Shown here: in pieces, positions 1 to 64,000 of the stretch
How positions within the stretch are numbered: position 1 is the first letter of the stretch
Layout: every line of letters starts with the position of its first letter
NCBI GenBank assembly: GCA_964187785.1
Contig: OZ076409.1
Coordinates: 60,824,001-60,888,000 of the forward strand
Direction of reading: 5' to 3'
Length of the DNA: 64,000 nt
Source of the DNA: Amphiscolops sp. MND2022
Lineage: Eukaryota
Notes under the pieces: generated by a model
The model's input: only the letters and a program-made list of their open reading frames with translations
What the model was told of the DNA's origin: nothing
The model's database searches: none
Translations under genes and position numbers: made by a program

Positions 1-117
1 GAAGGTCCCTCTATTTTTTGACCGTTCAAATCAAAAACTTTTAGACCACATGGACATTTTTTGGCATTGACGTTCTTACATAACAGCAAGTTTGAAAAGA
101 TCTCGCACTTTTTGAAA

Positions 118-3100
118 TTTGAGGTGTGCGCCGACTTGAGGTGATCCCATCTTGGTTGCCAATGTACTAAACAGGTCTCCAAAACAAATTTATAAGCCGC
201 ACGCATCTATTAGTTGCTGCTGAAAATGAAATTTTAAAAACGAAATAAATTTTCATCAAATAAAGATCGGTGTTCGGTTTGCTTCCTGCTAAAAACTCTT
301 CAATTTCGACCTTTGAATAGAGCGCTGGCTTGAGTCAATCCTGTTCGTTTTGACCTTGAGATTTTTTCTGATGAAAACGATATTTTAGCAATACGAATAC
401 TTAACTTCCAATCAGCGTTTTATGGAACATAACGCTGTTATTGTGTTTTAAGTCGATTCTATTTTACCAACAGTCGGTTGTTTACCAAATGCACTGTTTA
501 CCTTAAGCTTATCCACAGAGTTCAACCACAAAAATACCATCATAGCATTTTGGTGGTCCCAAAACCTAAAAAGGCAGATTTAAATTTCGACACTTGAGGC
601 AGATTTTGTGGGCAAAGTCAGAAAGCTTTAGTGGATATGATAATCACAGAGATCAGCGACAGAACAAATATTAGCTACTGAGCATACATTAGTAAAGATG
701 TTTTCAAAAGAAACTTAAATATTCTAAAATAAGGACAATTTCTAAACTTGACCACGTTGATTTAACCTGGACCATATGAAACGAATGGCGTAGTGGCACC
801 GATTTTGTATACTTTTACGGCAATTTTCCAACGGGTGACCTTTCAGGGGAAAAACTCGACTAAAATGTCACAAAAACCCGAATTCGTGTTTTTCGGGAAA
901 ATTGTGTTTTAAAAAACTCAATGCCGAGTTTACCTAGAGGCGTGACTCTTCGGTCTCAAAAACTGCGGTTTTTAATCAGAAGATCAAAAACCGAAGTAGC
1001 GAAACTTTCCACTAAAGTGAAATTTTTTAAGTATAGAAAAACAACATTTCTACTCGACCAAAACTAACCAACGAGGTCTTTTCCATAAGACTCGGGGAAA
1101 GTTCTGCAACACGAAATGTGAAAAAAAAACGAAAACTGAATGAAAATTTTCGCAAAGTTTTGATGCTTTTTTTCGAAAAACATTTTTTCTGTAAGTCGCA
1201 TAGTGTCAAAAAATGCCAAAGGGGAGGCCTTTCGGTATTTCTTGTACCTTTGCAATTATTAAAAATTTGTCTAGCGCGGTATTCGAACCCACATACACGC
1301 AGAGGAACTCACTCGCCTCGTACAGAAATTCGTTTTGACCTCCAAGCCAAGCGGTAGGTAGTGTCACTATTGGCAGAACTCTATAAGTACGACACCAGAT
1401 TTTGGTAGAAACGAGCAGAAAATGAAAAATCCCTGACAAAAATTTTTCGTTCAAGGAAACAAAAAATAAACAAGCTGGGAACGGCCAGTCGGCACACGGG
1501 CCAAAGTTCAAAAAAGCAAGGTATTTTGAATATGAGAAGGAACACTATTAAGAAAGTTTTTCTCAAATTTACGATGCCAAAAAGATACCCGGAGGGATAT
1601 CCATGAGACTCGAAAATCCGTTCTCGCCCTAACTAGAGAAACCAAAAAATCCAATTCTCATGCTACCGAAGACCCCTCTGAGTTAGCAAAACGCTTTATC
1701 CTAGCCAGAACGTTTCCTTAAAATGAAGGAGGAGTTCTTAAAAAAGAAGGAGGGTACCCTTTGACCGTATGAAAGTTGTTTCCGAAAAAAAAGACGCTAG
1801 TGCCTAAAAAAATCGTAGCTTTCTACAATTATTGAGGAAACTATCGTCAGTCCCACAGGATCAGAAAATAACCAAAGAGGTCACCCTCAAGACGCGGAAA
1901 ACAGTTTTCGTCTACAGAGAACCTCAAAAAATTGAAAATTATTTTTTTTCCGAAATTTTTTCCGATAAGTCTTAGTTCTGAAAAACTCTAAGGCGCCCCT
2001 CCATGCTCACAAGGCACTGTTTTTGGTGAAAATTGAAGGGGATTCCGATAAAAATCAGTCAAGCAAAGAAAAATCCATTTCGGATCTGATTACTCGAATC
2101 ACCAGAAAAAGTAAGAAAACTGATGATAATGAATAAAAATCGGAGATCGAGGACTAAATTGAAGATAAAATCACTTTGCCTGTCAAATCTTAAACTCTGT
2201 TTTCTGAAAATTTTACTGAAAGTTGGTGTACGTGCAGAAGCCCGTGAAATCTAATCAAAATTTCTAATCTGTTTTTTGACTTAATATAGCAAAACTTTGA
2301 TAGACCTGGTGTTTTGTTGATCTTGACAAGATTCGATCTTAGAATAATGGCTAATCTTGGCAAGATTTTAAAACAAATCGATATAGCACCCATGGCCACC
2401 AAGATCGAGTACGAACTTCTCAAGATCTTGCTAGCCTTGTCATAGTGATAACTTTAAAAGATGGAGTGGTTCTGTTTATTAATTGACATCTGCATTCAAC
2501 GAAAGAAAAAACCAGCAATCAATACAAAATTTCTTTATTAAGGTAACAATTTGGTAAACCCATCAGGAACAAGCAGCCTACAAAACTTATGGTCGTTCCT
2601 CAGCCCAATTACTGATGACTTGATCCTAACTAAAAACACCATTAAGGAGAAGATTGAAAAGGTGACATAACTTAAAGAAGTGCTTCTTGGAAACGATTCA
2701 ACCGATTGCTAAAAATGGTAATCCTTGTAAAAGCAGAAATTGTACACGCTGTCGATGAAAAATGAGCAATGAAGCGATCTGAAGCCCACGTCTGGGAGAG
2801 AGTCACCGAAATAGTTGAACAGATGAGAGAATATTCCAGTAGTAAGACTACCGGCAGAAAATCTGAAGATGCTGACAAAAAACATACTCTGAAAATTACT
2901 TCACCACAAAGTTCTTGCAATAGCAAACGAAGCTGCTCTCGAGGTTAATGTTGATGACATCTTAATCTCTCATTGCTATTCGATCGCTCCGGTAAACACA
3001 AGTCAAATTTTGTGCTTTGTCTGGAGGGGTAAAAGTTCGAACTTCGCCGCCATGAAAAGACCTTGAAGTCAGATGATAACTATGTAAACACTCGCGTCTC

Positions 3101-3600
3101 GTAAGGCATCACAGTATCACTGTTGAAATATTCCAATGTTTCAAAATTTGAGAGATGAGTTTTACTACGACAACTCGTTACAAAAACGGCGTTTAGACGA
3201 AAAACGGAGCAATTTCAGAAATATAGAATATGACAATACTCTGAAAACTGTGAGGGAAAATGAGAAGCTGTCATAAAACTTGGCTACCCTCTTGATTCTG
3301 TTTTTTACATGTTTTCTTGATATGAATCAGAAGCAACCATTAACTAGTAAGAATGCGATGAAACCTAACAGAAAGACGAGTGAACACACAAGTTTTCATA
3401 AGACCATCAAGTCCTTAACTGAACACTTCGACAACCTTCTGGTTTTTCAAACAATTGAATGCAAAGCCATTGTAATATGTGTCTCACACTTCTGTTACAA
3501 TTTGCTTCAGAAACCAACCACAAAAGCACTGTACAATAGAAAATACCGCATACTAAGCTAACGATCCGGGACCGGCCCAAGTCGGTGCCTCGCTCAAGTT
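118..3600. repeat. Three dispersed copies of a second HINE-like end motif within patchwork repeat DNA
   Basis: aacaag..ggga.cggcc(ca)agtcggc(g)ca-like motif at ~1468 (+), ~3560 (+) and ~118-160 (-). Confidence 0.5.
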
Positions 3601-4199
3601 CTTAAATATGGAAAAGACACTGTTTTCAAACTTTTATTACTTGCTCCGGGCCGAAAATTACCCCAAAGTATACGCATAAAACTCGGAAACCAAATTTACC
3701 CAGCTGGATACAAAAAATCTACTGTTCCGAAAAAATCAATTAATTTTAGAAGAGTCTCATAGTGCTGAAAAAAGAACGACCATCTCGAAAAACTATCTTT
3801 CTCAACCGTTACGAAAGCGGGAGGGTAACCTTTGGCAAACGAAAGGTTCAGACAAAATACACGGAGCCAAAAAAGCTGTAACAAAGCATGATAAAGTTTT
3901 GGGAATGAAACAGATGTTCGATTTAGTTGAAAAATAATGTCACGCATGTCACAGACTGCTCCCGGCTGCTATCGCTTTGAACGCGATTACAATTAAATTT
4001 ACTGTGATGAACTGTTTAGAATGATTTTTGTGACGTCATAAAGACAGCTATGCTAGCAAGGCGTTGTTATTTGGAATGATTTCAGTGACGTCATTATTAA
4101 GAGAAATGGAATGATTTTTGAGCTTGCCGTAATCCCTCCGTCAACCGCTGGTCAGCTATAGCTAATCTAAAAAAACACACGGAGACGTTACGGAGCGAT

Positions 4200-5718
4200 T
4201 GTAAAAATGTAAGCTATGAAATTAGGGACTTGAACACAATTCAATAGAACTGGAAACAGTCCTTCTTGATCAGGAGATTTTGCCTGAGGAAAGCGATGCG
4301 AAATTTACCAGTGAGCCGAACCAGTTGAAAGAAAGTCATTGAGTTTAGTTAAAACAGCAAAACCTAACGGTACACAGGCTTGGAATCTTTAGCAAGTCTG
4401 TTCAAAAAGTTGTGAACGTCCTCGTATTCATCAACTTTTGAATAAGTTAACAAACTTTAGAATGAATTCACAAGAACGTATGCGCGATTTTTTGTTGACA
4501 GCTGAAGAACTTCAGCTTAATGTAACCGATGTTGAAAAAAACGATAGTGATCAGATGCTATAATCGGTAATCTTGAAAGGTTTGCTGAACAGTTTTGCAA
4601 GTTTCGTAACTGTTTTCATGTTTTCGCAAAAAGCTAAATCATTTGCTGATCTAAAACGAGATCTTTCGAATTTCGATAGTGATAGCTGCTGCGGTCAAAC
4701 CGACCAAGGATCAAGTTCACATTTCACTAAAGACGTGAAATGCTTCAAGTGAGGTAAAAATTGGCCACCGACAAAGTGAATGCAGAGTAAAAGTGTCTGC
4801 CATATTGTGTTACGAATGTGGTGAAAAAAGTCACAAGGCGAATGATTGCCTCAAAATGAAAAAGAGGTCAAAAACAGGAGCTCTGCGTGAGACGGCTCAA
4901 AACAAACGTTTTTACACGAAGCGAAATGAGAGTAATCGAACTGCTGAAAAACAAGGTTTTTCGTTTCATACTAGTCAAGCACATTCGACGGGTGAGAACA
5001 TAGAACTTTTGATAGACAGTGGCTGCACGAGTCACATAGTAATAGTCGCTGAATTGTTCAGCGACATGGACGTTTCAAAAATGGGTAAAATTCAAAGTGC
5101 GAACGGAACTGAATCCAGTATTGAGGGTAGAAGATCCGTTCGTTTTTTCGGCAAAAGACAATCAAGGCCAAGATCAAATCTTGGAACTTGAAGTATCGTT
5201 GAACGTTCCCCAATACACAAAAAAATTAGTTTCGATAAAGAAACTGAAGAAACAAAATGCCAGCGTTCATTTGACGCAAACCCTCGCATAGTTCACGATG
5301 ATAGATGTTTTTCGTTAAAGTGCGAAAATAACTTATGTTAATGCCGCGACTGCAAGTCTCCAATTATGGCATGAAATACTTGCTCACAATAACAAAATTG
5401 ATGTTCGAAATTTGGGCAGCCCCAAGTAACACAGAAAACGCCAAGCTGTTACCGATAAGTCTTCAAGTAGCAACTGCAGTTGAAAAACCTTTAGACATAG
5501 TGCACGTAGATATATCGCTAGTGAACACGACGTCGATAGATGACTTCAAGTACGCTCTAGGGTTCGTTGATAGCTTCAGCATACTCGGTGCTGTTCATCT
5601 TCTAAGCACAAGAGCCGAAGTTGGAGCGAAGCGTTTGAGGTTTATAGCTGAGCTTGGAAAACCTCACAAGATGGTAACTGATAATTCTGAAGTGTTCAAA
5701 TCTGGAAATTTCACGGAC
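4200..5718 (+). mobile_element. Decayed Ty1/copia retrotransposon, 5' part (gag, zinc knuckles, protease, N-half of integrase)
   Basis: Gag-like PRIHQLLNKLTNFRMNSQERMRDFL...SVILKGL (~4420-4590). Knuckle CYECGEKSHKANDC. Protease LLIDSGCTSHI. Integrase KPLDIVHVDI...YALGFVDSFS...MVTDNSEVFKSGNFTD. Contains stops and frameshifts; start coordinate approximate. Confidence 0.9.
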
Positions 5719-7225
5719 CATTACAGTGGGGTAACCGGCAACGAAAATGCAGATTTTACTCGTTGTGCGGCTCGGAAAATGATGGACATGAATGAATGTA
5801 TGGGCCAAAAATGCCCATTCGTTTCGCAGCCAAAACTGTTGCCTATTGATTTCCGAGGAAGCACAAGCTACGTATTGAGTTTCTTTGCAGGAGCGATGGC
5901 TTTAATTGCCCATGCATACTCGTTGATGAGAGTAAATTGGGCAAGTAATTCCATCGCTTGCTCAAAGAATTTCAAGATTTAGATAGATCTGCCACTCGCT
6001 TCGGCCAATTCAATACACTGCTCTGACATGGAAGTGTCTCAATATTTATCTACACATGCAGATTTTCAGTGTTCAGTTTTTGGTTTATCAAATTAATTCA
6101 GTTAAAATTAATTTAGTTATCAAATTAAATTCTTAATTTTTTTTGACTAAGAAATATCAGCTCAACTATTATTTTCCCAGTATTTTAGGCGGGACAAATA
6201 AAATTGGCAATGACGAAAATCTTCGTTCCGAAGCCGATATCTGCAGGAATATAACCCTAATAATTTTTTCGTTCCGGCCAATCACTGCAAGATTATTATC
6301 GTGATAAATTTTAGTTTACTTTATTTTAATACTGTTTAATACTTAACTATTCTTTTCTTTTGTATATAATGGCAATTATGATCGGGCAATTATGATAATT
6401 ACAAATATTTTGATGTATTATGATGTGTAGGTATATTATGATGTGTTAGTATGTAATTTTGATGTATTTCATTTTTTTGGAACTTATTAAATCAGTATTC
6501 TGTGAATCGTTTTTGTTTTGGGGCGAAAGAACAGTATAGTTGATATATAATACGAGTTTAAGTTTTTTCAATCATAACAAAAAATTGTTTGATAGTTGTA
6601 CACTTACTACAGAAACAACTTTATTCAACTATTCACCTTGATTGATATATATGGTTGTTTGATATTTATTAATTTAATTGGTATCCTGTGAATCGTCATT
6701 GATTTATTTATTGACAATTAATCTAATCATCAAAAATCAGGATTCTTTGTTTTGGGCAAAAGAACAGTATAGTTGATATATAAAATGAGTTTAGGTTTTT
6801 TCAATCATAACAAAACAATTGATTTTTTCATATTTATTAATTGAGTTGGTATCCTGTGAAACGTCATTGATTTATTTATTGAGAATTGATCAAATGATTG
6901 TTCTGATATTTACCATTTTTTCAAAGTGTGAACGTTCTTATCAGTTGTTAAAGTCAACGCTCCAAGAAGTGGAATGTTACTAAATGTTCAAAGTAATTTC
7001 ACTTCCATTTTAGTGATTTAAGTGCACAAGTAAATCAGTAAGATTGTTGTAATACGGGAGCAAAAGTTTATTTGTTTTTCTGTTGATCAAACTACATGTA
7101 ATCTTGATGAACGAAACCGAATACTCGCTTCTGATTGGACGAAATTCTTTCGTCGCATATTCCGATGAGGTCATATTGATACTGTGCGTGTAAAAGTTAG
7201 TCATTTGTTTTCAATTGTCATTGCC

Positions 7226-8313
7226 ATGTTAAAAACGTTACTTTTACGGATCCGGAAGCTGGACATTGAACTAGACGACTTACCGGACCATTTGAAACAG
7301 GTTAGAGTTAATCAGTTGATTTATTAACTTTCAGGGTTGGCTTTTTAATACTTTGGTTTTAATAATTGCTTTCAATATTTTTTCTTGATAAACGTTGGTG
7401 ATTTCCTAAATAACATAACAAACAACAAAAATAAAATTAGTTTCAAAACACAAAATTGAAATGAGTTTCACTAAACATACAAATGAATGCAAATAACATA
7501 AAAACAAAATTAGTGTCAAAGAACATAAAAATAAAACCGAATACCCGGTAAAACGATCGAACTCAGAAAATTTTATCTGTAATTTCCACACTTTTTTCAG
7601 TGAATCTTTTGAATTGTGTATGCTTTTGACCACTGATATTTTCTCATTAACAATTTTATTTTTATGTTTAGTGAAACCCATTTCATTTTAATGTTATTTG
7701 AAACTAATTTTGTTTTTATGTTATTTGCTCTTATGTTATTTGGGAATTCACCGATATTTCTTAGTCAAAAAAAATTAAATATAATGCTTATATAGAAATA
7801 CACTGTTATTCTAATCTCAAAAGTTTTGCTCATTTGGTTGCCAGAAATTCGGTTACGGATATCAAAACGTGCCCATGGATTCCCGAGTTTTGGAAGGCCT
7901 TGTCGGTTACCCCACTTTAATGTAAATTTGGCAAATTTGTTGTTTTTTTCAGCCCAAATTTAGGCCAAGCCTTCATCATGATAGAGAAGCCAGTACCGAA
8001 GCAGTTCTTCAAGAACACCGCGGCGTTTCGACTGACAGAGATGAGCCAACCGTCTGTCAGAGTTAGTTTTTAACATGAACTTTTTGAAATCTTACATGTG
8101 TCTATGTTTTGACTAATGCCCGCAGTTCATCAACCACTATTTGAACACATGAATAATAGGAAAACTAAATCCGAATGTTTCACGTTTGACTACGTTGCTG
8201 CAGGAAACGAGGAAGTTGAGACCGATGATGAACAAGTCACTCTCCAGGAGCACATTTTGACTGATAGGGATCAAATCAGCCTCCTCAACGATCCGACCGT
8301 CTGCCCCAGTTAG
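7226..8313 (+). CDS. Possible small 3-exon gene (7226-7300, 7953-8061, 8204-8313), unknown product
   Basis: ATG plus phase-compatible GT/AG sites. Exons 2 and 3 are paralogous (VLQEHRGVSTDRD..PTVCQ vs TLQEHILTDRD..PTVCP). No recognisable domain. Confidence 0.3.
7391..7758. mobile_element. AT-rich MITE-like inverted repeat element
   Basis: ggtgatttcctaaataacataa...aaaattagtttcaaa at the left end is the inverted copy of tttgaaactaatttt...ttatgttatttgggaattcacc at the right end. Confidence 0.55.
7883..7922. repeat. Internal copy of the right terminus of the giant transposon
   Basis: ccgagttttggaaggccttgtcggttaccccactttaatg matches 24620-24659 with 2 mismatches. Confidence 0.9.
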
Positions 8314-8424
8314 TTCTTTTATATGATTCCTTGAGAGTGTTAATCGATATCTGCTTTTTGGAATATCCATTGGCATATTTTGAATTCAAAATTGACAAAG
8401 AAAACAAAACCCGAAGATAATATA

Positions 8425-8661
8425 CAGTAGTGATATTATTGAGAGCATCAAAAGGCAAATCTCAAAATCGAATATCTCTAAAACGGCAGTGGTTTATGAA
8501 AACTTATAAAAATAAACGTATTCTAGATTTTTATCTAGTTTACAAATATGTTTGTTTGAAGATTTTTTCGAAAATACATGTTTTGGGATGACTTTGAAGT
8601 TTTTTTTTCACCTGCCGCAGACTTTGAAGCGGCTTTGTTGCTTTTAAAAATATCACCACTG
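8425..8661. mobile_element. MITE with TA TSD (Tc1/mariner-type), copy 1
   Basis: TA|CAGTAGTGATATT...AATATCACCACTG|TA; related to 18511-18690. Confidence 0.7.
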
Positions 8662-8750
8662 TATTTGACTAGATGACAATGACTAATATTCCAACAAAAA
8701 TTATATAAAAACTGATAAGTTAAAAACAAAGTTCGAGTTTATCAATGGTT

Positions 8751-11166
8751 TTACTCGGCATTACCGCCGAAAATTCTTTTGGCTTCGGGGTCCATGTAAT
8801 CAAACATCAGCTGCTCCAGGGGTTCAATTTTCCGCTTTGCAATAAGTAGCACGTAACGCGGATTATTTTTCAAGTATGTACATTTCAATTCGACCAGTTT
8901 CATGTTACAAGCTGGGTTGGTCTTTCCACCATCAAAGGTACTTGAGTAATTGCACAATCGAGCAAGGCACCTTCTGCCATCGTTGTGGATGGGGCATATT
9001 TCCGAGGTTGCATCAATAATTCTTCCCGGCCTTGTTTTAACCTCGATGCAGTATTCTGGCTTGCGGTTCTCTGGGTCCAGACTGCAGTAGTAGTCGACGT
9101 TGTTCGTGTTTTCTTCTACATGTCCGTGGTAGTCAAAAATAACGTCATCCTTGTTAAATGGTTTGGTCGCGATTATTCCTCGACCCATTGTAGGATAGAC
9201 AACATCGCAGACGCCTGGCCAGAATTGGTTTTCGCATCTATCTTTCAAGTCATCTTGGAAGTAAGGGGTATTGCAAAGTCTCCATTCTAGATTTGGATTG
9301 AATGCTTTTTTGCGCGAACTTTGTCGAGATCTTGATACCCCAGACATTCTAGAAGAAGCATCCATGACTCTCTTTACATCTGTGAAGTGGGGCCAGTTGA
9401 CCAAGTTTGCAAAATCGATTATTCTCTCTCTTTCTTTCGCAGGGTCAGCTAGTGATGTAGGGTAGTGGCTCTTGTATTCGGCCGCCCTAATATCTGCTCT
9501 TTGATGCCTAAGTGCTTGAATTCTTTTTTCGACTACTTTCATGACCGTTCTGTCATCGTAATGTCCGCTGGGCCTCAAATGTTTTTTGACTTCCATCATC
9601 AGGTAAGATTCAGACCAAAATTCTTCTTCTGCTGAACATTTTGAAAGTGTCATCAGTTTGACAGTTCTTTCCAATCTGTCCATTTCACGTTCGGCTGGGT
9701 TTCTTGTCAAGTCGGAAAACTAGAACACGCAGATAGTTATTGAAATAAGCGAAAACTGCAAAAGGAAGATGTTTTTGATTTTCCAACTTGTGATTATGTC
9801 TTATGGTTACTATCGACTAATACAAATCAAACTGAGTCAAGTAATTCTTATCAAACAGTATTTGATTAGTTACCTGTTCAATCCGATTTCTTATGTTCCG
9901 CACTTTGAATTGTGTTTTTCCCCAGCTGTTGACAAAGAATGGCTCCGTCATGACGTAATATGGTGGTATCCCTTGACTGGGTGACTGCATGAACCTTTTT
10001 TTCTGGTCGATACCTTCAGGTTTTATGAAGTACGGTCGTACAGCTTCAAAATATATTAACATTGCTTCTCCAACAATGTGAGGAATTCTGAAGCTGTCCA
10101 AGTACCCAGCTTCATCTTCAATTTGCAAGACAAACAAGTCACTTGAGTTAGAACTTCTATTGTGCTGAATTTGAGGGACCATTTGTAAAACGGCATGAGT
10201 TGTAATGCTCAAAATTTTGCGATCTCTACACTTTGGAATAGAAAATTCCAGCAAATAAGCAATGAGGTCCCCAAACAAATTGGTTTTGTCAATGCTGGTT
10301 AGAGATTTTGCGAATTTGAATTGCTTCATTATGTCATAAAGGTCTGACAAGAGTCGCGCTTCAACAGTTGTGCATAATGTTAGGTGCACTGGGGTAATTT
10401 CTCGCAAATTTTTCTCATAGTTTTTGGGAACACATCGTTTACTTTTTGGGCCATGGTTTTCCTCATCATAATGGTTAAGTTTCCGCTTGTTCGCTATCTC
10501 CTGTTGGCATCTTTCCATGTTTGCCAAGGTGTCGTTGCAAGAACGGCTCAGCTGACTTGCCATGATATCACTCGGAGTTTGGCTCAGCTGACTTGCCGCG
10601 ATATCACTTGAAGAACGGCTCAGTTGGCTTGCCATGATGTCACTCGGAGTGTGGCTCGTACTGTCACTTGGGGTGTGGCTCCGTTGATTCGTCGTACTGT
10701 CACTCGGTGTGTGGCTCAGTTGATTCGTCGTACTGTCACTTGGAGTGTGGCTCAGTTGATTCGTCGTACTGTCATTCGGAGTGTGGTTCAGTTGATTTGC
10801 AGTGTTGATTAACAGAGGTGTCATTTGATTTGCAGCAAGTTGAGCTTGTACCATTATCGAGACGTCCGAAGGGCTATCTTCATAATTCACACCTTCTATA
10901 TTAGAGATTTGTGAAAATATCCTTTGTTCAACTTGGGTGAAACTTGGCCAGCTTTTAGATGACACACTGGGTGATCCATACAACTGTTGTGTCGAACTAG
11001 ATTGATCCAAGGGAGTACTCATGTAGTATGCAAAGTTGCTTTCATTCGGTTTAAATGGAGTCGAAAATCTTTCAAATGTTTCGTTTGGAGCAACAGAATT
11101 TGTCACAGCCGGGCTAGTCCCCAAGACAGTGTAAGAGAGAGATTTCTCATGTTGAGGAGGGTTCAT
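8751..11166 (-). CDS. SET-domain lysine methyltransferase, SETD8/PR-Set7-like (~753 aa; exons 11166-9874 and 9719-8751)
   Basis: A phase-0 GT..AG intron (9873-9720) joins ..NRIEQ|FSDLTRNP.. in frame. SET motifs GRGIIATKPFNKDDVIFDYHG, IIDAT, LARLCNYS, LIAKRKIEPLEQLMFDY. N-terminal S/T-rich region and a possible tyrosine-recombinase-like remnant. Confidence 0.88.
10530..10800 (-). repeat. 36-bp coding tandem repeat (NQLSHTPSDSTT / SQLSRSSSDIAA)
   Basis: About 8 degenerate 12-aa units within the SET gene. Confidence 0.9.
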
Positions 11167-11781
11167 CGTTATGTAAAAGAGACTGTTTTCTAGCTACTGT
11201 TTGGATTGAATGGTGAGTGCTCAATCCTTTCCTTGAGCGATCCAAATTCGAACTAATTCAAAGACGCTTCGTCAATCAACTGTGGTATATTATAATTAAA
11301 GAAAAATGGTGATCTTCGTATTAAATAGTACATATATGATAATTATTCATTTCTGATAATGAATTATTTAATTATTGAAAAAAGTAGTACATACCGTTGG
11401 TAATAGCTTTGCGGATGTGCTATTTAGATTTGCATGAAGATGAGCTCATTTAAGGACGCTTTTCAAATCAACTGTGGTGATAATTACCTGATGACGTGCG
11501 AACCTTCAAATATCGTTTCAAAATAGGGGATAAAAACCGAAGTATGAAATAACGTAAGCTAATTGGCATAAAATGAATTGAATTTTCGCCCATCCGTTTC
11601 CGAGTGATGAAAAGCAATGAAAAAGCCATGTATTTCTGCGTTTCAAATTGCCCATGCGTTTCCAAGTCTTAAATGGCATTATCATTTTGATGATCTGTTC
11701 GGATATCTGAAATAGAATTTAAAATGTCGAATTTTTTTCAAACATGTTTTTCACCAATACTAATCGGAATATGTGTTTCAG

Positions 11782-14700
11782 AATGCCGGAGAAAATTCAG
11801 CGAAAAAGTTGCGTGCCAGAGGCACATGTACAAAGACTGGGCACCAAGGAAGAGACCTGTTGAAGAACACCAGCTGGAGTTCACCTGCATTGCACAAAAA
11901 ATTTACAGTCGGGCAAATTTTATTTGTCGCTTTTGTGGATGCGGCGAGAAAGACGGAGGACCGTTCTTTAGCTATCACAGGACCGCTCAACACTCCCTCG
12001 GAAGAACTTGCACCCTGAAAGTGTTTGAGTTGCAAAGGGAGGAATAGTACCCAGGAAATTTGTTGGAACCAACACCAGAAAACATCGAGGAATTGTGCAA
12101 GGAAAGTTCTGCTTACGATTGCCTGAAGCAAAAATACAAATCGTTTTATCTTAAAGGGGAATCCGCTGTTCTTAAAAAAAAGCCCAAAGGCAATGTGCCA
12201 GGAGAGTACAGCTGGTCGGAAAAAAGACGGCGGGAGGGGAAAGGTTATTCCCATCGAATCAAAGACCTGATTAAAATCAAAGGGACCCCAAAGAAGAAGA
12301 TCGAACACCCACGATGGCAAGCGAGGATGGATTCGAGAAGAAGAAGAGAACAGAGAAGGACGTCACGTCGGTACCGTCGAGTTCACATCGAACCAGATTC
12401 TGACAGCGATGAAGAAGCCCTCCAGGAAGAGACCTGTGAGGAAGACGAAAGTGAAGAAGAAGTAGCCACACACGTTCGCCAAGGTACAATAAAATCCTAT
12501 CGTTTTACTTATATCAATTTTTCGACATACCAGTTTGACTACTTGCCAAACGATTCCACTGATACTTATCGAAAATATTCGAAAAACATCCACAAATCTT
12601 CTCAATAACTTTATGATGATTTTGACGATTTTTGTTTCAGATTCCGACAGCAATGAAGCCCTCCAGGAGGAGACCTATGAGGAAGACGAAAGTGAAGAAG
12701 AAGTAGTCACACACTTTCCCCAAGAAGAGAACCGTCAAGAAGACGAAAGTGAAGAAGAAGTAGCCACACACGTTCGCCAAGGTACAATAAAATCGTATCG
12801 TTTTACTCATATCAATTTTTCGACATACCAGTTTGACTACTTGCCAAACGATTCCACTGATACTTATCGAAAATATTCGAAAAACATCCACAAATCTTCT
12901 CAATAACTTTTTAATGATTTTGACGATTTTTGTTTCAGATTCCGACAGCAATGAAGCCCTCCAGGAGGAGACCTATGAGGAAGACGAAAGTGAAGAAGAA
13001 GTAGTCACACACTTTCCCCAAGAAGAGAACCGTCAAGAAGACGAAAGTGAAGAAGAAGTAGCCACACACGTTCGCCAAGGTACAATAAAATCCTATCGTT
13101 TTACTCATATCAATTTTTCGACATACCAGTTTGACTACTTGCCAAACGATTCCACTGATACTTATCGAAAATATTCGAAAAACATCCACAAATCTTCTCA
13201 ATAACTTTATGATGATTTTGACGATTTTTGTTTCAGATTCCGACAGCAATGAAGCCCTCCAGGAGGAGACCTATGAGGAAGACGAAAGTGAAGAAGTAGT
13301 CACACACTTTCCCCAAGAAGAGAACCGTCAAGAAGACGAAAGTGAAGAAGAAGTAGCCACACACGTTCGCCAAGGTACAATAAAATCCTATCGTTTTACT
13401 TATATCAATTTTTCGACATACCAGTTTGACTACTTGCCAAACGATTTCACTGATACTTATCGAAAATATTCGAAAAACATCCACAAATCTTCTCAATAAC
13501 TTTATAATGATTTTGACGATTTTTGTTTCAGATTCCGACAGCAATGGAGAAGCCCTCCAAGAAGAGAACCGTCAAGAAGATGCAAGTGAAAAAGTAGCCA
13601 CACACGTTCGCCAAGGTATAATAAAATCCTATTGTTTTTCCTATATCAATTTTTCTACACCAATTTGTGAACTACTTGTCAAACGATTCCACTGATACTT
13701 ATCGAAAATATCCGAAAAACATCCAATCTTCTCTAACATTATAATGATTTTGACGATTTTTGTTTCAGATTCCGACAGCAATGAAGCTCTCCAAGAAGAG
13801 AACCGTCAAGAAGATGAAAGTGAAAAAGTAGCCACACACGTTCGCCAAGGTACAATAAAATCCTATTGTTTTTCCTATATCAATTTTTCTACACCAATTT
13901 GTGAACTACTTGTCAAACGATTCCACTGATACTTATCGAAAATATCCGAAAAACATCCAATCTTCTCAATAACTTTATAATGATTTTGACGATTTTTGTT
14001 TCAGATTCTGACAGCAATGGAGAAGCCCTCCAAGAAGAGAACCGTCAAGAAGATGCAAGTGAAAAAGTAGCCACACACGTTCGCCAAGGTATAATAAAAT
14101 CCTATTGTTTTTCCTATATCAATTTTTCTACACCAATTTGTGAACTACTTGTCAAACGATTCCACTGATACTTATCGAAAATATCCGAAAAACATCCAAT
14201 CTTCTCTAACATTATAATGATTTTGACGATTTTTGTTTCAGATTCCGACAGCAATGAAGCTCTCCAAGAAGAGAACCGTCAAGAATTTGAAAGTGAAAAA
14301 GTAGCCACACACGTTCGCCAAGGTACAATAAAATCCTATTGTTTTACCTATATCAATTTTTCTACACCAATTTGACTACTTGTCAAACGATTCCACTGAT
14401 ACTTATCGAAAATATCCGAAAAACATCCAATCTTCTCTAACTTTATTATGATTTTGACGATTTTTGTTTCAGATTCCGACAGCAATGAAGCCCTCCAAGA
14501 AGAGAACCGTCAAGAAGATGAAAGTGAAAAAGTAGCCACACACGTTCGCCAAGGTACAATAAAATCCTATTGTTTTACCTATATCATTTTTTCTACACCA
14601 ATTTGACTACTTGTCAAACGATTCCACTGATACTTATCGAAAATATCCGAAAAACATCCAATCTTCTCTAACTTTATTATGATTTTGACGACTTTTGTTT

Positions 14701-17332
14701 CAGATTCTGACAACGATGAAGAAGCCCTCCAGGAAGAGATCTGTGAGGAAGACGAAAGTGAAAAAGAAGTAGCCACACACGTTCGCCAAGGTACAATAAA
14801 ATCCTATTGTTTTACCTATATCATTTTTTCTACACCAATTTGACTACTTGTCAAACGATTCCACTGATACTTATCGAAAATATCCGAAAAACATCCAATC
14901 TTCTCTAAGTTTATTATTGTTTTGACGATTTTTGTTTCAGATTCTGACAACGATGAAGAAGCCCTCCAGGAAGAGACCTGTGAGGAAGACGAAAGTGAAG
15001 AAGAAGTAGCCACACACGTTCGCCAAGGTACAATAAAATCCTATCGTTTTACTTATATCAATTTTTGTACACCAATTTGCCTACTTGTCAAACGATTCCA
15101 CTGATACTTATCGAGAATATTCGAAAAACATCCACAAATCTCAATAATTTTATAATGATTTTGACGATTTTTGTTTCAGATTCCGACAGCAATGAAGCCC
15201 TTCAGGAAGAGACCTGTGAGGAAGACGAAAGTGAAGAAGAAGTAGCCACACACGTTCGCCAAGGTACAATAAAATTCAGTTTTCATAAAATATTGTTTCT
15301 CAGTTATTTGTTAAAAGAGATGAAAGGTAAAAAGCAAAAAAAATCAAAAAATCTTTACTTTTAAAAATAAAATCGGATTGAGTTAATTTTTAAAAAAATC
15401 GGATTTTGTTCCATCCATGTGTTCAAGGCAGTTTTACTAATACTTGTGCATATGTGTTTTTAGACACGACTTCGACTTGTTTACCTATATCAATATTACG
15501 TATCGAAAATATTCGACAAACAACCAATCATCTCAATAACGTTAAATTGATTTTGACGATGTTTGTTTCAGATTCTGACAGCAATGAAGAATCCCTCCAG
15601 GAAGAGAACCGTGAGGAAGACGAAAGTGAAGAAGTAGCCACACACAATCCCCAAGGTACAATAAAATCCTATTGTTTTACCTATATCAAAATTTCTACAT
15701 ACCAATTTTACTACTTGCCAAACGAATCCACTGATACTCATCAAAAGTATTCGAAAAACATCTACCAATCATTTAAAAAACTTTATTATGATATTGACAA
15801 TTTTCGTTTCAGATTCCAACAGCTACGAACAGGTTCAAGCAGAAGATGAAGAAGTTTCTCTGGTTGCATTTGTGGATGAAGCAGAGCATCATGAGCTGCT
15901 GGATGTAATCAGAGAATCTTCCGGGTCCGAGATGCGAGTTTGCTGCACCAATGTTTCCAGCAGCGAAATAGAGGAGGAGCTGCAGCGGAAAAGAGCCTGT
16001 ATTGTTCGAGGACATATGGATGGTATGAAATTGCCCAACATCAACTTTGGAGCGCGAAGAAACATCTTCGAAGACTGTCTACACGCAGAAGATGTACAAT
16101 TATCTGTCCGAATGTACAAACCTGTCAGTGTTCGTTTTTGGCTTCGTCTTTTTAACTTCACCAATGAAAACCGAACATTTAAAAAATATTAGGGTTTTTA
16201 TATTTTAAAACCAAAATTGTAGATCTTCGAAGTGTATTCTTTTTTCATATACAACACATGTCTATTTCAGCTGCAAAAACTCCTGTGTTTGACACTCTCA
16301 GGAAAAGATTTTGTAAATGCCATTGAGTTTGGAGCTATGAGCGGCCCAATGAATGTCTTTGATCTTAGCTCCAGTCTCACAAAGAACTTGCATTTCGATG
16401 TACCAACGGCAGTTAAAGAACTTTCAGTGTCTCATTTATTCAATTTTGAGCTGGAGCAAAATTGCTATATTCTTCTCAGTCAAAAAGGTTCCATTACACC
16501 TTGGCATGTTGACTACACGAATACCAGCGTCTTTTACCATCTTCTTCACGGTAAAAAAGAGTTTTTCATGATTCCTGGAACAGTTCGAAACCAAGAAATT
16601 CTCGAGAATTGGTGCATTGAGGCAACAAAACAAAATGTTTTCCTACCAAGTGACACCCACCTCCAAAGTCAAGTGTTTAAAGTGACGATAACAGGCGGCG
16701 AGTCAATGATCATGCCAGCAGGCATGATACATATGGTCAGAACCTGTGCGGACAGCGTGGCCGTGGGATTCAATTTTCTCACCATCTGTGATCTAGGTAA
16801 TTTTGAAATTCAGTTTTCATATAATTGTTTCTCAGTTGTTTGTTAGAAGAGATAAAAGGTAAAAAGCAAAAAAATCGAAAAAATCTTCATTTTTAAAATT
16901 AAAATCGGATTAAGTTAATTTCTCAAAAAAATTCGGGTTTTACTTCTTCTATGGGTTCGAGGCAGTTTTACTAATGCTTGTGCATATTTGTTTTTAGACA
17001 CGACTTTGACTGTTTACCAGAGGGAACGGGACAATGATGAACCTCTTGAGAAATGTTTCCCACATTTCTTATCGTTAATGACGAAAGTTATTCTAGAGAG
17101 TGCCATTGGGAACTGTAGGCTAATGAAATGGGAGCTTCTGGCCAAAGCACTACATGTCCTCAGCTTCAATTCCAAAAATGACAGCCGATCCAAGAGCAAT
17201 CGACGAAAATTTGTGCAAACTATCAACCGGTACATGTCTCTCAATTTCCCAAACAGGAACATATCATTAACTCACCTATTTCAAATTGTTGACAAAAAAC
17301 TCGGTCGAAACACTTTTTGGTCTCTTGATTGA
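11782..17332 (+). CDS. JmjC histone demethylase, KDM2/KDM7 (JHDM1/PHF8)-like, multi-exon; one in-frame TAG at 12045-12047; first exon not located
   Basis: Exon 11782-12483 (C/H zinc-finger-like, then basic tract), 12 acidic phase-1 exons, then 15813-16123, 16271-16796 and 16998-17332, all with compatible GT/AG phases. JmjC motifs SITPWHVDYTNTSVFYHLLHGKKEFFMIP and MPAGMIHMVRTCADSVAVGFNFL (H-x-D...H triad and 2-oxoglutarate-binding T/K intact). Post-JmjC helix VYQRERD...CFPHF. Confidence 0.85.
12397..15830 (+). repeat. Tandem exon+intron array (period ~298 bp, then ~231-239 bp) inside the JmjC gene
   Basis: Acceptors tttcag|ATTC precede exon starts at 12641, 12939, 13237, 13532, 13769, 14005, 14242, 14473, 14704, 14941, 15180, 15572 and 15813. 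Donors are CAAG|gtacaa/gtataa. Exon peptide DSDSNEALQEE..EDESEEEVATHVRQ. Confidence 0.95.
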
Positions 17333-17733
17333 TTAGTTCGTTGAAAACCATTTTCGAGATGAAATTTTTTGTTTTACATATTCCTAACCTTTATTATTTT
17401 ATTTCATTGTATTGATATATATTATTATTAAATCTCGAAACTTGTTTTCAGCGAAGTATTTCAGCACTTGATGCAATTTCGCAGTTTACTGTAGTAATAC
17501 TTTAGAATTTTGAATTCCAGTTCTTGGTCTTTGAAAGATTTGGTTTTATTCTTTCTTTTCGGTTTTTACTTAGTATTTTGCGCTGCTACTTTTTGGTACG
17601 TTTCAATTTTGAATTTGTTTAAAACAATTCGAATGATTCAATTAAATTTTGACAATAAAAACAGGTAAAAATAATTTATTATTGTTCGAATCAAAGTTTT
17701 CACGATTTATCAATTATGATTATCAAATGATTC

Positions 17734-20700
17734 TCAGTCTGATGAGTCTGAGGATGATTCATCGTGTTCTTTCTGAGCGTCATTCATTTTTTCTTGTTCG
17801 CGCTTCTTCAGCATTTCTCGTCGTTTACGAAGTACCGATGTTATAGCTGAAGTTGTGTTTTGTAGTTCGGGATTCCTCTGAAGAAGGAAAATTTTGCGAT
17901 GATCACGAACAGAAGTTGATGGGATGTCTGGCCCTGGTTTGAACGCAAAAGACTCCACATCCAAAATTGTTGAAGTTTCGATACTTTTCAAAATATAGTC
18001 AACGGATAGAAACGTAAGTCCACGACTGGCCAAGTGTCGTAAAACGTAACTGGTTCGACTTGGTTCATTTAGTTTCCTTTTTTTGCATTTTCCTTTGGCC
18101 ATAACTTCTGTCACTTGTGGCAAAGAATCACACGACGTTGTTGCACTAATAAGATCTGTGTCATTTTGGAGAACCACGTAAATGTGTGGCAACTTGGAGT
18201 GTCTGGAGAGGAGAGTATTCAATGCTGCTCGTTCTAGAACTTTCCCTCCCGCTTTTTTGATAACTTTTTTGAGACACTCAGCGGGTCCAAGAGTTTTTCC
18301 ATCTTGGTTTTCATGTTGAATTCGTTGCTCTTTATTGAATTTCCCGTGCAGAAAGAATCTCGATCCTGGAGCAAACGGAATATTGTTTAGTTCTGTGAAA
18401 ACAATTGGTTATATACCGAACTTCGAATATGTAACAACAGGTTTCTAAGGTGGTCCTTCCATTGCCGAACGTGCTTATTGCCGTATAATTCTAAGACGGT
18501 TTTGCATGTACAGTAGTGAGATTATCAAAAACTTAGTATTTTCGAAAACGCCTATTTTTACAGCGTGGTTTCATTGAGACTTTAATATAATTTCTCAATC
18601 AAAACATATCAAGTCCTTCAGTCAAATGCTTTTTGATAGATATTTGATTCTAAAATTTGCCTTTTGTTGCTTTTAATAATATCACTACTGTATTCTATTT
18701 TCTTTGCTACGATCGTTCTGAACAGGTATGTAATTGCATCATTCAAAACTCACTGTTAAGCGAAGAACTAATTGCAAATAATAAGTTGAAAACATAAAAA
18801 TAAGTAGATTGAGATTGGATTTCTCTCTCCGCCAGAGAGAATTCCAATCTCAATCTACTCACTAATTGCCACAGTTGTTGAATGCGCGGTCGTCACCGGC
18901 AATCGACATCTATGGCAAGTAATACCAGCCAATGGCTACCACACACAATACCAGACACAATACCAGCCACTGGTTACCGAAGGCTGCACCAACAGCGGCG
19001 CAGAGAAGCGAACCTGTATACCAAGAGCGAACGAGCGGCGGAACGACGGAACGTCGCACGAAGTAACCACTACGCCAGTGGTACTTGGAATCTGTTGCTG
19101 TTTTGAGGAAGTTTTTCATCCGAGTAACTTAGGACTAATATTTGTCAACGTGTTGCGGTGCAATACAAATATTCAGCAAAACTCAAGTCAAACATTTGTT
19201 CAACGATCCACTACATTTATTTCGGAGTCGCAAGAAAAGCAAAATTCACACTATATTGTTGGTTTATCCAACTAAATTTCGCTAAATTTATACCACTTAG
19301 GTTTCATAACCAAAAAAGTTGGACGTGGGCATATAGGTACAAAAAAAATCCTTACCCAAGAAAAGGCGGGACTTCTCTCGAACTTTTCCAACGGGAATGA
19401 TGGCTTTCTCAGTTGGTCCCAGGGAGTCTAAAAAAGATAGGTTCACCTCTATGGGTTCATTGAAAAGCCGTTGATGGCAAAGTGAGAGCTGTTCGTCGAT
19501 TGTGCCTTCCAAAGACGAAAACCGGAGACCAGAACAGAAAGTGAAAAACATTTCGAGAAACATGGGGTCGGCGTGTCGAACTGTCCCTCCCCCTCGCATG
19601 GTCTTTTGCTGAAAGTCTCTATGGACATGATGATTTGATTTTTCGGGGCCTTCGCACAGGTGGTTAAAGGGTGATTCAATGTAGCCTCCTTCTAACAGCT
19701 GGGGAATCAGGCACAGTTTCAGTCTGTACGGTGTCAAACCTAGTTTTACATCGAACAGTACAATCGAAATGTGATAGTGGATTTCTGACCAGTATTTATA
19801 GTCGGAAAAGTCCTGTTCTTCGAATTTCTTCCTCGTCCTCATCAGCACGGTAAGCTGATTTAGTGACTTTCTCCAGAGTTCAGCTGCAACCAAAAGTTTC
19901 ATTTGACATGGGCTTTCGATATTTTCGAATGAATTGGGATGAAGATTTTTCAACACATTCATGCTTGCACTTTTTGTACCCGACAAGGCTCCAACAGTCT
20001 TGTTCTCGGAAAAAACTCCTTCGAACAGTTCATGCTGAACACCAGCCTCAGCAAGTTCGTACATATCAGCAATGCCAGTGATAGCTTCTCTGCCACTAAG
20101 GGAAATGGGAGCACATTTTTTGTTGCGTTTGTCAATGTCAAATTCGAAGCCAGGCTCTTTCCAACCTCTCTCGGTCAAATTGCGCTGAAAATTTTCCCTA
20201 ATATAATCAACTGTAGCTGAGTCATCTTCAGATTGGAGAATTTTCAACTCCATGAACTTTCTAATGTCTCCCTCGACACACCTTGTTATTGCATGAGTGC
20301 CGTCAGGACAAACGCATCTGATGTCTGGCAAAAACGTCAAACTTTCATGAGGAATGGTGGTTCGAAATGGTAGGCGAACATCACCTCGATGTCCACTTTT
20401 TTCGTGCACGGTTTCTGGTTTAACTGAATCGTCATTCCCAAGATACATCTGCAATTTTGATGGATTTTCTTCACTCTCCATGTGATCAACAGAGGTTCCA
20501 ATGAGAAGGCGATTTAGGAATGGTTGATCTCCACTGTATGTTAAAAGGACTCCGGCGTCATGGAGTTGTTTCGTCTGCTGGTAAAGCCAAGAGGAATCTT
20601 GCTCACCTAGTTGTAGGTACCCGACATTTTGCTCTAGCAACCAACGACCGTCGTGACCTGTAAACACGTATTGTAAAGTGTGCGAAGCTAACCTAGAGCT

Positions 20701-21700
20701 AAATTATATTTAAAGATTCAGCAGGACAAAATAGCAGAACATACCTTGGAAAACAGCAAAAGAGAAGAGTGCATCTGATGACTGATTGCTGATAGATGTT
20801 CCTTCGAGAAAACGGAAGGCCATTCGAGTTTGATCCTTTTTCCCTATTTGAACACCATCTCCCCAAATATCAACTTTCAGACCTTGCAAATCAGTTCTTC
20901 CTTTGAACAGAATGAATGTCATGACTTTGATAGCACGTACAAGATCAATTCTGAATCCCGAGAAAGTGTTTTTTGGTTTGAATAGGGATATAAACTTTGA
21001 AATCATCGGTTTTGACATCTCTTTGATCGCCGTATAACCAGGAATTAGTTGTTTTTGACCCAGTCCATCGACATGGAAAGTTTTTTTCAGCGTGTTGATC
21101 ATATTTATCCAACTACCAGTTTTAGTACAGATAAATATGTCTGACTTCAGCTTTTCGTACGATAAATAGTTTGAAAAAACACCCTTAACCAGAGCCTTGG
21201 CTTCAAATTGATGCAGAGAGGTCTTCTGGGCCTTAGTATGAATCCGCTTTTGTTCTGTAGCTGCTAATGTTGCGAGAATTGTATGCATCTTCTGACTGAA
21301 ACCTGATTCAGGTTTAGAAAACTGCTCCACTGGGATTGTTGGCATTGGAAGTGGATTGACAAAAGGTTGTGAGTCGGGAATTAGCTGCGGCGTATTTGGG
21401 AAAAAATAGGACACGTATCTTCTTCGTAATTGTGTCCATGGAAACCCACTTTGTAAACCACGAACAATTATTATTTGCAATATTCCAATTGCAACAAAGC
21501 AAGTTTTTTTTGTTTATTACACAATCTTCGAGTTTTAATTCAGTTCCTTCAATTACTATTTCGATCGCGCTTTTCAGTTTTCGAGATTTTTCTCTTATAA
21601 TATGCCCAGCAAAAACATCCAAAATTTTAGCATCCACAAAACTTTTTCCATCAATTGTTTCAGTGTAATCGTGCAGAAGCTTCTCGGGGTGTATTGTCAT
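17734..21700 (-). CDS. DDE transposase (RAG1/Transib/CMC-like) with C-terminal BRCT domain (~962 aa; exons 21700-20745, 20657-19356, 18365-17734; one frameshift in the T8 run at 21504-21511)
   Basis: Ordered motifs KVDIWGDG (D1), YSGDQPFL (D2), PDGTHAITR (DxxH), LTPY and LCEGPEKSNH (E), comparable with RAG1 SCDG / GYDEK / DALH / ITNY / SEGNESGNK. Spliced LFLG|SRFFLHGKF...LKKVIKKAGGKV...LSVDYILKSI is BRCT-like. Both introns are phase 1 and in frame. Confidence 0.78.
18511..18690. mobile_element. MITE with TA TSD, copy 2, in transposase intron 2
   Basis: TA|CAGTAGTGAGATTAT...ATAATATCACTACTG|TA; its right ~70 bp match the left end of 8425-8661 in inverted orientation. Confidence 0.7.
18803..18859. 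repeat. Near-perfect hairpin (25/26-bp stem, CCGCC loop)
   Basis: agtagattgagattggatttctctct-ccgcc-agagagaattccaatctcaatctact. Confidence 0.9.
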
Positions 21701-21789
21701 CCTGATTGTCGTACGTCGAAAGTTATATTGGAAGTTATTCTAGTAGTTGTTGTTTTTTCAAAAGCGTATTGACACTTTATCGTTTCCAC

Positions 21790-22150
21790 ACTAGCGTTTC
21801 CATTCTTGAAATGCGTCTGCTGGTTCGCAAAGCGTTTGACAAAAAATTATAAAATTATCGTATTACGTTATTGATGTTATTGATTATATCGGAAATAAAT
21901 CGAGTAATTGTAGTTTTAGCGTGTTCACACTCACGTGGATTTTGAAATGCGTCTGCTTGATCGAAAAGCGTTTGACAAAATATTATAAAATTATCGTATT
22001 ACGTTATTGATGTTATTGATTATATCGGAAATAAATCGAGTAATTGTAGTTTTAGCGTGCTCACACTCACGTGGATTTTGAAATGCGTCTGCTTGATCGA
22101 AAAGCGTTTGACAAAAAATTATAAATTTATCGTGCTACGTTTTGGATGTT
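21790..22150. repeat. 136-bp tandem repeat (~2.6 copies) between the divergent transposase and Tudor genes
   Basis: atgcgtctg at 21811, 21947 and 22083 with near-identical intervening sequence; the motif recurs near 22188 and 22210. Confidence 0.9.
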
Positions 22151-22409
22151 CCGTGCAAAAGTGTCTGGGGGTTTATTGTCATTTAAAATGCGTCTGACAA
22201 TTAATTAATATGCGTCTGACATTTAAAAATCATCTTATGCGTATGTAACGATTTGAGTCGATCAAACTCACTTGATAATCATTTGTCCCGATAACGATTT
22301 TATTTGCTCAAACTTGCTTGATAAACATTAGTGGCAAATGCAATACTGAAAATACTCGTTTACGAAATTAAATTTCTTGAAAAATAAAGCACTAATTTCA
22401 TTAATTGAA

Positions 22410-23978
22410 ATGGATTTCATCAGTGTTTTTGATATGAAAGAGCAAGTTCAAGTTTTGGATCCTGCAACAAAAATTTGGGAAGATGCTCGCATCATTGGGT
22501 TTGAAGGATCATTTGGAATCCGAGTGAAATACCTCAATTGGCCCGATAAACTTGTGAAGCGATTCGGATCAGACAGAATTGAAGTGTCCCCCAACACACC
22601 CCAAAATTGCTGGCCGGTTAGAAAATGTATAGTATTACAAGATGTCCGCGGTCGCCGGAAATCCAAGAAGCCAGCAGAAACCGTTTTTGACATCCCCGAC
22701 CCAAGAAAGCGCCAACTAGGGGACAGAATCTTTTTCACTGGGACATCACGGAAATCACCAGCGGACATTCCTAGTTTGGAAGAGGTTAGAAAAGATGCCG
22801 AGGAGTCGAAGCTGCTGAACTCGGGTTATGTTGTCATGAATGACCCATTCCAGCAAAATATGGCTGTTTCCTTCGACGGGCGCACAAAGGACATCCAGTT
22901 CATCGACTATGAACAAATTCGTCCGAAGAACTGGACTCATCCTGACACGAGGCAGCCTTCAGAGTTTGATTCGGAGCCCGAAGATGTCCAACCATCGCGG
23001 CAAAAAAAGAGAGTAGTAGAAACAGATGCAGAACCAGAACCCACTATAACCACTCCCAGACAGAAAATTGATATTGCCGCATATATTGCGAGTCTTGCCG
23101 AGAAAGACGAACTTCTGGACATTGTACCCTGCGAAAATGGTATTGCATCAGCAGGTAAATGATCAATTTGATTATTACTAGTCTAACTTCTACGGTACTA
23201 AAAAAAATCAAACAAAAAAACTGAAACCAAGTTTTTTGCCACGAGCGTCCTCTCGAAAAATTTACATGCTTATAGAAACTTTGTCGCATAAATCTTTCTC
23301 AAGTGGTTAATAAATTATTATTACTAAATGAAACTGAATATTCGCATTCTGTTATCAGGTGACCACGTTACGATAAACATTAGGAGCACGGTCTTCACGA
23401 TGAAATTGGAGAAGATATGGTTCGACGTGGAGATGAAGAAGGCCATGGCGAAACTGGTCGATGAAGAAGACAGATGCTACTCCATCACTTACCCAGCTGT
23501 AAAGCTAGTGTTGACAGAAGCAAACTACATGAAGCAGAAAGCTCTGGACTTGTCCGCAGCTTGTTCACCTGTGAATAGAGCTTTTCATTACCTGTCAGCG
23601 CTGAAACCTTTGGTCGGGATATCCCAGTCCAAACGCACAATGATGAATCAGGACATTTGCTTGGTTGACGAAATTTCCAAGAATATCTTTTTAATGGGTT
23701 CTGGACACCAAGTCAAATTTCATATAGATCCTGACTCAGAAAAGTTCCACAAAAATGCAGAATGGGACAGTACCCTAGGCCGACAATGGGATATGCTCCC
23801 ACCAATCTTCCCTAAAACTTTCTGCCACATTATCAAAAGCCTAAAATTTTCAATTAACAACGATTTTCTGCTGAAAACTGTGCGAGTATCTATCGATTGT
23901 TTCCAGGACAATTTAAATGGCGATGACGAATATCGTCGTTCCGCAGCCAATAATTGCAGAAGTCAGTTTAGTTTTTAA
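22410..23978 (+). CDS. Tudor/chromo-barrel (Royal family) domain protein (~454 aa; exons 22410-23154, 23359-23978)
   Basis: N-terminal FDMKEQVQVLDPATKIWEDARIIGFEGSFGIRVKYLNWP fits the F-x-x-x-x-x-V-x-V-x-D...W-x-x-A-x-I...V-x-Y-x-x-W barrel pattern. A phase-1 GT..AG intron joins ASA-G-DHV in frame. Confidence 0.68.
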
Positions 23979-24659
23979 ATTTATTCATTTTTTGTATCCA
24001 TTGCCATAACAATTGTGATATCTTTTCCATTATGTTTCTTAATTGAATCAGTCTCTTGTGAATCATTTTGTTTTCGATTTGGGGCAAAAGAACAGTAGTG
24101 GAGCGACATTGTAATAATTGACAACAATAACATTAAACAATTGAGTCAAACAAAAAGTAATGAGGATTAAATTGTTCAAAAAGACAAGCCCCCGGAAAGA
24201 TCTTATGATACCAATCTAATCTTCTTGTAATCTCCTAATCTTCCTATTGATTGATATATAGTATGAGTTTAAGCTTATTCAATTATATTAAATGAGAGTT
24301 GTTCGATTTAAGGTGGAATGATGAGAAGCATGGAAGCTTGATAATCATTATTCAAATTTATTTCGAAAAAAAGTACCTGGGAAGGGTTTACTAAAATTCT
24401 GATAATCGGCAAATCCTTATCTTTAGTTGATTAGGTATATCTCGGACATTTTTTGATATGTATTCAAAGTTTCTATCAAATTGAAAGGCCACACTTGGTG
24501 GGAAACGAATGGACAGATTATGTTCAACAATTAGTTGACTTCGCCCATGCGTTTCCGAGATTTTCAGTTATGAACAACAAAACTCGCCCATGCATTCCCG
24601 AGTTTTTGCCCAACATTTTCCGAGTTTTGGAAGGCCTTGCCGGTTACCCCACTGTAATG

Positions 24660-26790
24660 ACATTTGTTCAAAGTAACTAATTGATCAGGAATTTACTAGT
24701 GAAGGGTTGAAGGAACCATAGGGGCGATGGCTAGGTGTCTGTTGAAAACAGCATAATAACCTGAATCTTTTTGGCCGTTTGCATACCGAGGAGCTTTCCA
24801 TATAAAAAAACCGATGCCTTCACTCTGGTCATGGCACAACATCGTTCGGAAAATATTCTAACAAGACACCAGATGTGTCTCATTTTCGAGTTTTTGGGCG
24901 TCAAGCATTCATCTACTTAGAAAAACCAAAGCGAAACAGGTTTGAAAGTAGGGCTTTCGAAGGTTTTTTACTCGACTATAGCAACAATTCTAAGTCATTT
25001 TGATCGGATTTATTGGTGGCGCAGAGCTCATCACGATAAGTAGCCGCAATATTAAAATCATCGGGACTAGTTCCCCTGGTAAAACACACTTCGCAAACAC
25101 TGAAAGTGAAAAAGATTTTTTCTTTGAACCCAACGAAAGGGGTAGTGAAAAAGAGTTGTAGAACGCGAAATCAGTCGCCAAAACAAACTTGATTAGAGAT
25201 GTGAGTGAGTTCCAAAACGATGCTTTAAGCGGTAATCCAGAAACTTTGGTCACCGAAAGATCAGACGAGAGCATCGCACAAATTCCACCGCATAGTTCGA
25301 CTGAATATACTACGACTAGATACGGACGAAAAAGAAGCCGCCCAACAGATACACCCCAGGTACGAGCAGCAACTTGTCTTACAGTTTAGGTCTGGGTTCG
25401 ATAAAATTGAAACACTCGCATACCAGATGTTGATCAAAATTTACCGAAAAGCATTGAAGAAGCACTTTTTTCATCAGAGCGGTATCGTGCGATGAAAGCG
25501 GAATACTAATCGTTACAGAAGCTCGTTGATATGCTCGAAGGAAGAAACCTCGTAACAGGTAAATGGCATTTTGAACTTAAGCGAAATAACAAAGGGGAAG
25601 TTATTAAGCACAAAGCAATATACGTAGCTAGAGGATTCAAACAAAAACAAGGTGTCGACTACGATCAAACTTATAGTCCGACTGTTAAAATAGTAACAAT
25701 TCGAGTTTTGCTGAGTTTGGAAGTTCAAAAATAATGGTATTCAAACAGAAAAAGTTCACAAAGTCAAAACAGTTAGGCATAAAAACGCCAACTGGAACAC
25801 AGGTATAGAGGAAGAAATTTTTGTAGGTCAGCCACCAGGATTCGTTGAGGAAAATGCCAACAGGAAATGATTTGTTTGTAGATTGAAAAATTCTCTCATG
25901 GATTGAAGCAATCCGGTTGCAATTAGTTGAATGCACTTAGAGATTTTTTGTTTAGCATTCAGTTCAAGCCGAACAAGCCCTGAGGGGACGAAACGGTCAT
26001 AAGGACTTTGTAGCATGTTGGGTAGTTGAATTACTCTACTGTAGCGACGATAATAGGTTTTACGAAACGTTTGAGCAAAAAACTTTGGATCAAAGAAGTA
26101 GATGACTTGAACTGGTTCTACTGGTTCTTGGGAAAGCAAATTAGACGTGAAAAAGGCAGACTAGAAATTTGCCAAGAAACCCAAATCGAAAAATTACTTG
26201 GAAATTTTGGAATGAAAGATGCCAAAGGACTTTTCACGCCTGTTGCTGAAAAACAACAATCCAGTAAGTCAGACTGTCCTGACGAAGGCAGCCAAGAACA
26301 AAAGGAAATGAAAAATAGTTTTCGTGGAATGATTGGTTGCTTGAATTGCTTAGCGAACAAGACAAGACCTGATATACCTTTCGCTCTGGGGGCCTTAAGT
26401 TGTTACGTTCAAAAGCTATAAGTATGAAGTTCAATGGAACAGACAACGGTAGCGACTTCAACAGCTGAGCCAAAAGCATTGTCGTTCTTTCCAGCTTCTC
26501 AAGAACTGAGTTTCTACGAGGACTAGCAAACGAGAAAAAAAATATGCGGAAAAACTTACTAAGATAGATGTAGGCAATCAGGCTTGTATCGCGATAACAA
26601 AAGTTACAGTGAACTCTCAGAAAGTAAAGCAATTTGCAATCAAGTTGATTTTCATACAAAAAAAATTGCGACATTTAGATGTTAAGTTTTGTCCAGTGAA
26701 ATGATTTTTGACTTGCTAACTAAACTGTTGGCAAAAGTTAAGGTTGAAATGTTCAGCAAAAGTTTCTCCGGAAATTATATCTTGTAATCG
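24660..26790 (+). mobile_element. Same copia element, 3' part (rest of integrase, RT, RNase H), decayed
   Basis: Continues the integrase after the insertion (D-I-C-S-K-*-L-I-D-Q-E-F-T-S). RT motifs KWHFELKRN...KHKAIYVARGFKQKQGVDYDQTYSP and FRGMIGCLNCLANKTRPDIPFA. Purine tract aataggagg at ~26798. Confidence 0.9.
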
Positions 26791-28199
26791 AGCTCCGAAT
26801 AGGAGGCGTTTTAGGATATATAGAAGTCATAGATTGTTTCGAAGCTCGAAACAAGTTTCTCAAAATGTATGAACAACTTCTCCAATTAGAAACAGTCACG
26901 CCTTAAAGTCTGATGGTTATTTTGTAAATCACTTTTTCGGTAATTTCTCTAAATGCAATTGAATTGATACTACCAACTCTTTGTCCCACTCAGCCTCAAA
27001 AGTCAAGAAACTATGCATGAATATCTTTCAGCTTGCCATTTGATCTAATTTTGTAAGTAAATAGATGGCAACGTCATATGATTGGATATTATCTTTTGAA
27101 TGAAACTTATACTAATGTTTTCATTGGGTGTTGTGTACTTATGCTATGAATTTGCAATTGCCAATCAAAGTAAAACCGTGTTTATGGTATTACCTGATGT
27201 TTTGAATAATATTTCCAAAGTGTGGAAATTGTTGACCGAAAGGTCTCAGTTGCATCAGTTTTTATGTGATTGTTTGCTTAGTCAGACATATCTGCTTCTT
27301 TTTATTTTTGTACTATTTTGTAATAATGATGATGATAATACCCGTAATGTTATTCCGGCACCATTTGTTCCTTTTATCAGTGTTTACACATTTCCGTTCT
27401 CGAAATTCTTTGCTCCGTTTCAGTTGCGTGCCATTTTTGCAAGTAATACTTTTGTGCCGAGTTAATAGTTCTTTAGTTGGAAAGTTGAATAATTGTTCAC
27501 GTCAGCGTGCCTTCATGCGTAGAAATTCAAGTAGACTTTTGTTGTTCCGCCATTTTAACAACTAAACAGGAAACGCCTTTGACTCAACAAAAATGATTTC
27601 AACAAATGGTGACAAATAAGTGACACAACTAGGAATTCAGATACCTGAATTTTAGACGCTGGTCTGAATTAATATGAATGAACTGGGTTTTTGTATGAAC
27701 AAACGCGATTTTTTTGGAACCTAGGAGTTTTTAGTTGAGGAACAAATGATGCTATGAAGGTATAAATTTGTTGGTTTTGTAAATTAAATCACAGTTAAAA
27801 GTGATCTTTGTTGCACTGTCTTACACCGTTGTTAATACGATTTCCCCACTGGAAATTCCAATTCTTTCAAACAGCTTGTCTCAACATCAAATTACTTAAA
27901 AACTAAAACGACTACTCAAAATAACACTCCGTAAGGTAGTCGTGACATCACAATTCCAGAAAAATCCATAGAGGGACCCTTCGGCTTCAATTGAATTTGT
28001 ATCAACTCTAAATATCCTCAAAATCAAAAAGGGGACCACGAAAAGTCTTGACTAGATTCGATTCTTTCCTCAAGAAAAGCGCCGACTAAAAAGTGGGGAT
28101 AGCAGATGTCTAGAAAAAAGGTTGTTTGTACCAAAACTTATGAGCATCGAAGTTGAGAGCGTTCAGTCATAACCAGATACGTATAATCAACAGATACAA

Positions 28200-29780
28200 T
28201 CTTCTTGTAGATATCATTGCCTTCTCGTTTGGAGGATATTCTGTTGCAAAATATTGGTGAAGTACTGACCAAGCTTGGTGAATCTAATAATCTGTAGATG
28301 ATATTGGTGATGCGAAGCTCCCAAAACAGTTTTTTTACAAAACAATATTTAACAGCCCTATGGTTTTGAACCCAGCATGGATGCAAAAAGTTTTCTATAA
28401 CTTAGTTGATCAAGTACTCTGGAAACATACGGTTGAGGACAAAAGATTTAGGACTTGAAAGATTGAAGATTATGACTACACAAACGGATCATCACTCATT
28501 GTTTTTAAAACATTCATTCCATGCCAGTGCTAGCTCCGCCCGAATAAACTGTTAACTTTGGTTATTGATAATAAGCAGAGTTTTAATTTTTCATCAAAAC
28601 TCAAGTTGATTTCAAACGGAGACGAAACAGTATATACTAACGTGCAAGAGGCCACCGAAAATATCATAAGAAAAACCATGTCCACATCGGCTAACTGCAA
28701 GAAAGTATAAAGTGTCAACTTGCGTGAAAACAGACCTCAGTGGTATAGCAATTTCGTGACGAAAACTTTGAAGAGAAAATATCTATCACGAATGTTTGAA
28801 GTGCAGGTCTGATGACAGACAACCTAGACGAAAACATTAAGAGAAAAACTCAGAAATCAGCTAAAAACTAATGTATATAAAAAGTTTTCCAGTTTTAAAA
28901 TGAGATGAAAACGTTTTTTTTAGAAAAACGACTTTGGTCAACCAAAACAAGAAACACAGCTGGGTTCCGAAGAGTACTCTATAAAAGGGAAATGATCTTT
29001 GACGCATCAATCGACTGTTAAAAGTTCAATGGGGATTGTTATTGCAGCAAGAAGTTGCAGCAAGGGTAAGGACCGACCAACGCACAATTATGTGAAGAAA
29101 TCTCATTGGGACGGTTCTCTCAAAATATCGGCTAACCCTTCATCAGGGGGTTCTTGCAGAGGTATCGAAGATGTCCTAGACCCAGTTTTATCGGAATGGC
29201 CCAATCGATTCTTAGACAAAAGAATTCCACAGATTGTCTAAAACGTGCTAGGTTTCTTCAATTAACTTCAATACACCTCCGAACCTACGCGTAATATCCC
29301 ACTTTGAACGTTTCATATCTTAAAAGAGTTCTCCTTTCAGTTACAGCAAAAAAGCCGTTGTTGATTCAATCAGGCCAACAAATTGAAAATGTTTCACTAA
29401 ATGATTAAGTCATGACTACTTGTCTGTTCCTTGATCTAACCAAAGCCTTTTATTCACTCAATCATGATTGTCTCATCATGAAACTGGAGCAATATGAAAT
29501 AAGAAGTCCTGCATTATCATGATATAAAATATGCTTGGAAAACAGAAATAGTTTGTTCCGTTTAATGGTACATTATCCGTACTTAAAGTAGCAGGTACTT
29601 GTGTGCTAGAACGTTCGGTATTGGGTTCTTTTCTGTTACTCATCTTCTAAAATGATCTCGAAAACGTATCCACTTGTTTCCTTCTTTTCCCTGACGAGAC
29701 AAAACTCAGAATAAACACTTCGTCTAAATATAATGAAGATTCATTTCCCGATGAAATTGTCGCAAAAAAACTCCATTTGA
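28200..29780 (+). mobile_element. Highly decayed non-LTR retrotransposon (CR1/L2-type RT)
   Basis: FLDLTKAFYSLNHDCLIMKLEQYEIRSPALS (~29427-29520), VLERSVLGSFLLLIF*NDL and LFPDET correspond to the FLDLSKAFD / GVPQGSILGP / LFADDT motifs. Boundaries approximate. Confidence 0.8.
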
Positions 29781-30483
29781 TTAAAAAGACTTGTTAAGGG
29801 TTGGAGACGTACAAAATTACTTTGCATTCGCGGATAATTATCCCTAGAGTTTTCCAAGTCTCCTTTGTTGTAAGATATTAACCAAAAGCATAACTGTGAA
29901 AGACATCGGCAATATATTTACAAACCAGACGCCCGCTAAACATCGGGATATTTTCCGCTTTGTCAAAAAAATCAGACGAGAGGAAAGATTCGAACCCAAA
30001 ACCTACCCTGGTTAAAAAAATGCGTTCCTTGCAAGGATCTTGCAAGATTTTCTTTCAAGGTCTTGCAAGATAATGCATTTTTCTGCAAGACATCTTGCAA
30101 GAATCTTGCAAGAAAAAAAATTTCCTTGCAAGATTCTTCCAAGGAGAAAAATTTCGTGGAAAGTTCTCGACAATTTTTTTATTTTTTATATTCATTGTTT
30201 TTGACTTCAAGTTGACTACTGCATCGTGACTATTAGATTCTGTCACAGAACGGGGTTTACTTACTAGAGGATTCAACCACCAAAAAGATGCAAACTCTAG
30301 AAAATATCTCTAAAAGTGTGATCTTAGTGAAGTTATTTGAAAAGTAGTAGTACATTTCAGTGACGCAACATCTAAAAAACAATTTCAGAGTATCCTGAAA
30401 ATTTTTTCCAACCAGATGTGTTATGTACCTGTTGACAAGCAATTGATAAGATTAAAAGCAAATAAGAATCGTTCCGTTTCAAG

Positions 30484-30552
30484 GTAGCTTGGCCTAGCGG
30501 TAGAATACAAGGCCGGTATTCGACCGGCCTAGGTTCGATTCCCGGACAGGTA
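30484..30552 (+). ncRNA. tRNA-derived Pol III-like unit (SINE head), not a canonical tRNA
   Basis: A box TGGCCTAGCGG, B box GGTTCGATTCC, central hairpin gccggt-attcg-accggc; acceptor stem not convincing. Confidence 0.5.
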
Positions 30553-31687
30553 AAATATTTCCTATTTCGGAAATAAGATCTAAATATTTTCTTCATTTCA
30601 GTAAAATAACCTTGAGAAAAGGCCTTGCTATTTATGTTTACTGTTGTTATTTTTGTTGACTAATATTATTTGATCTTTTGCCAGTTGTGTCATACTATTA
30701 TGTACATTGTTTGATTCATTTTGCGACCGTATATAGCCATATTCAATTGATTCTTTGACACTCAAACGATCTATAGAAAAGCCGAAGTCTATGGTTATTT
30801 CATGGTGGCCATAGAGAGGCAACTTACTTTCATTTTTTTTATTGCTGGTCATCCTACACAGCGTGTGTTGTGTGTGTTGAGATTGCAGTTAGACAAGTTG
30901 CAGTGAAAAGACAGCAATTACGAACGACCTCGGGGGAAGGAAAGCCTTTGAAGGAAACGCAGCAGGAAGAGGCAAGAATTGGAATGCTGCTGTTCAGTTT
31001 GGCGCTGCTTTCCTTTATAATTCCCGGGCGCAAGCCACTGCAAAACAGTTGCAAAGTGGCATAATCTTCTCATTCTGTTCAGAATAATCTTTCATCTTGT
31101 TCAGCCTAACCCTTCTCATCCTGTTCAAAATCCTATTGAACTTATTAATTACTTCGCGACTGGAATTCAACACGACTGCTGGAAAATTCGTTTTATCACT
31201 GCCAAGTTTACCCCCAACAGTCCAGGGTGCCCACCCCCACAGCGGAGGGTGTTTTTCCCCGAAGTGTGCTGAGCAACCCCCGCTACAAACAGAGAGACGA
31301 GGGTTTCTCCCGCAGACGAGTGGGTGCTGTACCCCACAGACGAGGGTGCAACCCCCCCGAAACTCGGCAGGCGCCCTGCAACACCCGGAAGGTGTCACTG
31401 AAACCTGACTACTACATAAAACTGGTTATGTTCAAAACAAAACTGATTTAGAAAAAACTCTCAAAACTGAATAAAACTAGAACTTGTGCTACTTTCATAG
31501 CAAGGCCTTTGAAAAGTTGTTGATATACACTAACGTTCTTATCAATATTAGAAGTTACTTCGAGGCTAAAAGACTTCCCTTTGAGTGAAGTTTTTGCTTT
31601 TTGCGCTTTGTGGAAAAGACTCCAGTACATTTACGAGAAATCAATTTCGTAAAATCCAGTGGCCAACATTCGGAAACCTTTAACGTA

Positions 31688-32178
31688 ATCCGAAAAAAAT
31701 AGTACAAAATTTGCTCTCTAAAGATCTTGCCGAAAAATCTGACATCATTATTTGGCATGATGTGCTGAATAACAGTATTTCTAAACATGAGAGCAACATT
31801 TATCGAGCTTTAACAATCCCGCAATTATTAGAAATTTTGAAATCGATTGAAAATAAACTCCGGGCTCTAGTGTACTGCCACCGATTTCGTACACCGAACA
31901 TTTATCAAACTTTGAAGGAAATAGAAATTTCCACGAACATTAAAGTGTTCAGCATCGTTGAAGATTTCATTTCCACGAGAAAACAGAAAGATCCCGACTT
32001 TCTCAAAAAACTCAAGGCATTACACCAGAGCCCCGAGATTGAAATAAAGCATATTGATTTTATTCTGAGAAAAGAAAGCGAGCTTGACGCCATCACCGAC
32101 AAAAGCCGCCCCAAGCGGCCTAGTAAGCGCGCCCGAAAGGCCATCAAGAGCGCAGCTGCCGGCGCTGCTTCGTCCTAG
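31688..32178 (+). CDS. 5'-truncated accessory ORF upstream of BEL gag-pol (possible SGNH/esterase-like fold)
   Basis: Open frame NPKKIVQNLLSKDLAEKSDIIIWHDVLNNSIS...LVYCHR...LKALHQ with a basic C-terminal tail. The fold is a guess. Confidence 0.45.
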
Positions 32179-32724
32179 ACCCCCTCCATCAGTCTTTACT
32201 GTACTGTAGTTACGGTGTCCAGACTTCATTGTCCGGTTGAAGTTTCTACAGTAGTTTACCCGTCTTCTTGAGTTGTGTCCGGACTTAATTGTCCGGTTGA
32301 TACTCAGAAGTCTACTCCCCGTCTTTCTTCCTGCCGTTTGGACAGTGTCCAGACTTAATTGTCTGGTTGAAGTTCTTTCGGCCTTCTTCCGCCCCTTGGG
32401 CACTTAATATTGGACGAACCTTTGTCCTTTCGGGAAGAGCGTGTTTTTAAATCATCGTCTCGTTCCATGTTACTTCTTCCTGTGTCTTGTAATTACTTTT
32501 AAAAAACAAACAACCGCAAAACTACTCTACCGTTGCTGTTATCGTGAGATACAGCTCCCATCATCCAAAACACACCGTTACCGTTAACCCAAAATTTCTC
32601 CGTTCAGCTGTGTCTAAGCTTAATTGCTTGGTTGACGCTGTCGAAGAAACTGTTCCTCGATCTATTTTGAATAACACTTTCCTTACTACCTTGATTCATT
32701 CTCTAACAAAAGATCACGACAAAG

Positions 32725-35700
32725 ATGACCGACACCAGACAAGACAAAGTTAGGAAACTTTTCGAAAGTCGTGCCAAAGCTGAGACCGAGTTACAAAGAT
32801 TGCAAGAAAAAGTTCAAGATGCCGTGGAGAACAAAGATAGACGTGTCCGCGTCGAAAGACTTGTTACTTCCTGCGACGAAGCGATGACGAAACTGTTTGC
32901 TAAACATGAACAACTTTTCGAACTCGCTAGCAAAACAGAAGACCCATCACTTGTTAAACAGGATTTGGAAACTTGGTTGAATGAAGTGACCACTCGAAAC
33001 GATGAGATTTTAAAGAAGGCTCGTGATTACATCGATCAGTGCCCGCCCGTCGATGGAGCATCTCAATCGTCAACGACTGTCACCAGGAGAAAGCAACCAA
33101 GCAAAACGTCAGCTTCAAGGACATCTAGACAATCGAGAACATCCAGTCAACGGCAACGAGACTTGCTAATTGCCAAGCAACGTAAGGAGGAGATAGAAAG
33201 GCAAAACGATGCCGCCCTTAGAATTGCAAAGCAACAGCAGGAACTGGAACTCGAACGTCTACAGGAAGAACAGGAACTCCTTAGACTGAGAACCGACCGA
33301 CTTAAGAAAGAACAAGCACTTCGAGTTGAACAGTTAGAAGAAGAAAACCGAAAGAAACTAGCTGAAGCAACACTCACCGAGCTTGAACTAACTGAGGACT
33401 TGTCGGACTCTCAATCGGAGTTTCTAGACACAGTTTCACAACTAGCGGCTTCGACTAAAGCCGACGACACTGTCCGAGTCAGCGAGTGGGTTAACAATTC
33501 ACCCGTTGCTAGTGCAAGTGATCCCACAAACACCGTTATTTTGGAACCGAACGTCGTTATCGTCACTACCGCAGCACAAAATTCAGTCAACAGAGGAGCT
33601 CCTACAACAACGCCAACACCTAGCTTCCCAGTAGTGACTCCTGTAGCCCTTCCAACCGCTTCGACGACTAACAATATGCCTCCAGCTACAGGACCAGCTT
33701 CAATAGTTTACCTACCAAACACTGGCCACGTACAGGTTCCCCAGTCGACCACAACGCTTCAGGGGACAAATGCTCCATCGGTAACTGCTTCAGCCTCAGC
33801 TCCTTTGGCAACCGCCACGTCAATTCCGATTTCAACAGTCACCGTTCCCGCAAGTCATGTTCTTCCGAATTTATCAGCCTGGACGTTTCCGACAAGACCA
33901 AGTAACCCGCCCGTGACAGTAACCCCCGTAACTTCGAGCGCCACTGTGTTTCCGACAGTTATACCGGCTACTAGTGTCGCCCCAACAGCTTCGCCTGTTA
34001 TTCCAGTCACTGCTGGAGGAACAGTATACTATATTAACCCGAAGTCTCTTGCAACTGTGCCCGCACCGAGTAGCGCACCAATACCGACTACTTTCCCGGC
34101 CGTTCCTTCAACAGCAACACTATTGGCAACTCCCCCATTCGTCACTGTACCACAACCTGCTACTACCAGTTTCACTATCCAAGATCTTGCACAACTGTTA
34201 GCGTCCTCGAAAAGGGATCACCTCCCTGAATGGAAACTGGCCCAGTACAGTGGAGATCCACTTCAATGGCACGAGTGGTTTGGCCAGTTCAAGAGTGCCA
34301 TCGATTCAGCGCCCCTTACCGATGACGTGAAACTGACCTACTTGAAGACATTGGTGTCCGGTAAGGCAAAAACTGCTATAGCCGAGTTTGCATATTGTGG
34401 TACTATGTACAAAGACGCGCTGAAAACGTTGGAACGAAAGTTTGGGCAACCTCAGGCTGTTGTTAGTGCCTACCTCGACAAACTCGCCAACTACCCGCCA
34501 GTAAAGATGCACAATAGCGACAGTATCATCAGCTATTCTGCCACAGTTTCCTCACTGGTTGGGGTTTTTCGATCCTTGAACTACCTGCAGGATCTGTCGA
34601 GTGCTTCTCTCCTGGGCCAAGCGGTTCAAAAACTTCCACCAAATTTGAAGGAAGCGTGGTCGATGAACACCGTCAAACGGAATCTGGATCGACCGACTTT
34701 GATTCACTTTAACGATTGGCTAAAGGAGAAGGCAGAGGCACACGAAAGAATGAAAGCCGCCTCCAGTAAACCAAGATCCGAAGAAGTTCCTGTCGCTACC
34801 GTAACCAAGACCAAAACAGGAACCAAGGTCTTTGCGGCGACCACCAGTAACCAAGGAAACGGCGCTAGCAAGGTTAAAAAAGAGAAACAATGTGTAGCTT
34901 GCAAGGACAGTCACCCGCTTTGGCGTTGTACAGTATTCCGCCGAAAAACTCCGACAGAGAGAACCAAGCTAGCCGCTGAGAGCAAACTTTGCTTCTCTTG
35001 TCTAAACGAAGGACATTCATTTCGGCAATGCCCGCAACCAAGAAAATGCACAAGAGACGGCTGTAGCAGCTCTCATAACACCTTACTTCACGGGTCCGAC
35101 AGAATTTTCCCACAGAAAAGTCTCGGCGATGCGAAAAATTCTCAAAGTAAAACGACAAAGACCAGTCAGAGGCAAACTGGCAGCGAAAGCTCCGGCATGC
35201 CTTCCGTAACCGACGTCAAAGGCTTGTTGCAGATAACAGAAGTCGAATTGACATCGCCGTCGAGCTCCGCTAAAATTCTTGCTCTATGTGACTCAGCTTG
35301 TAGTCATTCATGGATCTCGAGAAGATTAGCCGACAAGCTACAAGTTAAGGGCTCAGCAACCAAGTTAACCGTACATGGGATAAACTCCCAACAACTGATC
35401 GACACGGAAACGGTTGAGCTTAAGTTGACACCCGTTCATTCGGGTGGCTCTTGTTCATCTTTTCCTGTTACTCCTTACGTCCGAGATGATTTGAAAGTTG
35501 GAAACGACATTATCGACGTTGACAAACTGAAAACGACTTACCCGCATCTGGAACCGATCCCCCTCAGTAAGTACAGCTATTCAGACGTAGAGATGATCCT
35601 TGGTCAGGATGTCTTCCACTGTATCCGCCCATTGGAGTACTTCGAAACCGACCGTCCGAATACTCCAATAGCCGTCCGTTCACCGTTGGGTTGGGTACTG

Positions 35701-37230
35701 AGTGGTCCGCTTCCTTCCACCACGGGTCTTTTCTCGACTTGTTTCAAAGCTGTCACTAGCTCAGAGAACGATTCTATTCTTGCCGAACAACTTCGCAGCT
35801 GGTACGACATTGAGTCATATGGTGCCTACAAGCAAGTTGACTCTCGCTCCGCAGCCGATGCGCAAGCGATGAAAATCCTCGAAGAAACGACATTCAACGA
35901 TGGCTGCCGTTACCAAGTTGGAATGTTGTGGGCTGATGAAGAAAGTACGTTGCCGAACAACTACTTCTCGGCTCTTGTACAACTTAAGTCGTTAGAACGC
36001 CGCCTCGGAAAAGATCCTCAACTGAAAGAGAGCTACAGCAAGACAATCAGAGAGGACTTCGAAAAAGGGTATATCGTTCGAGTCGATAAGTCCGAATGTT
36101 TCCGTACCGATAACCGTCGTGAGTGGTACTTGCCACATCACCCCGTAGTACACCCGCACAAACCCGGCAAAGTGAGAAGAGTTCTCAATGGTGCTGCAAA
36201 GTTCCATGGACACTCTTTGAACAACGCCCTTCTAACCGGTCCGGATCTACTGCAAAGTTTGATCCATATCCTCTTCAGATTCCGTCAATTCCCCAAAGCC
36301 GTGTCCGCCGACATTGAAGGCATGTTCTTACAAGTGGGAGTTATACCGAAAGACCAACCGTCAGTTCGTTTTTTGTGGCGGGAGGATCCATCAACCGAAG
36401 TTGCTGTTTTTCAGTACGTAAGACACATCTTTGGGTCGAAGGACTCCCCGACTTGCGCAAATTACGCTCTGAAGAGGACCGCAACCGACAACGTCGACAA
36501 ATTTCCGAAAGCCGCTCAAAGCGTGCAGACGAATTTCTACATGGACGACTACCTCGAGTCTAGCCCCACTGCCGACGAAGCTACCCAGAAAGCCAAAGAC
36601 TTAGTGAAATTGCTTTCGCTGGGTGGATTCAAGTTAACGAAGTTTGTGTCTAATGACCGAAACATCTTGCAACAAATCGAACCAAATTCTGAGTGCCAAC
36701 CCAACGATGGTAAACAGTTACCGACAACTGAGGAATCATCGCACGTACTTGGCCTCAAATGGAACCACGTCTCGGATACACTTGTTGTTAGCCGAGGCAC
36801 CACTCCCGACACAAACCGAACTGTTACTCAACGAGTTGTTCTCAGCCTCGTCTCCGCCGTGTACGACCCTATTGGGCTCGTAGCACCGTACACCGTGAAA
36901 GCCCGACTTCTGCTGAAAGACATATGGAGACTGAGCGGCCAGAAATGGGATGACCTTCTCCCGGAGGACATTGTAACCAAGTTTCTGGACTGGCGTTCTG
37001 AATTGGGAACTCTTAGTGAACTCGTGATCCCAAGAAGTTACTTCCAGCAAAATATCGAGCGTTTGGAGTTACATATGTTTGGTGACAGTTCGCAAGATGT
37101 CTTTAGTACCGTAGCTTTCCTCAGAGGGAAAGTCAACACTGGAGATGGTTGTTCTACTGAAATAGCCTTTGTGTTTGGCAAAGCACGAGTTGCGCCAATG
37201 AAAGCAATGACCATTCCCAAACTCATTTGA
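32725..37230 (+). CDS. BEL/Pao LTR retrotransposon gag-pol, uninterrupted for 1501 aa but truncated inside RNase H (no integrase, no 3' LTR)
   Basis: DUF1759-type gag (YSGDPLQWHEWFGQFKSAID), three Cys/His knuckles (CVACKDSHPLWRC, CFSCLNEGHSFRQC, CTRDGCSSSHNTLLH), protease LCDSACSHS, RT WYLPHHPV / ADIEGMFLQV / FYMDDYL, Pao RNase H LHMFGDSS...KARVAPMKAMTIPKL followed by an abrupt stop. Confidence 0.96.
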   Translation: MTDTRQDKVRKLFESRAKAETELQRLQEKVQDAVENKDRRVRVERLVTSCDEAMTKLFAKHEQLFELASKTEDPSLVKQDLETWLNEVTTRNDEILKKARDYIDQCPPVDGASQSSTTVTRRKQPSKTSASRTSRQSRTSSQRQRDLLIAKQRKEEIERQNDAALRIAKQQQELELERLQEEQELLRLRTDRLKKEQALRVEQLEEENRKKLAEATLTELELTEDLSDSQSEFLDTVSQLAASTKADDTVRVSEWVNNSPVASASDPTNTVILEPNVVIVTTAAQNSVNRGAPTTTPTPSFPVVTPVALPTASTTNNMPPATGPASIVYLPNTGHVQVPQSTTTLQGTNAPSVTASASAPLATATSIPISTVTVPASHVLPNLSAWTFPTRPSNPPVTVTPVTSSATVFPTVIPATSVAPTASPVIPVTAGGTVYYINPKSLATVPAPSSAPIPTTFPAVPSTATLLATPPFVTVPQPATTSFTIQDLAQLLASSKRDHLPEWKLAQYSGDPLQWHEWFGQFKSAIDSAPLTDDVKLTYLKTLVSGKAKTAIAEFAYCGTMYKDALKTLERKFGQPQAVVSAYLDKLANYPPVKMHNSDSIISYSATVSSLVGVFRSLNYLQDLSSASLLGQAVQKLPPNLKEAWSMNTVKRNLDRPTLIHFNDWLKEKAEAHERMKAASSKPRSEEVPVATVTKTKTGTKVFAATTSNQGNGASKVKKEKQCVACKDSHPLWRCTVFRRKTPTERTKLAAESKLCFSCLNEGHSFRQCPQPRKCTRDGCSSSHNTLLHGSDRIFPQKSLGDAKNSQSKTTKTSQRQTGSESSGMPSVTDVKGLLQITEVELTSPSSSAKILALCDSACSHSWISRRLADKLQVKGSATKLTVHGINSQQLIDTETVELKLTPVHSGGSCSSFPVTPYVRDDLKVGNDIIDVDKLKTTYPHLEPIPLSKYSYSDVEMILGQDVFHCIRPLEYFETDRPNTPIAVRSPLGWVLSGPLPSTTGLFSTCFKAVTSSENDSILAEQLRSWYDIESYGAYKQVDSRSAADAQAMKILEETTFNDGCRYQVGMLWADEESTLPNNYFSALVQLKSLERRLGKDPQLKESYSKTIREDFEKGYIVRVDKSECFRTDNRREWYLPHHPVVHPHKPGKVRRVLNGAAKFHGHSLNNALLTGPDLLQSLIHILFRFRQFPKAVSADIEGMFLQVGVIPKDQPSVRFLWREDPSTEVAVFQYVRHIFGSKDSPTCANYALKRTATDNVDKFPKAAQSVQTNFYMDDYLESSPTADEATQKAKDLVKLLSLGGFKLTKFVSNDRNILQQIEPNSECQPNDGKQLPTTEESSHVLGLKWNHVSDTLVVSRGTTPDTNRTVTQRVVLSLVSAVYDPIGLVAPYTVKARLLLKDIWRLSGQKWDDLLPEDIVTKFLDWRSELGTLSELVIPRSYFQQNIERLELHMFGDSSQDVFSTVAFLRGKVNTGDGCSTEIAFVFGKARVAPMKAMTIPKLI

Positions 37231-37870
37231 TGTGTTATGTACCAGTTATTGATTTGAAATTAGACTGTGCATATTTCGATTGAAATTATTTTTAAATTTG
37301 TTAAATTACCTTTTTGAAATAATAGTTATTAACGTTTTTGACATTATTCTCAAATCACGACTACGTTAACATAATTTCTCAGTATGAAGTACATTGAACT
37401 CAAGAATCTAGCAAGGAAAGCAAAATTTCCTTGCAAGATCTTTCAAGTAAAACATTTCCTTGCAAGATCTTTCAAGGAAAACATTTCCTTGCAAGATCTT
37501 GCAAGGAACAAATTTCCTTGCAAGACCTTACAAGTAATTGCATTTTTACAAGGATCTTGCAAGATCCTTGCAAGGAACGCATTTTTTCTCGACCAGGGTA
37601 CTGATTCATTGGCGGATGCACTACCAACTGAGCTATCGTACCTCAAATAGCAACGAACAGAGAGTTACATAAGCAAGTAACTAAAATAGAGAACTAGCAT
37701 CCCGGTTATATTAATTATAAAAATATTCAAGTAACTAAAGCAGTCAAGTACCTTTAAAATAGTCAACTAAGTGAAGTGGGTGGAGAAACTGGCAGAAAAA
37801 CTGATCGACATTTCGCAGAATCTGGAAAAAAGACGCAACACAGATTATGATTTTTCTCTCCCATCATATT

Positions 37871-38672
37871 TTCCGCCTAAATAATTCCAATAATAATAAT
37901 AATTATTATATCAAAATAATTTACTGGAACGCGAAAACAATACAAATAACTTACTTTTTCAATGATGAAATACAAATAATTTATTTTAAGAGTCAAATAA
38001 TTTTACCAATAAAACTTTCAGCAAACGTCTGTCAAATTGTTTACACAAATGTAAAATTTCGTTCACATTTTTTCGCACATTGTGTTCACGCGTTCCCCCT
38101 GTGTGACTTGTACATTAAGTTAACAACCAATTACAAGCAGCATTGTTTCCACACAATTACGTGTACTTTACCATCCCTTAGCTTGTTTTGAACGCCTTGT
38201 TTAATGAATACACATTAAAACCAGATTGAGCAGTTATGAATCAAACAGGTGTTAAAATGTATTTCAAGCATGTCGAGGGTGACAAGTACATTTGTCAATG
38301 CGGGGGAGAATGTAAAAAGAAAATCTGTTAAAGCGACAAAAAGTGTGCGAACCAGCGGCGACTTTGAAATGGGCACCCCAGACATCCAATGTATGTGAAA
38401 GAGGATTCAGTAGGAGCCGACTTACACAGAATCATTTGCGTCACGCTCTAACACCATTGCATGTGGAGGCAATCCAATTCCTATACCATAATCGAGATTT
38501 ATGGAATGCAGAAACTGTTTCGAAATTGATTTAATTCATAAATTATTTCAATAATTGGAATATTTCATATTTTAAACCGATTCTTTTTGGTTATTTATTT
38601 TTAGGGAAAAAAGTAATTAAAAAAACTTATTTTCGAAGAAATAATATTCCAATAATATTTTTGGTAACGCTG
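37871..38672 (+). mobile_element. Internally deleted hAT transposon remnant
   Basis: BED-finger-like YFKHVEGDKYICQCG (~38237) lies next to the hAT dimerisation motif TSNVCERGFSRS..LRHALTPLHVEAIQFLYHNRDLW. Right end ggtaacgctg; left TIR eroded. Confidence 0.75.
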
Positions 38673-38699
38673 ATTATATGTGGGCCAAAAATATTAGGT

Positions 38700-39620
38700 T
38701 TTGAACTTTTGATCAAAATTCTGTCCGCAGTGTTTGGGAAGCACCTTGCAACTGTTCAAAGATTGCAACACTCTGCTACTCGTGAAGTTTCACTTCTTTG
38801 GTGTTTTCTGCTTTCACAGTTGTTTGAGTAGAAGGAAGAAAATCACTATCTCTGTAGCGTTTTGATTCAACTTTGTGAATGCTACAATTTTACTTTTTGT
38901 TTCACTTTTGTGATTGCTACAATTGTCCTGCTGAAGTACGTAATCACCCGCCATGAAGTCCATTATCAAGACATACGTAAAGGAGCCAAGCATACTTATA
39001 TAAACAGTCCCTTCCTCTTTTCCTAGAATTATTTTCATTTTCAAAATCTACTACAAATAAGATCCTATGATGCCGATTTCCACATTCTCCAGCTTGTCGT
39101 TTATCGCGAGGTATAATTTCTTTCCTGGCACGCCATATGCTCTAATTATCCGGGCCATCCAAACTGAACATTTTCGTCTGCAAAAACAACTTTTTAAAAG
39201 TCTATTTGGTCTGGGTCGCATCTTGAAATACTTCAATCCATTTGGCCACATCCAGTAAGGCCACGGTGCATAGTGCGAACAGAGACATTAAAATGGTCTC
39301 TCACCATTCAACAAATACCGCGCGGTGCCTTTCTTGGTCGTTTCCTCAAAAATGGCAACATCGTTTTCTAGTTGAATATTAATCACTTCGAATAAGTTTG
39401 GAAGGGCGACCCAAATGTTTTTTCGGTTTATCACGGTCAGTTTCAATCATATATTCTACAGTTATATTGGGTAATTGTGCATTTCCATTATCGGATAAAT
39501 GGCTCCTATTTTGCGGTGTCTTTCTATCGAATCCTTCTAACAAATCAGGGTTTGTGATGAACAATTACCACAGTACCTTCTTTCAAGCAAACAGTTTGCG
39601 GAATTGTAAAATGATTCGCC
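38700..39620 (-). pseudogene. Decayed Tc1/Tc3-like transposase
   Basis: GRPSKL, frameshifted DE[K]MFSLDGPD (~39150-39180) and YVLQQDNCSNHKS in the expected order. Confidence 0.75.
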
Positions 39621-40891
39621 TGAAACATTTTGTCACTTTTGCACGCTGCGGCGTGAAATCACAGGTTTAAAAATGGTCTGAAAAAGATTCACTTGTAGCG
39701 TTGCAGTCTATTTACCATTAACACAAACTTAAGACAAGTTGCGTTCTTCAAACTAAGTTTGATTTGCAAATCAACCGGAGGACATTTTCATCGAACTTAC
39801 AGGGAACAAAAGTGTTGTTCGTCTTGAAAGACATATAGTTACTACCGTTTTGAAAACTCGTCCTTTGAGCTCGGCGATGTGATTCAGTACCTCGGATTTT
39901 CTTTCAAAAAATTCAGCTGATCACGCCGTTGAAGAACTTTTGTATTGAGCCAAATTATGTTGGCCTCACTTGACAAATTGGTAAACAACCAAGGCTTCAC
40001 CTTGATTTATCTAAAACTTCAACAATTTTTGGAAGTAAAGAGTTTGTTATACAGAAGGGTTTCAGCGTTAGTTTAGGCGCTTATTGATTAACGTCGTTCG
40101 CAGAAACAGTTTCCAAATAAGAATATTGGAATCTCTCTTATTGTCAGATTTTTTGTAGCTTCATTTTTCTAATGAAAATGCTCAAAGTTTCTTTCGCCAG
40201 TGCTCAACCATTGCCCAATTTTTTAGTCTGTTTACCAGGGTTACCCTAATTTGCGGAAGCGCTTTTGTTCTCTTGGGAAGTTTCCGGGGATTAGCTAGAT
40301 ATGTTTAGTGATTTTTCCTGCAACTAAGATGCTTTACCGATCAGCGCCAAAAATGTCTCTGGTTTTGACGTATTTGCCACCGGTCCTGATATCGAGGGTA
40401 ATCGCCTTCGGTTTCAAACACAAGAATAATACTCTTTCTATAGGGGAAAGCACACCCTCAAAACACTAATAACACAAACAATATGAAGTATTTCTTTTTT
40501 TCATTTAGCCAGGAGGGTCTGGCTGCATTGGAATTGTCATGTTTCTTCGGACCCTTTCCAATATTGGCTGCTACTGACTTGGTGACCTAGCTATTTGCTT
40601 TTTTATTTGAGGAAAGTTTCATAAATAATAACATGCTAGTAAGTGTCAATCTTACGCCATCTTTTGTAGAAACTGGCGGTTTCAAAAACCATCGTGAGAG
40701 AAGTGATTGTTTTTTTCCTGAAACGAAATCAGAGGCGCATAGAATTTAATGGGTTCATATAGGGTTTTCTCTGGGTCTTGGTATCTGATTGCTTTGAGAA
40801 AATACCAAATATAATATTTTTCAAAGAGTTTCAACCACCAGATTCCAATCTTTGGTTGTGATAAATGCATGAAAAATTTCAGCAAAAAATC

Positions 40892-41021
40892 TTTTCGATG
40901 AAACATTGGATAAGTCTTTGCCAGTATTTTCGAATCGCTAACTTCGAAACATTTTTATTATTGTTTTGAGATTAGCGATTTCAAAATTTTGGCAAAGACT
41001 TATTCAATGTTTTATCGAAAA
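40892..41021. repeat. ~130-bp imperfect palindrome (MITE-like)
   Basis: ttttcgatgaaacattggataagtctttgcca...aatcgctaa is the inverse of ttagcgatt...tggcaaagacttattcaatgttttatcgaaaa. Confidence 0.8.
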
Positions 41022-43091
41022 ATTTTCTGTTACAGCAAAAAAAGAAAGGCATAATTGCTGATTTCATTTAAGATTAGAATCTCAAATAAAATCAGCAATT
41101 GTTTTTTTTGTTTTTTTTTGTTGTGACAGAAATTTTGGTATTCAATTGATACGAAAGTTGAAAATTTTGGCAATAATTTATCCGATGTTTTATCAAGAAA
41201 ACTTTTTTTAAATTGAACAAACCATAATGACTAAACTTCTTTAAAAAAGCTTGAAATCGTTCCAATTTTGATTTTGCAGCGAAAACTTTAAAATGCATCG
41301 CAACTCATTCAGAATTTTGCACCTGGTGCTGGCAATCATGAAAGGATGCTTCAGTTTCCCATAAATAGATGACATTGTCTCAATATATGTCGGTGTTTTA
41401 AGAGCCTGTATAATCCGAGGTCGTTTATTTTTGATCAAGAGACAAAAACTCTAAAATTGACTTTAGCAGCGATGTATAAAGACTTTCAAGCTATGAACAT
41501 AGATTGTTACATGTGGACATAAAACGGGACATAAAACTGTTATTAAGAGTTGTAAAACTCACCAATGTTGACAGGTCAGCTTTATGAAAGGTCACCTTAG
41601 AGCAGAAGGTCAATTCAGAGAGTAGAGTAACCTCTTTAGTTGGAAAAGGGTCAATCGTACCAGGTAACGTTTTGGTATGTTCATAATTAAAAGGTAAACT
41701 TGTTCAGTAACTTCTTATAGGAGTGTTCTGTTAATATGAATTCAGAAAAGTGACCTGTATCTGCTATGACGTAAAAAGGCTTCAACTTCCACATATAGCC
41801 ACGAGAAGACTTCCAGGGAAAAAATCCAGGAACGTTTACAGTACTGTTCCATTAATGGAGTTATTGACCTGGGGAAAGTTATTAAAGAACATGACTAGAA
41901 TTGGAAAGAAACAGTAAAATCAACTTCGATCAAGAAAATTATTCGGTCTGAAACAAAAGCTCCTAAAGCTAGTTGGATTGTGTTTTAACATTACGAACGA
42001 ATGTTTGCTCTTGTAGTTTCGCAACGACAGGTATTGTAAGGTTGTGGAGATCCGAGGAATTGTTCGCTCAACTTCTTTGGGATTAAACATCTCAGGGAGT
42101 GAACTTGTCAAAAATCAATGTTTTCAAAACTCAAAGAGGGTGTTAACAATTTCCTTTTGCTTTTGTTGAAGAGTCAAAGAAAAGTTTGATAAAAAGCAAA
42201 CCATCAACACAGGGGCGTTGACTTTGAGACGTTTCTGTGGTTATTGCAGGTTCTTGAGTAGTTTGGCGTTGTTTTCTTGCAGGAAGAAACATAAGCCCGG
42301 GGTAAAACGTGTTGATTGAGCGGGTGGAGGCACTAACAGGTACTAACCGGTAAGGGGTGGCAGGTACTAGCAGCAAGTAAGCAGATGCAAAAGCCGCGAG
42401 TTGGGGTATCACGTGGTTTGATCACGTGGTATGATTGCTAATGAAAAGACTGTTTTGCATAAATCATTAATACTTATATGTAAATCAAGTTTTCATTCTA
42501 TTCTCAGCTAAGCTTAGGAATTAACTTTTCTTGTGTAATCAGAATTAAAAATCAAGAAAAGACGACGCAAAATTTTGCATCCAATTATTATTTCTTGCAA
42601 ATTCAAAATTCAGGCCACAGCCGGCGCATTTTCGCCACCGGCCCGAAGCTGCTACAAAGAAGGCAACGGCACTATATTAATATGCAGAGCGGGCGAAATT
42701 GAGCTCAAGCCTTCTCTAAGGAGCCCATTCAAATTCGCCCGCTAAGCCCCCGAGGTCCAAAAATGCATTTTGAATATTGATGTTATTTTCATTTTCTCTC
42801 AATACAACCAACTTCTCCTCAGAATTCCTTCTCATTCTAACTCTCTGTTACTTTCCGTTGTTCTTTCGATTAAACACTAAACTCGTCGTCCGCCGATAGT
42901 TACTTCATACCTCTGTTGTAATTTGTGCCTCTCCTCGCTTATTATTATTCTTATGCTCATTTTTATTCTCGACCCTGAACCGCGACTCTCGGTTGACAAT
43001 CTATCAACTTGAACAAATGGGCCCCTCCTTTTTGTCGAACTCCGTGCTCGACATTGGGTCCTGCTATACGCCCTCTTCTGTTTCATTTCAA

Positions 43092-43200
43092 TAATGACGT
43101 CATCATGATATATCCGACAATGACGTCACGATGACACACCTGACAACAACATATCAATGACACATCCGATTATGACGCCACGATGAAATATCCGACAACT
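43092..43200. repeat. Degenerate ~25-bp minisatellite (atgacgtcacgatgacatatccgaca)
   Basis: About 4 units visible. Confidence 0.7.
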
Positions 43201-44289
43201 TATGTGGCATTTATCAACTTGTAAGTTAATATACTATTCGTATATATAATCGTTTTCCGCCAGCGATAATATTTTTCAAGCCAGTCTCATTCGAACTGAT
43301 CTTCGAAAGAAACCGAAAAATCCGGATATTTAACTAACGAAATATTCGACGAGAAGCAAAAATTTGGCAAAAGCGAATTGAAGTTTTTAGTTCTTTGAGA
43401 TTCTTTTTATGTAGTTTTCAAGTTATAACTCTTTTAACCGGTATTTACTCACCACATTTAGTTGCAATGGCTTTACCATTGAACAGAAGAACCCGCTTAT
43501 TGAGTCTTGAGGGTGACCTCTTAGGTTGCATTTTGGTTTTGTGGAACTGACGGGAGGTTTTTCAATGATTGCGTTTAAGCATATGAAGAAAAATTTGCCT
43601 TTTTTGGCTCTGTGGGAATTTTTGTGGATAACTTTTCAAAAAAGTTTGGTTGTTGCCGTTTTCAGTTAGAAAAACGCGTTTTTGGAGCTTAGGTTCACAG
43701 CTTTAGGTATTTAACAGACTTCGGCACTGTTACAATTTTTTCAAACTAAACATGGTTCCAGAAAATCACAGAATCAAGTTGTTAAAAAACTTCTAGAAAA
43801 CAAAACTGGCCTCTCTACCCTGAAAAATCACGCCTTGGAAATTTTGAAGAAGTATGGTACGGTTGTTTTTCAAATTGCTTCTCACTCTTTTGTTACCCAC
43901 CATGGGCGATCGACACATTTCTAGCTTCTGTATTTTTTCAACTCCTACTACGATACTGCCGATTTCGGATTAAAAGCGCTATCTCCGAAGTGTTGACGTT
44001 GTTTCCAATTTTTTCTGCTATGTTACCGTTGGCTTAGTGGACCGTTGTCATTGTGCACCGCTGGCTTAGTGAACCGTCGGCTCTGCGTATCGCCGATTCT
44101 CACTATGCCGAAATATTTACTTGACTGAAATTATTTACGAGATTGAAATTAAGTAAATAAATTGTACATAAAACTAACCAAAGCAACTATTTTCTGAACA
44201 GATTAACCAGAGTTGACATTGGACCGGCCCGCCTAGGCTATGCAGGCTGCGGGCGAACTATGCGGACGACGGGTCACGTCCTGTGGACC

Positions 44290-44690
44290 AGAGCGGGCAG
44301 TTTAAAAACATTTACGTACTAAGAAAAATAAATTGGGTTACATTAAAAAGTAAGTATTAGTAAAAGTGAGTATTAGGAAAAGTTAGAATTACGCAAAAGT
44401 GAATTTTCACTCCTCTTTGGCATCGTCGAGAGTTTCATGAGAATATAAGTCGTCCTCTTCTTGCAGAACTTCAAATCTCTTGATTGCCCTAACCGCCAAA
44501 ACGTTGTACCTCAAGAACAACATCTTCTCCATTAAGTCATTGGATAGGCTCGCACGCATTTTGGTGTGAATAGACTTGTTTGGAGAATACCCTCTCAACT
44601 TCTGTCTCGATTGAAAAAAAAATTCCTGAGAAATGTAACCAGACATGTGTATCGTTCTTATTGCAGTGACGGGCAATTTCTGAGAAAGGG
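44290..44690 (-). pseudogene. hAT transposase C-terminal remnant
   Basis: TEVERVFSK plus, after a frameshift, IHTKMRASLSNDLMEKMLFLRYN (dimerisation domain). Confidence 0.75.
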
Positions 44691-47600
44691 CGGGCCGCAG
44701 ACCAGAGTTGCGGGTGCGGCCCAAAACGGCCCGCTTCCAAACCTCGCAGATTTATCAATTTTTAATTTGTTCCTCAAATCTGATTAGGATAACAACGCTT
44801 CGTACACGTAATTAACTGGAGAATTTTTAAACAATTAAAAACATTTATTTAAATTGCAACTCGCTTCTTTTAAAGAGCTTGATCACTCGTTGAAATTAAA
44901 ACAAGATGCCCGCTAAGCACTGGGATATTTTCCGCTAAACATGTAACGCATCAGCCCTGGTTCGAACCAACGACCTCGTATCTTCCAGGTGGAGATTTGG
45001 CTAGAGGAGTTTTGGCAAGTGGAGATTTGTGCAAGTGGAGATTTGTGCAAGTGGAGTAATGAGTAATAAAGTGGAGTTCAAGTAACTAAAATAGTCAAGT
45101 AACTGTATAAAATAGTCAAGTAGTGGATGGACATCGTGGCGATATGGCGCAATTTGGAAAAAAGCAACACAGATTTTGATTTTGCCACCCCATTATATGT
45201 GGGCAGAAAATAACAATTTGTTTCTTCTGAAAGAGCTGGTTTTTATATTTTACGCCTCTCTGGATATCTTTTCAAGAGAACTATTACGTAGGCACAAATA
45301 TACTGTTCCTCTCGAATTCTTCTTAATTTCGATGACGATAATATGAAAAATCCAGGGCCGCACAATCATGAATGTACTTTTGATCACATTGATCGAAATA
45401 GATTTCGTGAGCTCAAGATTCAAAAAAATAAGTACGAACTGAAATCACTTCTTGAAATATTCAAAAAAGGTATCGCTAACTCTCTAAACATAAACAATCT
45501 CTCAAGATCTCCTTGTTTGGTATCATTGTATCGAGCAAGGCAAAATACGATGGTTCGTTCTCCAAAAACTGTTGCTGACATTCAATTCTAAACAAATCTT
45601 GTAAATTTTTTGTACAATATCAAAGTGACTCGATGGCGTTTTTCTCAACTCAGTTTTTCGGCGTGATTTTTCTGCGAAACCATTAGTCGTGATGGAACAT
45701 TTCAATCAACTACAAGACCTTTTTGGGGCTTTGAGCTTTGCGAGATGCCCTTATAGTCGAATTTTTTCGGCTAAATTCGTGACATGTGCCTAATTTTCAA
45801 ATATATAAGGCAAATTTTTCTAAACTGAGAATATATATGGATACAATGTTTTCAATTAAACTTTCAAAAGATCGCAGACAACTTTTCCACCGAAAAAAGT
45901 GGTAAAATGTCGACTTTGTGATTTTTCTGCGAAGTTTTTTCCAAAAAACCCAATTTTTGACTGTTGTGCATCTCTAATCCCCTATACCTCAGAACCGAGA
46001 CGGAATACAGAGTGAACGGTTTCGTAAATTGTTCGAAATTTTTCTAGGCCATATTTGAGCCTAAAAATGAACTCAAATTTATATATTTTTTCATTCCAAG
46101 TTTTTCACTTTTTCTTGTTCCTTATGTCCCAGGGCCGAGATCAAATACGTCATCCAAGGTTGTGCAAATTATACAAGGGTTCTATGGCCTACATTTTAGC
46201 CTAAGAGGTGACGTTTACATTTTTGTCTAGCTTTTCTGGGCAACTAAGGGATGAAATGCATTTGAGAAAAAACGAGCCGCGGACCATAGTTGCGGGCGTG
46301 GCCCGAAACGGCCCGCTTCCAACCCTCGCAGATTTATCAATTTTCAATTTGTTTCTCAAATCTGATCAGGATAATATTGCTTCGTACACGTAATTAACTG
46401 GAGAATTTTTTAAACAATTAAAAACATTTGTTTAAATTGCAACTCGCTTCTTTTAAGAGAGCTTGATCACTCGTTGAAAATGAAACAAGATGCCCGCTAA
46501 ACACAGGGATATTTTCCGCTAAACATGTAACGCATCAGCCTTGGTTCGAACCAACGACCTCGTATCTTCCAGGTGGAGATTTGGCTAGTGGAGATTTGTG
46601 CAAGTGGAGATTTGGCAAGTGGAGTAATGAGTAATAAAGTGGAGTTCAAGTAACTAAAATAGTCAAGTAACTGTATAAAATAGTCAAGTAGTGGATGGAC
46701 ATCGTGGCGATATGGCGCAATTTGGAAAAAAGCAACACAGATTTTGATTTTGCCACCCCATTATATGTGGGCAGAAAATAACAATTTGTTTCTTCTGAAA
46801 GAGCTGGTTTTTATATTTTACGCCTCTCTGGATATCTTTTCAAGAGAACTATTACGTAGGCACAAATATACTGTTCCTCTCGAATTCTTCTTAATTTCGA
46901 TGACGATAATATGAAAAATCCAGGGCCGCACAATCATGAATGTACTTTTGATCACATTGATCGAAATAGATTTCGTGAGCTCAAGATTCAAAAAAATAAG
47001 TACGAACTGAAATCACTTCTTGAAATATTCAAAAAAGGTATCGCTAACTCTCTAATCATAAACAATCTCTCAAGATCTCCTTGTTTGGTATCATTGTATC
47101 GAGCAAGGCAAAATACGATGGTTCGTTCTCCAAAAACTGTTGCTGACATTCAATTCTAAACAAATCTTGTAAATTTTTTGTACAATATCAAAGTGACTCG
47201 ATAGCGTTTTTCTCAACTCAGTTTTTCGGCGTGATTTTTCTGCGAAACCATTAGTCGTGATGGAACATTTCAATCAACTACAAGACCTTTTTGGGGCTTT
47301 GAGCTTTGCGAGATGCCCTTATAGTCGAATTTTTTCGGCTAAATTCGTGACATGTGCCTAATTTTCAAATATATAAGGCAAATTTTTCTAAACTGAGAAT
47401 ATATATGGATACAATGTTTTCAATTAAACTTTCAAAAGATCGCAGACAACTTTTCCACCGAAAAAAGTGGTAAAATGTCGACTTTGTGATTTTTCTGCGA
47501 AGTTTTTTCCAAAAAACCCAATTTTTGACTGTTGTGCATCTCTAATCCCCTATACCTCAGAACCGAGACGGAATACAGAGTGAACGGTTTCGTAAATTGT

Positions 47601-50600
47601 TCGAAATTTTTCTAGGCCATATTTGAGCCTAAAAATGAACTCAAATTTATATATTTTTTCATTCCAAGTTTTTCACTTTTTCTTGTTCCTTATGTCCCAG
47701 GGCCGAGATCAAATACGTCATCCAAGGTTGTGCAAATTATACAAGGGTTCTATGGCCTACATTTTAGCCTAAGAGGTGACGTTTACATTTTTGTCTAGCT
47801 TTTCTGGGCAAATAAAGGGATGAAATGCATTTGAGAAAAAACGAGCCGCGGACCATAGTTGCGGGCGTGGCCCGAAACGGCCCGCTTCCAACCCTCGCAG
47901 ATTTATCAATTTTCAATTTGTTTCTCAAATCTGATCAGGATAATATTGCTTCGTACACGTAATTAACTGGAGAATTTTTTAAACAATTAAAAACATTTGT
48001 TTAAATTGCAACTCGCTTCTTTTAAGAGAGCTTGATCACTCGTTGAAAATGAAACAAGATGCCCGCTAAACACAGGGATATTTTCCGCTAAACATGTAAC
48101 GCATCAGCCTTGGTTCGAACCAACGACCTCGTATCTTCCAGGTGGAGATTTGGCTAGTGGAGATTTGTGCAAGTGGAGATTTGGCAAGTGGAGTAATGAG
48201 TAATAAAGTGGAGTTCAAGTAACTAAAATAGTCAAGTAACTGTATAAAATAGTCAAGTATTGGGTGGACATCGTGGCGATATGGCGCAATTTGGAAAAAA
48301 GCAACACAGATTTTGATTTTGCCACCCCATTATATGTTGGCAGAAAATAACAATTTGTTTCTTCCGAAAAAGCTGGTTTTTATATTTTACGGCTTTCAGG
48401 ATATCTTTTCAAGAGAACTATTACGTAGGTACAAATATATTGTTCCTCTCGAATTCTTCTTAATTTCGATGACGATAATATGAAGAATCCAGGGCCGCAC
48501 AATCATGAATGTACTTTTGATCACATTGACCGAAATTGATTTCGTGAGCTCAAGATTCGAAAAAATAAGTACGAACTGAAATCACTTCTTGAAATATTCA
48601 AAAAAGGTATCGCTAACTCTCTAAACATAAACAATCTCTCAAGATCTCCTTGTTTGGTATCATTGTATCGAGCAAGGCAAAATACGATGGTTCGTTCTCC
48701 AAAAACTGTTGCTGACATTCAATTCTAAACAAATCTTGTAAATTTTTTGTACAATATCAAAGTGACTCGATGGCGTTTTTCTCAACTCAGTTTTTCGGCG
48801 TGTTTTTTCTGCGAAACCATTAGTCGTGATGGAACATTTCAATCAACTACACGACCTTTTTGGGGCTTTGAGCTTTGCGAGATGCCCTTATAGTCGAATT
48901 TTTTTCGGCTAAATTCGTGACATGTGCCTAATTATCAAATATATAGGGCAAATTTTTCTAAACTGAGAATATATATGGATACAATGTTTTCAATTAAACT
49001 TTCAAAAGATCGCAGACAACTTTTCCACCGAAAAAAGTGGTAAAATGTCGACTTTGTGATTTTTCTGCGAAGTTTTTTCTAAAAAACCCAATTTTTGACT
49101 GTTGTGCATCTCTAATCCCCTATACCTCAGAACCGAGACGGAAAACAGAGTGAACGGTTTCGTAAATTGTTCGAAATTTTTCTAGGCCATATTTGAGCCT
49201 AAAAATGAACTCAAATTTATATATTTTTTCATTCCAAGTTTTTCACTTTTTCTTGGTTCTTATGTCCCAGGGCCGAGATCAAATACGCCATCCAAGGTTG
49301 TGCAAATTATACAAGGGTTCTATGGCCTACATTTTAGCCTAAGAGGTGACGTTTACATTTTTGTCTAGCTTTTCTGGGCAAATAAAGGGATGAAAAGCAT
49401 TTGAGAAAAAACGAGCCGCGGACCATAGTTGCGGGCGTGGCCCGAAACGGCCCGCTTCCAACCCTCGCAGATTTATCAATTTTCAATTTGCTTCTCAAAT
49501 CTGATTAGGATAATATTGCTTCGTACATGTAATTAACTGGAGAATTTTTTAAACAAGTAAAAACATTTGTTTAAATTGCAACTCGTTTCTTTTAAGAGAG
49601 CTTGATCACTCGTTGAAAATGAAACAAGATGCCCGCTAAACACAGGGATATTTTCCGCTAAACATGTAAGGCATCAGCCTTGGTTCGAACCAACGACCTC
49701 GTATCTTCCAGGTGGAGATTTGGCCACTGGAGATTTGTGCAAGTGGAGATTTGGCAAGTGGAGTAATGAGTAATAAAGTGGAGTTCAAGTAACTAAAATA
49801 GTCAAGTAACTGTATAAAATAGTCAAGTATTGGGTGGACATCGTGGCGATATGGCGCAATTTGGAAAAAAGCAACACAGATTTTGATTTTGCCACCCCAT
49901 TATATGTTGGCAGAAAATAACAATTTGTTTCTTCCGAAAAAGCTGGTTTTTATATTTTACGGCTTTCAGGATATCTTTTCAAGAGAACTATTACGTAGGT
50001 ACAAATATACTGTTCCTCTCGAATTCTTCTTAATTTCGATGACGATAATATGAAGAATCCAGGGCCGCACAATCATGAATGTACTTTTGATCACATTGAG
50101 CGAAATTGATTTCGTGAGCTCAAGATTCGAAAAAATAAGTACGAACTAAAATCACTTCTTGAAATATTCAAAAAAGTTATCTCTAACACTCTAAACATAA
50201 AAAATCTTATAAGATCTCCTTGTTTAGTATCATTGTATCGAGCAAGGCAAAATACGATGCTTCGTTCTCCAAAAACTGTTGCTGACATTTAATTCTAAAC
50301 AAGTCTTGTAAATTGTTTTTACAATATCAAAGTGACTCGATGGTGTTTTTCTCAACTCATTTTTTTGGCGTGATTTTTCTGCGAAACCATTAGTCGTGAT
50401 GGAACAATTAAATCAACTACAAGACCTTTTTGGGGCTTTGAGCTTTGCGAGATGCCCTTATAGTCGAATTTTTTCGGCTAAGTTCGTGACATGTGCCTAA
50501 TTTTCAAATATATGAGGCAAATTTTTCTAAACTGAGAATAGATATAGATACAATGATTTCAATTAAATTTGCACAAGATCCCAGACAACTTTTCCACTGA

Positions 50601-52545
50601 AAAAAGTCTTAAAAATATCGACTTTGTGATTTTTCTGCGAAGTTTTTTCTAAAAAACCCATTTTTTGACTGTTGTTCATCTCTAATCCCCTATACCTCAG
50701 AACCGAGACGGAATACAGAGTGAACGGTTTCGTAAATTGTTCGAAATTTTTCTGGGCCATATTTGAGCCTAAAAATGAACTCAAATATAAATTTTTTCAT
50801 TCCAAGTTTTTCACTTTTTCTTGGTTCTTATGTCCCAGGGCCGAGATCAAATACGCCATCCAACGTTGTGCAAATTATACAAGGGTTCTATGGCCTACAT
50901 TTTAGCCTAAGAAGTGACGTTTACTTTTTTGTCTAGCTTTTCTGGGCAAATAAAGGGATGGAAAGCATTTGAGAAAAAACGAGCCACGGACCATAGTTGC
51001 GGGCGTTGCCCGAAACGGCCCGCTTCCAACCCTCGCAGATTTATCAATTTTCAATTTGCTTCTCAAATCTGATTAGGATAATATTGCTTCGTACACGTAA
51101 TTAACTGGAGAATTTTTTAAACAACTAAAAACATTTGTTTAAATTGCAACTCGCTTCTTTTAAGAGAGCTTGATCACTCGTTGAAAATGAAACAAGATGC
51201 CCGCTAAACACAGGGACATTTTCCGCTAAACATGTAACGCATCAGCCCTGGTTCGAACCAACGACCTCGTATCTTCCAGGTGGAGATTGGGCTAGTGGAG
51301 ATTTGTGCAAGTGGAGATTCGGCAAGTGGAGTAATGAGTAATATAGTGGAGTTCGAGTAACTAAAATAGTCAAATAACTGTAGAAAATAGTCAAGTAGTG
51401 GATGGACATCGTGGCGATATGGCGCAATTTGGAAAAAAGCAACACAGATTTTGATTTTGCCGCCCCATTATATGTGGGCAGAAAATAACAATTTGTTTCT
51501 TCTGAAAGAGCTGGTTTTTATATTTTACGGCTTTCAGGATATATTTGCAAGAGAACTATTACGTATGTACAAATATACTGTTCCTCTCGAAGTCTTCTTA
51601 AATTCGATGACGATAATATGAAGAATCCAAGGCCGCACAGTCATGAATGTACTTTTGATCACATTGACCGAAATTGATTTCGTGAGCTCAAGATTCAAAA
51701 AAATAAGTACGAACTAAAATCACTTCATGAATTATTCGAAAAAATTATCGCGAACTCTCCAAACAAAAATTCCCTCAAGATCTCCCTGTTTAAAATCATT
51801 GTATCGAGCAAGGCAAAATGCGATGCTTCATTCTCCAAAAACTGTCGCTGACATTCAATTCTCAACAAATTCTTGTAATTTGTTTTTGTTATATCAAAGT
51901 GACTCGATGGTGTTTTTCTCAACTCAATTTTTCTGCGAGATTTTTCTGCAAAACCATTAGTGTGATTGAACATTTCAATTAACGACAAGACCTTTTTGTG
52001 GCTTCGAGCTTTGCGAGATGCCCTTATGGTCGAATTTTTTTCGCAAAATTCGTGACATGTGCCTAATTTTCAAACATATGAGGCAAATTTTTCGAAACTG
52101 AAAGTAGATATGGATACAATGTTTTCAATTAAACTTGCACAAGATCCCAGACAACATGTTCACCGAAAAAAGTGTTAAAATTATCGACTTCTTGGTTTGT
52201 TTGCGAAGTTTTTTCTAAAAACCCAATTTTTGACTGTTTTGCATCTCTAATCCCCTATACCTCAGAACTGAGACGGAATACAGAGTGACTGGTTTCGTAA
52301 ATTGTTCAAGAAATTTCTAAGCTATATTGCAGCTTAAAAATAAAGTCAAATATAGCTTTTTTCATTCCAAGTTTTTCACTTTTTCTTGGTTCTTATGTCT
52401 CATTGCCGAGATCAAATACGGTTGTGTAATAATATGGTTGTGTAAATAGTACAAGGGATTTATGGGCTACATTTTAGCCAAAGAAGTGACGTCTAAATTT
52501 TTGTCAAGTTTCTCGGGACAAATAAAGGGATGAAAAAGCATTCGA
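44680..52545. repeat. Tandem array of 5 ~1.57-kb composite units, each containing an intact ~310-bp HINE-like element
   Basis: The marker gatgcccgctaa occurs at 44905, 46489, 48058, 49628 and 51196 (periods 1584, 1569, 1570, 1568). No long ORF. Confidence 0.97.
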
Positions 52546-54473
52546 TTTTTTTCCAGTTTGTAGCTGATTTTTCTCAGAACTGAAAATAATTACTCAGAGT
52601 ACGACAAGGATGTGGTCTAGTTTTTTTTACCATCAAAGTTTCCGTCATGGAGTATGACGTCTCCGTGTTCCTCCTTTTTCATTTTTGAATTTTTTTCCAC
52701 CTTTGACTTTTTTCATCAAAAATTCCTGATCTGAGAGTAGATAAGTTCAAATGATTTTGGGCCCTAGAATGTAAAAAATTCGTAACACCTTCTACAGACT
52801 ACGGCGTCGCGCCTATATTTTTTAGTTGACCGTATTTTTTGTAGTTTTCGATGTGCGAAAACTACCACTCATTTGTTTTTTCTTGGAAGATGAGTCAGCA
52901 AATACTTACCTAAACCATGTTTAATGCTTTTCAAAGTCGATGTGCTTCAATGGGATTTGCCTTGAAAAGTTTTTCGAAAGATTTGTTGCTCAGTTTTTTT
53001 GTCTACTAGAATTCTCGTCTAATATCAAAATTGCTAATTACTTTGAACACGTTTGGTTTAAAGGCCCATATCCAGTCCAACTATGAAATATTAATGCAAA
53101 GGGCCTAGCATGGAAATCACAAACTGAGTCAAGGATGGATGGACGTGCAGGTGAAACGAAAGGCTCTTGAGGGCTCACACTAATTTTTGGGTTTGTGTAA
53201 GAAAGCTGAAAACTGAAGAATATTTTTCGAACTGAAGGCCCATGTCAACGGAGAGGAGCCCTCACGAAAGAAAAAAATTTGAAGTACTAATAAATACTTT
53301 TCGTCGATTAAAAAAGCGTATAGTGTAATCTTTTTTATTTTCGGCTAAGTGGATATTCGGCTTAGTGGTGCCCCACCACACAGATATTCTTCTGTACTTA
53401 GGTATGATTTTGCATTTCATACAAATTAGGATGATGTTGTTTATAGATTAAAACATACGTCAATTGTTCGCATCTATTTTTTTAGCATTTGAAAATTTAA
53501 AAAAAAACAGAAGTTGCGCGGTCATTTTTCGATAGAAAAAAATCTTTTGTCCCTTGCAAGCACTTTGATGACGATGACTTGAATGTATGCTAATGGAAGT
53601 GGTTAACTCAAATAAGGAGCCCAGTCGTTTGATTCTGTATTTAACGTCCTCTCCAGCAAAAACTAGCAGTTCGGTTTTTACCGAAGCTTGATTTTCGTGT
53701 TAAGTGATGTGTTTATCTACTAGGTAATTGGTTTACTGTATGCAAGGCGAAAACGCATCGAATTCTGACAAATATGTCAGAGTGTCTCAGTCCATAGTGT
53801 ACCTAAAAAGTCTTCTTTGAGTTTTCCATACAACTTTATCGTTAAAAAATTGGTTATTTGTAGCACAATATTATTCTGGTTGTTATATGTTAGTTAAAAA
53901 TACATCTGAATTGAGTATTTCAACTATGTGTGACTGAGAATTGAGCTTCAATTTACTCGAATATTAAACCAAAAATCAAAACAATCGTCGTCGAAATAAA
54001 ACGTTCATGTATTAGTTCAAATTCATAAGCATTCATTTAACTTTCCAAACCATCATGAATGATTATTTTTATCATCATTATCAATTCCTCTTTGGCACTT
54101 TTTCTCTCCCCTCGAATAACAAAACTTCTGGCGAAAAAGAAGAAAAACAAGATCACAATCTAAATTTTTGATGATACCGGATATTACAATAAGTTCCAAT
54201 GTAATTAAAAGTTTAATCACGCTTTTTGCTGGATTTTCAATTTTTCATAATCACAATGTGACACTAATTTTCTCACAAACTAATCTTTTTCTTTTTTTGA
54301 TAGGGGAGAAGTAAAAATCTGTGTTTTTTGTGTTTCTCATTTTTATCTTCAATTTTCTTCTTTTGGTTGGTTGCTTCACGTGTTTTCCTGTTTTTCCTTC
54401 GCAACTTTACGTCCCAATTACGTCATTTGGGTATGCTGCTGTGACGACATAACCGTAGTGAGTTATGCAACAA

Positions 54474-54667
54474 TTATATGTTTCGCCTGGTGGAATCTTC
54501 CTCGTTAGATATTGCGACACATACCATTACGCAACATATGCAACATAACACAATGCCAACTGCCCAGAGGAAAATAATGACAGCGAATGAGAAATAAAAG
54601 AGAAGATAGTCACATTGAGCTTCCGACTTTTCCACGGCATCCCATTTCGGAATAATGTATACGTGCC
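54474..54667 (-). CDS. Probable terminal exon of a host membrane-protein gene (TMEM272-like)
   Basis: Acceptor ttttcgtttag|GG, then GHVYIIPKW...CDYLLFYFSFAVIIFLWAVGIVLCCICC. This fits the G-x-V-Y/W...C-D-x-x-L-Y/F-x-F-A/S-F + TM + Cys-cluster pattern. Upstream exons not found. Confidence 0.5.
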
Positions 54668-55332
54668 CTAAACGAAAACTCATTTTCCGTCAAAAAGACT
54701 AAAAAAATGCAATATATTACAAAATTAGCATTCCAGATCAGCTATTATCCGTCCCAAAGTTGGTGCCTGGATCGAAAGTATGTGATGTTTTCAGCAGGGA
54801 AAACAGTTTTTCGAGCTTACAGGGTCCCCCTTAGGATAATTTTCGGCACTGCGAGATCCATTAGAATTAGATCCATTATCATTAAATAACTTCAAAAGAT
54901 TTTGAAGATTGACTCTTGGCTGTTTTTAAGACCTCAACGGGGCCCCAACTTTGGCCATTCCTCGAGTGTTTAGAAATGCAGTTGTTAGTTGTTTTCAACA
55001 CTGATTCACTATAATTGTCACACAAAAGGATCGTTTTGACGCAAGATTGGCCACACTATCAAAAAGATATAAGTCTGTATTTGTCATCACTCTATAGTAT
55101 TTTTTTCTCTATCTTCCTTTTTTTTTAAAAAAAAACAAAAAGTGGTGTTCTTTCAAGAAATCCTTAGTTGAAATTACAAGGATTTTTTATATGCTAGCTG
55201 CACGAAAGAAAACATCATGTTGAGTTAGAGTATTCATCCTGCAATATTTTGTGATTATAATTTCATGAGACAACAAAAACTAATAAAAAATAGTACTGTA
55301 TCAATACCATAAACTCGTTGCCCAAATAAACC

Positions 55333-55402
55333 ATAGCCGCATATGCGGTAAAGGAGTCGGCCTACGTTTGTCCTTCTGACTGGTTCGAATCCCAGTCACA
55401 CG
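55333..55402 (+). ncRNA. tRNA-like/SINE head
   Basis: B box GGTTCGAATCC inside hairpin gactgg..ccagtc; weak A box tagccgcatatgcgg. Followed by a ~180-bp degenerate triplication (tagaatgac at ~55444, 55621, 55791). Confidence 0.4.
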
Positions 55403-58400
55403 AATTTATTGAAAATGCACTCATAAGACCAGTCATTATGGCGTAGAATGACTGTAAAAAAATCGTTCGAATCGTATGAAAAGGTTTTGCGAAAATCGAA
55501 AAAAGTCGAAAAATGACTGTTTTTTGGCCATTTTGGGGCTAATTTTGGCTATGCTTCTCACATCCCCATCCCAGTCATACGATTTCGATGCTATTGCACA
55601 AATATTACTCTTATATGGCGTAGAATGACGGTAGAAAATTTCCTTCGAATGGTATGGAGAGTTTTTTTTTAGAAATTCGTAAAGTTGAAAAATGACTGTT
55701 TCTTAGACATTTTGGGCTATGTTTGGCTGTTTCTTACAGCCCAATCATAAGATTTTGATGCCTTTGCGCACGCAGAGACCCCTTTGGGTGTAGAATGACT
55801 GTTAGAAATTTTATGAAAATCGTATGAACAGTTTTTGATAAATTTGAAGTTTTCAATGAAAGGTCGGGAGAAAAACGACACAAATTCATAAGTAGTCGAA
55901 AATTTGTTCCAACTCCTAAAAACCGGTGCAGTTTGGATATTCCAGCGTTAACACGTCAAAAACAATAATGGAAAATTGACATCGTCACGTGTAAAATCTT
56001 TGAGAGACGATGAGCTGCCTTTTCAGAACATAGTTTTTTGTTTTTCCTTGAAGGATGTTCTATTGAAGACGTAACCAGGTTTTGCTGGAGTGCAAATTCG
56101 GATTACTTGTTCTAGTTCACAATCGTTTTTATTCTTGCTCACTTCTGTTTTCTGCTCTCCTTTCTGTTAATTTTTGAATTACTTGCGTCGAGGGTGCGTT
56201 GTTCATTTAAAGAAAGTTTTTGGTAATGTGATCGAGGGCTATTTCGATCATTCGGGTAGGTGATAGTAAATACCGTGCACTTAATATGAGCGAGACGAAA
56301 TATTGTTTACAAAGAAATCCTGAGTATGTCCAAGTACGTCCAGTGTCGTAATCATTTTCACTGCCGTGGGAGTCTATGGAGTTAATCCCCTACATAGCGT
56401 CCCTGATTACATGACTGTGTTAGTTATAGAAAAATTTCCCAAGTTTCCCAAATACTTTTAGCACCGAGGTTCCTATGAAGACGACTGGACTTCAAGTTCA
56501 CATTTGCTCTAAATCCCTTCTCCTGCTTTTCAAGGGTACTTCAGATAGAAAGAAGGATCTTTTCTGCGATAGCTGAGTGAATTGCCTCCAGAAGTTGGGA
56601 ATTGAGGTTCATTTTTATTTCATCCAGTTTCTTCGTACCTTGACTTTTAGTTTCAAAAAACTTATTCTAGCAGTCTGTATGGTAATTTCACTACTTTCCC
56701 TACTATTCGTTTTTAATAGCGACCTCCAATCCTCGCTGTTTGTGTTAAAAGTTTGCTGTAGCCCATTGGACTCAAGATCGATTTCCATATATCTATCATC
56801 CTTGTTGCTCTCTAGTTTATTCTTTGAGTGATGTCCAAATATTATGTCCTTTTTCTCAATCGGACTTTACGTCCGTTTGCCTGGAGGCTTTCCTCTAGCT
56901 TTCTGCTTTCAGCTTCCTTGTTGGAGGCATTTGAAGAAATGATCGCTGGCTAAAGACTATTATTCAGCTTGTTTTTTTCAACGGCTCGTAACTAACTCAA
57001 CAAAGAGCAAGTCTAGAAGCAGATGATCAAGTCTAGAAACAGAAAATGTATGGAGTCAAGAATTACAAGTTGCAATTAGCATCGATTAGCATCAAGTTGT
57101 TATTAAAGGAGTAATCAAAGTTGTGTCCCCTAGCCTTGAGGGAGACACTATTTATGCGAAAAACTACTTGACGCGCAAAGTTATGGGTGTAATGATACTA
57201 ATAAGAGGCCCTCAGGAGTGACGTTATCACCACGTCACCCTAGGTCTGGGATAAAGTTAGCAGCGTGTTGATATTTGAAGGATATAAATAGATTTGAGGG
57301 AGACGGTACGTGAGTGTTATGACAGGTATCTTATATACATAGCATTCAACGAAACGTAATTTCAAGCGGCGGACCTACGGTCTGGCTGGCTAGAAAAACA
57401 CCAGCACCTGATTGGTTAATTGATTCAATGGACAGCGCGTCGAATAGACTAGAGCAATAATCAATTCGAGCGCGTTTCCTTTGAGATTTTCAATCCATCT
57501 TATTGTATTGAACTTCAACGACATCAACTACATTTACATTCAGTAAAGCAATTCTGGTTTAGATGTTATTTATTCATTATTTTATGAGTATAACAGAAAT
57601 GAAACTGTGTACAAAATCTTGGATATTTGAGTTGAGCAAGTTTTATTTAGAAACGTGTTTGTAGCTGAAGGGACTGACGGTCCCCACTTTCATAGAGGTA
57701 GAACTCCTGGTGGCGTCTGAAGGCTGCTTTTTTTGTTGGGGATCACTTGGTATTGGTAGCCATCGCATGTAGCAGCCTGTGACATCCAGTGAAAGCGATG
57801 GTTTATATTTTCGTTTCTGTTTTGAAAGGCGGGGTTGGAATGTGGGCATTTTAGTTTGAAAAATGAAAGGCCTATTTTTGTCACGACGACCATTTACTAC
57901 ATTGCCCTATGGTAAAAGATCCAAAACCTATGGTTCTTTCTCTGTAATTGGTCCAATAAACTCCGAATGAAACCCTTCATTTGATGAGTTTGAAGTGGCA
58001 ACTTTTAATGTTCCGAACTATGCAGTTTAGGGTCGACTTTCTTACCTTACCGAATGACTTGAAATGGACTTAGGCGGCGCGCATTTTTGTACTGCTTTCA
58101 TTAGGTTTGTCATCGGAAGTGGTTTGTTGCTTTTGACTGTTTGTTGATTATAGGATGCCTTTGCTGCAGGAGCGAAAGTACTGTAGTTTGCAAGCACTAC
58201 ATACAATTCGATCCTCGAGGGAAGCTAGACAGTATCAGGTACACGTTTTCGTTCGGTATAAGCACTATCCACTTGCATCAGCCTATACTTGAGTCCCTCT
58301 AAACACACTAGGTTCTTCAAAAAAATCGGTTTGTTAGTTATTTCCGCCATTAGAAATTGGAGGGTAGTAGAAGTAGTAGAAGAAATGTGTTTCGATCCCT

Positions 58401-58761
58401 GCATTGGGTATCCAAAGTCCCAGTTGTTATGTTGCTCTGCATTCATTCTGTCTGCATTTGGGCCGAGTTAACGGTTGGTACAATCATTACCGACAGGTCT
58501 GGGTTTTATTTTATCTGGGTAGATTTTACATTCTTTCGTGGATGTTTTGGGTGATAGTTGGTTTAGACGTTGAAGCCCCGTGTTGTTCCATGAAAAGAAA
58601 ATGAGCGCTATCGAAGCTGTTGATGTCCTAGATCAGTTTTTTGTTCACTTGACCTGTGATATTTTTGTTTGTGGTTGATGGCTAATGTCCACTGCTGGGT
58701 TTTCCAAGTGCTTGGTAGTCAGATGAATGTTTCCTTCGATTCCTCTTCCCTAGCTTCTCAG

Positions 58762-61700
58762 TGTAACGACTCCTGTTAGTGTCGTTGTTCTGTACATTTC
58801 TGATTATTTTTGTTGCTTTTTGAAGGATATTCTTCTTTTCTAGCTTCTCTTGATGAAAAGATTTTCGGATTTATCAATTTTGAATTGAAGTTTGCAGAGT
58901 AATTGTTTTAACAAAGTAGAATTTGATACAAGACAGCAAATTGAATCAGAAATTGAATTGAATAAGTGTACAGGTACAAACTATATATATCCTCCTAGCA
59001 TCATCTGTTCATACTCGCGTACTTTAATTTCCATCGAGATATTAGTCACTTCCTGTAATTTTGCGGCAAAACTTTGATCTTCGTCAGCATTTCGTCAATT
59101 TTTAAGACACGGCAATTCTAATCTAGTATTAGACATCAATCATGATCATATCATTTCATTCCGGCGTCCTTTTGTTTCCTCCCAAGCAGGAAGTAGATAT
59201 TACTTCAGTCTGTCAAACCGGAAATACTTCCCCGTTTTTCTGCTTTGGTTCGTAAGGAACCGACGCGGAGATGACGCTGACGTGAACAACTAATACTTGA
59301 TTTTGAACTTCCACTTGAAGAAAATTATGACTAATTATCTTGATTTAGGCAATTTGGTGATGCTAAGAGAGTGACTGATTTACATGAGGCTAAACAATTA
59401 TATATTTCAACAATTGATAAATATTTATTTGATTAAAGTTAGGAGCAACACCTTTGAGCAACAATAAAAGACGACGTGACATCGTCAAACAGCATATGAA
59501 CTTATGAAATTAGGTAGTCAAAACGTATATTTAAAATCCAGCTTGGACTTCACTTTATTGACACAAATTGAATATAAACTGTGACTTTTCAATGAAAATC
59601 GAATTGAAACACTGTTATTTTAAGTAAATCTGAAAAATCCTGGCTTAAATACCATATTCCGTTCGAATTGAATCTTGGTCGACGCAATACTGACGTAGAT
59701 TCAAAATTTGGTTTGGTTAGTTAAATTGCGACGGACGTAGTGTTGACGTTGATTCATATTCTAGCTTCGATTAGTTTCACCGTAGTAAAAGAACGCTTCT
59801 TTTAAGTTTAATACAGACTAAAACTCCTAATTTTATAAATTTGGGACGTAGAGTGGACGTAAATTTGGTATTACACTTAGTCCGCCATTATAGTGGACGT
59901 AGCGTGGACGTAAATGTGGTGTTTTGGATGGATTAAAACAGCTATTTTGATGGATTTGCGACCTAACGTGGACGTACGTATTAGTATTAGACTTAGTCCG
60001 CCGATATAGTGGACGTAAATTTGGAATGAAAATTAGCTAGCTGCCATAGCTGTGACGTCATATCGTCGTCTGATTTGGAATACTTTCTAGCTAGTTGCCA
60101 AGTTAGACGAGATGCTGACGTCACATTTCGGAATGAATTTCTGACTAGTTGCCAAGTTAGACGAGATGCTGACGCCACATTTTGGAATGAAATTCTAGCT
60201 AGCTGCCATAGCTGTGACGTAGCGTAGTCGCGACTCAAATTCAATCGTATTGGCGAAGCGGTGACCTATATTAGTTTTAGTTTGCTTTTAATTCAATGCA
60301 GTCCGGGCGCGGACTGTGACAGGGCCACTCTCATATGACGAATGGTTCTTGGGGGCTTAATAAAATGAAAGAGATGATGTTGGGGAAGTATTGTACCGTC
60401 AATTAATTGGTTATCAAATTGTTTTTGTTTTCTTTAGTCCTAAATTTTGACGTAGTTTCGTTCTTTTTGCGACAAGTAATTCCAATGATGTGTCTCAGTT
60501 GTATTTTGCAGGAAAATGATTAAAATTCTACTGTCATCACTACGCATGTCCGGAAATGTGTGAAATTATCTCGGAATGTTTTTAAGTTCTGAAATCATTT
60601 ATAATTTAGATTTTGATGGTTTTAACTTGTCACAGTATATTTCAGTTTGATAAGATAGTCTAACTGTTTTCAAAATGCATCCGTGATCACGTCCAAACTG
60701 CGCCTCTTGGCAACGACAATCCAGGCCGGGCGCGGACTGTGACAGGGCCACTCTCATGGGACGAAGATATCTCGTGGGGTTGTCGAAACTGAAGAGAGGA
60801 TTGTTTTGGTTGTACGCTTTCCCAGAGGAATGTGACATTTCCGGTCCAACTCTGTAGTTCGGTATAGCACTTTTTGGGAGGTGGTAGAAGCTGTCTTTTA
60901 ATTCCTTTATAGTCCCAGGTGTTGACGTTTAGCCAACGTCACGTTTTTATTGGACACGAATTAAATTATTTCGTTTGACCAAAGTTGTCACCGTTTTGAT
61001 GACGTCATTATAGATTATAGGATTAATTCCTTACCCTGATAACCTTTGTGTCGACGTTATGCTGACGTCAATTTCGTTGGTAATTAGCCAACTTTAGGTT
61101 TTGTCACCGTTTTGATGACGTCAGTTTTGTTAGCGATAAGCCAACTTCAATTTTTTGCGGTCACTGTTGACGTCATAATGACGTCGTATCAGTATTGGGC
61201 TGTTATAACCCTGGTCATTTGCGACGTCAATACTGCGTCGTCTTTGTATATGGGTTGTTATAACCCGGTCATTTGCGACGTCAATCTTGCGTCGTCTTTG
61301 CATATGGGCTGTTATAACCCGGTCATTTTAGGATCCATATGATCTTAAAAGGTCATGGTCTGCAAGATGATAATAGGACTCATTTTTGTTCTCAGAGGGA
61401 GGTGTGCGTCTTAGTGACGCCAACGCGCTGGTTTTTCAACAACCCTTAGGTTTGTAACATTCCGCGTTCCATTAAGCTTTTCTGAATCATTCGAAACTGC
61501 AGATAGGCCTTTTCTGCTTTTGTATGTTCATAGCTTAGATTTTCTGACTAGTCGATTCGGGAATGTGTGCTTCAGTGACTACGTCTTTGTCATTTTTCGA
61601 ACGCACATCTCGGCCTCAGGAAGAGTCTAGTTTTTTTTTTATACTTACCGATGTGAGCTAATTCACCCGACTCTGGGCAAAGGTAACGCCCCAGGGGTAT

Positions 61701-63572
61701 GTTGCCAGCTTTTGGAACCTCGTGTTGTGGTAAACGATGTCTTCGGCAGGTGTTGGACTGCATCTGACGATGTACTGACGGTGACGGGTTGAGTGTTGTT
61801 GGTGTAGTTGTCGAATTTTAACTCGTTTATCATCAGTCGGTCAACAAGTAGTCTCCATTTGCCGTTTGGGTTGCGTTGCTGAATTAGTGTATGTTCGTCT
61901 TCGTTTCTGGGGCGAAATGTTTCTGCAATGTGCAGGGACGCTCTTTGGACGGTAGTTTAGGCTGAGGTTTTCTTGGGTACATTTGTTGAAAAGTCCAAAA
62001 CTCCTGTCACCATGTAACGACTCCTGTTAGTGTCGTTGTTCTGTACATTTCTGATTATTTTTGTTGCTTTTTTGAAGGACATTCTTCTTTTCTAGCTTCT
62101 CTTGATGAAAAGATTTTCGGATTTATCAATTTTGAATTGAAGTTTGCAGAGTAATTGTTTTAACAAAGTAGAATTTGATACAAGACAGCAAATTGAATCA
62201 GAAATTGAATTGAATAAGTCTACAGGTACAAACTATATATACCCTCCTAGCATCATCTTTTCATACTCGCGTACTTTAATTTCCATCGAGATATTAGTCA
62301 CTTCCTGTAATTTTGCGCAAAACTTTGATCTTCGTCAGCATTTCGACAATTTTTAAGACACGGCAATTCTAATCTAGTATTAGACATCAATCATGATCAT
62401 ATCATTTCATTCCGGCGTCCTTTTGTTTCCTCCCAAGCAGGAAGTAGATATTACTTCAGTCTGTCAAACCGGAAATACTTCCCCGTTTTTCTGCTTTGGT
62501 TCGTAAGAAACCGACGCGGAGATGACGCTGACGTGAACAACTAATACTTGATTTTGAACTTCCACTTGAAGAAAATTATGACTAATTATCTTGATTTAGG
62601 CAATTTGGTGATGCTAAGAGAGTGACTGATTTACATGAGGCTAAACAATTATATATTTCAACAATTGATAAAAATTTATTTGATTAAAGTTAGGAGCAAC
62701 ACCTTTGAGCAACAATAAAAGACGACGTGACATCGTCAAACAGCATATGAACTTATGAAATTAGGTAGTCAAAACGTACATTTAAAATCCAGCTTGGACT
62801 TCACTTTATTAACACAAATTGAATATAAACTGTGACTTTTCAATGAAAATCGAATTAAAACACTGTTATTTCAAGTAAATCTGAAAAATCCTGGCTTAAA
62901 TACCATATTCCGTTCGAAATGAATCTTGGTCGACGCAATATTGACGTAGATTCAAGATTTGGTTTGGTTAGTTAAATTGCGACGGACGTAGTGTTGACGT
63001 TCATTCATATTCTAGCTTCGATTAGTTTCACCGTAGTAAAAAAACGCTTCTTTTAAGTTTAATACAGACTAAAACTCCTAATTTTATAAATTTGGGACGT
63101 AGAGTGGACGTAAATTTGGTATTACACTTAGTCCGCCATTATAGTGGACGTAGCGTGGACGTAAATGTGGTGTTTTGGATGGATTAAAACAGCTATTTTG
63201 ATGGATTTGCGACGTAACGTGGACGTACGTATTAGTATTAGACTTAGTCCGCCGATATAGTGGACGTAAATTTGGAATGAAAATTAGCTAGCTGCCATAG
63301 CTGTGACGTCATATCGTTGTCTGATTTGGAATACTTTCTAGCTAGTTGCCAAGTTAGACGAGATGCTGACGTCACATTTTGGAATGAATTTCTGACTAGC
63401 TGCCAAGTTAGACGAGATGCTGACGTCACATTTTGGAATGAAATTCTAGCTAGCTTCCATAGCTGTGACGTAGCGTAGTCGCGACTCAAATTCAATCGTA
63501 TTGGCGAAGCGGTGACCTATATTAGTTTTAGTTTGCTTTTAATTCAATGCAGTCCGGGCGCGGACTGTGACA
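58762..63572 (-). mobile_element. Non-autonomous LTR retrotransposon (LARD-like), 1560-bp LTRs, 5-bp TSD CTCAG
   Basis: LTRs 58762-60321 and 62013-63572, both TG..CA, with about two dozen differences by eye. CTCAG at 58757-58761 and 63573-63577. PBS TGGTGACAGGAG (minus, 62012-62001) resembles a tRNA-Leu primer site. The 1691-bp interior has no long ORF. Confidence 0.95.
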
Positions 63573-64000
63573 CTCAGGAGTTTCGGTTCGTGGTTGTTTT
63601 TCCACTTTCCACAGGGAAAATTAGCAGTGCTTTGTAATGTTATTTCCAGATCAAGTTATCCAAGCCTATACGCAGTCATACCAACTTTTTAGAGAGCTCC
63701 AGAAAGCAAATAAAAAATTTAGAATCGGCAGTTTAAATTGACTGAAAACAGAGAAAAGCTATTCAAACGGTTTTCTAGACGTCATCTAGTTGTTGAAAAA
63801 ACTGTCAACTGATCTGACACAAGCATTTTTATTGTAACACGCTCAAACGACGTAACGTGCTTAACAAAATTTAGGAAAGTTTTCTTCTCAAGTTGTTTTA
63901 GGAAGCGTCTGACGTCATCATTTTCATTTAACGTTATATGAAATATAAACCAATAATAGAAGTTTTTCTTTTTCAGTCGGCGTTTTCGGAGAAAATGCAA

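Follow-up and report, generated by a model that had tools for sequence, protein, structure and literature searches.

A block of 18,941 bp lying within a 64,000-nucleotide stretch of the Amphiscolops sp. MND2022 genome (contig OZ076409.1; this whole stretch is called the window) appears to combine a transposase with genes resembling a histone-methylation writer, eraser and reader. This raises the questions of whether the block is a single mobile element, to which transposon lineage it belongs, and what its chromatin genes might do for it.

A recently amplified cut-and-paste element

The element (family A, 5719..24659, unstranded) is delimited by terminal inverted repeats (TIRs) and by comparison with 10 other full copies. 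The left TIR (5719..5741, +, beginning CATTACAG) and the right TIR (24637..24659, -) are 23 nt each and 100% complementary, such pairs being expected by chance about 2e-4 times in 64 kb, and a genome search allowing up to 2 mismatches returned 291 matches, compared with none when the reversed control was used. Sequence and copy comparison identify the AC on either side (5717..5718 and 24660..24661, both +) as a 2-bp target duplication. The insertion interrupts a decayed copia-type retrotransposon, the 5' part of which lies at 4739..5716 (+) and the 3' part at 24662..26421 (+). Its Pfam domains are collinear across the two flanks, zf-CCHC, Pol_BBD and then a weak rve integrase match (E 0.16) that stops at the left TIR, SH3_retrovirus (E 1e-12) and RVT_2 (E 3e-13) following the right one, and the integrase motif runs on across the insertion point. 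The view of the first-pass annotation, that this is one mobile unit inserted into a copia target, is thus borne out. An internal copy of the right end (7880..7922, -; 93% over 43 bp) is left over from an earlier end, either nested or abortive.

The 10 further full copies, which share gene order and differ in their 2-bp duplications as the same annotation predicted, are 18.0-18.95 kb long, 98.6-99.7% identical over long aligned blocks, and have ends identical to those of the window copy. They are spread with it over five chromosome-scale contigs, in different flanks. A 2-bp duplication matches exactly in 11/11 full copies, with 8 different dinucleotides, and none reaches 3 bp except in one TTT run; the duplications tilt towards AT, beyond which no target preference was seen. 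There are about 28 young copies, and the median pairwise distance is 0.24%. Family A is a recently amplified cut-and-paste DNA transposon, and its cargo, carried in family A copies and at the loci of a sister family B described below, does not consist of single-copy host orthologues.

Four spliced genes are arranged as two head-to-head pairs, as had been annotated, with starts at 11166 (-) and 11724 (+) for SET and JmjC, and at 21700 (-) and 22410 (+) for the transposase and the Tudor-like gene. The unstranded intervals between starts, 11167..11723 (557 bp) and 21701..22409 (709 bp, holding a 140-bp tandem repeat), are putative bidirectional promoters. Pfam recognises SET (E 2.5e-8), JmjC (E 1.1e-9) and BRCT_2 (E 3.3e-6) among the window ORFs, and has no match for the transposase ORF or the Tudor-like ORF there. 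Whole-gene frames are open in 9/11 copies for SET, 6/11 for JmjC and 10/11 for the Tudor-like gene, and cargo-gene lesions are private to single copies, as is the stop in JmjC exon 1 of the window copy (12045..12047, +; TGG in 10/10 other copies). Transposase exon 1 breaks frame at an A-run (21504..21511, -) of 8 A in the window copy and 9 in most young copies. The window copy is frameshifted here, and 26/28 young copies are out of frame; the frame is kept in the copies at C9:51.03 Mb and C7:33.78 Mb, as it is in several of the older ones. Neither this frameshift nor the JmjC stop of the window copy was noted in the first-pass annotation, and the description of the element as autonomous consequently fails for that copy, which is not autonomous and would be a passenger, mobilised either by copies that are in frame or by slippage along the A-run.

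The transposase and its lineage

Transposase exon 1 (20745..21700, -) encodes the first catalytic Asp (DIWGDG), exon 2 (19356..20657, -) the second Asp (YSGD), CPDxxH and the catalytic Glu region (EGPEKSNH), and exon 3 (17734..18365, -) a BRCT domain (about 17947-18285) that is likewise C-terminal in single-ORF homologues. By analogy with RAG1 we take the DDE triad to be the WGD Asp, present in 17/17 alignment rows covering the site, the SGD Asp (26/26) and the EKS Glu (36/36). The folds discussed for the Tudor-like protein and the transposase are those of modelled homologues (38% and 55-61% identity) of the window's spliced proteins. The transposase homologue P0007 (Foldseek E 7e-6) matches RAG1 at VIA Z 14.7 (rmsd 4.2 Å, 416 aligned) and HzTransib at Z 13.2, and the BRCT model matches 53BP1, BRCA1, MDC1 and XRCC1 at Z about 11.

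The zinc-type motifs located between the second D and E of related transposases were sought in 34 sequences. For C(2)C, any CxxC occurs in 2/34, with no conserved column pair; for H(3-4)H, any pair occurs in 9/34, at scattered positions; the only conserved His residues are that of CPDxxH and those flanking the Glu at a spacing of ten residues. No Pfam transposase family is matched by 29 homologues or by the window exons, and the transposase tree comprises family members only. Membership of EnSpm/CACTA or Transib was rejected, as the ends begin CAT not CAC, the duplication is 2 bp (Transib duplicates 5 bp) and a Pfam transposase match is absent. HarbingerS, which has a PIF/Harbinger-type transposase and a 3-bp duplication, was rejected despite the shared presence of a SET gene, given the RAG1-type fold and 2-bp duplication found here. 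In PMC12730594 the CMCT clade unites EnSpm/CACTA, Mirage, Chapaev, Transib, Plavaka, ESTA, Lanisha and RAG1, and is defined by a DDE triad, C(2)C and H(3-4)H motifs, 5'-CA..TG-3' termini and a 2-5 bp duplication. The element shares with this clade, so described, the triad, the RAG1/Transib fold (in the homologue model), the 5'-CA..TG-3' ends and a duplication within that range, but has no conserved C(2)C or H(3-4)H and no Pfam transposase match, and adds the C-terminal BRCT and three chromatin genes. We tentatively regard the transposase as an undescribed RAG1/Transib-fold lineage with a DDE triad, C-terminal BRCT, CA..TG ends and a 2-bp duplication of any sequence.

The chromatin genes and their age

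SET exon 1 (9874..11166, -) encodes low-complexity 12-residue repeats and then a tyrosine-recombinase-like segment (about 9874-10440) with no PDB match; an Atlas feature scoring 0.93 ties it to clusters, 13% of them with Phage_integrase, which is no more than a lead. Exon 2 (8751..9719, -) contains the SET domain (about 8796-9185) of the 753-residue protein, with the motif RLCNYS. SETD8 accounts for 14/15 PDB matches, in keeping with the SETD8-like assignment first made, at low identity (E 5e-5 with a single-sequence query). The GxG, YxG, RxxN and final catalytic Tyr are present in alignment with SETD8 (as GRG, DYHG, RLCN and FDY). In family A, NYS replaces NHS at 42-43 of 44 listed sites (42 TAC, 1 stop, 1 AAC), while the His of RxxNHS is kept in sister families B, C and D. 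This need not abolish activity, because SET cofactor contacts are made by backbone atoms and a conserved Asn (PMC3178901), and family A keeps the Asn. The product-switch residue is Phe in 4/4 families, where wild-type SETD8 chains read LLYDY; under the Tyr/Phe rule for SET domains, as given in that source, the sequence argues against a pure H4K20 monomethylase.

The JmjC gene (11724..17332, +; 16 predicted exons, about 1,035 aa) encodes in order a Cys/His-rich N-terminus, a basic stretch, acidic repeats and a KDM2/7-like JmjC domain. The acidic tract derives from twelve tandem exon-intron repeats (12641..15655, +) in which the exon lengths in nt are all divisible by 3 and each exon specifies a unit rich in Asp and Glu; the donor at 16123 reads GTAAGT in an older copy. 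The catalytic exon (16271..16796, +) has the HVD...H triad and the cofactor Thr, Tyr and Lys as in KDM2A, to which it aligns at E 5e-18 with the HxD...H iron triad and 2-oxoglutarate residues present, and the triad is intact in families A and B. As the annotation had it, the nearest relatives are KDM2/7 enzymes (14/14 PDB matches being of KDM2A, PHF8, KDM7A or PHF2 type). The N-terminus finds zf-C2H2_4 as its best Pfam match, a weak one (E 0.2), where host relatives have PHD, CXXC and F-box domains. The DNA-targeting modules of both the SET and JmjC proteins are thus weak calls.

The Tudor-like gene encodes 454 residues, with two predicted Tudor/SH3-type barrels in exon 1 (22410..23154, +) and most of a third, with a further C-terminal domain, in exon 2 (23359..23978, +). 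The model of homologue P0173 (pLDDT 74) matches the SETDB1 triple Tudor (E 1.3e-4); its barrel 1 matches the UHRF1 Tudor (VIA Z 8.0, rmsd 1.5) and its barrel 3 BAH, PWWP and Tudor domains (VIA Z 8-10). These matches agree with the Tudor-type fold first suggested, and the wider set takes in Spt5 KOW and further SH3 barrels that are not methyl-lysine readers. W23, Y41 and W44, which presumably correspond to chromo-barrel cage residues, are aromatic in 26, 25 and 25 of 26 rows, many closely related. The protein is predicted to have a three-barrel Tudor-type fold and is a putative methyl-lysine reader. From their best solved-structure matches (SETD8/KMT5A, KDM2A and KDM7/PHF8, and the SETDB1 triple Tudor) the three element proteins differ in domain architecture, low identity and multi-copy, element-bound state, the SET protein also in its NYS and Phe switch. 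The 'complete chromatin-editing kit' of the first-pass annotation therefore holds for gene content but overreaches as a claim of activity, with Tyr for the His of RxxNHS in family A and a reader consisting of a predicted fold and conserved aromatics.

Family B, at 33-41% protein identity to A, preserves the full set of four genes, with order and orientation unchanged, at 15/15 loci tabulated (of 21 B-type SET matches), and in families C and D the genes for SET, the Tudor-like protein and the transposase are retained within about 14 kb. No JmjC was found near C and D among the listed candidates (150 of 1,450 and 150 of 1,717 scored), so the eraser may be optional. SET, Tudor-like and transposase-BRCT form the most conserved core, present in 4/4 families, and three metagenome contigs carry a Tudor-like gene head-to-head with a transposase. 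Cross-family codon identity is 53-66% at second and 30-39% at third positions, and three comparisons with older copies, over few sites, give dN/dS of 0.36-0.41. The four-gene order in B and the three-gene core in C and D indicate, on sequence comparison, that the cargo is old and maintained, and put the case on firmer ground than the first-pass annotation could.

What the cargo may do

We infer that the accessory proteins keep the chromatin of the element itself open, so that it can be transcribed and excised. There is precedent in PMC12730594 for chromatin enzymes that transposons carry and that are proposed to counter silencing. Here the JmjC protein, targeted by its Cys/His-rich N-terminus and aided by its long acidic tract, would strip a methyl-lysine mark that silences and lies within the KDM2/7 range; the SET protein, targeted by the integrase-like fragment, would place a mark on lysine (SETD8-like and probably more than monomethyl); and the Tudor protein, co-expressed from the transposase promoter, would bind marked nucleosomes and recruit the transposase there. 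Taken together with the RAG1/Transib-fold lineage and long-carried cargo, we consider this account plausible, at slightly short of an even chance. SETD8 and KDM7-type enzymes act in opposition on H4K20, and the simple anti-silencing model has no need of such opposed activities, which counts against it.

A break-repair or target-site module copying the host H4K20 damage axis, a proposal that draws on established functions of SETD8, 53BP1 and RAG2, is a rather unlikely but substantial competitor. The Phe-switch SET would make H4K20me2-type marks at breaks or targets, the Tudor protein would read them like 53BP1, or as the RAG2 PHD does for RAG1, the BRCT would dock repair proteins and direct hairpin-type ends to end-joining, and the JmjC would reset the mark. 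The conserved core, the SETD8 matches of SET, the repair-protein matches of the BRCT and the RAG1 match of the transposase all suit this proposal; against it, target preference is limited to the AT-rich tilt, one BRCT alone is generic, and the Tudor protein is matched best by SETDB1, BAH and PWWP domains rather than by 53BP1. Opposite-sign writer and eraser in one element would also suit a private switch on non-histone substrates, with SET and JmjC acting on element proteins (the lysine-rich stretches of JmjC and transposase) or on silencing factors of the host, and with the Tudor protein reading the resulting marks so as to time transpososome assembly, and the fixed NHS-to-NYS change and low identity to SETD8 would fit a catalytically dead family A SET. 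We judge this pair of possibilities improbable, both enzymes being nearest to histone-directed families and the retained Asn, with otherwise backbone cofactor contacts (PMC3178901), speaking against a dead enzyme. Neutral captured cargo of the Pack type, that is functionless host gene pieces, would accommodate the broken cargo (SET in 2/11 copies, JmjC in 5/11, Tudor-like in 1/11) and the few sites behind dN/dS, but is very improbable and largely refuted by the restriction of lesions to single copies and by the open frames, splice sites, catalytic residues and four-gene order retained between families with saturated synonymous sites. Misassembly, or a host gene cluster flanked by chance repeats, is refuted by the 11 dispersed copies with exact duplications, short of a systematic assembly fault.

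To our knowledge animal DNA transposons are thought mostly passive in silencing evasion, encoded counter-measures coming mainly from plants and fungi. DNA transposons of fungi that carry TET/JBP (PMC12730594), and VANDAL/VANC of plants (PMC10398659), likewise encode factors thought to undo host silencing, theirs acting on DNA methylation, whereas the window element has histone-type lysine enzymes of both signs and a putative reader. Separate SET histone methyltransferase genes are already described in the DNA transposons HarbingerS and oomycete MuDR (cited in PMC12730594), which differ in transposase fold and target duplication and to which our element adds JmjC and Tudor-like genes. The earlier supposition that no described animal DNA transposon has all three activities stands to the extent that the SET, JmjC and Tudor-like combination was not found in a literature search (Repbase being outside its scope), and needs qualifying for the SET-carrying elements just named. 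Royal-family methyl-lysine readers occur on other mobile elements, as chromodomain and PHD fusions on transposon proteins (10.1101/2021.11.30.470311) and in the Tudor-bearing Gypsy-10_Ec32 (PMC12477816); those are single fused domains, mostly of retrotransposons, in contrast to a stand-alone three-barrel gene in a DNA transposon.

Multi-copy SET and JmjC sequences are very numerous in the genome, and elements of this kind may therefore swell the counts of chromatin-enzyme families in genomes like it. Like RAG1-RAG2/ProtoRAG, which has a kelch-PHD partner and a 5-bp duplication, the element couples a recombinase of RAG1 fold to a partner gene whose product may be a reader of methylated histone, but here the partner is of Tudor type, the genes are head-to-head and the duplication is 2 bp. 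A lineage of RAG1 fold that has a repair-type BRCT and lacks the CMCT zinc motifs bears on how RAG-like recombinases gained chromatin-reading partners. A bolder and doubtful proposition is that these are a new lineage at superfamily level, RAG1-like, zinc-motif-free, BRCT-bearing transposons across several marine-type eukaryote genomes, encoding a working writer-eraser-reader circuit that would shield the element from silencing and guide transposase and break repair, as a counterpart of RAG2 and the H4K20-53BP1 axis. With about 28 near-identical copies, cargo intact in many, and three diverged sister families in one genome, this animal offers a direct test of whether a transposon rewrites its own histone marks.

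Boundaries, copies and age of the element

The transposon at 5719..24659 (18,941 bp) is bounded by perfect terminal inverted repeats (TIRs) of 23 bp, 5719-5741 and 24637-24659, a pairing with a chance expectation of about 2e-4. An AC dinucleotide flanks it on left and right, and the sequences beyond are the collinear 5' and 3' parts of a single decayed copia-type retrotransposon, which confirms the first-pass annotation's view of one mobile unit in a rejoinable copia target. A TIR pattern search of the 1.07-Gb genome, allowing up to two mismatches, found 291 matches, against 0 for the reversed control, and in the first 100 places 20 facing TIR pairs are spaced 18.0-19.2 kb, the window copy among them. 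The window copy was compared with 10 of the 19 other facing pairs (n = 11); these 10 are 18.0-18.95 kb long and 98.6-99.7% identical over long blocks. A matching 2-bp duplication is present in all 11 (AG, AA, TA, AA, TT, AA, CT, CA, GA, TT, AC), bearing out the prediction of multiple copies with different duplications; the observation of the element is confirmed, and its interpretation at family level is strengthened. Pairwise distance among the 11 copies outside the repeat array is 0.14-0.35% (median 0.24%) and nearly all differences are unique to a single copy, so the amplification of this family, family A, is a recent burst.

Exon searches of the genome identify about 28 young copies and, besides decayed remnants, about 17 older copies at 85-97% protein identity. 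Internally deleted short derivatives of family A are present at three genomic places (L009, L024, L025). On contig C2, L026 and L027 are right-end fragments separated by 53 kb; their flanks are identical, and they represent a segmental duplication, not separate insertions. Within the window copy, 7880-7922 is an internal copy of the element's right end, which suggests nesting or end capture as the way in which the element reached its large size.

Other repeats share the window. A second TIR element, 30006-37598, has ends CCCTGGT...ACCAGGG between TA dinucleotides, a 34-bp inner inverted repeat and CTTGCAAG subterminal arrays, and inside it lies a BEL/Pao retrotransposon ORF (32707-37230: Peptidase_A17, DUF1759, RVT_1). 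This BEL/Pao element and the spliced genes of the window point to an animal host. Five 1.57-kb units, 95-100% alike, are arranged in tandem at 45047-52536, and a two-copy direct repeat (59066 and 62317, 3.25 kb apart) is 99% identical over at least 300 bp.

Encoded proteins

Gene models were drawn from GT-AG sites and compared across the 11 copies, all splice junctions being predicted. The SET gene has two predicted exons (753 aa) and is open in 9/11 copies, the Tudor-like gene two (454 aa; open in 10/11), the JmjC gene 16 (about 1,035 aa, including twelve frame-neutral acidic repeat exons) and the transposase gene three (963 aa in its in-frame state). The JmjC frame is open in 6/11 copies, in two of which the motif finder passed over some repeat exons. 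Pfam confirmed SET, JmjC and BRCT_2 in the window, and gave no match for the transposase or the Tudor-like gene.

All 14 PDB matches of the SET domain are to SETD8/KMT5A (best E 5e-5, single sequence), as are 14 of 15 with a four-family profile (E 8e-12), and the GxG, DYHG, Asn and final Tyr residues are retained. In family A, however, RLCNYS replaces RxxNHS, the codon at the His position encoding Tyr at 42 of the 44 sites listed (one stop, one Asn), whereas the diverged sister families B, C and D of the same genome keep His. SET cofactor contacts are made by backbone atoms and Asn, so that Tyr at the His position need not abolish activity, and by the Tyr/Phe rule Phe at the product switch permits methylation beyond the first (PMC3178901). 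The switch residue is Phe in all four families, and by this rule their products would therefore be allowed to exceed monomethylation. The proposed SETD8-type writer thus stands as to its closest relatives, and less well as to the NYS of family A and a switch residue unlike that of a monomethylase. N-terminal to the SET domain, 9874-10440 (-) is a tyrosine-recombinase-like segment, conserved at 54% in the homologues P0202-P0204; its Atlas score of 0.93 with integrase-like clusters (13% Phage_integrase) is a lead only, and it has no PDB match.

The JmjC assignment to a KDM2/7-like eraser holds up at the level of sequence: 14/14 PDB matches are KDM2A, PHF8, KDM7 or PHF2 (best E 5e-18), and the alignment to KDM2A preserves both the HVD...H triad and the cofactor residues. 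Stop-codon readthrough or an odd splice site in this gene was rejected, as a canonical donor is seen in an older copy. The acidic repeat occupies 12641-15655 as twelve exon-intron units, each exon keeping the frame and encoding an acidic peptide; because unit number differs among copies, the length of the tract would be tunable through recombination or exon skipping.

The Tudor-like protein received no assignment from Pfam, PDB sequence-profile or Atlas searches; a kinase-like identity (best Atlas score 0.82 to kinase-like clusters) was disregarded. Homologue P0173 shows that both Tudor exons form one gene, and its model (55-61% identity, pLDDT 74, pTM 0.50) has three small barrels and an unassigned C-terminal domain. 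Foldseek places the SETDB1 triple Tudor first (E 1.3e-4), followed by Agenet, MBT and also Spt5 KOW. By VIA, in which Z under 8 may be generic, barrel 1 matches the UHRF1 Tudor (Z 8.0, rmsd 1.5 Å) and barrel 3, which is split by the intron, matches BAH, PWWP and Tudor domains (Z 8-10.3). Barrel 1 has three positions that are aromatic in 25-26 of 26 rows. The Tudor-type barrels of the proposed reader are thus upheld in a homologue model, and its role as a reader is likely on that prediction. The window copy has a private substitution at 23608, a conserved Arg to Pro in the C-terminal helix.

Single-ORF homologues place the BRCT exon within the transposase gene. An exon 2 protein search returned 200 cluster representatives (E <= 0.001), none of the 10 checked bearing an informative name; 29 transposase homologues had no match to Pfam transposase families, and querying PDB with a profile of the transposase alignment gave only weak matches, to BRCT. 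The model of homologue P0007 (38% identity to the window transposase, pLDDT 79) matches RAG1 and HzTransib (Foldseek E 7e-6; best Z 14.7, rmsd 4.2 Å, 416 residues), while its C-terminus matches BRCT domains (Z about 11), and none of the alignment rows covering the Asp, Asp and Glu positions departs from these residues. From this model the transposase is predicted to work like the RAG1/Transib type. The CMCT clade, to which these belong, is defined by C(2)C and H(3-4)H motifs, CA..TG ends and 2-5 bp duplications (PMC12730594). The element's CA..TG ends and 2-bp duplication fit, but neither motif is a conserved feature of its transposase, which we do not assign to a named CMCT family; there is a fair chance that it is a new lineage. 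No relatives were found in phage records and viral contigs, and in a quick tree without outgroup families A and B sit among other transposase relatives. The genome contains 881-1,025 BRCT-transposase candidates and at least five further such families, 34-45% identical, in some of which a single open frame exceeds 1,000 codons.

Lesions of the window copy

The window copy is not the autonomous element that had been proposed: JmjC exon 1 carries a stop found in 0/10 other copies, and the frame of transposase exon 1 shifts at the A-run 21504-21511. The earlier interpretation is therefore supported in part, failing on autonomy and holding for gene content and a multi-copy family. At 45 sites listed genome-wide, the A-run is interrupted and in frame in 17 of older type; among 28 of young type, 17 have 9 A and nine have 8 A, both out of frame, and two are in frame. 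These two (contigs C9, 51.03 Mb, and C7, 33.78 Mb) have exon 1 open frames of 343 and 342 codons, arose by different changes, and show no stops in transposase exon 2 or in the SET, JmjC and Tudor exons searched. An assembly error is unlikely and the frameshift probably real, given that 17 further runs, each 7-9 bases long, keep a constant length in most copies. Both short frameshift products occur in the protein collection, probably from the same assembly, and were left uncounted. With a real frameshift, the young burst may have been powered in trans, by slippage where the run has 9 A, or by a truncated protein whose translation begins further along. The 9-A run, predominant in the burst, could act as a site of slippage or of -1 frameshifting.

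Age and possible role of the cargo

Family B is 33-41% identical to A in protein. Its table comprises the 15 B-type SET matches with a B-type JmjC match, the other 6 of 21 being excluded with no JmjC listed nearby; at all 15 loci the JmjC, transposase and Tudor-like genes lie at constant distances, ordered and oriented as in A and as anticipated for the gene order of other copies, the transposase piece being confirmed separately. Family B has intact motifs in both SET and JmjC. Its ends were not found by relaxing the TIR pattern of family A (first 100 of 207 places), and its probable mobility is judged from dispersed near-identical copies. Among the genome matches listed, the A JmjC query finds family B at 1.3e-25 against 2e-18 or weaker for others, and the B query finds A at 1.9e-26 against 7.6e-23 for the next; being mutually best outside matches, the two genes are consistent with having been captured once and then inherited along with the element. 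In families C and D the SET and Tudor-like genes are arranged head-to-head and the transposase adjoins them, with no JmjC nearby among the best 150 of 1,450 and of 1,717 candidates. The 1,450-1,717 JmjC candidates genome-wide include several near-identical dispersed groups, with open frames of 412, 456 and 468 codons, which show no linkage to families A-D and are probably other transposon families with JmjC genes. On 12 metagenome contigs of 1.1-7.4 kb the Tudor-like gene is head-to-head with the transposase on three (L059, L061, L064), and no SET or JmjC gene is present.

Comparable cargo is known. DNA transposons carrying a SET gene (HarbingerS, oomycete MuDR) and fungal elements with a TET eraser are already described (PMC12730594); chromo, PHD and SET domains are commonly fused to transposon domains (10.1101/2021.11.30.470311, the main text of which has 0 occurrences of JmjC, though its supplements may list cases). 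A Gypsy element has been called the first transposable element with a Tudor domain, and in Ectocarpus giant EnSpm and KDZ elements carry additional genes and have dead transposases (PMC12477816). A term search of the giant-transposon review PMC6431247 gave no histone or demethylase passage, and the passages and terms searched in PMC12859917, PMC9911081 and PMC6579520 add nothing further. We found in the literature no DNA transposon combining SET, JmjC and Tudor genes and no RAG1-like transposase bearing BRCT; an entry in Repbase may exist for either.

Against older A copies dN/dS is 0.40, 0.36 and 0.41 (leaving out the out-of-frame JmjC pre-exon row), and across families second codon positions are 53-66% and third positions 30-39% identical. 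The cargo of these families is ancient and maintained, and its neutral carriage unlikely.

From the element's mobility, content, conservation, motifs and homologue folds we infer, tentatively, that the cargo may serve self-directed chromatin control. A repair or target-site module, by analogy with RAG2 and the SETD8-53BP1 axis, seems somewhat unlikely. A non-histone switch, or a SET enzyme dead in family A, where Tyr replaces the NHS His beside otherwise retained residues, is improbable, and a neutral cargo is very improbable. Self-directed chromatin control and a repair or target-site module are mutually compatible. Under chromatin control by the cargo, the eraser would remove a silencing mark, and the writer and reader would mark and hold the element for its own transposase.

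Follow-up and report, generated by a model that had tools for sequence, protein, structure and literature searches.

The window, a 64,000-nucleotide stretch of DNA from Amphiscolops sp. MND2022, contains an 18.9-kb DNA transposon (5719..24659) that carries a gene for a JmjC-domain protein and sits in a decayed Copia-type relic, pieces of which flank it on both sides. The transposon is bounded by perfect 23-bp terminal inverted repeats (TIRs) at 5719-5741 and 24637-24659, with 0 such matches in 100 shuffles, and by a 2-bp AC target duplication at 5717-5718 and 24660-24661, representing a single insertion site. A TA target duplication with CAGTG ends was rejected because an internal copy of the end also finishes TAATG. 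This internal copy of the right end is located at 7880..7922 on the minus strand (TIR match at 7900-7922), and 7880-7930 is 90% identical to 24617-24666. The cargo includes a SET-domain open reading frame (ORF) (8751..9719, minus strand; Pfam SET, E 2.5e-08), an orphan ORF (9817..11193, minus strand) with its own in-frame 36-bp repeat at 10545-10797 detected by TRF, and a further, unclassified gene (22350..23978, plus strand) composed of two ORFs that are probably two exons. The orphan ORF and the unclassified gene had no Pfam match over the cut-off; the latter resembles, we presume, Tudor/chromo-barrel proteins.

A spliced transposase gene is predicted at 17734..21739 on the minus strand, with a C-terminal BRCT domain; an A-run near 21506-21513 may mark a frameshift or an intron that the model misses. 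The BRCT fusion is likewise present in the transposase relatives P0004-P0006. The transposase falls in a 71-member cluster at 99%, and the transposon is multicopy, with dozens of copies; no element-related DNA was found in viral contigs, JGI metagenomes, or prokaryote genomes. In the ESM Atlas, a RAG1 cluster came up as a lead (score 0.94; 170/256 features). No match to PDB sequences was obtained, and a profile search with the transposase alignment A1 returned 0 matches. Two structure predictions were poor (pLDDT 48 and 46), and a fold search with the first, low-confidence model gave no meaningful match, with RAG1 chains appearing only at E ~3. Candidate D, D, and E motifs were assigned by eye (WGDG, SGDQPF, and EGPEKSN), and C(2)C and H(3-4)H motifs were not seen, also by eye, among the conserved A1 columns in the stretch from the second D to the final E. 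Because these two motifs were not seen, the transposon is described here as CMCT-like and is not filed as a CMCT member.

All parts of the JmjC gene lie on the plus strand. A candidate first exon (11434..11476; ATG...G|GTGAT) would join in frame to an acceptor at 11781; an ATG at 11727 was rejected as the start because similarity to a sister lineage (46-48% identical) starts at that acceptor. The large exon that follows (11782..12483) encodes a conserved Cys/His-rich domain, a basic patch (~12162-12395), and a first acidic unit (12397-12483), and its sister-lineage similarity begins at the TTTCAG acceptor and stops at the same phase-1 donor. The Cys/His-rich N-terminal domain gave a weak C2H2 hint only (Pfam E 2.5) and ESM Atlas leads at only 0.89-0.90, with no family. 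The JmjC region is encoded by three exons (15813-16123, 16271-16796, and 16998-17332) separated by introns of 147 and 201 nt, and the exon borders coincide with the limits of homology to the sister lineage. Since these homology limits coincide with predicted splice sites, the introns of the JmjC gene appear to be real.

The identification of the JmjC domain in the original prediction was confirmed by Pfam (E 7e-10; 39.8 bits, cut-off 24) and by PDB sequence matches, 14/14 of which were of KDM2A, PHF8, KDM7, or PHF2 type (KDM2A E 5e-18; PHF8 6e-17). H-x-D...H, Thr, and Lys are in place on the alignment to KDM2A; we take the first to be the Fe(II) ligands and the Thr and Lys to bind 2-oxoglutarate. 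T76, H79, D81, K96, and H154 are nearly invariant in the JmjC alignment A5, and the catalytic residues are kept in both lineages. Judged by these similarities, the protein is KDM2/KDM7 type and histone demethylase-like. PHD, CxxC, F-box, and LRR companion domains were not found by Pfam on the gene's remaining exons, and for this reason the protein is said to work like KDM2/KDM7 but is filed under neither.

A premature in-frame TAG (12045..12047) interrupts the large exon upstream of the acidic units. The site is Trp in 28/28 same-family proteins that cover the position (8/36 start downstream), which indicates that the present copy of the JmjC gene is likely a pseudogene. A reassigned TAG codon was rejected in view of the Trp in relatives and the standard code of long ORFs elsewhere in the window. 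Except for this single TAG, the spliced model is open over 1029 codons.

Between the large exon and the JmjC exons, positions 12397-15830 consist of tandem exon-intron units with 12 internal exons, as delimited by predicted splice sites. Exons 1 to 4 (12641-12781, 12939-13079, 13237-13374, and 13532-13615) are 141, 141, 138, and 84 nt long; exons 5 to 8 (13769-13849, 14005-14088, 14242-14322, and 14473-14553) are 81, 84, 81, and 81 nt; and exons 9 to 12 (14704-14790, 14941-15027, 15180-15263, and 15572-15655) are 87, 87, 84, and 84 nt. All 12 lengths (81-141 nt) are multiples of 3. It had been proposed that the repeat is an exon plus its intron, with TTTCAG|AT and CAAG|GT borders and phase 1-1, and 12/12 internal exons have the TTTCAG acceptor, the AT start, the CAAG|GTA end, and phase 1 on both sides. 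The proposed period of ~235-298 bp needed widening to 231-298 bp, with a single further period of 392 bp. A 13th unit (12397-12483) makes up the last part of the large upstream exon and has CCAG in front of it where the others have TTTCAG; the first JmjC-region exon follows a 13th acceptor, at 15812. Canonical signals (GT...TTTCAG) bound 13/13 array introns, which are 150-157 nt long with one exception of 308 nt; 8/13 are not multiples of 3. Each unit has a single open frame, free of stops in 13/13, while both of the remaining frames contain one or more. Random exon skipping left the reading frame intact beyond 12048 in 2000/2000 patterns, in agreement with the claim that any skipping preserves the frame, and skipping is plausible given that the GTACAA donors are not of the strongest type. 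If spliced, the array would yield a predicted 420 aa with 39.5% D/E and a net charge of -139, adjoining the 78-aa basic patch of net +20. The D/E-rich linker of the original prediction therefore stands as a property of the model, but the present copy probably would not yield it as protein, owing to the TAG at 12045.

The units are arranged in blocks of similar neighbors. Units 1 to 3 (12641..13531) have long exons with a 57-nt internal duplication and 157-nt introns and are mutually 97.7-99% identical. Units 4 to 7 (13532..14472) form the anticipated higher-order dimer, with a 473-bp period and 97.9% identity between 4-5 and 6-7 (unit 4 versus 6, 99.6%; unit 4 versus 5, 97.0%). Units 8 to 11 (14473..15263) are followed by the 308-nt intron (15264..15571), which is chimeric: it contains, at 15272-15485, a duplicate of the gene's final intron together with the beginning of the final exon, 86.6% identical to 16806-17018, and an extra acceptor at 15463 is predicted to yield an alternative, in-frame, stop-free exon of 192 nt. 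Unit 12 and the final array intron (15572..15812) make up the edge unit, which is the most diverged and has an EES start in common with unit P0135 of the sister subfamily. Mutual differences among units range from 0.4 to 14%, too much for an assembly echo, and tandem units also occur on other contigs (P0070 and P0136). It is highly improbable that the number of units was inflated by assembly error, or that the JmjC exons and the large exon before them belong to separate transcripts. Separate transcripts would be in keeping with a search that found neither longer JmjC relatives nor a full-length homolog joining the N-terminal and JmjC parts, a weak point because the gene calls in the collection searched ignore introns; against them, no stop or start lies between the parts, and the long model is open save for one codon. 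Two acidic exon-like pieces at 7950-8340 were rejected as relics of the array, since shuffled sequences reached their alignment scores in 179 and 43 cases out of 500; they had no tblastn match.

Related elements carry repeats at the same place. A second subfamily, 88% identical, has its own homogenized version of the array: L and ATH are present in 13/13 units of the window, whereas F and RH are present in 9/9 internal units of the subfamily (two each from P0070 and P0136 and one each from P0087, P0098, and P0133-P0135), as in most of its own first units. This split suggests homogenization within each subfamily. In P0078, the first unit is fused to a long unit, as unequal exchange would give, and deletions span the donor in P0072 and P0079. 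Together with the dimer, the blocks of similar neighbors, and the 57-nt duplication, these rearrangements point to turnover of units. The sister lineage has, at the array site, a different and variable Asp/Thr repeat with 1-6 copies of a DTTL-type motif, 8 length classes in 32/34 proteins, and the same donor at its end; such variability suggests that the site is tolerant. The arrays of the second subfamily, the sister-lineage repeat, the TAG, and the carriage by a transposon were absent from the original prediction.

Coding constraint on the units was assessed from their differences. Synonymous changes make up 7/25 distinct unit changes by hand-counted steps, versus 19-27% expected neutrally (binomial p 0.30-0.82), and the p-distance is 0.105 in exons and 0.072 in introns. 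Pairwise pN/pS among units is 0.45, from pairs that are not independent. Between subfamilies, 7/29 residues differ in the unit and 1-7/128 in the N-terminal domain (Fisher p 3e-5 to 0.005 for the two extremes). At the sequence level, the array unit is without detectable amino acid constraint, and the N-terminal domain is conserved. Indel events counted from alignments follow the proposed direction, with ~3-4 in exons, all 3n, and ~6 in introns, 3 of them not 3n; the check is weak because events are few and the small ones in exons fall within GAA tracts, which slip in threes in any case.

The selected histone-binding or DNA-mimicking role that had been suggested for the linker finds no support in this result. 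Stated in full, the array would be a selected, length-tunable regulatory module of an anti-silencing demethylase. The module would bind histones or imitate DNA and would damp the basic patch, at a strength set by copy number or exon skipping. The size and charge of the product beside the basic patch, the occurrence of acidic repeats at one site in two lineages that are 46% identical, the retained catalytic residues, the accompanying SET gene, the pN/pS ratio, and the lack of stops and frameshifts in 13/13 units are all in line with such a module. We nevertheless consider it unlikely: zero stops in 25 changes has a chance probability of 0.31-0.42, the synonymous share is as neutral, and acid was lost in several changes (E to K twice, E to A, E to G, D to F, and E to Q). 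Furthermore, the sister-lineage repeat is short (26-63 aa) and Thr-rich, and the unrelated in-frame repeat in the orphan cargo ORF suggests a general proneness to repeats.

Exon divergence no slower than that of introns would also be expected if the units were pseudo-exons in one long intron, a hitchhiking noncoding satellite across which the first donor is mostly joined to the last acceptor. The donor-spanning deletions in P0072 and P0079 are compatible with this arrangement, and frame safety is automatic from the origin outlined below and is therefore not evidence of use. However, 13/13 introns have GT and AG, with the same donor and acceptor that the original intron must have had, and their sizes resemble those of the gene's other introns. 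Default splicing should therefore include the units, and exon indels are all 3n; pseudo-exons are accordingly a distinctly improbable account.

The explanation that we favor as probable is a frame-safe minisatellite of 12 exon-intron units in a transposon JmjC gene, likely produced by a single microhomology-guided duplication and likely resized by unequal exchange; it would be spliced into an acidic linker of variable length that is probably tolerated and not selected for its sequence. The 14-mer CAGATTC(T/C)(G/A)ACAGC lies at 12394 within the upstream exon and again, in matching phase, at the downstream acceptor (15810). A slip between the 14-mers would have copied the exon's last 87 nt plus the intron, yielding a ready-made phase 1-1 exon, and turnover may then have been driven by unequal crossover or conversion, between units as well as between the numerous copies of the element. 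The array would have survived because the frame is kept at every copy number and the product is a probably disordered spacer between the Cys/His and JmjC domains. An acidic D/E linker could fold back on a basic patch or loosely hold histone tails; the linker, if functional, would most likely act by charge and not by sequence. Three observations run against the favored explanation: the pN/pS of 0.45 could mean mild purifying selection, the acidic repeat in both lineages and the array in both subfamilies also fit a charge-dependent function, and the GTACAA donors make skipping plausible.

The array itself is of an already known type, and its setting in an animal transposon that carries chromatin enzymes is the more interesting feature. 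It offers a clean, young case of a symmetric exon that likely arose through microhomology flanking an intron already in place and was then multiplied in the manner of a satellite. With its dozens of copies, the element provides natural replicates in which the turnover of an exon array could be measured. The 19-kb RAG1-like transposon with SET and JmjC cargo, present in at least 2 lineages, is a candidate for an anti-silencing system in animals. Rather doubtful is the broader proposal of an unclassified RAG1-like animal lineage whose SET writer, KDM2/7-type JmjC eraser, and BRCT-fused transposase form an anti-silencing kit, with an acidic histone-binding or autoinhibitory linker length-tuned by the spliced minisatellite and the same design with a different repeat in the sister lineage. 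No description of a RAG1-like transposon with SET and JmjC cargo was found in the literature searched, which lay outside Repbase Reports and most subscription journals, and for exon arrays and acidic linkers only the general class was found.

Among known systems, KDM2/KDM7 proteins (JHDM1, PHF8, and KDM7A) are the best PDB sequence matches and share the H-x-D...H, Thr, and Lys residues, but the protein encoded here has an orphan Cys/His N-terminal domain and a predicted 420-aa acidic linker, is transposon-borne, and has no PHD/CxxC/F-box/LRR by Pfam. CMCT transposons (EnSpm/Mirage/Chapaev/Transib) resemble the element in their 5′-CA..TG-3′ termini, a target duplication within the 2-5 bp range (seen here at one site), the RAG1-like Atlas lead, and the candidate D, D, E motifs assigned by eye; the element differs from them in that C(2)C and H(3-4)H were not seen at the expected places in alignment A1 and that it has a C-terminal BRCT domain and SET plus JmjC cargo. 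The tandem-duplicated symmetric exons treated by Schad et al. 2013 (PMC3632108) are alike in phase symmetry, tandem duplication, and a low-complexity, probably disordered segment; here, in contrast, the intron is copied along with the exon (86-99.6% identity), and there is minisatellite-like turnover, a higher-order dimer, and a transposon cargo gene. Lastly, transposons with chromatin-modifying cargo include VANDAL/VANC, the SET-bearing HarbingerS and MuDR elements of Phytophthora, and fungal TET/JBP elements (summarized in PMC12730594, where JmjC has 0 occurrences). Like these, the present element is a DNA transposon with its own genes for enzymes acting on epigenetic marks; unlike them, it combines a SET writer with a JmjC eraser and is apparently an animal element.

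A scan for splice-site words recovered 13 acceptors and 13 donors bounding 12 internal exons (141, 141, 138, 84, 81, 84, 81, 81, 87, 87, 84, and 84 nt), in agreement with the original prediction that the tandem repeat inside the JmjC gene (12641-15655) is built of exon plus intron. All 12 are in phase 1-1 with lengths divisible by three, and the predicted frame safety held in 2000/2000 random exon-skipping patterns in a simulation. The large upstream exon (11782-12483) has a 13th unit at its 3′ side, and the JmjC region begins at the 13th acceptor. The array introns measure 150 to 157 nt, except for one of 308 nt; 8 of the 13 are not multiples of three, and retention of any one introduces a stop or a frameshift. 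Translated in all frames, each unit has a single open frame. The higher-order dimer was likewise recovered, units 4-5 and 6-7 being 97.9% identical, as was the D/E-rich linker: the predicted spliced product spans 420 amino acids (39.5% D/E; net charge, −139) and is preceded by a 78-amino-acid patch of net +20.

One short word occurs twice in identical phase, at the first unit inside the upstream exon and again at the last acceptor. A slip between these two occurrences would duplicate the last 87 nt of the upstream exon together with the intron. Because such a slip would yield a symmetric exon at once, frame safety would be a by-product of the array's origin and not proof of use. Traces of turnover include the dimer and blocks of similar neighbors. 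Units 1 to 3 contain a 57-nt internal duplication, the edge unit is diverged, and the 308-nt intron holds a 214-bp copied piece of the gene's last intron (86.6% identity), within which an extra acceptor is also in frame. Among related proteins on other contigs, P0078 shows a fusion of the first unit with a long one, and P0072 and P0079 have deletions spanning the donor. Tandem units also occur in an 88%-identical subfamily (P0070 and P0136). Since 9/9 listed internal units there carry that subfamily's diagnostic residues and 13/13 window units the other set, the sequences point to either homogenization within subfamilies or separate expansions. Unit 12 and the related protein P0135 have a common start, which suggests that the array predates the subfamily split.

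By hand count, 7 of 25 single-base changes between units are synonymous, which does not differ from the neutral share of 19 to 27% (P = 0.30 to 0.82), and the probability of zero stops among the unit changes is 0.31 to 0.42. The mean pairwise pN/pS of 0.45, calculated from non-independent pairs, runs in the contrary direction to the synonymous count. The exons of the units are not more conserved than their introns (p-distance, 0.105 versus 0.072). Between subfamilies, 7/29 residues of the unit differ in 6/6 proteins compared, against 4 to 9 of 41 in the translated intron and 1 to 7 of 128 in the N-terminal domain. Divergence of the N-terminal domain differs significantly from that of the unit, and from that of the intron in one tested pair (P = 0.003) but not in the other (P = 0.17); the difference between unit and intron is not significant (P = 0.21). 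The expectation that indels would be multiples of three in exons, but not in introns, was borne out in direction only. At the array position in the sister lineage, a different repeat of 1 to 6 motif copies lies inside an exon, with 8 length classes in 32/34 proteins; the remaining 2 do not reach the site. Because this repeat varies in length at the same position, we read the site in both lineages as a length-tolerant, acid-leaning spacer. A tolerated linker is the reading that the data fit best; the acidic linker may instead have a charge-based function, which fits less well, and the histone-binding or DNA-mimicking role originally proposed is hypothetical.

A Pfam match places the JmjC domain in exons downstream of the array, with the metal ligands in place, and 14/14 PDB matches of the region are of the KDM2A, PHF8, KDM7, or PHF2 type. 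Both in the N-terminal exon and in the core exon of the JmjC domain, similarity to the sister lineage (∼46 to 48% identical) begins and ends at predicted splice sites, which is good evidence that the ordinary introns of this gene are genuine. One internal stop (TAG at 12045-12047) interrupts the 1,029 codons of the spliced model. Of 36 same-family proteins, the 28 covering this site all have Trp; the other 8 start downstream, and some may be copies broken upstream. The P0071 open reading frame (ORF), on 12 contigs, matches this copy except at the TAG codon, and several other copies are frameshifted in the large exon (e.g., P0073 and P0063). Given an in-frame TAG where relatives have Trp, the window copy is likely a pseudogene in a family with intact-looking members.

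The carrier is an 18,941-bp transposon (5719-24659) with perfect 23-bp terminal inverted repeats, starting CA and finishing TG. A duplicated AC borders it on both sides, and the sequence into which it inserted is a decayed Copia-type relic. Besides the JmjC gene it carries a SET gene, an orphan ORF, and an unclassified gene; its transposase gene is spliced and encodes a BRCT domain at the C terminus, a fusion also found in relatives. Relatives P0004 to P0007 represent further families. The transposase cluster comprises 71 members, of which 15 were listed; 6 of the 14 distinct sizes of the listed transposase contigs are also found among the 36 contig sizes listed for the exon of the JmjC gene. 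In the sister lineage, a transposase and a JmjC protein have the same longest-contig size, 8560. Judged from matching contig sizes only, the transposase and JmjC genes probably travel together. A 17-bp motif from the subterminal region of the element has 7 matches versus 0.12 expected (at 7871-7887, 11588-11666, and 24543-24602), two of them a short distance upstream of the JmjC gene; the copies at the cargo promoter are possible transposase binding sites. The orphan ORF on the minus strand has an in-frame 36-bp tandem repeat (10545-10797) encoding a 12-amino-acid Ser/Thr unit. A 136-bp tandem repeat (21776-22150) lies between the transposase gene and a divergently oriented orphan gene. Two short acidic exon-like pieces (7950-8340) with similar 3′ ends adjoin an internal copy of the element end; a shuffling test rejected them as kin of the array.

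Elsewhere in the window, a BEL/Pao-type retrotransposon (30015-37587; 1,507-amino-acid ORF at 32707-37230) is bracketed by perfect inverted arms, 34 bp long, of a CTTGCAAGA-rich repeat. The presence of BEL/Pao and Copia elements along with spliceosomal introns suggests that the host is an animal. An ∼1,570-bp unit is present in five tandem copies, 88 to 96% identical, at 44681-52545. Two 1,561-bp direct repeats (58762-60321 and 62013-63572; 98.5% identical, TGT...ACA ends, 1.7 kb apart) are probably the long terminal repeats of a non-autonomous element.

The carrier's termini and target duplication agree with the CMCT group as defined in PMC12730594; the transposase differs, in that the group's C(2)C and H(3-4)H motifs were not seen in the alignment of its relatives. 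The ESM Atlas gave a RAG1 lead for the transposase; its predicted structures were of low confidence, and a fold search with one of them and a profile search of PDB sequences yielded no convincing match. We regard the element as CMCT-like and unclassified. SET or TET cargo has already been described for transposons (PMC12730594); no description of JmjC cargo was found in the literature searched. Tandem symmetric exons coding for disordered segments are a known class (PMC3632108), and the window array likewise consists of tandem symmetric exons. The array exists as described and belongs to an ordinary kind; its youth and setting are unusual.

Follow-up and report, generated by a model that had tools for sequence, protein, structure and literature searches.

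Transib transposons duplicate 5 bp of target DNA upon insertion, and the zinc-binding domain of their transposases is regarded as defining and essential, as it is in RAG1 and in all transposases of the CMCT clade (CACTA/Mirage/Chapaev/Transib/Plavaka). RAGL elements likewise duplicate 5 bp (PMC9435367), and the ZnB domain of Transib and RAGL is given four zinc-coordinating residues (10.1101/2023.08.20.553239). According to Kojima 2025, all seven CMCT lineages keep a C(2)C and an H(3-4)H motif, with two Cys and three His listed for the clade in a figure legend, and PlavakaB elements have CATCA..TGATG ends and 2-3-bp duplications (PMC12730594). Giant Plavaka elements of 17-19 kb with SET and 2OG-oxygenase cargo are reported from red algae (10.1101/2025.02.11.637652).

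Here, we analysed a stretch of 64,000 nucleotides from Amphiscolops sp. MND2022 (assembly GCA_964187785.1, contig OZ076409.1, positions 60,824,001 to 60,888,000), hereafter the window, to which all coordinates refer. It contains a whole DNA transposon of 18,941 bp (5719..24659, no strand assigned), which probably combines a RAG1-type D-D-E transposase lacking the zinc ion with SET/JmjC cargo that would likely rewrite histone methylation. The termini read CATTAC...GTAATG and form perfect 23-bp inverted repeats, i.e. CATTACAGTGGGGTAACCGGCAA at 5719..5741 (plus strand) and, on the 5' side of the transposase gene, its 100 % complementary partner at 24637..24659 (minus strand), while a degenerate internal copy of the transposase-side end lies at 7880..7922 (minus strand; about 91 % over 44 bp). 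These ends are common to the window and all six copies compared, three of which align without interruption (99.7 %), two vary in tandem-repeat number and one lacks about 550 bp. The element is flanked by a 2-bp target-site duplication, AC, at 5717..5718 (plus strand) and 24660-24661, and interrupts an LTR element, all 11 other copies of which are continuous with a single AC. Genome-wide, the exact end motif gave 152 matches and its reversed control none; 2-bp duplications involving many different dinucleotides flanked 25 of 25 copies (7/7 and 18/18), and a 4-6-bp flank duplication was found in 0 of 18. It is because of the empty sites and the 25 flank pairs that the element is read as starting with CATTAC and duplicating any 2 bp; the same data ruled out a reading with CAGTG ends, duplication of TA and CATTAATG as the target.

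With inverted repeats, target duplication and dispersed copies all present, this is a cut-and-paste DDE DNA transposon. In this genome, 21 copies are 99-100 % identical at the protein level, and 45 further matches lie at 41-45 %; the 18.9-kb element has recently multiplied. A domesticated single-copy gene was ruled out by the many genomic copies sharing both ends. At least three sister families reside in the same genome, i.e. pA (17.8 kb), pB (19.9 kb) and pC (15.2 kb), all starting with CATTAC and, taken together, showing a 2-bp duplication in 5 of the 7 copies with both ends seen. The first-pass annotation of this DNA had mentioned neither the element nor its chromatin-modifier cargo nor a frameshift in the transposase gene.

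This gene lies on the minus strand in three exons. Exon 1 (20745..21700) encodes an N-terminal domain of about 105 aa, a helical region and the first catalytic Asp (D1), exon 2 (19356..20657) the second Asp (D2), a DxxH motif, a zinc-less insertion domain, a TPY helix and the catalytic Glu, and exon 3 (17734..18365) a single BRCT domain followed by a basic/acidic tail. Together they comprise 962.33 codons; read unchanged, however, the window copy runs into a stop after 128 aa, due to an out-of-frame A8 run in exon 1 (21511-21504). Because of this frameshift, the 962-aa protein modelled in the first-pass annotation is not encoded by the window copy as it stands, and an ATG at 21345 opens an uninterrupted 844-aa product from which neither the BRCT domain nor any part of the catalytic core is missing. 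An intron across the frameshift was ruled out, as homologs and in-frame copies are collinear over the site. Among 21 young copies, the run is A9 in 12, A8 in 7 and in frame in 2, and such differences between nearly identical copies would be expected if the assembly had miscounted a homopolymer and all young copies were in truth intact and autonomous. We consider this improbable, given that nine of nine older copies in the same assembly show an in-frame A10 and that other runs seldom vary in the young copies (T8 at 19348 in 2/21, A7 runs in 0/21). Most young copies, the window copy included, would rather be genuinely out of frame at this one A-run, and would likely either depend on the few in-frame copies for mobilisation in trans or yield full-length enzyme only via slippage. 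Exon 2 differs between young and old subfamilies by 12-14 synonymous vs 14-18 non-synonymous codon changes, counts that include post-insertion decay, and this signal may weigh weakly against our preferred explanation.

The catalytic residues had initially been placed in RAG1-like contexts, and these are present in the window and conserved across homologs: on the minus strand, WGDG (Asp codon at 20859), SGDQ (Asp at 20529), PDGTH (Asp at 20304, His at 20295), TPY (19734) and EGPEKSN (Glu at 19644). In the homolog alignment, D1 is Asp in 42 of the 54 spanning rows (12 gaps), D2 is Asp in 79/85 (4 gaps) and the catalytic Glu is kept in 92/110 (11 gaps). The accompanying claim that there is neither a CxxC after D2 nor a His pair after TPY holds for the window copy and family-wide. 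Of 69 rows, 2 contain a CxxC between D2 and DxxH, not at a fixed position, and the conserved column is Ser in 60 rows; an H(3-4)H pattern is seen in 7 of 88, every time via the conserved His adjoining the catalytic Glu, and any His within nine residues after TPY in 4 of 89. The core zinc ligands (C2C and H(3-4)H) are therefore absent throughout the family, and with them probably the zinc ion. A further His after D2, H468, is retained by 87 of the 95 rows spanning it (7 gaps) and, judging from its position, is probably the equivalent of the clade's His after D2. Residues D465, H468, H684, E687 and H694 are invariant and could form another metal site. What keeps the insertion domain together in the absence of zinc may be a conserved PS(K)(L/M)P(L/M)Y loop at the clade's CxxC position, along with a TPYKxK helix in place of its His pair.

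Sequence searches alone (PDB phmmer and profile searches; Pfam on 25 members) gave no match to RAG1 or Transib, and MreB matches (E 0.18 and 1.3) were noise. None of the 25 members matched the Plavaka (PF18759), CACTA or RAG1 Pfam models at E up to 1; genome searches with PF12940 and PF18759 found nothing anywhere, with their own controls equally silent, and so do not indicate absence. The fold was approached by modelling a sister transposase encoded without introns (core 45 % identical) in AlphaFold, not the window's spliced protein. In Foldseek, this model matched RAG1 best (E 8.7e-7), followed by HzTransib (3.4e-5), BbRAGL (1.5e-4) and Hermes (5.7e-3), and the first 45 ranks among the matches listed were all RAG or Transib. 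VIA likewise put RAG1 first (Z 16.7; 378 aligned, rmsd 3.9) and BbRAG1L second (15.5; 396, 7.1), with HzTransib lower (12.4; 354, 7.5), ahead of the P element (10.3; 276, 4.2) and Hermes (7.2; 281, 5.3). D1 is carried by a strand and Glu by a helix (688-712) of low confidence (pLDDT < 50), with D2 located where a strand ends. Overall, a RAG1/Transib-type RNase H fold with conserved D, D and E is predicted, with a BRCT fold at the C-terminus, in keeping with the initial proposal.

The P, hAT, MULE and Kolobok transposases, reportedly grouped by Yuan and Wessler in 2011, are said to share a (C/D)xxH motif downstream of their second Asp. If the element belonged there, having never had a C2C/H(3-4)H site, nothing would have been lost, and the invariant DxxH (D465, H468) and the Z of 10.3 to the P element transposase would find a simple explanation. 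However, RAG1 and BbRAG1L score 5-6 Z units above the P element with about 100 more residues aligned, RAG or Transib fill those first 45 Foldseek ranks, P and hAT elements duplicate 7-8 bp as opposed to 2 bp here, and the TPY and GDxPF motifs of the transposase are CMCT-like, making this placement very improbable. The N-terminal domain, modelled for the sister protein with a pLDDT of 90, had no significant PDB match in profile, Foldseek (E >= 0.19) or VIA (best Z 4.3) searches; its weak top rows included Dachshund, Mbp1, Ski and Swi6, and weak Bro-N/KilA-N rows, for which no ranges were given, came from a viral library, a mere hint that it may be KilA-N/Bro-N/Dachshund-like.

The suggested affiliation with a divergent lineage of the CMC/Transib/RAG group is thus borne out by the fold, the family alignment and the CA..TG ends with 2-bp duplications. 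Across its whole catalytic core, the transposase is closest in fold to RAG1, ProtoRAG and Transib (residues 256-740 of the model against 497-1008 of mouse RAG1), with which it also shares a D-D-E triad with a large insertion, a His motif after D2, a TPY-like helix and the ExxE context. In contrast to RAG1 and Transib, its family is without the C2C and H(3-4)H ligands, including the zinc residues of ZnB, shows only 10-13 % identity to them, duplicates 2 instead of 5 bp and has CATTAC ends instead of the RSS-like CAC..GTG. Since target duplication and ends differ and the zinc motifs are absent, the transposase is not Transib or RAGL itself. Unlike RAG1/RAGL, the family also has a C-terminal BRCT domain and chromatin cargo, and no RAG2-like gene was recognisable, i.e. 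the element's ORFs gave no kelch or PHD Pfam match, one cargo gene being without an assigned fold.

The element resembles the CMCT clade in its working, showing CA..TG termini and a duplication within the clade's 2-5 bp, but not the C(2)C and H(3-4)H signature. Its ends come closest to PlavakaB, with four of the five terminal letters the same (CATTA..TAATG, or CATxA..TxATG for both) and an agreeing 2-bp duplication, and the size of 15-20 kb is shared with the giant red-algal Plavaka elements, which also carry three accessory genes including a SET domain and a 2OG-dependent oxygenase. It is therefore possible, if doubtful, that we are dealing with a derived animal-type Plavaka (PlavakaB), or with another named CMCT lineage such as Mirage, Lanisha or an EnSpm subgroup, that secondarily lost its zinc ligands and gained a BRCT domain. 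Against this, all seven lineages, Plavaka among them, are said to keep both zinc motifs, of which the element has neither; there was no PF18759, CACTA or RAG1 match among the members, the PF18759 genome search, silent for its control as well, did not pick up the element; no BRCT domain is reported for Plavaka in the text accessible; and the cargo is a KDM2/7-type JmjC gene with zinc fingers and a SETD8-type SET gene, not the ParB-2OG or DNA-methylase-SET types given there for Plavaka. EnSpm/CACTA, Mirage, Lanisha and ESTA resemble the element in CA..TG ends, 2-3-bp duplications and, in some, accessory genes, but are described as keeping C(2)C and H(3-4)H. EnSpm/CACTA further differ in their CAC..GTG ends and CACTA Pfam domains (0/25 members matched), and ESTA is TA-specific, whereas the element duplicates many dinucleotides. 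A tree of the family (44 rows, no known outgroup) resolved two deep subclades only.

That splicing adds a BRCT domain, as first suggested, agrees with a Pfam BRCT_2 match of exon 3 (E 3.3e-6, 27.7 bits vs a cut-off of 27.3) and with the 19356/18365 junction, which is GT-AG, in frame and predicted to give a product matching the contiguous sequence of intronless homologs, where BRCT and catalytic core are uninterrupted. The fusion is present in 62 of the 63 homolog rows with the catalytic Glu and a tail of 200 aa or more. Residues 824-966 of the sister model form the domain (Z 11.7 to MDC1; 93 aligned, rmsd 2.2), and its best structural matches are MDC1, 53BP1 and Crb2 (Z 10.2-11.7). These matches, together with a weak profile match to the DNA ligase IV BRCT (E 0.041), would suit a phosphopeptide reader bringing DNA-damage factors (gamma-H2AX-bound, NHEJ) to excision sites. 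Phosphopeptide-binding BRCTs, however, have Ser/Thr before the conserved Gly (BRCA1 S1655, MDC1 T1898), and those of the BRCA1/MDC1 type come in tandem. The transposase BRCT is single, with two found in none of 75 proteins with a BRCT-region match, and has I/L/V/M before this Gly in 68 of 81 rows, so both the tandem repeat and the Ser/Thr-Gly pocket of the BRCA1/MDC1 type are absent. Moreover, no function can be singled out from the fold, as a large number of BRCT types score within 1-2 Z units of one another. Such a reader is thus unlikely, and the proposed recruitment of repair factors, given the missing phosphate-pocket Ser/Thr, finds no support beyond domain identity; more likely, the single BRCT would hold on to DNA ends or to another protein independently of phosphoserine.

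An identical set of cargo genes recurs in four families, conserved at 24-42 % identity: a SETD8-like SET gene, a KDM2/PHF8-like JmjC gene and a gene of no assigned fold. The SET gene (8751..11166, minus strand) comprises a low-complexity N-terminus, a conserved helical domain and a SETD8/KMT5A-like SET domain (Pfam SET E 2.5e-8; 14 of 14 PDB matches SETD8; profile E 1.7e-14 to SETD8); its two ORFs are predicted to be spliced and correspond to a single 680-aa ORF in pC. The SET motif reads NYS in the window family vs NHS/NHK in the sister families, a difference that counts against our preferred explanation. The middle domain of the gene had no family match; by eye, it looks tyrosine-recombinase-like. 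The JmjC gene (11724..16846, plus strand), predicted to be multi-exon and with an incomplete exon model, has a Cys/His (C2H2-like) N-terminus, with zf-C2H2 Pfam matches in sister families, and a JmjC domain with HxD...H (Pfam E 1.1e-9; KDM2A E 3.6e-18, PHF8 3.7e-17). In between, at 12422-15275, lie tandem units of 231-298 bp, each with an acidic mini-exon and a splice donor. By homology, the cargo thus likely includes histone-methylating and histone-demethylating genes, which would likely rewrite histone methylation and keep the element active. The giant Plavaka elements set a precedent for pairing SET with 2OG-oxygenase cargo. HarbingerS (SET) and the TET/JBP-carrying fungal transposons also carry chromatin- or DNA-modifying cargo proposed to counter silencing, but belong to other transposase superfamilies and have a single modifier instead of a histone writer and eraser.

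Mechanistically, the CATTAC ends would be bound by an oligomer of the transposase, probably via its N-terminal KilA-N/Bro-N-like and helical domains. Excision, by homology with RAG/Transib, would probably proceed by a nick and then a hairpin on the flanking DNA, and insertion would take place at almost any dinucleotide, the cuts being staggered by 2 bp. In the literature searched, no BRCT-fused or zinc-less RAG1-like transposase, nor its combination with histone-methylating and -demethylating cargo, was found described; Repbase Reports lay outside this search and may hold an earlier description. The lineage is therefore likely undescribed and, as it matches no transposase Pfam model, has likely been missed or mislabelled in repeat annotations. 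On balance, we lean towards a new superfamily-level lineage of giant transposons, whose BRCT-fused transposases would be the only ones of RAG1 fold without core zinc and whose own histone methyltransferase, demethylase and zinc-finger targeting module may edit the element's own chromatin; it would number hundreds of diverged members, spread over metagenomes and genomes that lack annotation, and still be multiplying, and the slippery A-run may tune full-length output. A large, still-moving family lacking all four ligands would represent a natural experiment on the role of zinc and provide studies of how RAG arose with a new outgroup, and its in-frame copies suit direct transposition assays. The natural payload of 19 kb and the near-random choice of 2-bp targets make it of interest as a tool, and a conserved histone writer and eraser on one transposon would mean that transposons counter silencing at the level of histone marks as well as of DNA methylation.

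The remaining cargo gene (22410..23978, plus strand; predicted intron 23155-23358) lies head to head with the transposase gene and matched no Pfam or PDB profile. Both of its parts are conserved in the sister families (tblastn E 1e-12 to 1e-17), being one ORF in pC, and by eye only its N-terminus appears SH3/Tudor-like. Between the two divergent genes, 136-bp tandem repeats of variable copy number (21802..22150, no strand assigned) form a candidate bidirectional promoter region.

Our data identify the 18.9-kb element at window positions 5719–24659, with ends CATTAC...GTAATG, as a real, young and mobile transposon. The span from 24659 to 5719 is common to all six copies taken with long flanks and is bounded by a perfect 23-bp inverted repeat, the element end giving 152 exact matches genome-wide vs none for a control. 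Insertion has been repeated and recent, with a 2-bp duplication each time: this was found in 7/7 copies and then in 18/18 further ones, in which ten different dinucleotides were duplicated and none showed a 4–6-bp match. Moreover, the LTR element into which the window copy inserted reads through with a single AC in 11/11 other copies. Searching the 1.07-Gb genome with the transposase core gave 98 matches, including 21 at 99–100 % along the full 433 residues and a further 45 at 41–45 %. Three sister families of 17.8 (pA), 19.9 (pB) and 15.2 kb (pC) likewise begin with CATTAC and, in five of the seven copies for which both ends were seen, show the 2-bp duplication; the remaining two copies adjoin a TCAA satellite. 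Two non-autonomous derivatives, of 1.6 kb (L148, G000:C3:45569550-45571182) and 0.7 kb (L149, G000:C6:71517832-71518507), have intact ends and a 2-bp duplication. An AT-rich palindromic segment near one element end (7400–7780, 6133–6158) shares 82–90 % DNA identity with pA and pB, whose DNA is otherwise diverged; it may have been swapped as a cis-element or be a small nested element.

The transposase gene consists of three coding blocks on the minus strand (21700–20745, 20657–19356 and 18365–17734) with GT-AG introns between them. All RAG1-like motifs reported in the first-pass annotation were located on this strand: the acidic residues D, D and E at 20859, 20529 and 19644, DxxH at 20304–20295 and TPY at 19734. 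The splicing of a BRCT domain onto the transposase, also proposed there, is supported at the sequence level: the last block (18365–17734) matches Pfam BRCT_2 above cut-off, the spliced junction (RLFL joined to GSRFFLHG) aligns with the unbroken sequence of homologues having core and BRCT in one frame, and a 1017-codon intronless sister ORF of the same genome holds both within a single reading frame. The 962-aa protein described earlier is not encoded as the sequence stands, since the exon lengths add up to 962.33 codons, with an A8 run at 21511–21504 bringing a stop after 128 aa. An ATG at 21345, downstream of this run, opens 844 aa including the full core and BRCT. Intron 2 contains a hairpin with 26-bp arms (18803–18859), a 155-codon open frame on the opposite strand (18808–19275) and a segment (18627–18702) matching window 8413–8488 in inverted orientation.

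Among the 21 young copies, the A-run is A9 in 12, A8 in seven and in frame in two (L010 and L020), leaving 19 out of frame; the older copies carry an in-frame A10 at the same run in 9/9 cases. Across the stretch covered, 3 of the 30 loci (L001–L030) lack a stop. Assembly error could account for such frame differences, and we consider it the weaker explanation. The burst of young copies was likely moved in trans by the few in-frame ones; alternatively, slippage at the A-run would yield full-length transposase, making slippage-controlled expression possible.

Pfam and PDB sequence searches with the transposase family recognized only the BRCT domain. The fold was modelled with AlphaFold2 for the intronless sister transposase, not the window protein (25-row alignment, mean pLDDT 72.5). 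With this predicted structure, Foldseek placed RAG1 first (E 8.7e-7), followed by HzTransib and BbRAGL, with Hermes far below, and a wide structural search returned RAG1 (Z 16.7, 378 aligned, rmsd 3.9), BbRAG1L (Z 15.5), HzTransib (Z 12.4), the MDC1 BRCT (Z 11.7, model residues 824–966), the P element (Z 10.3) and Hermes (Z 7.2). RAG1 thus heads both searches, which, by way of the sister protein, argues for the RAG1/Transib-like assignment made previously and for a predicted RAG1-type catalytic core with an attached BRCT. The model puts the catalytic D315 (sister numbering) in a strand and D395 at the end of one, with E690 in a helix of pLDDT <50, a predicted arrangement like that of RNase H folds. 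The N-terminal 120 residues, modelled alone, gave a confident fold (pLDDT 90), for which the structural search found no match above Z 4.3; the weak matches (Z ≤4.3) were enriched in the DNA-binding domains of Dachshund, Ski, Mbp1 and Swi6.

A profile search yielded 534 clusters (50 % identity) at E ≤0.001, of which the best 150 were listed and the weak matches may be BRCT-only, and 152 clusters at 1e-30; 14 metagenome loci also encode relatives, and 'hypothetical protein' was the only name met among the 20 clusters looked up. Conservation of D1, D2, DxxH and E is seen in an alignment of 157 proteins and eight locus translations, a set that includes many fragments. The absence of both zinc-site halves, noticed earlier in the window protein, appears family-wide in sequence, with CxxC after D2 in just 2/69 rows and His directly after TPY in just 4/89. 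D2 is followed by a loop with the sequence PS(K)(L/M)P(L/M)Y, presumably a relic of the CxxC knuckle. BRCT aligned in 62 of the 63 rows of sufficient length; it is single, and its phosphate-pocket position is hydrophobic in 68/81 rows. Two supported subclades emerged from a 44-row tree, each zinc-less and BRCT-bearing. The second deep subclade (proteins P0072, P0073, P0074, P0076 and P0081; ~19 % profile identity) carries an additional C-terminal tail of HMG-box-like appearance, the one supporting match being the SSRP1 HMG box at E 1; the tail is of note because RAG uses HMGB1 as cofactor. The proteins P0196–P0198 and the P0002 cluster represent sister-family genes in near-identical copies (75–95 %) on long assembly contigs; therefore, closely related hosts figure in public metagenome assemblies.

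Three cargo genes lie beside the transposase, each with 24–42 % identity to its sister-family counterparts, and are intact in six young copies bar one deletion. The SET gene matched only SETD8/KMT5A in the PDB, SETD8 being the writer of H4K20me1. Its middle domain (9817–10300; locus L115), with motifs YF..VRP.F and FFVNSxGK, resembles by eye a tyrosine-recombinase fold, with no tool match. The multi-exon JmjC gene combines Cys/His fingers with acidic repeat exons and a JmjC domain nearest to KDM2A, which removes H3K36me2, and PHF8, which demethylates H3K9me1/2, H3K27me2 and H4K20me1. Family/profile searches gave no family match for the third gene.

Mechanistically, the N-terminal domains of the transposase would bind the element ends, excision would by analogy be RAG/Transib-like, and the insertion domain would be zinc-free. 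The BRCT would bind DNA or a partner protein without phosphoserine, and the cargo enzymes would hold the element chromatin open.

The CMCT clade (CACTA/Mirage/Chapaev/Transib/Plavaka) is defined by CA..TG ends, duplications of 2–5 bp and two motifs common to its members, C(2)C and H(3–4)H (Kojima 2025, PMC12730594). The window family, placed earlier in a divergent CMC/Transib/RAG lineage, agrees in its CA..TG ends, its short duplication and its predicted fold, but lacks the zinc motifs. The nearest ends to CATTAC..GTAATG are those given for PlavakaB (CATCA..TGATG, PMC12730594). RAGL proteins are reported to keep four zinc ligands (10.1101/2023.08.20.553239), unlike the window family, and to duplicate 5 bp (PMC9435367) rather than 2 bp. 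The transposon works like a CMCT/RAG1-type element, but on the features tested its family belongs to none of Transib, RAGL, CACTA and Plavaka. Red algae harbour giant Plavaka elements of 17–19 kb with SET and 2OG-oxygenase accessory genes (10.1101/2025.02.11.637652), and Chondrus En/Spm elements of 16–20 kb (PMC6431247); large size and chromatin cargo therefore have precedent. Lanisha is named in PMC8245031, and the accessible text of 10.1101/2021.09.26.461848 mentions no BRCT. No BRCT-fused or zinc-less RAG1-like transposase was found in the papers and preprint texts searched. On balance, the family probably represents a new lineage.

As for its surroundings, the element interrupts a degenerate Ty1/copia-like LTR retrotransposon in its integrase region (4739–5718 and 24660–25300); this flank shows zf-CCHC and Pol_BBD Pfam matches and has at least 39 other copies. 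Further along, a BEL/Pao retrotransposon ORF of 1507 aa (32707–37230; Peptidase_A17, DUF1759, RT) lies between the arms of a perfect 34-bp inverted repeat (30015/37587), which is accompanied by subterminal repeats. Five tandem units of 1.57 kb occupy 44600–52600, and a direct repeat with 3.25-kb spacing is found at 59066/62317.
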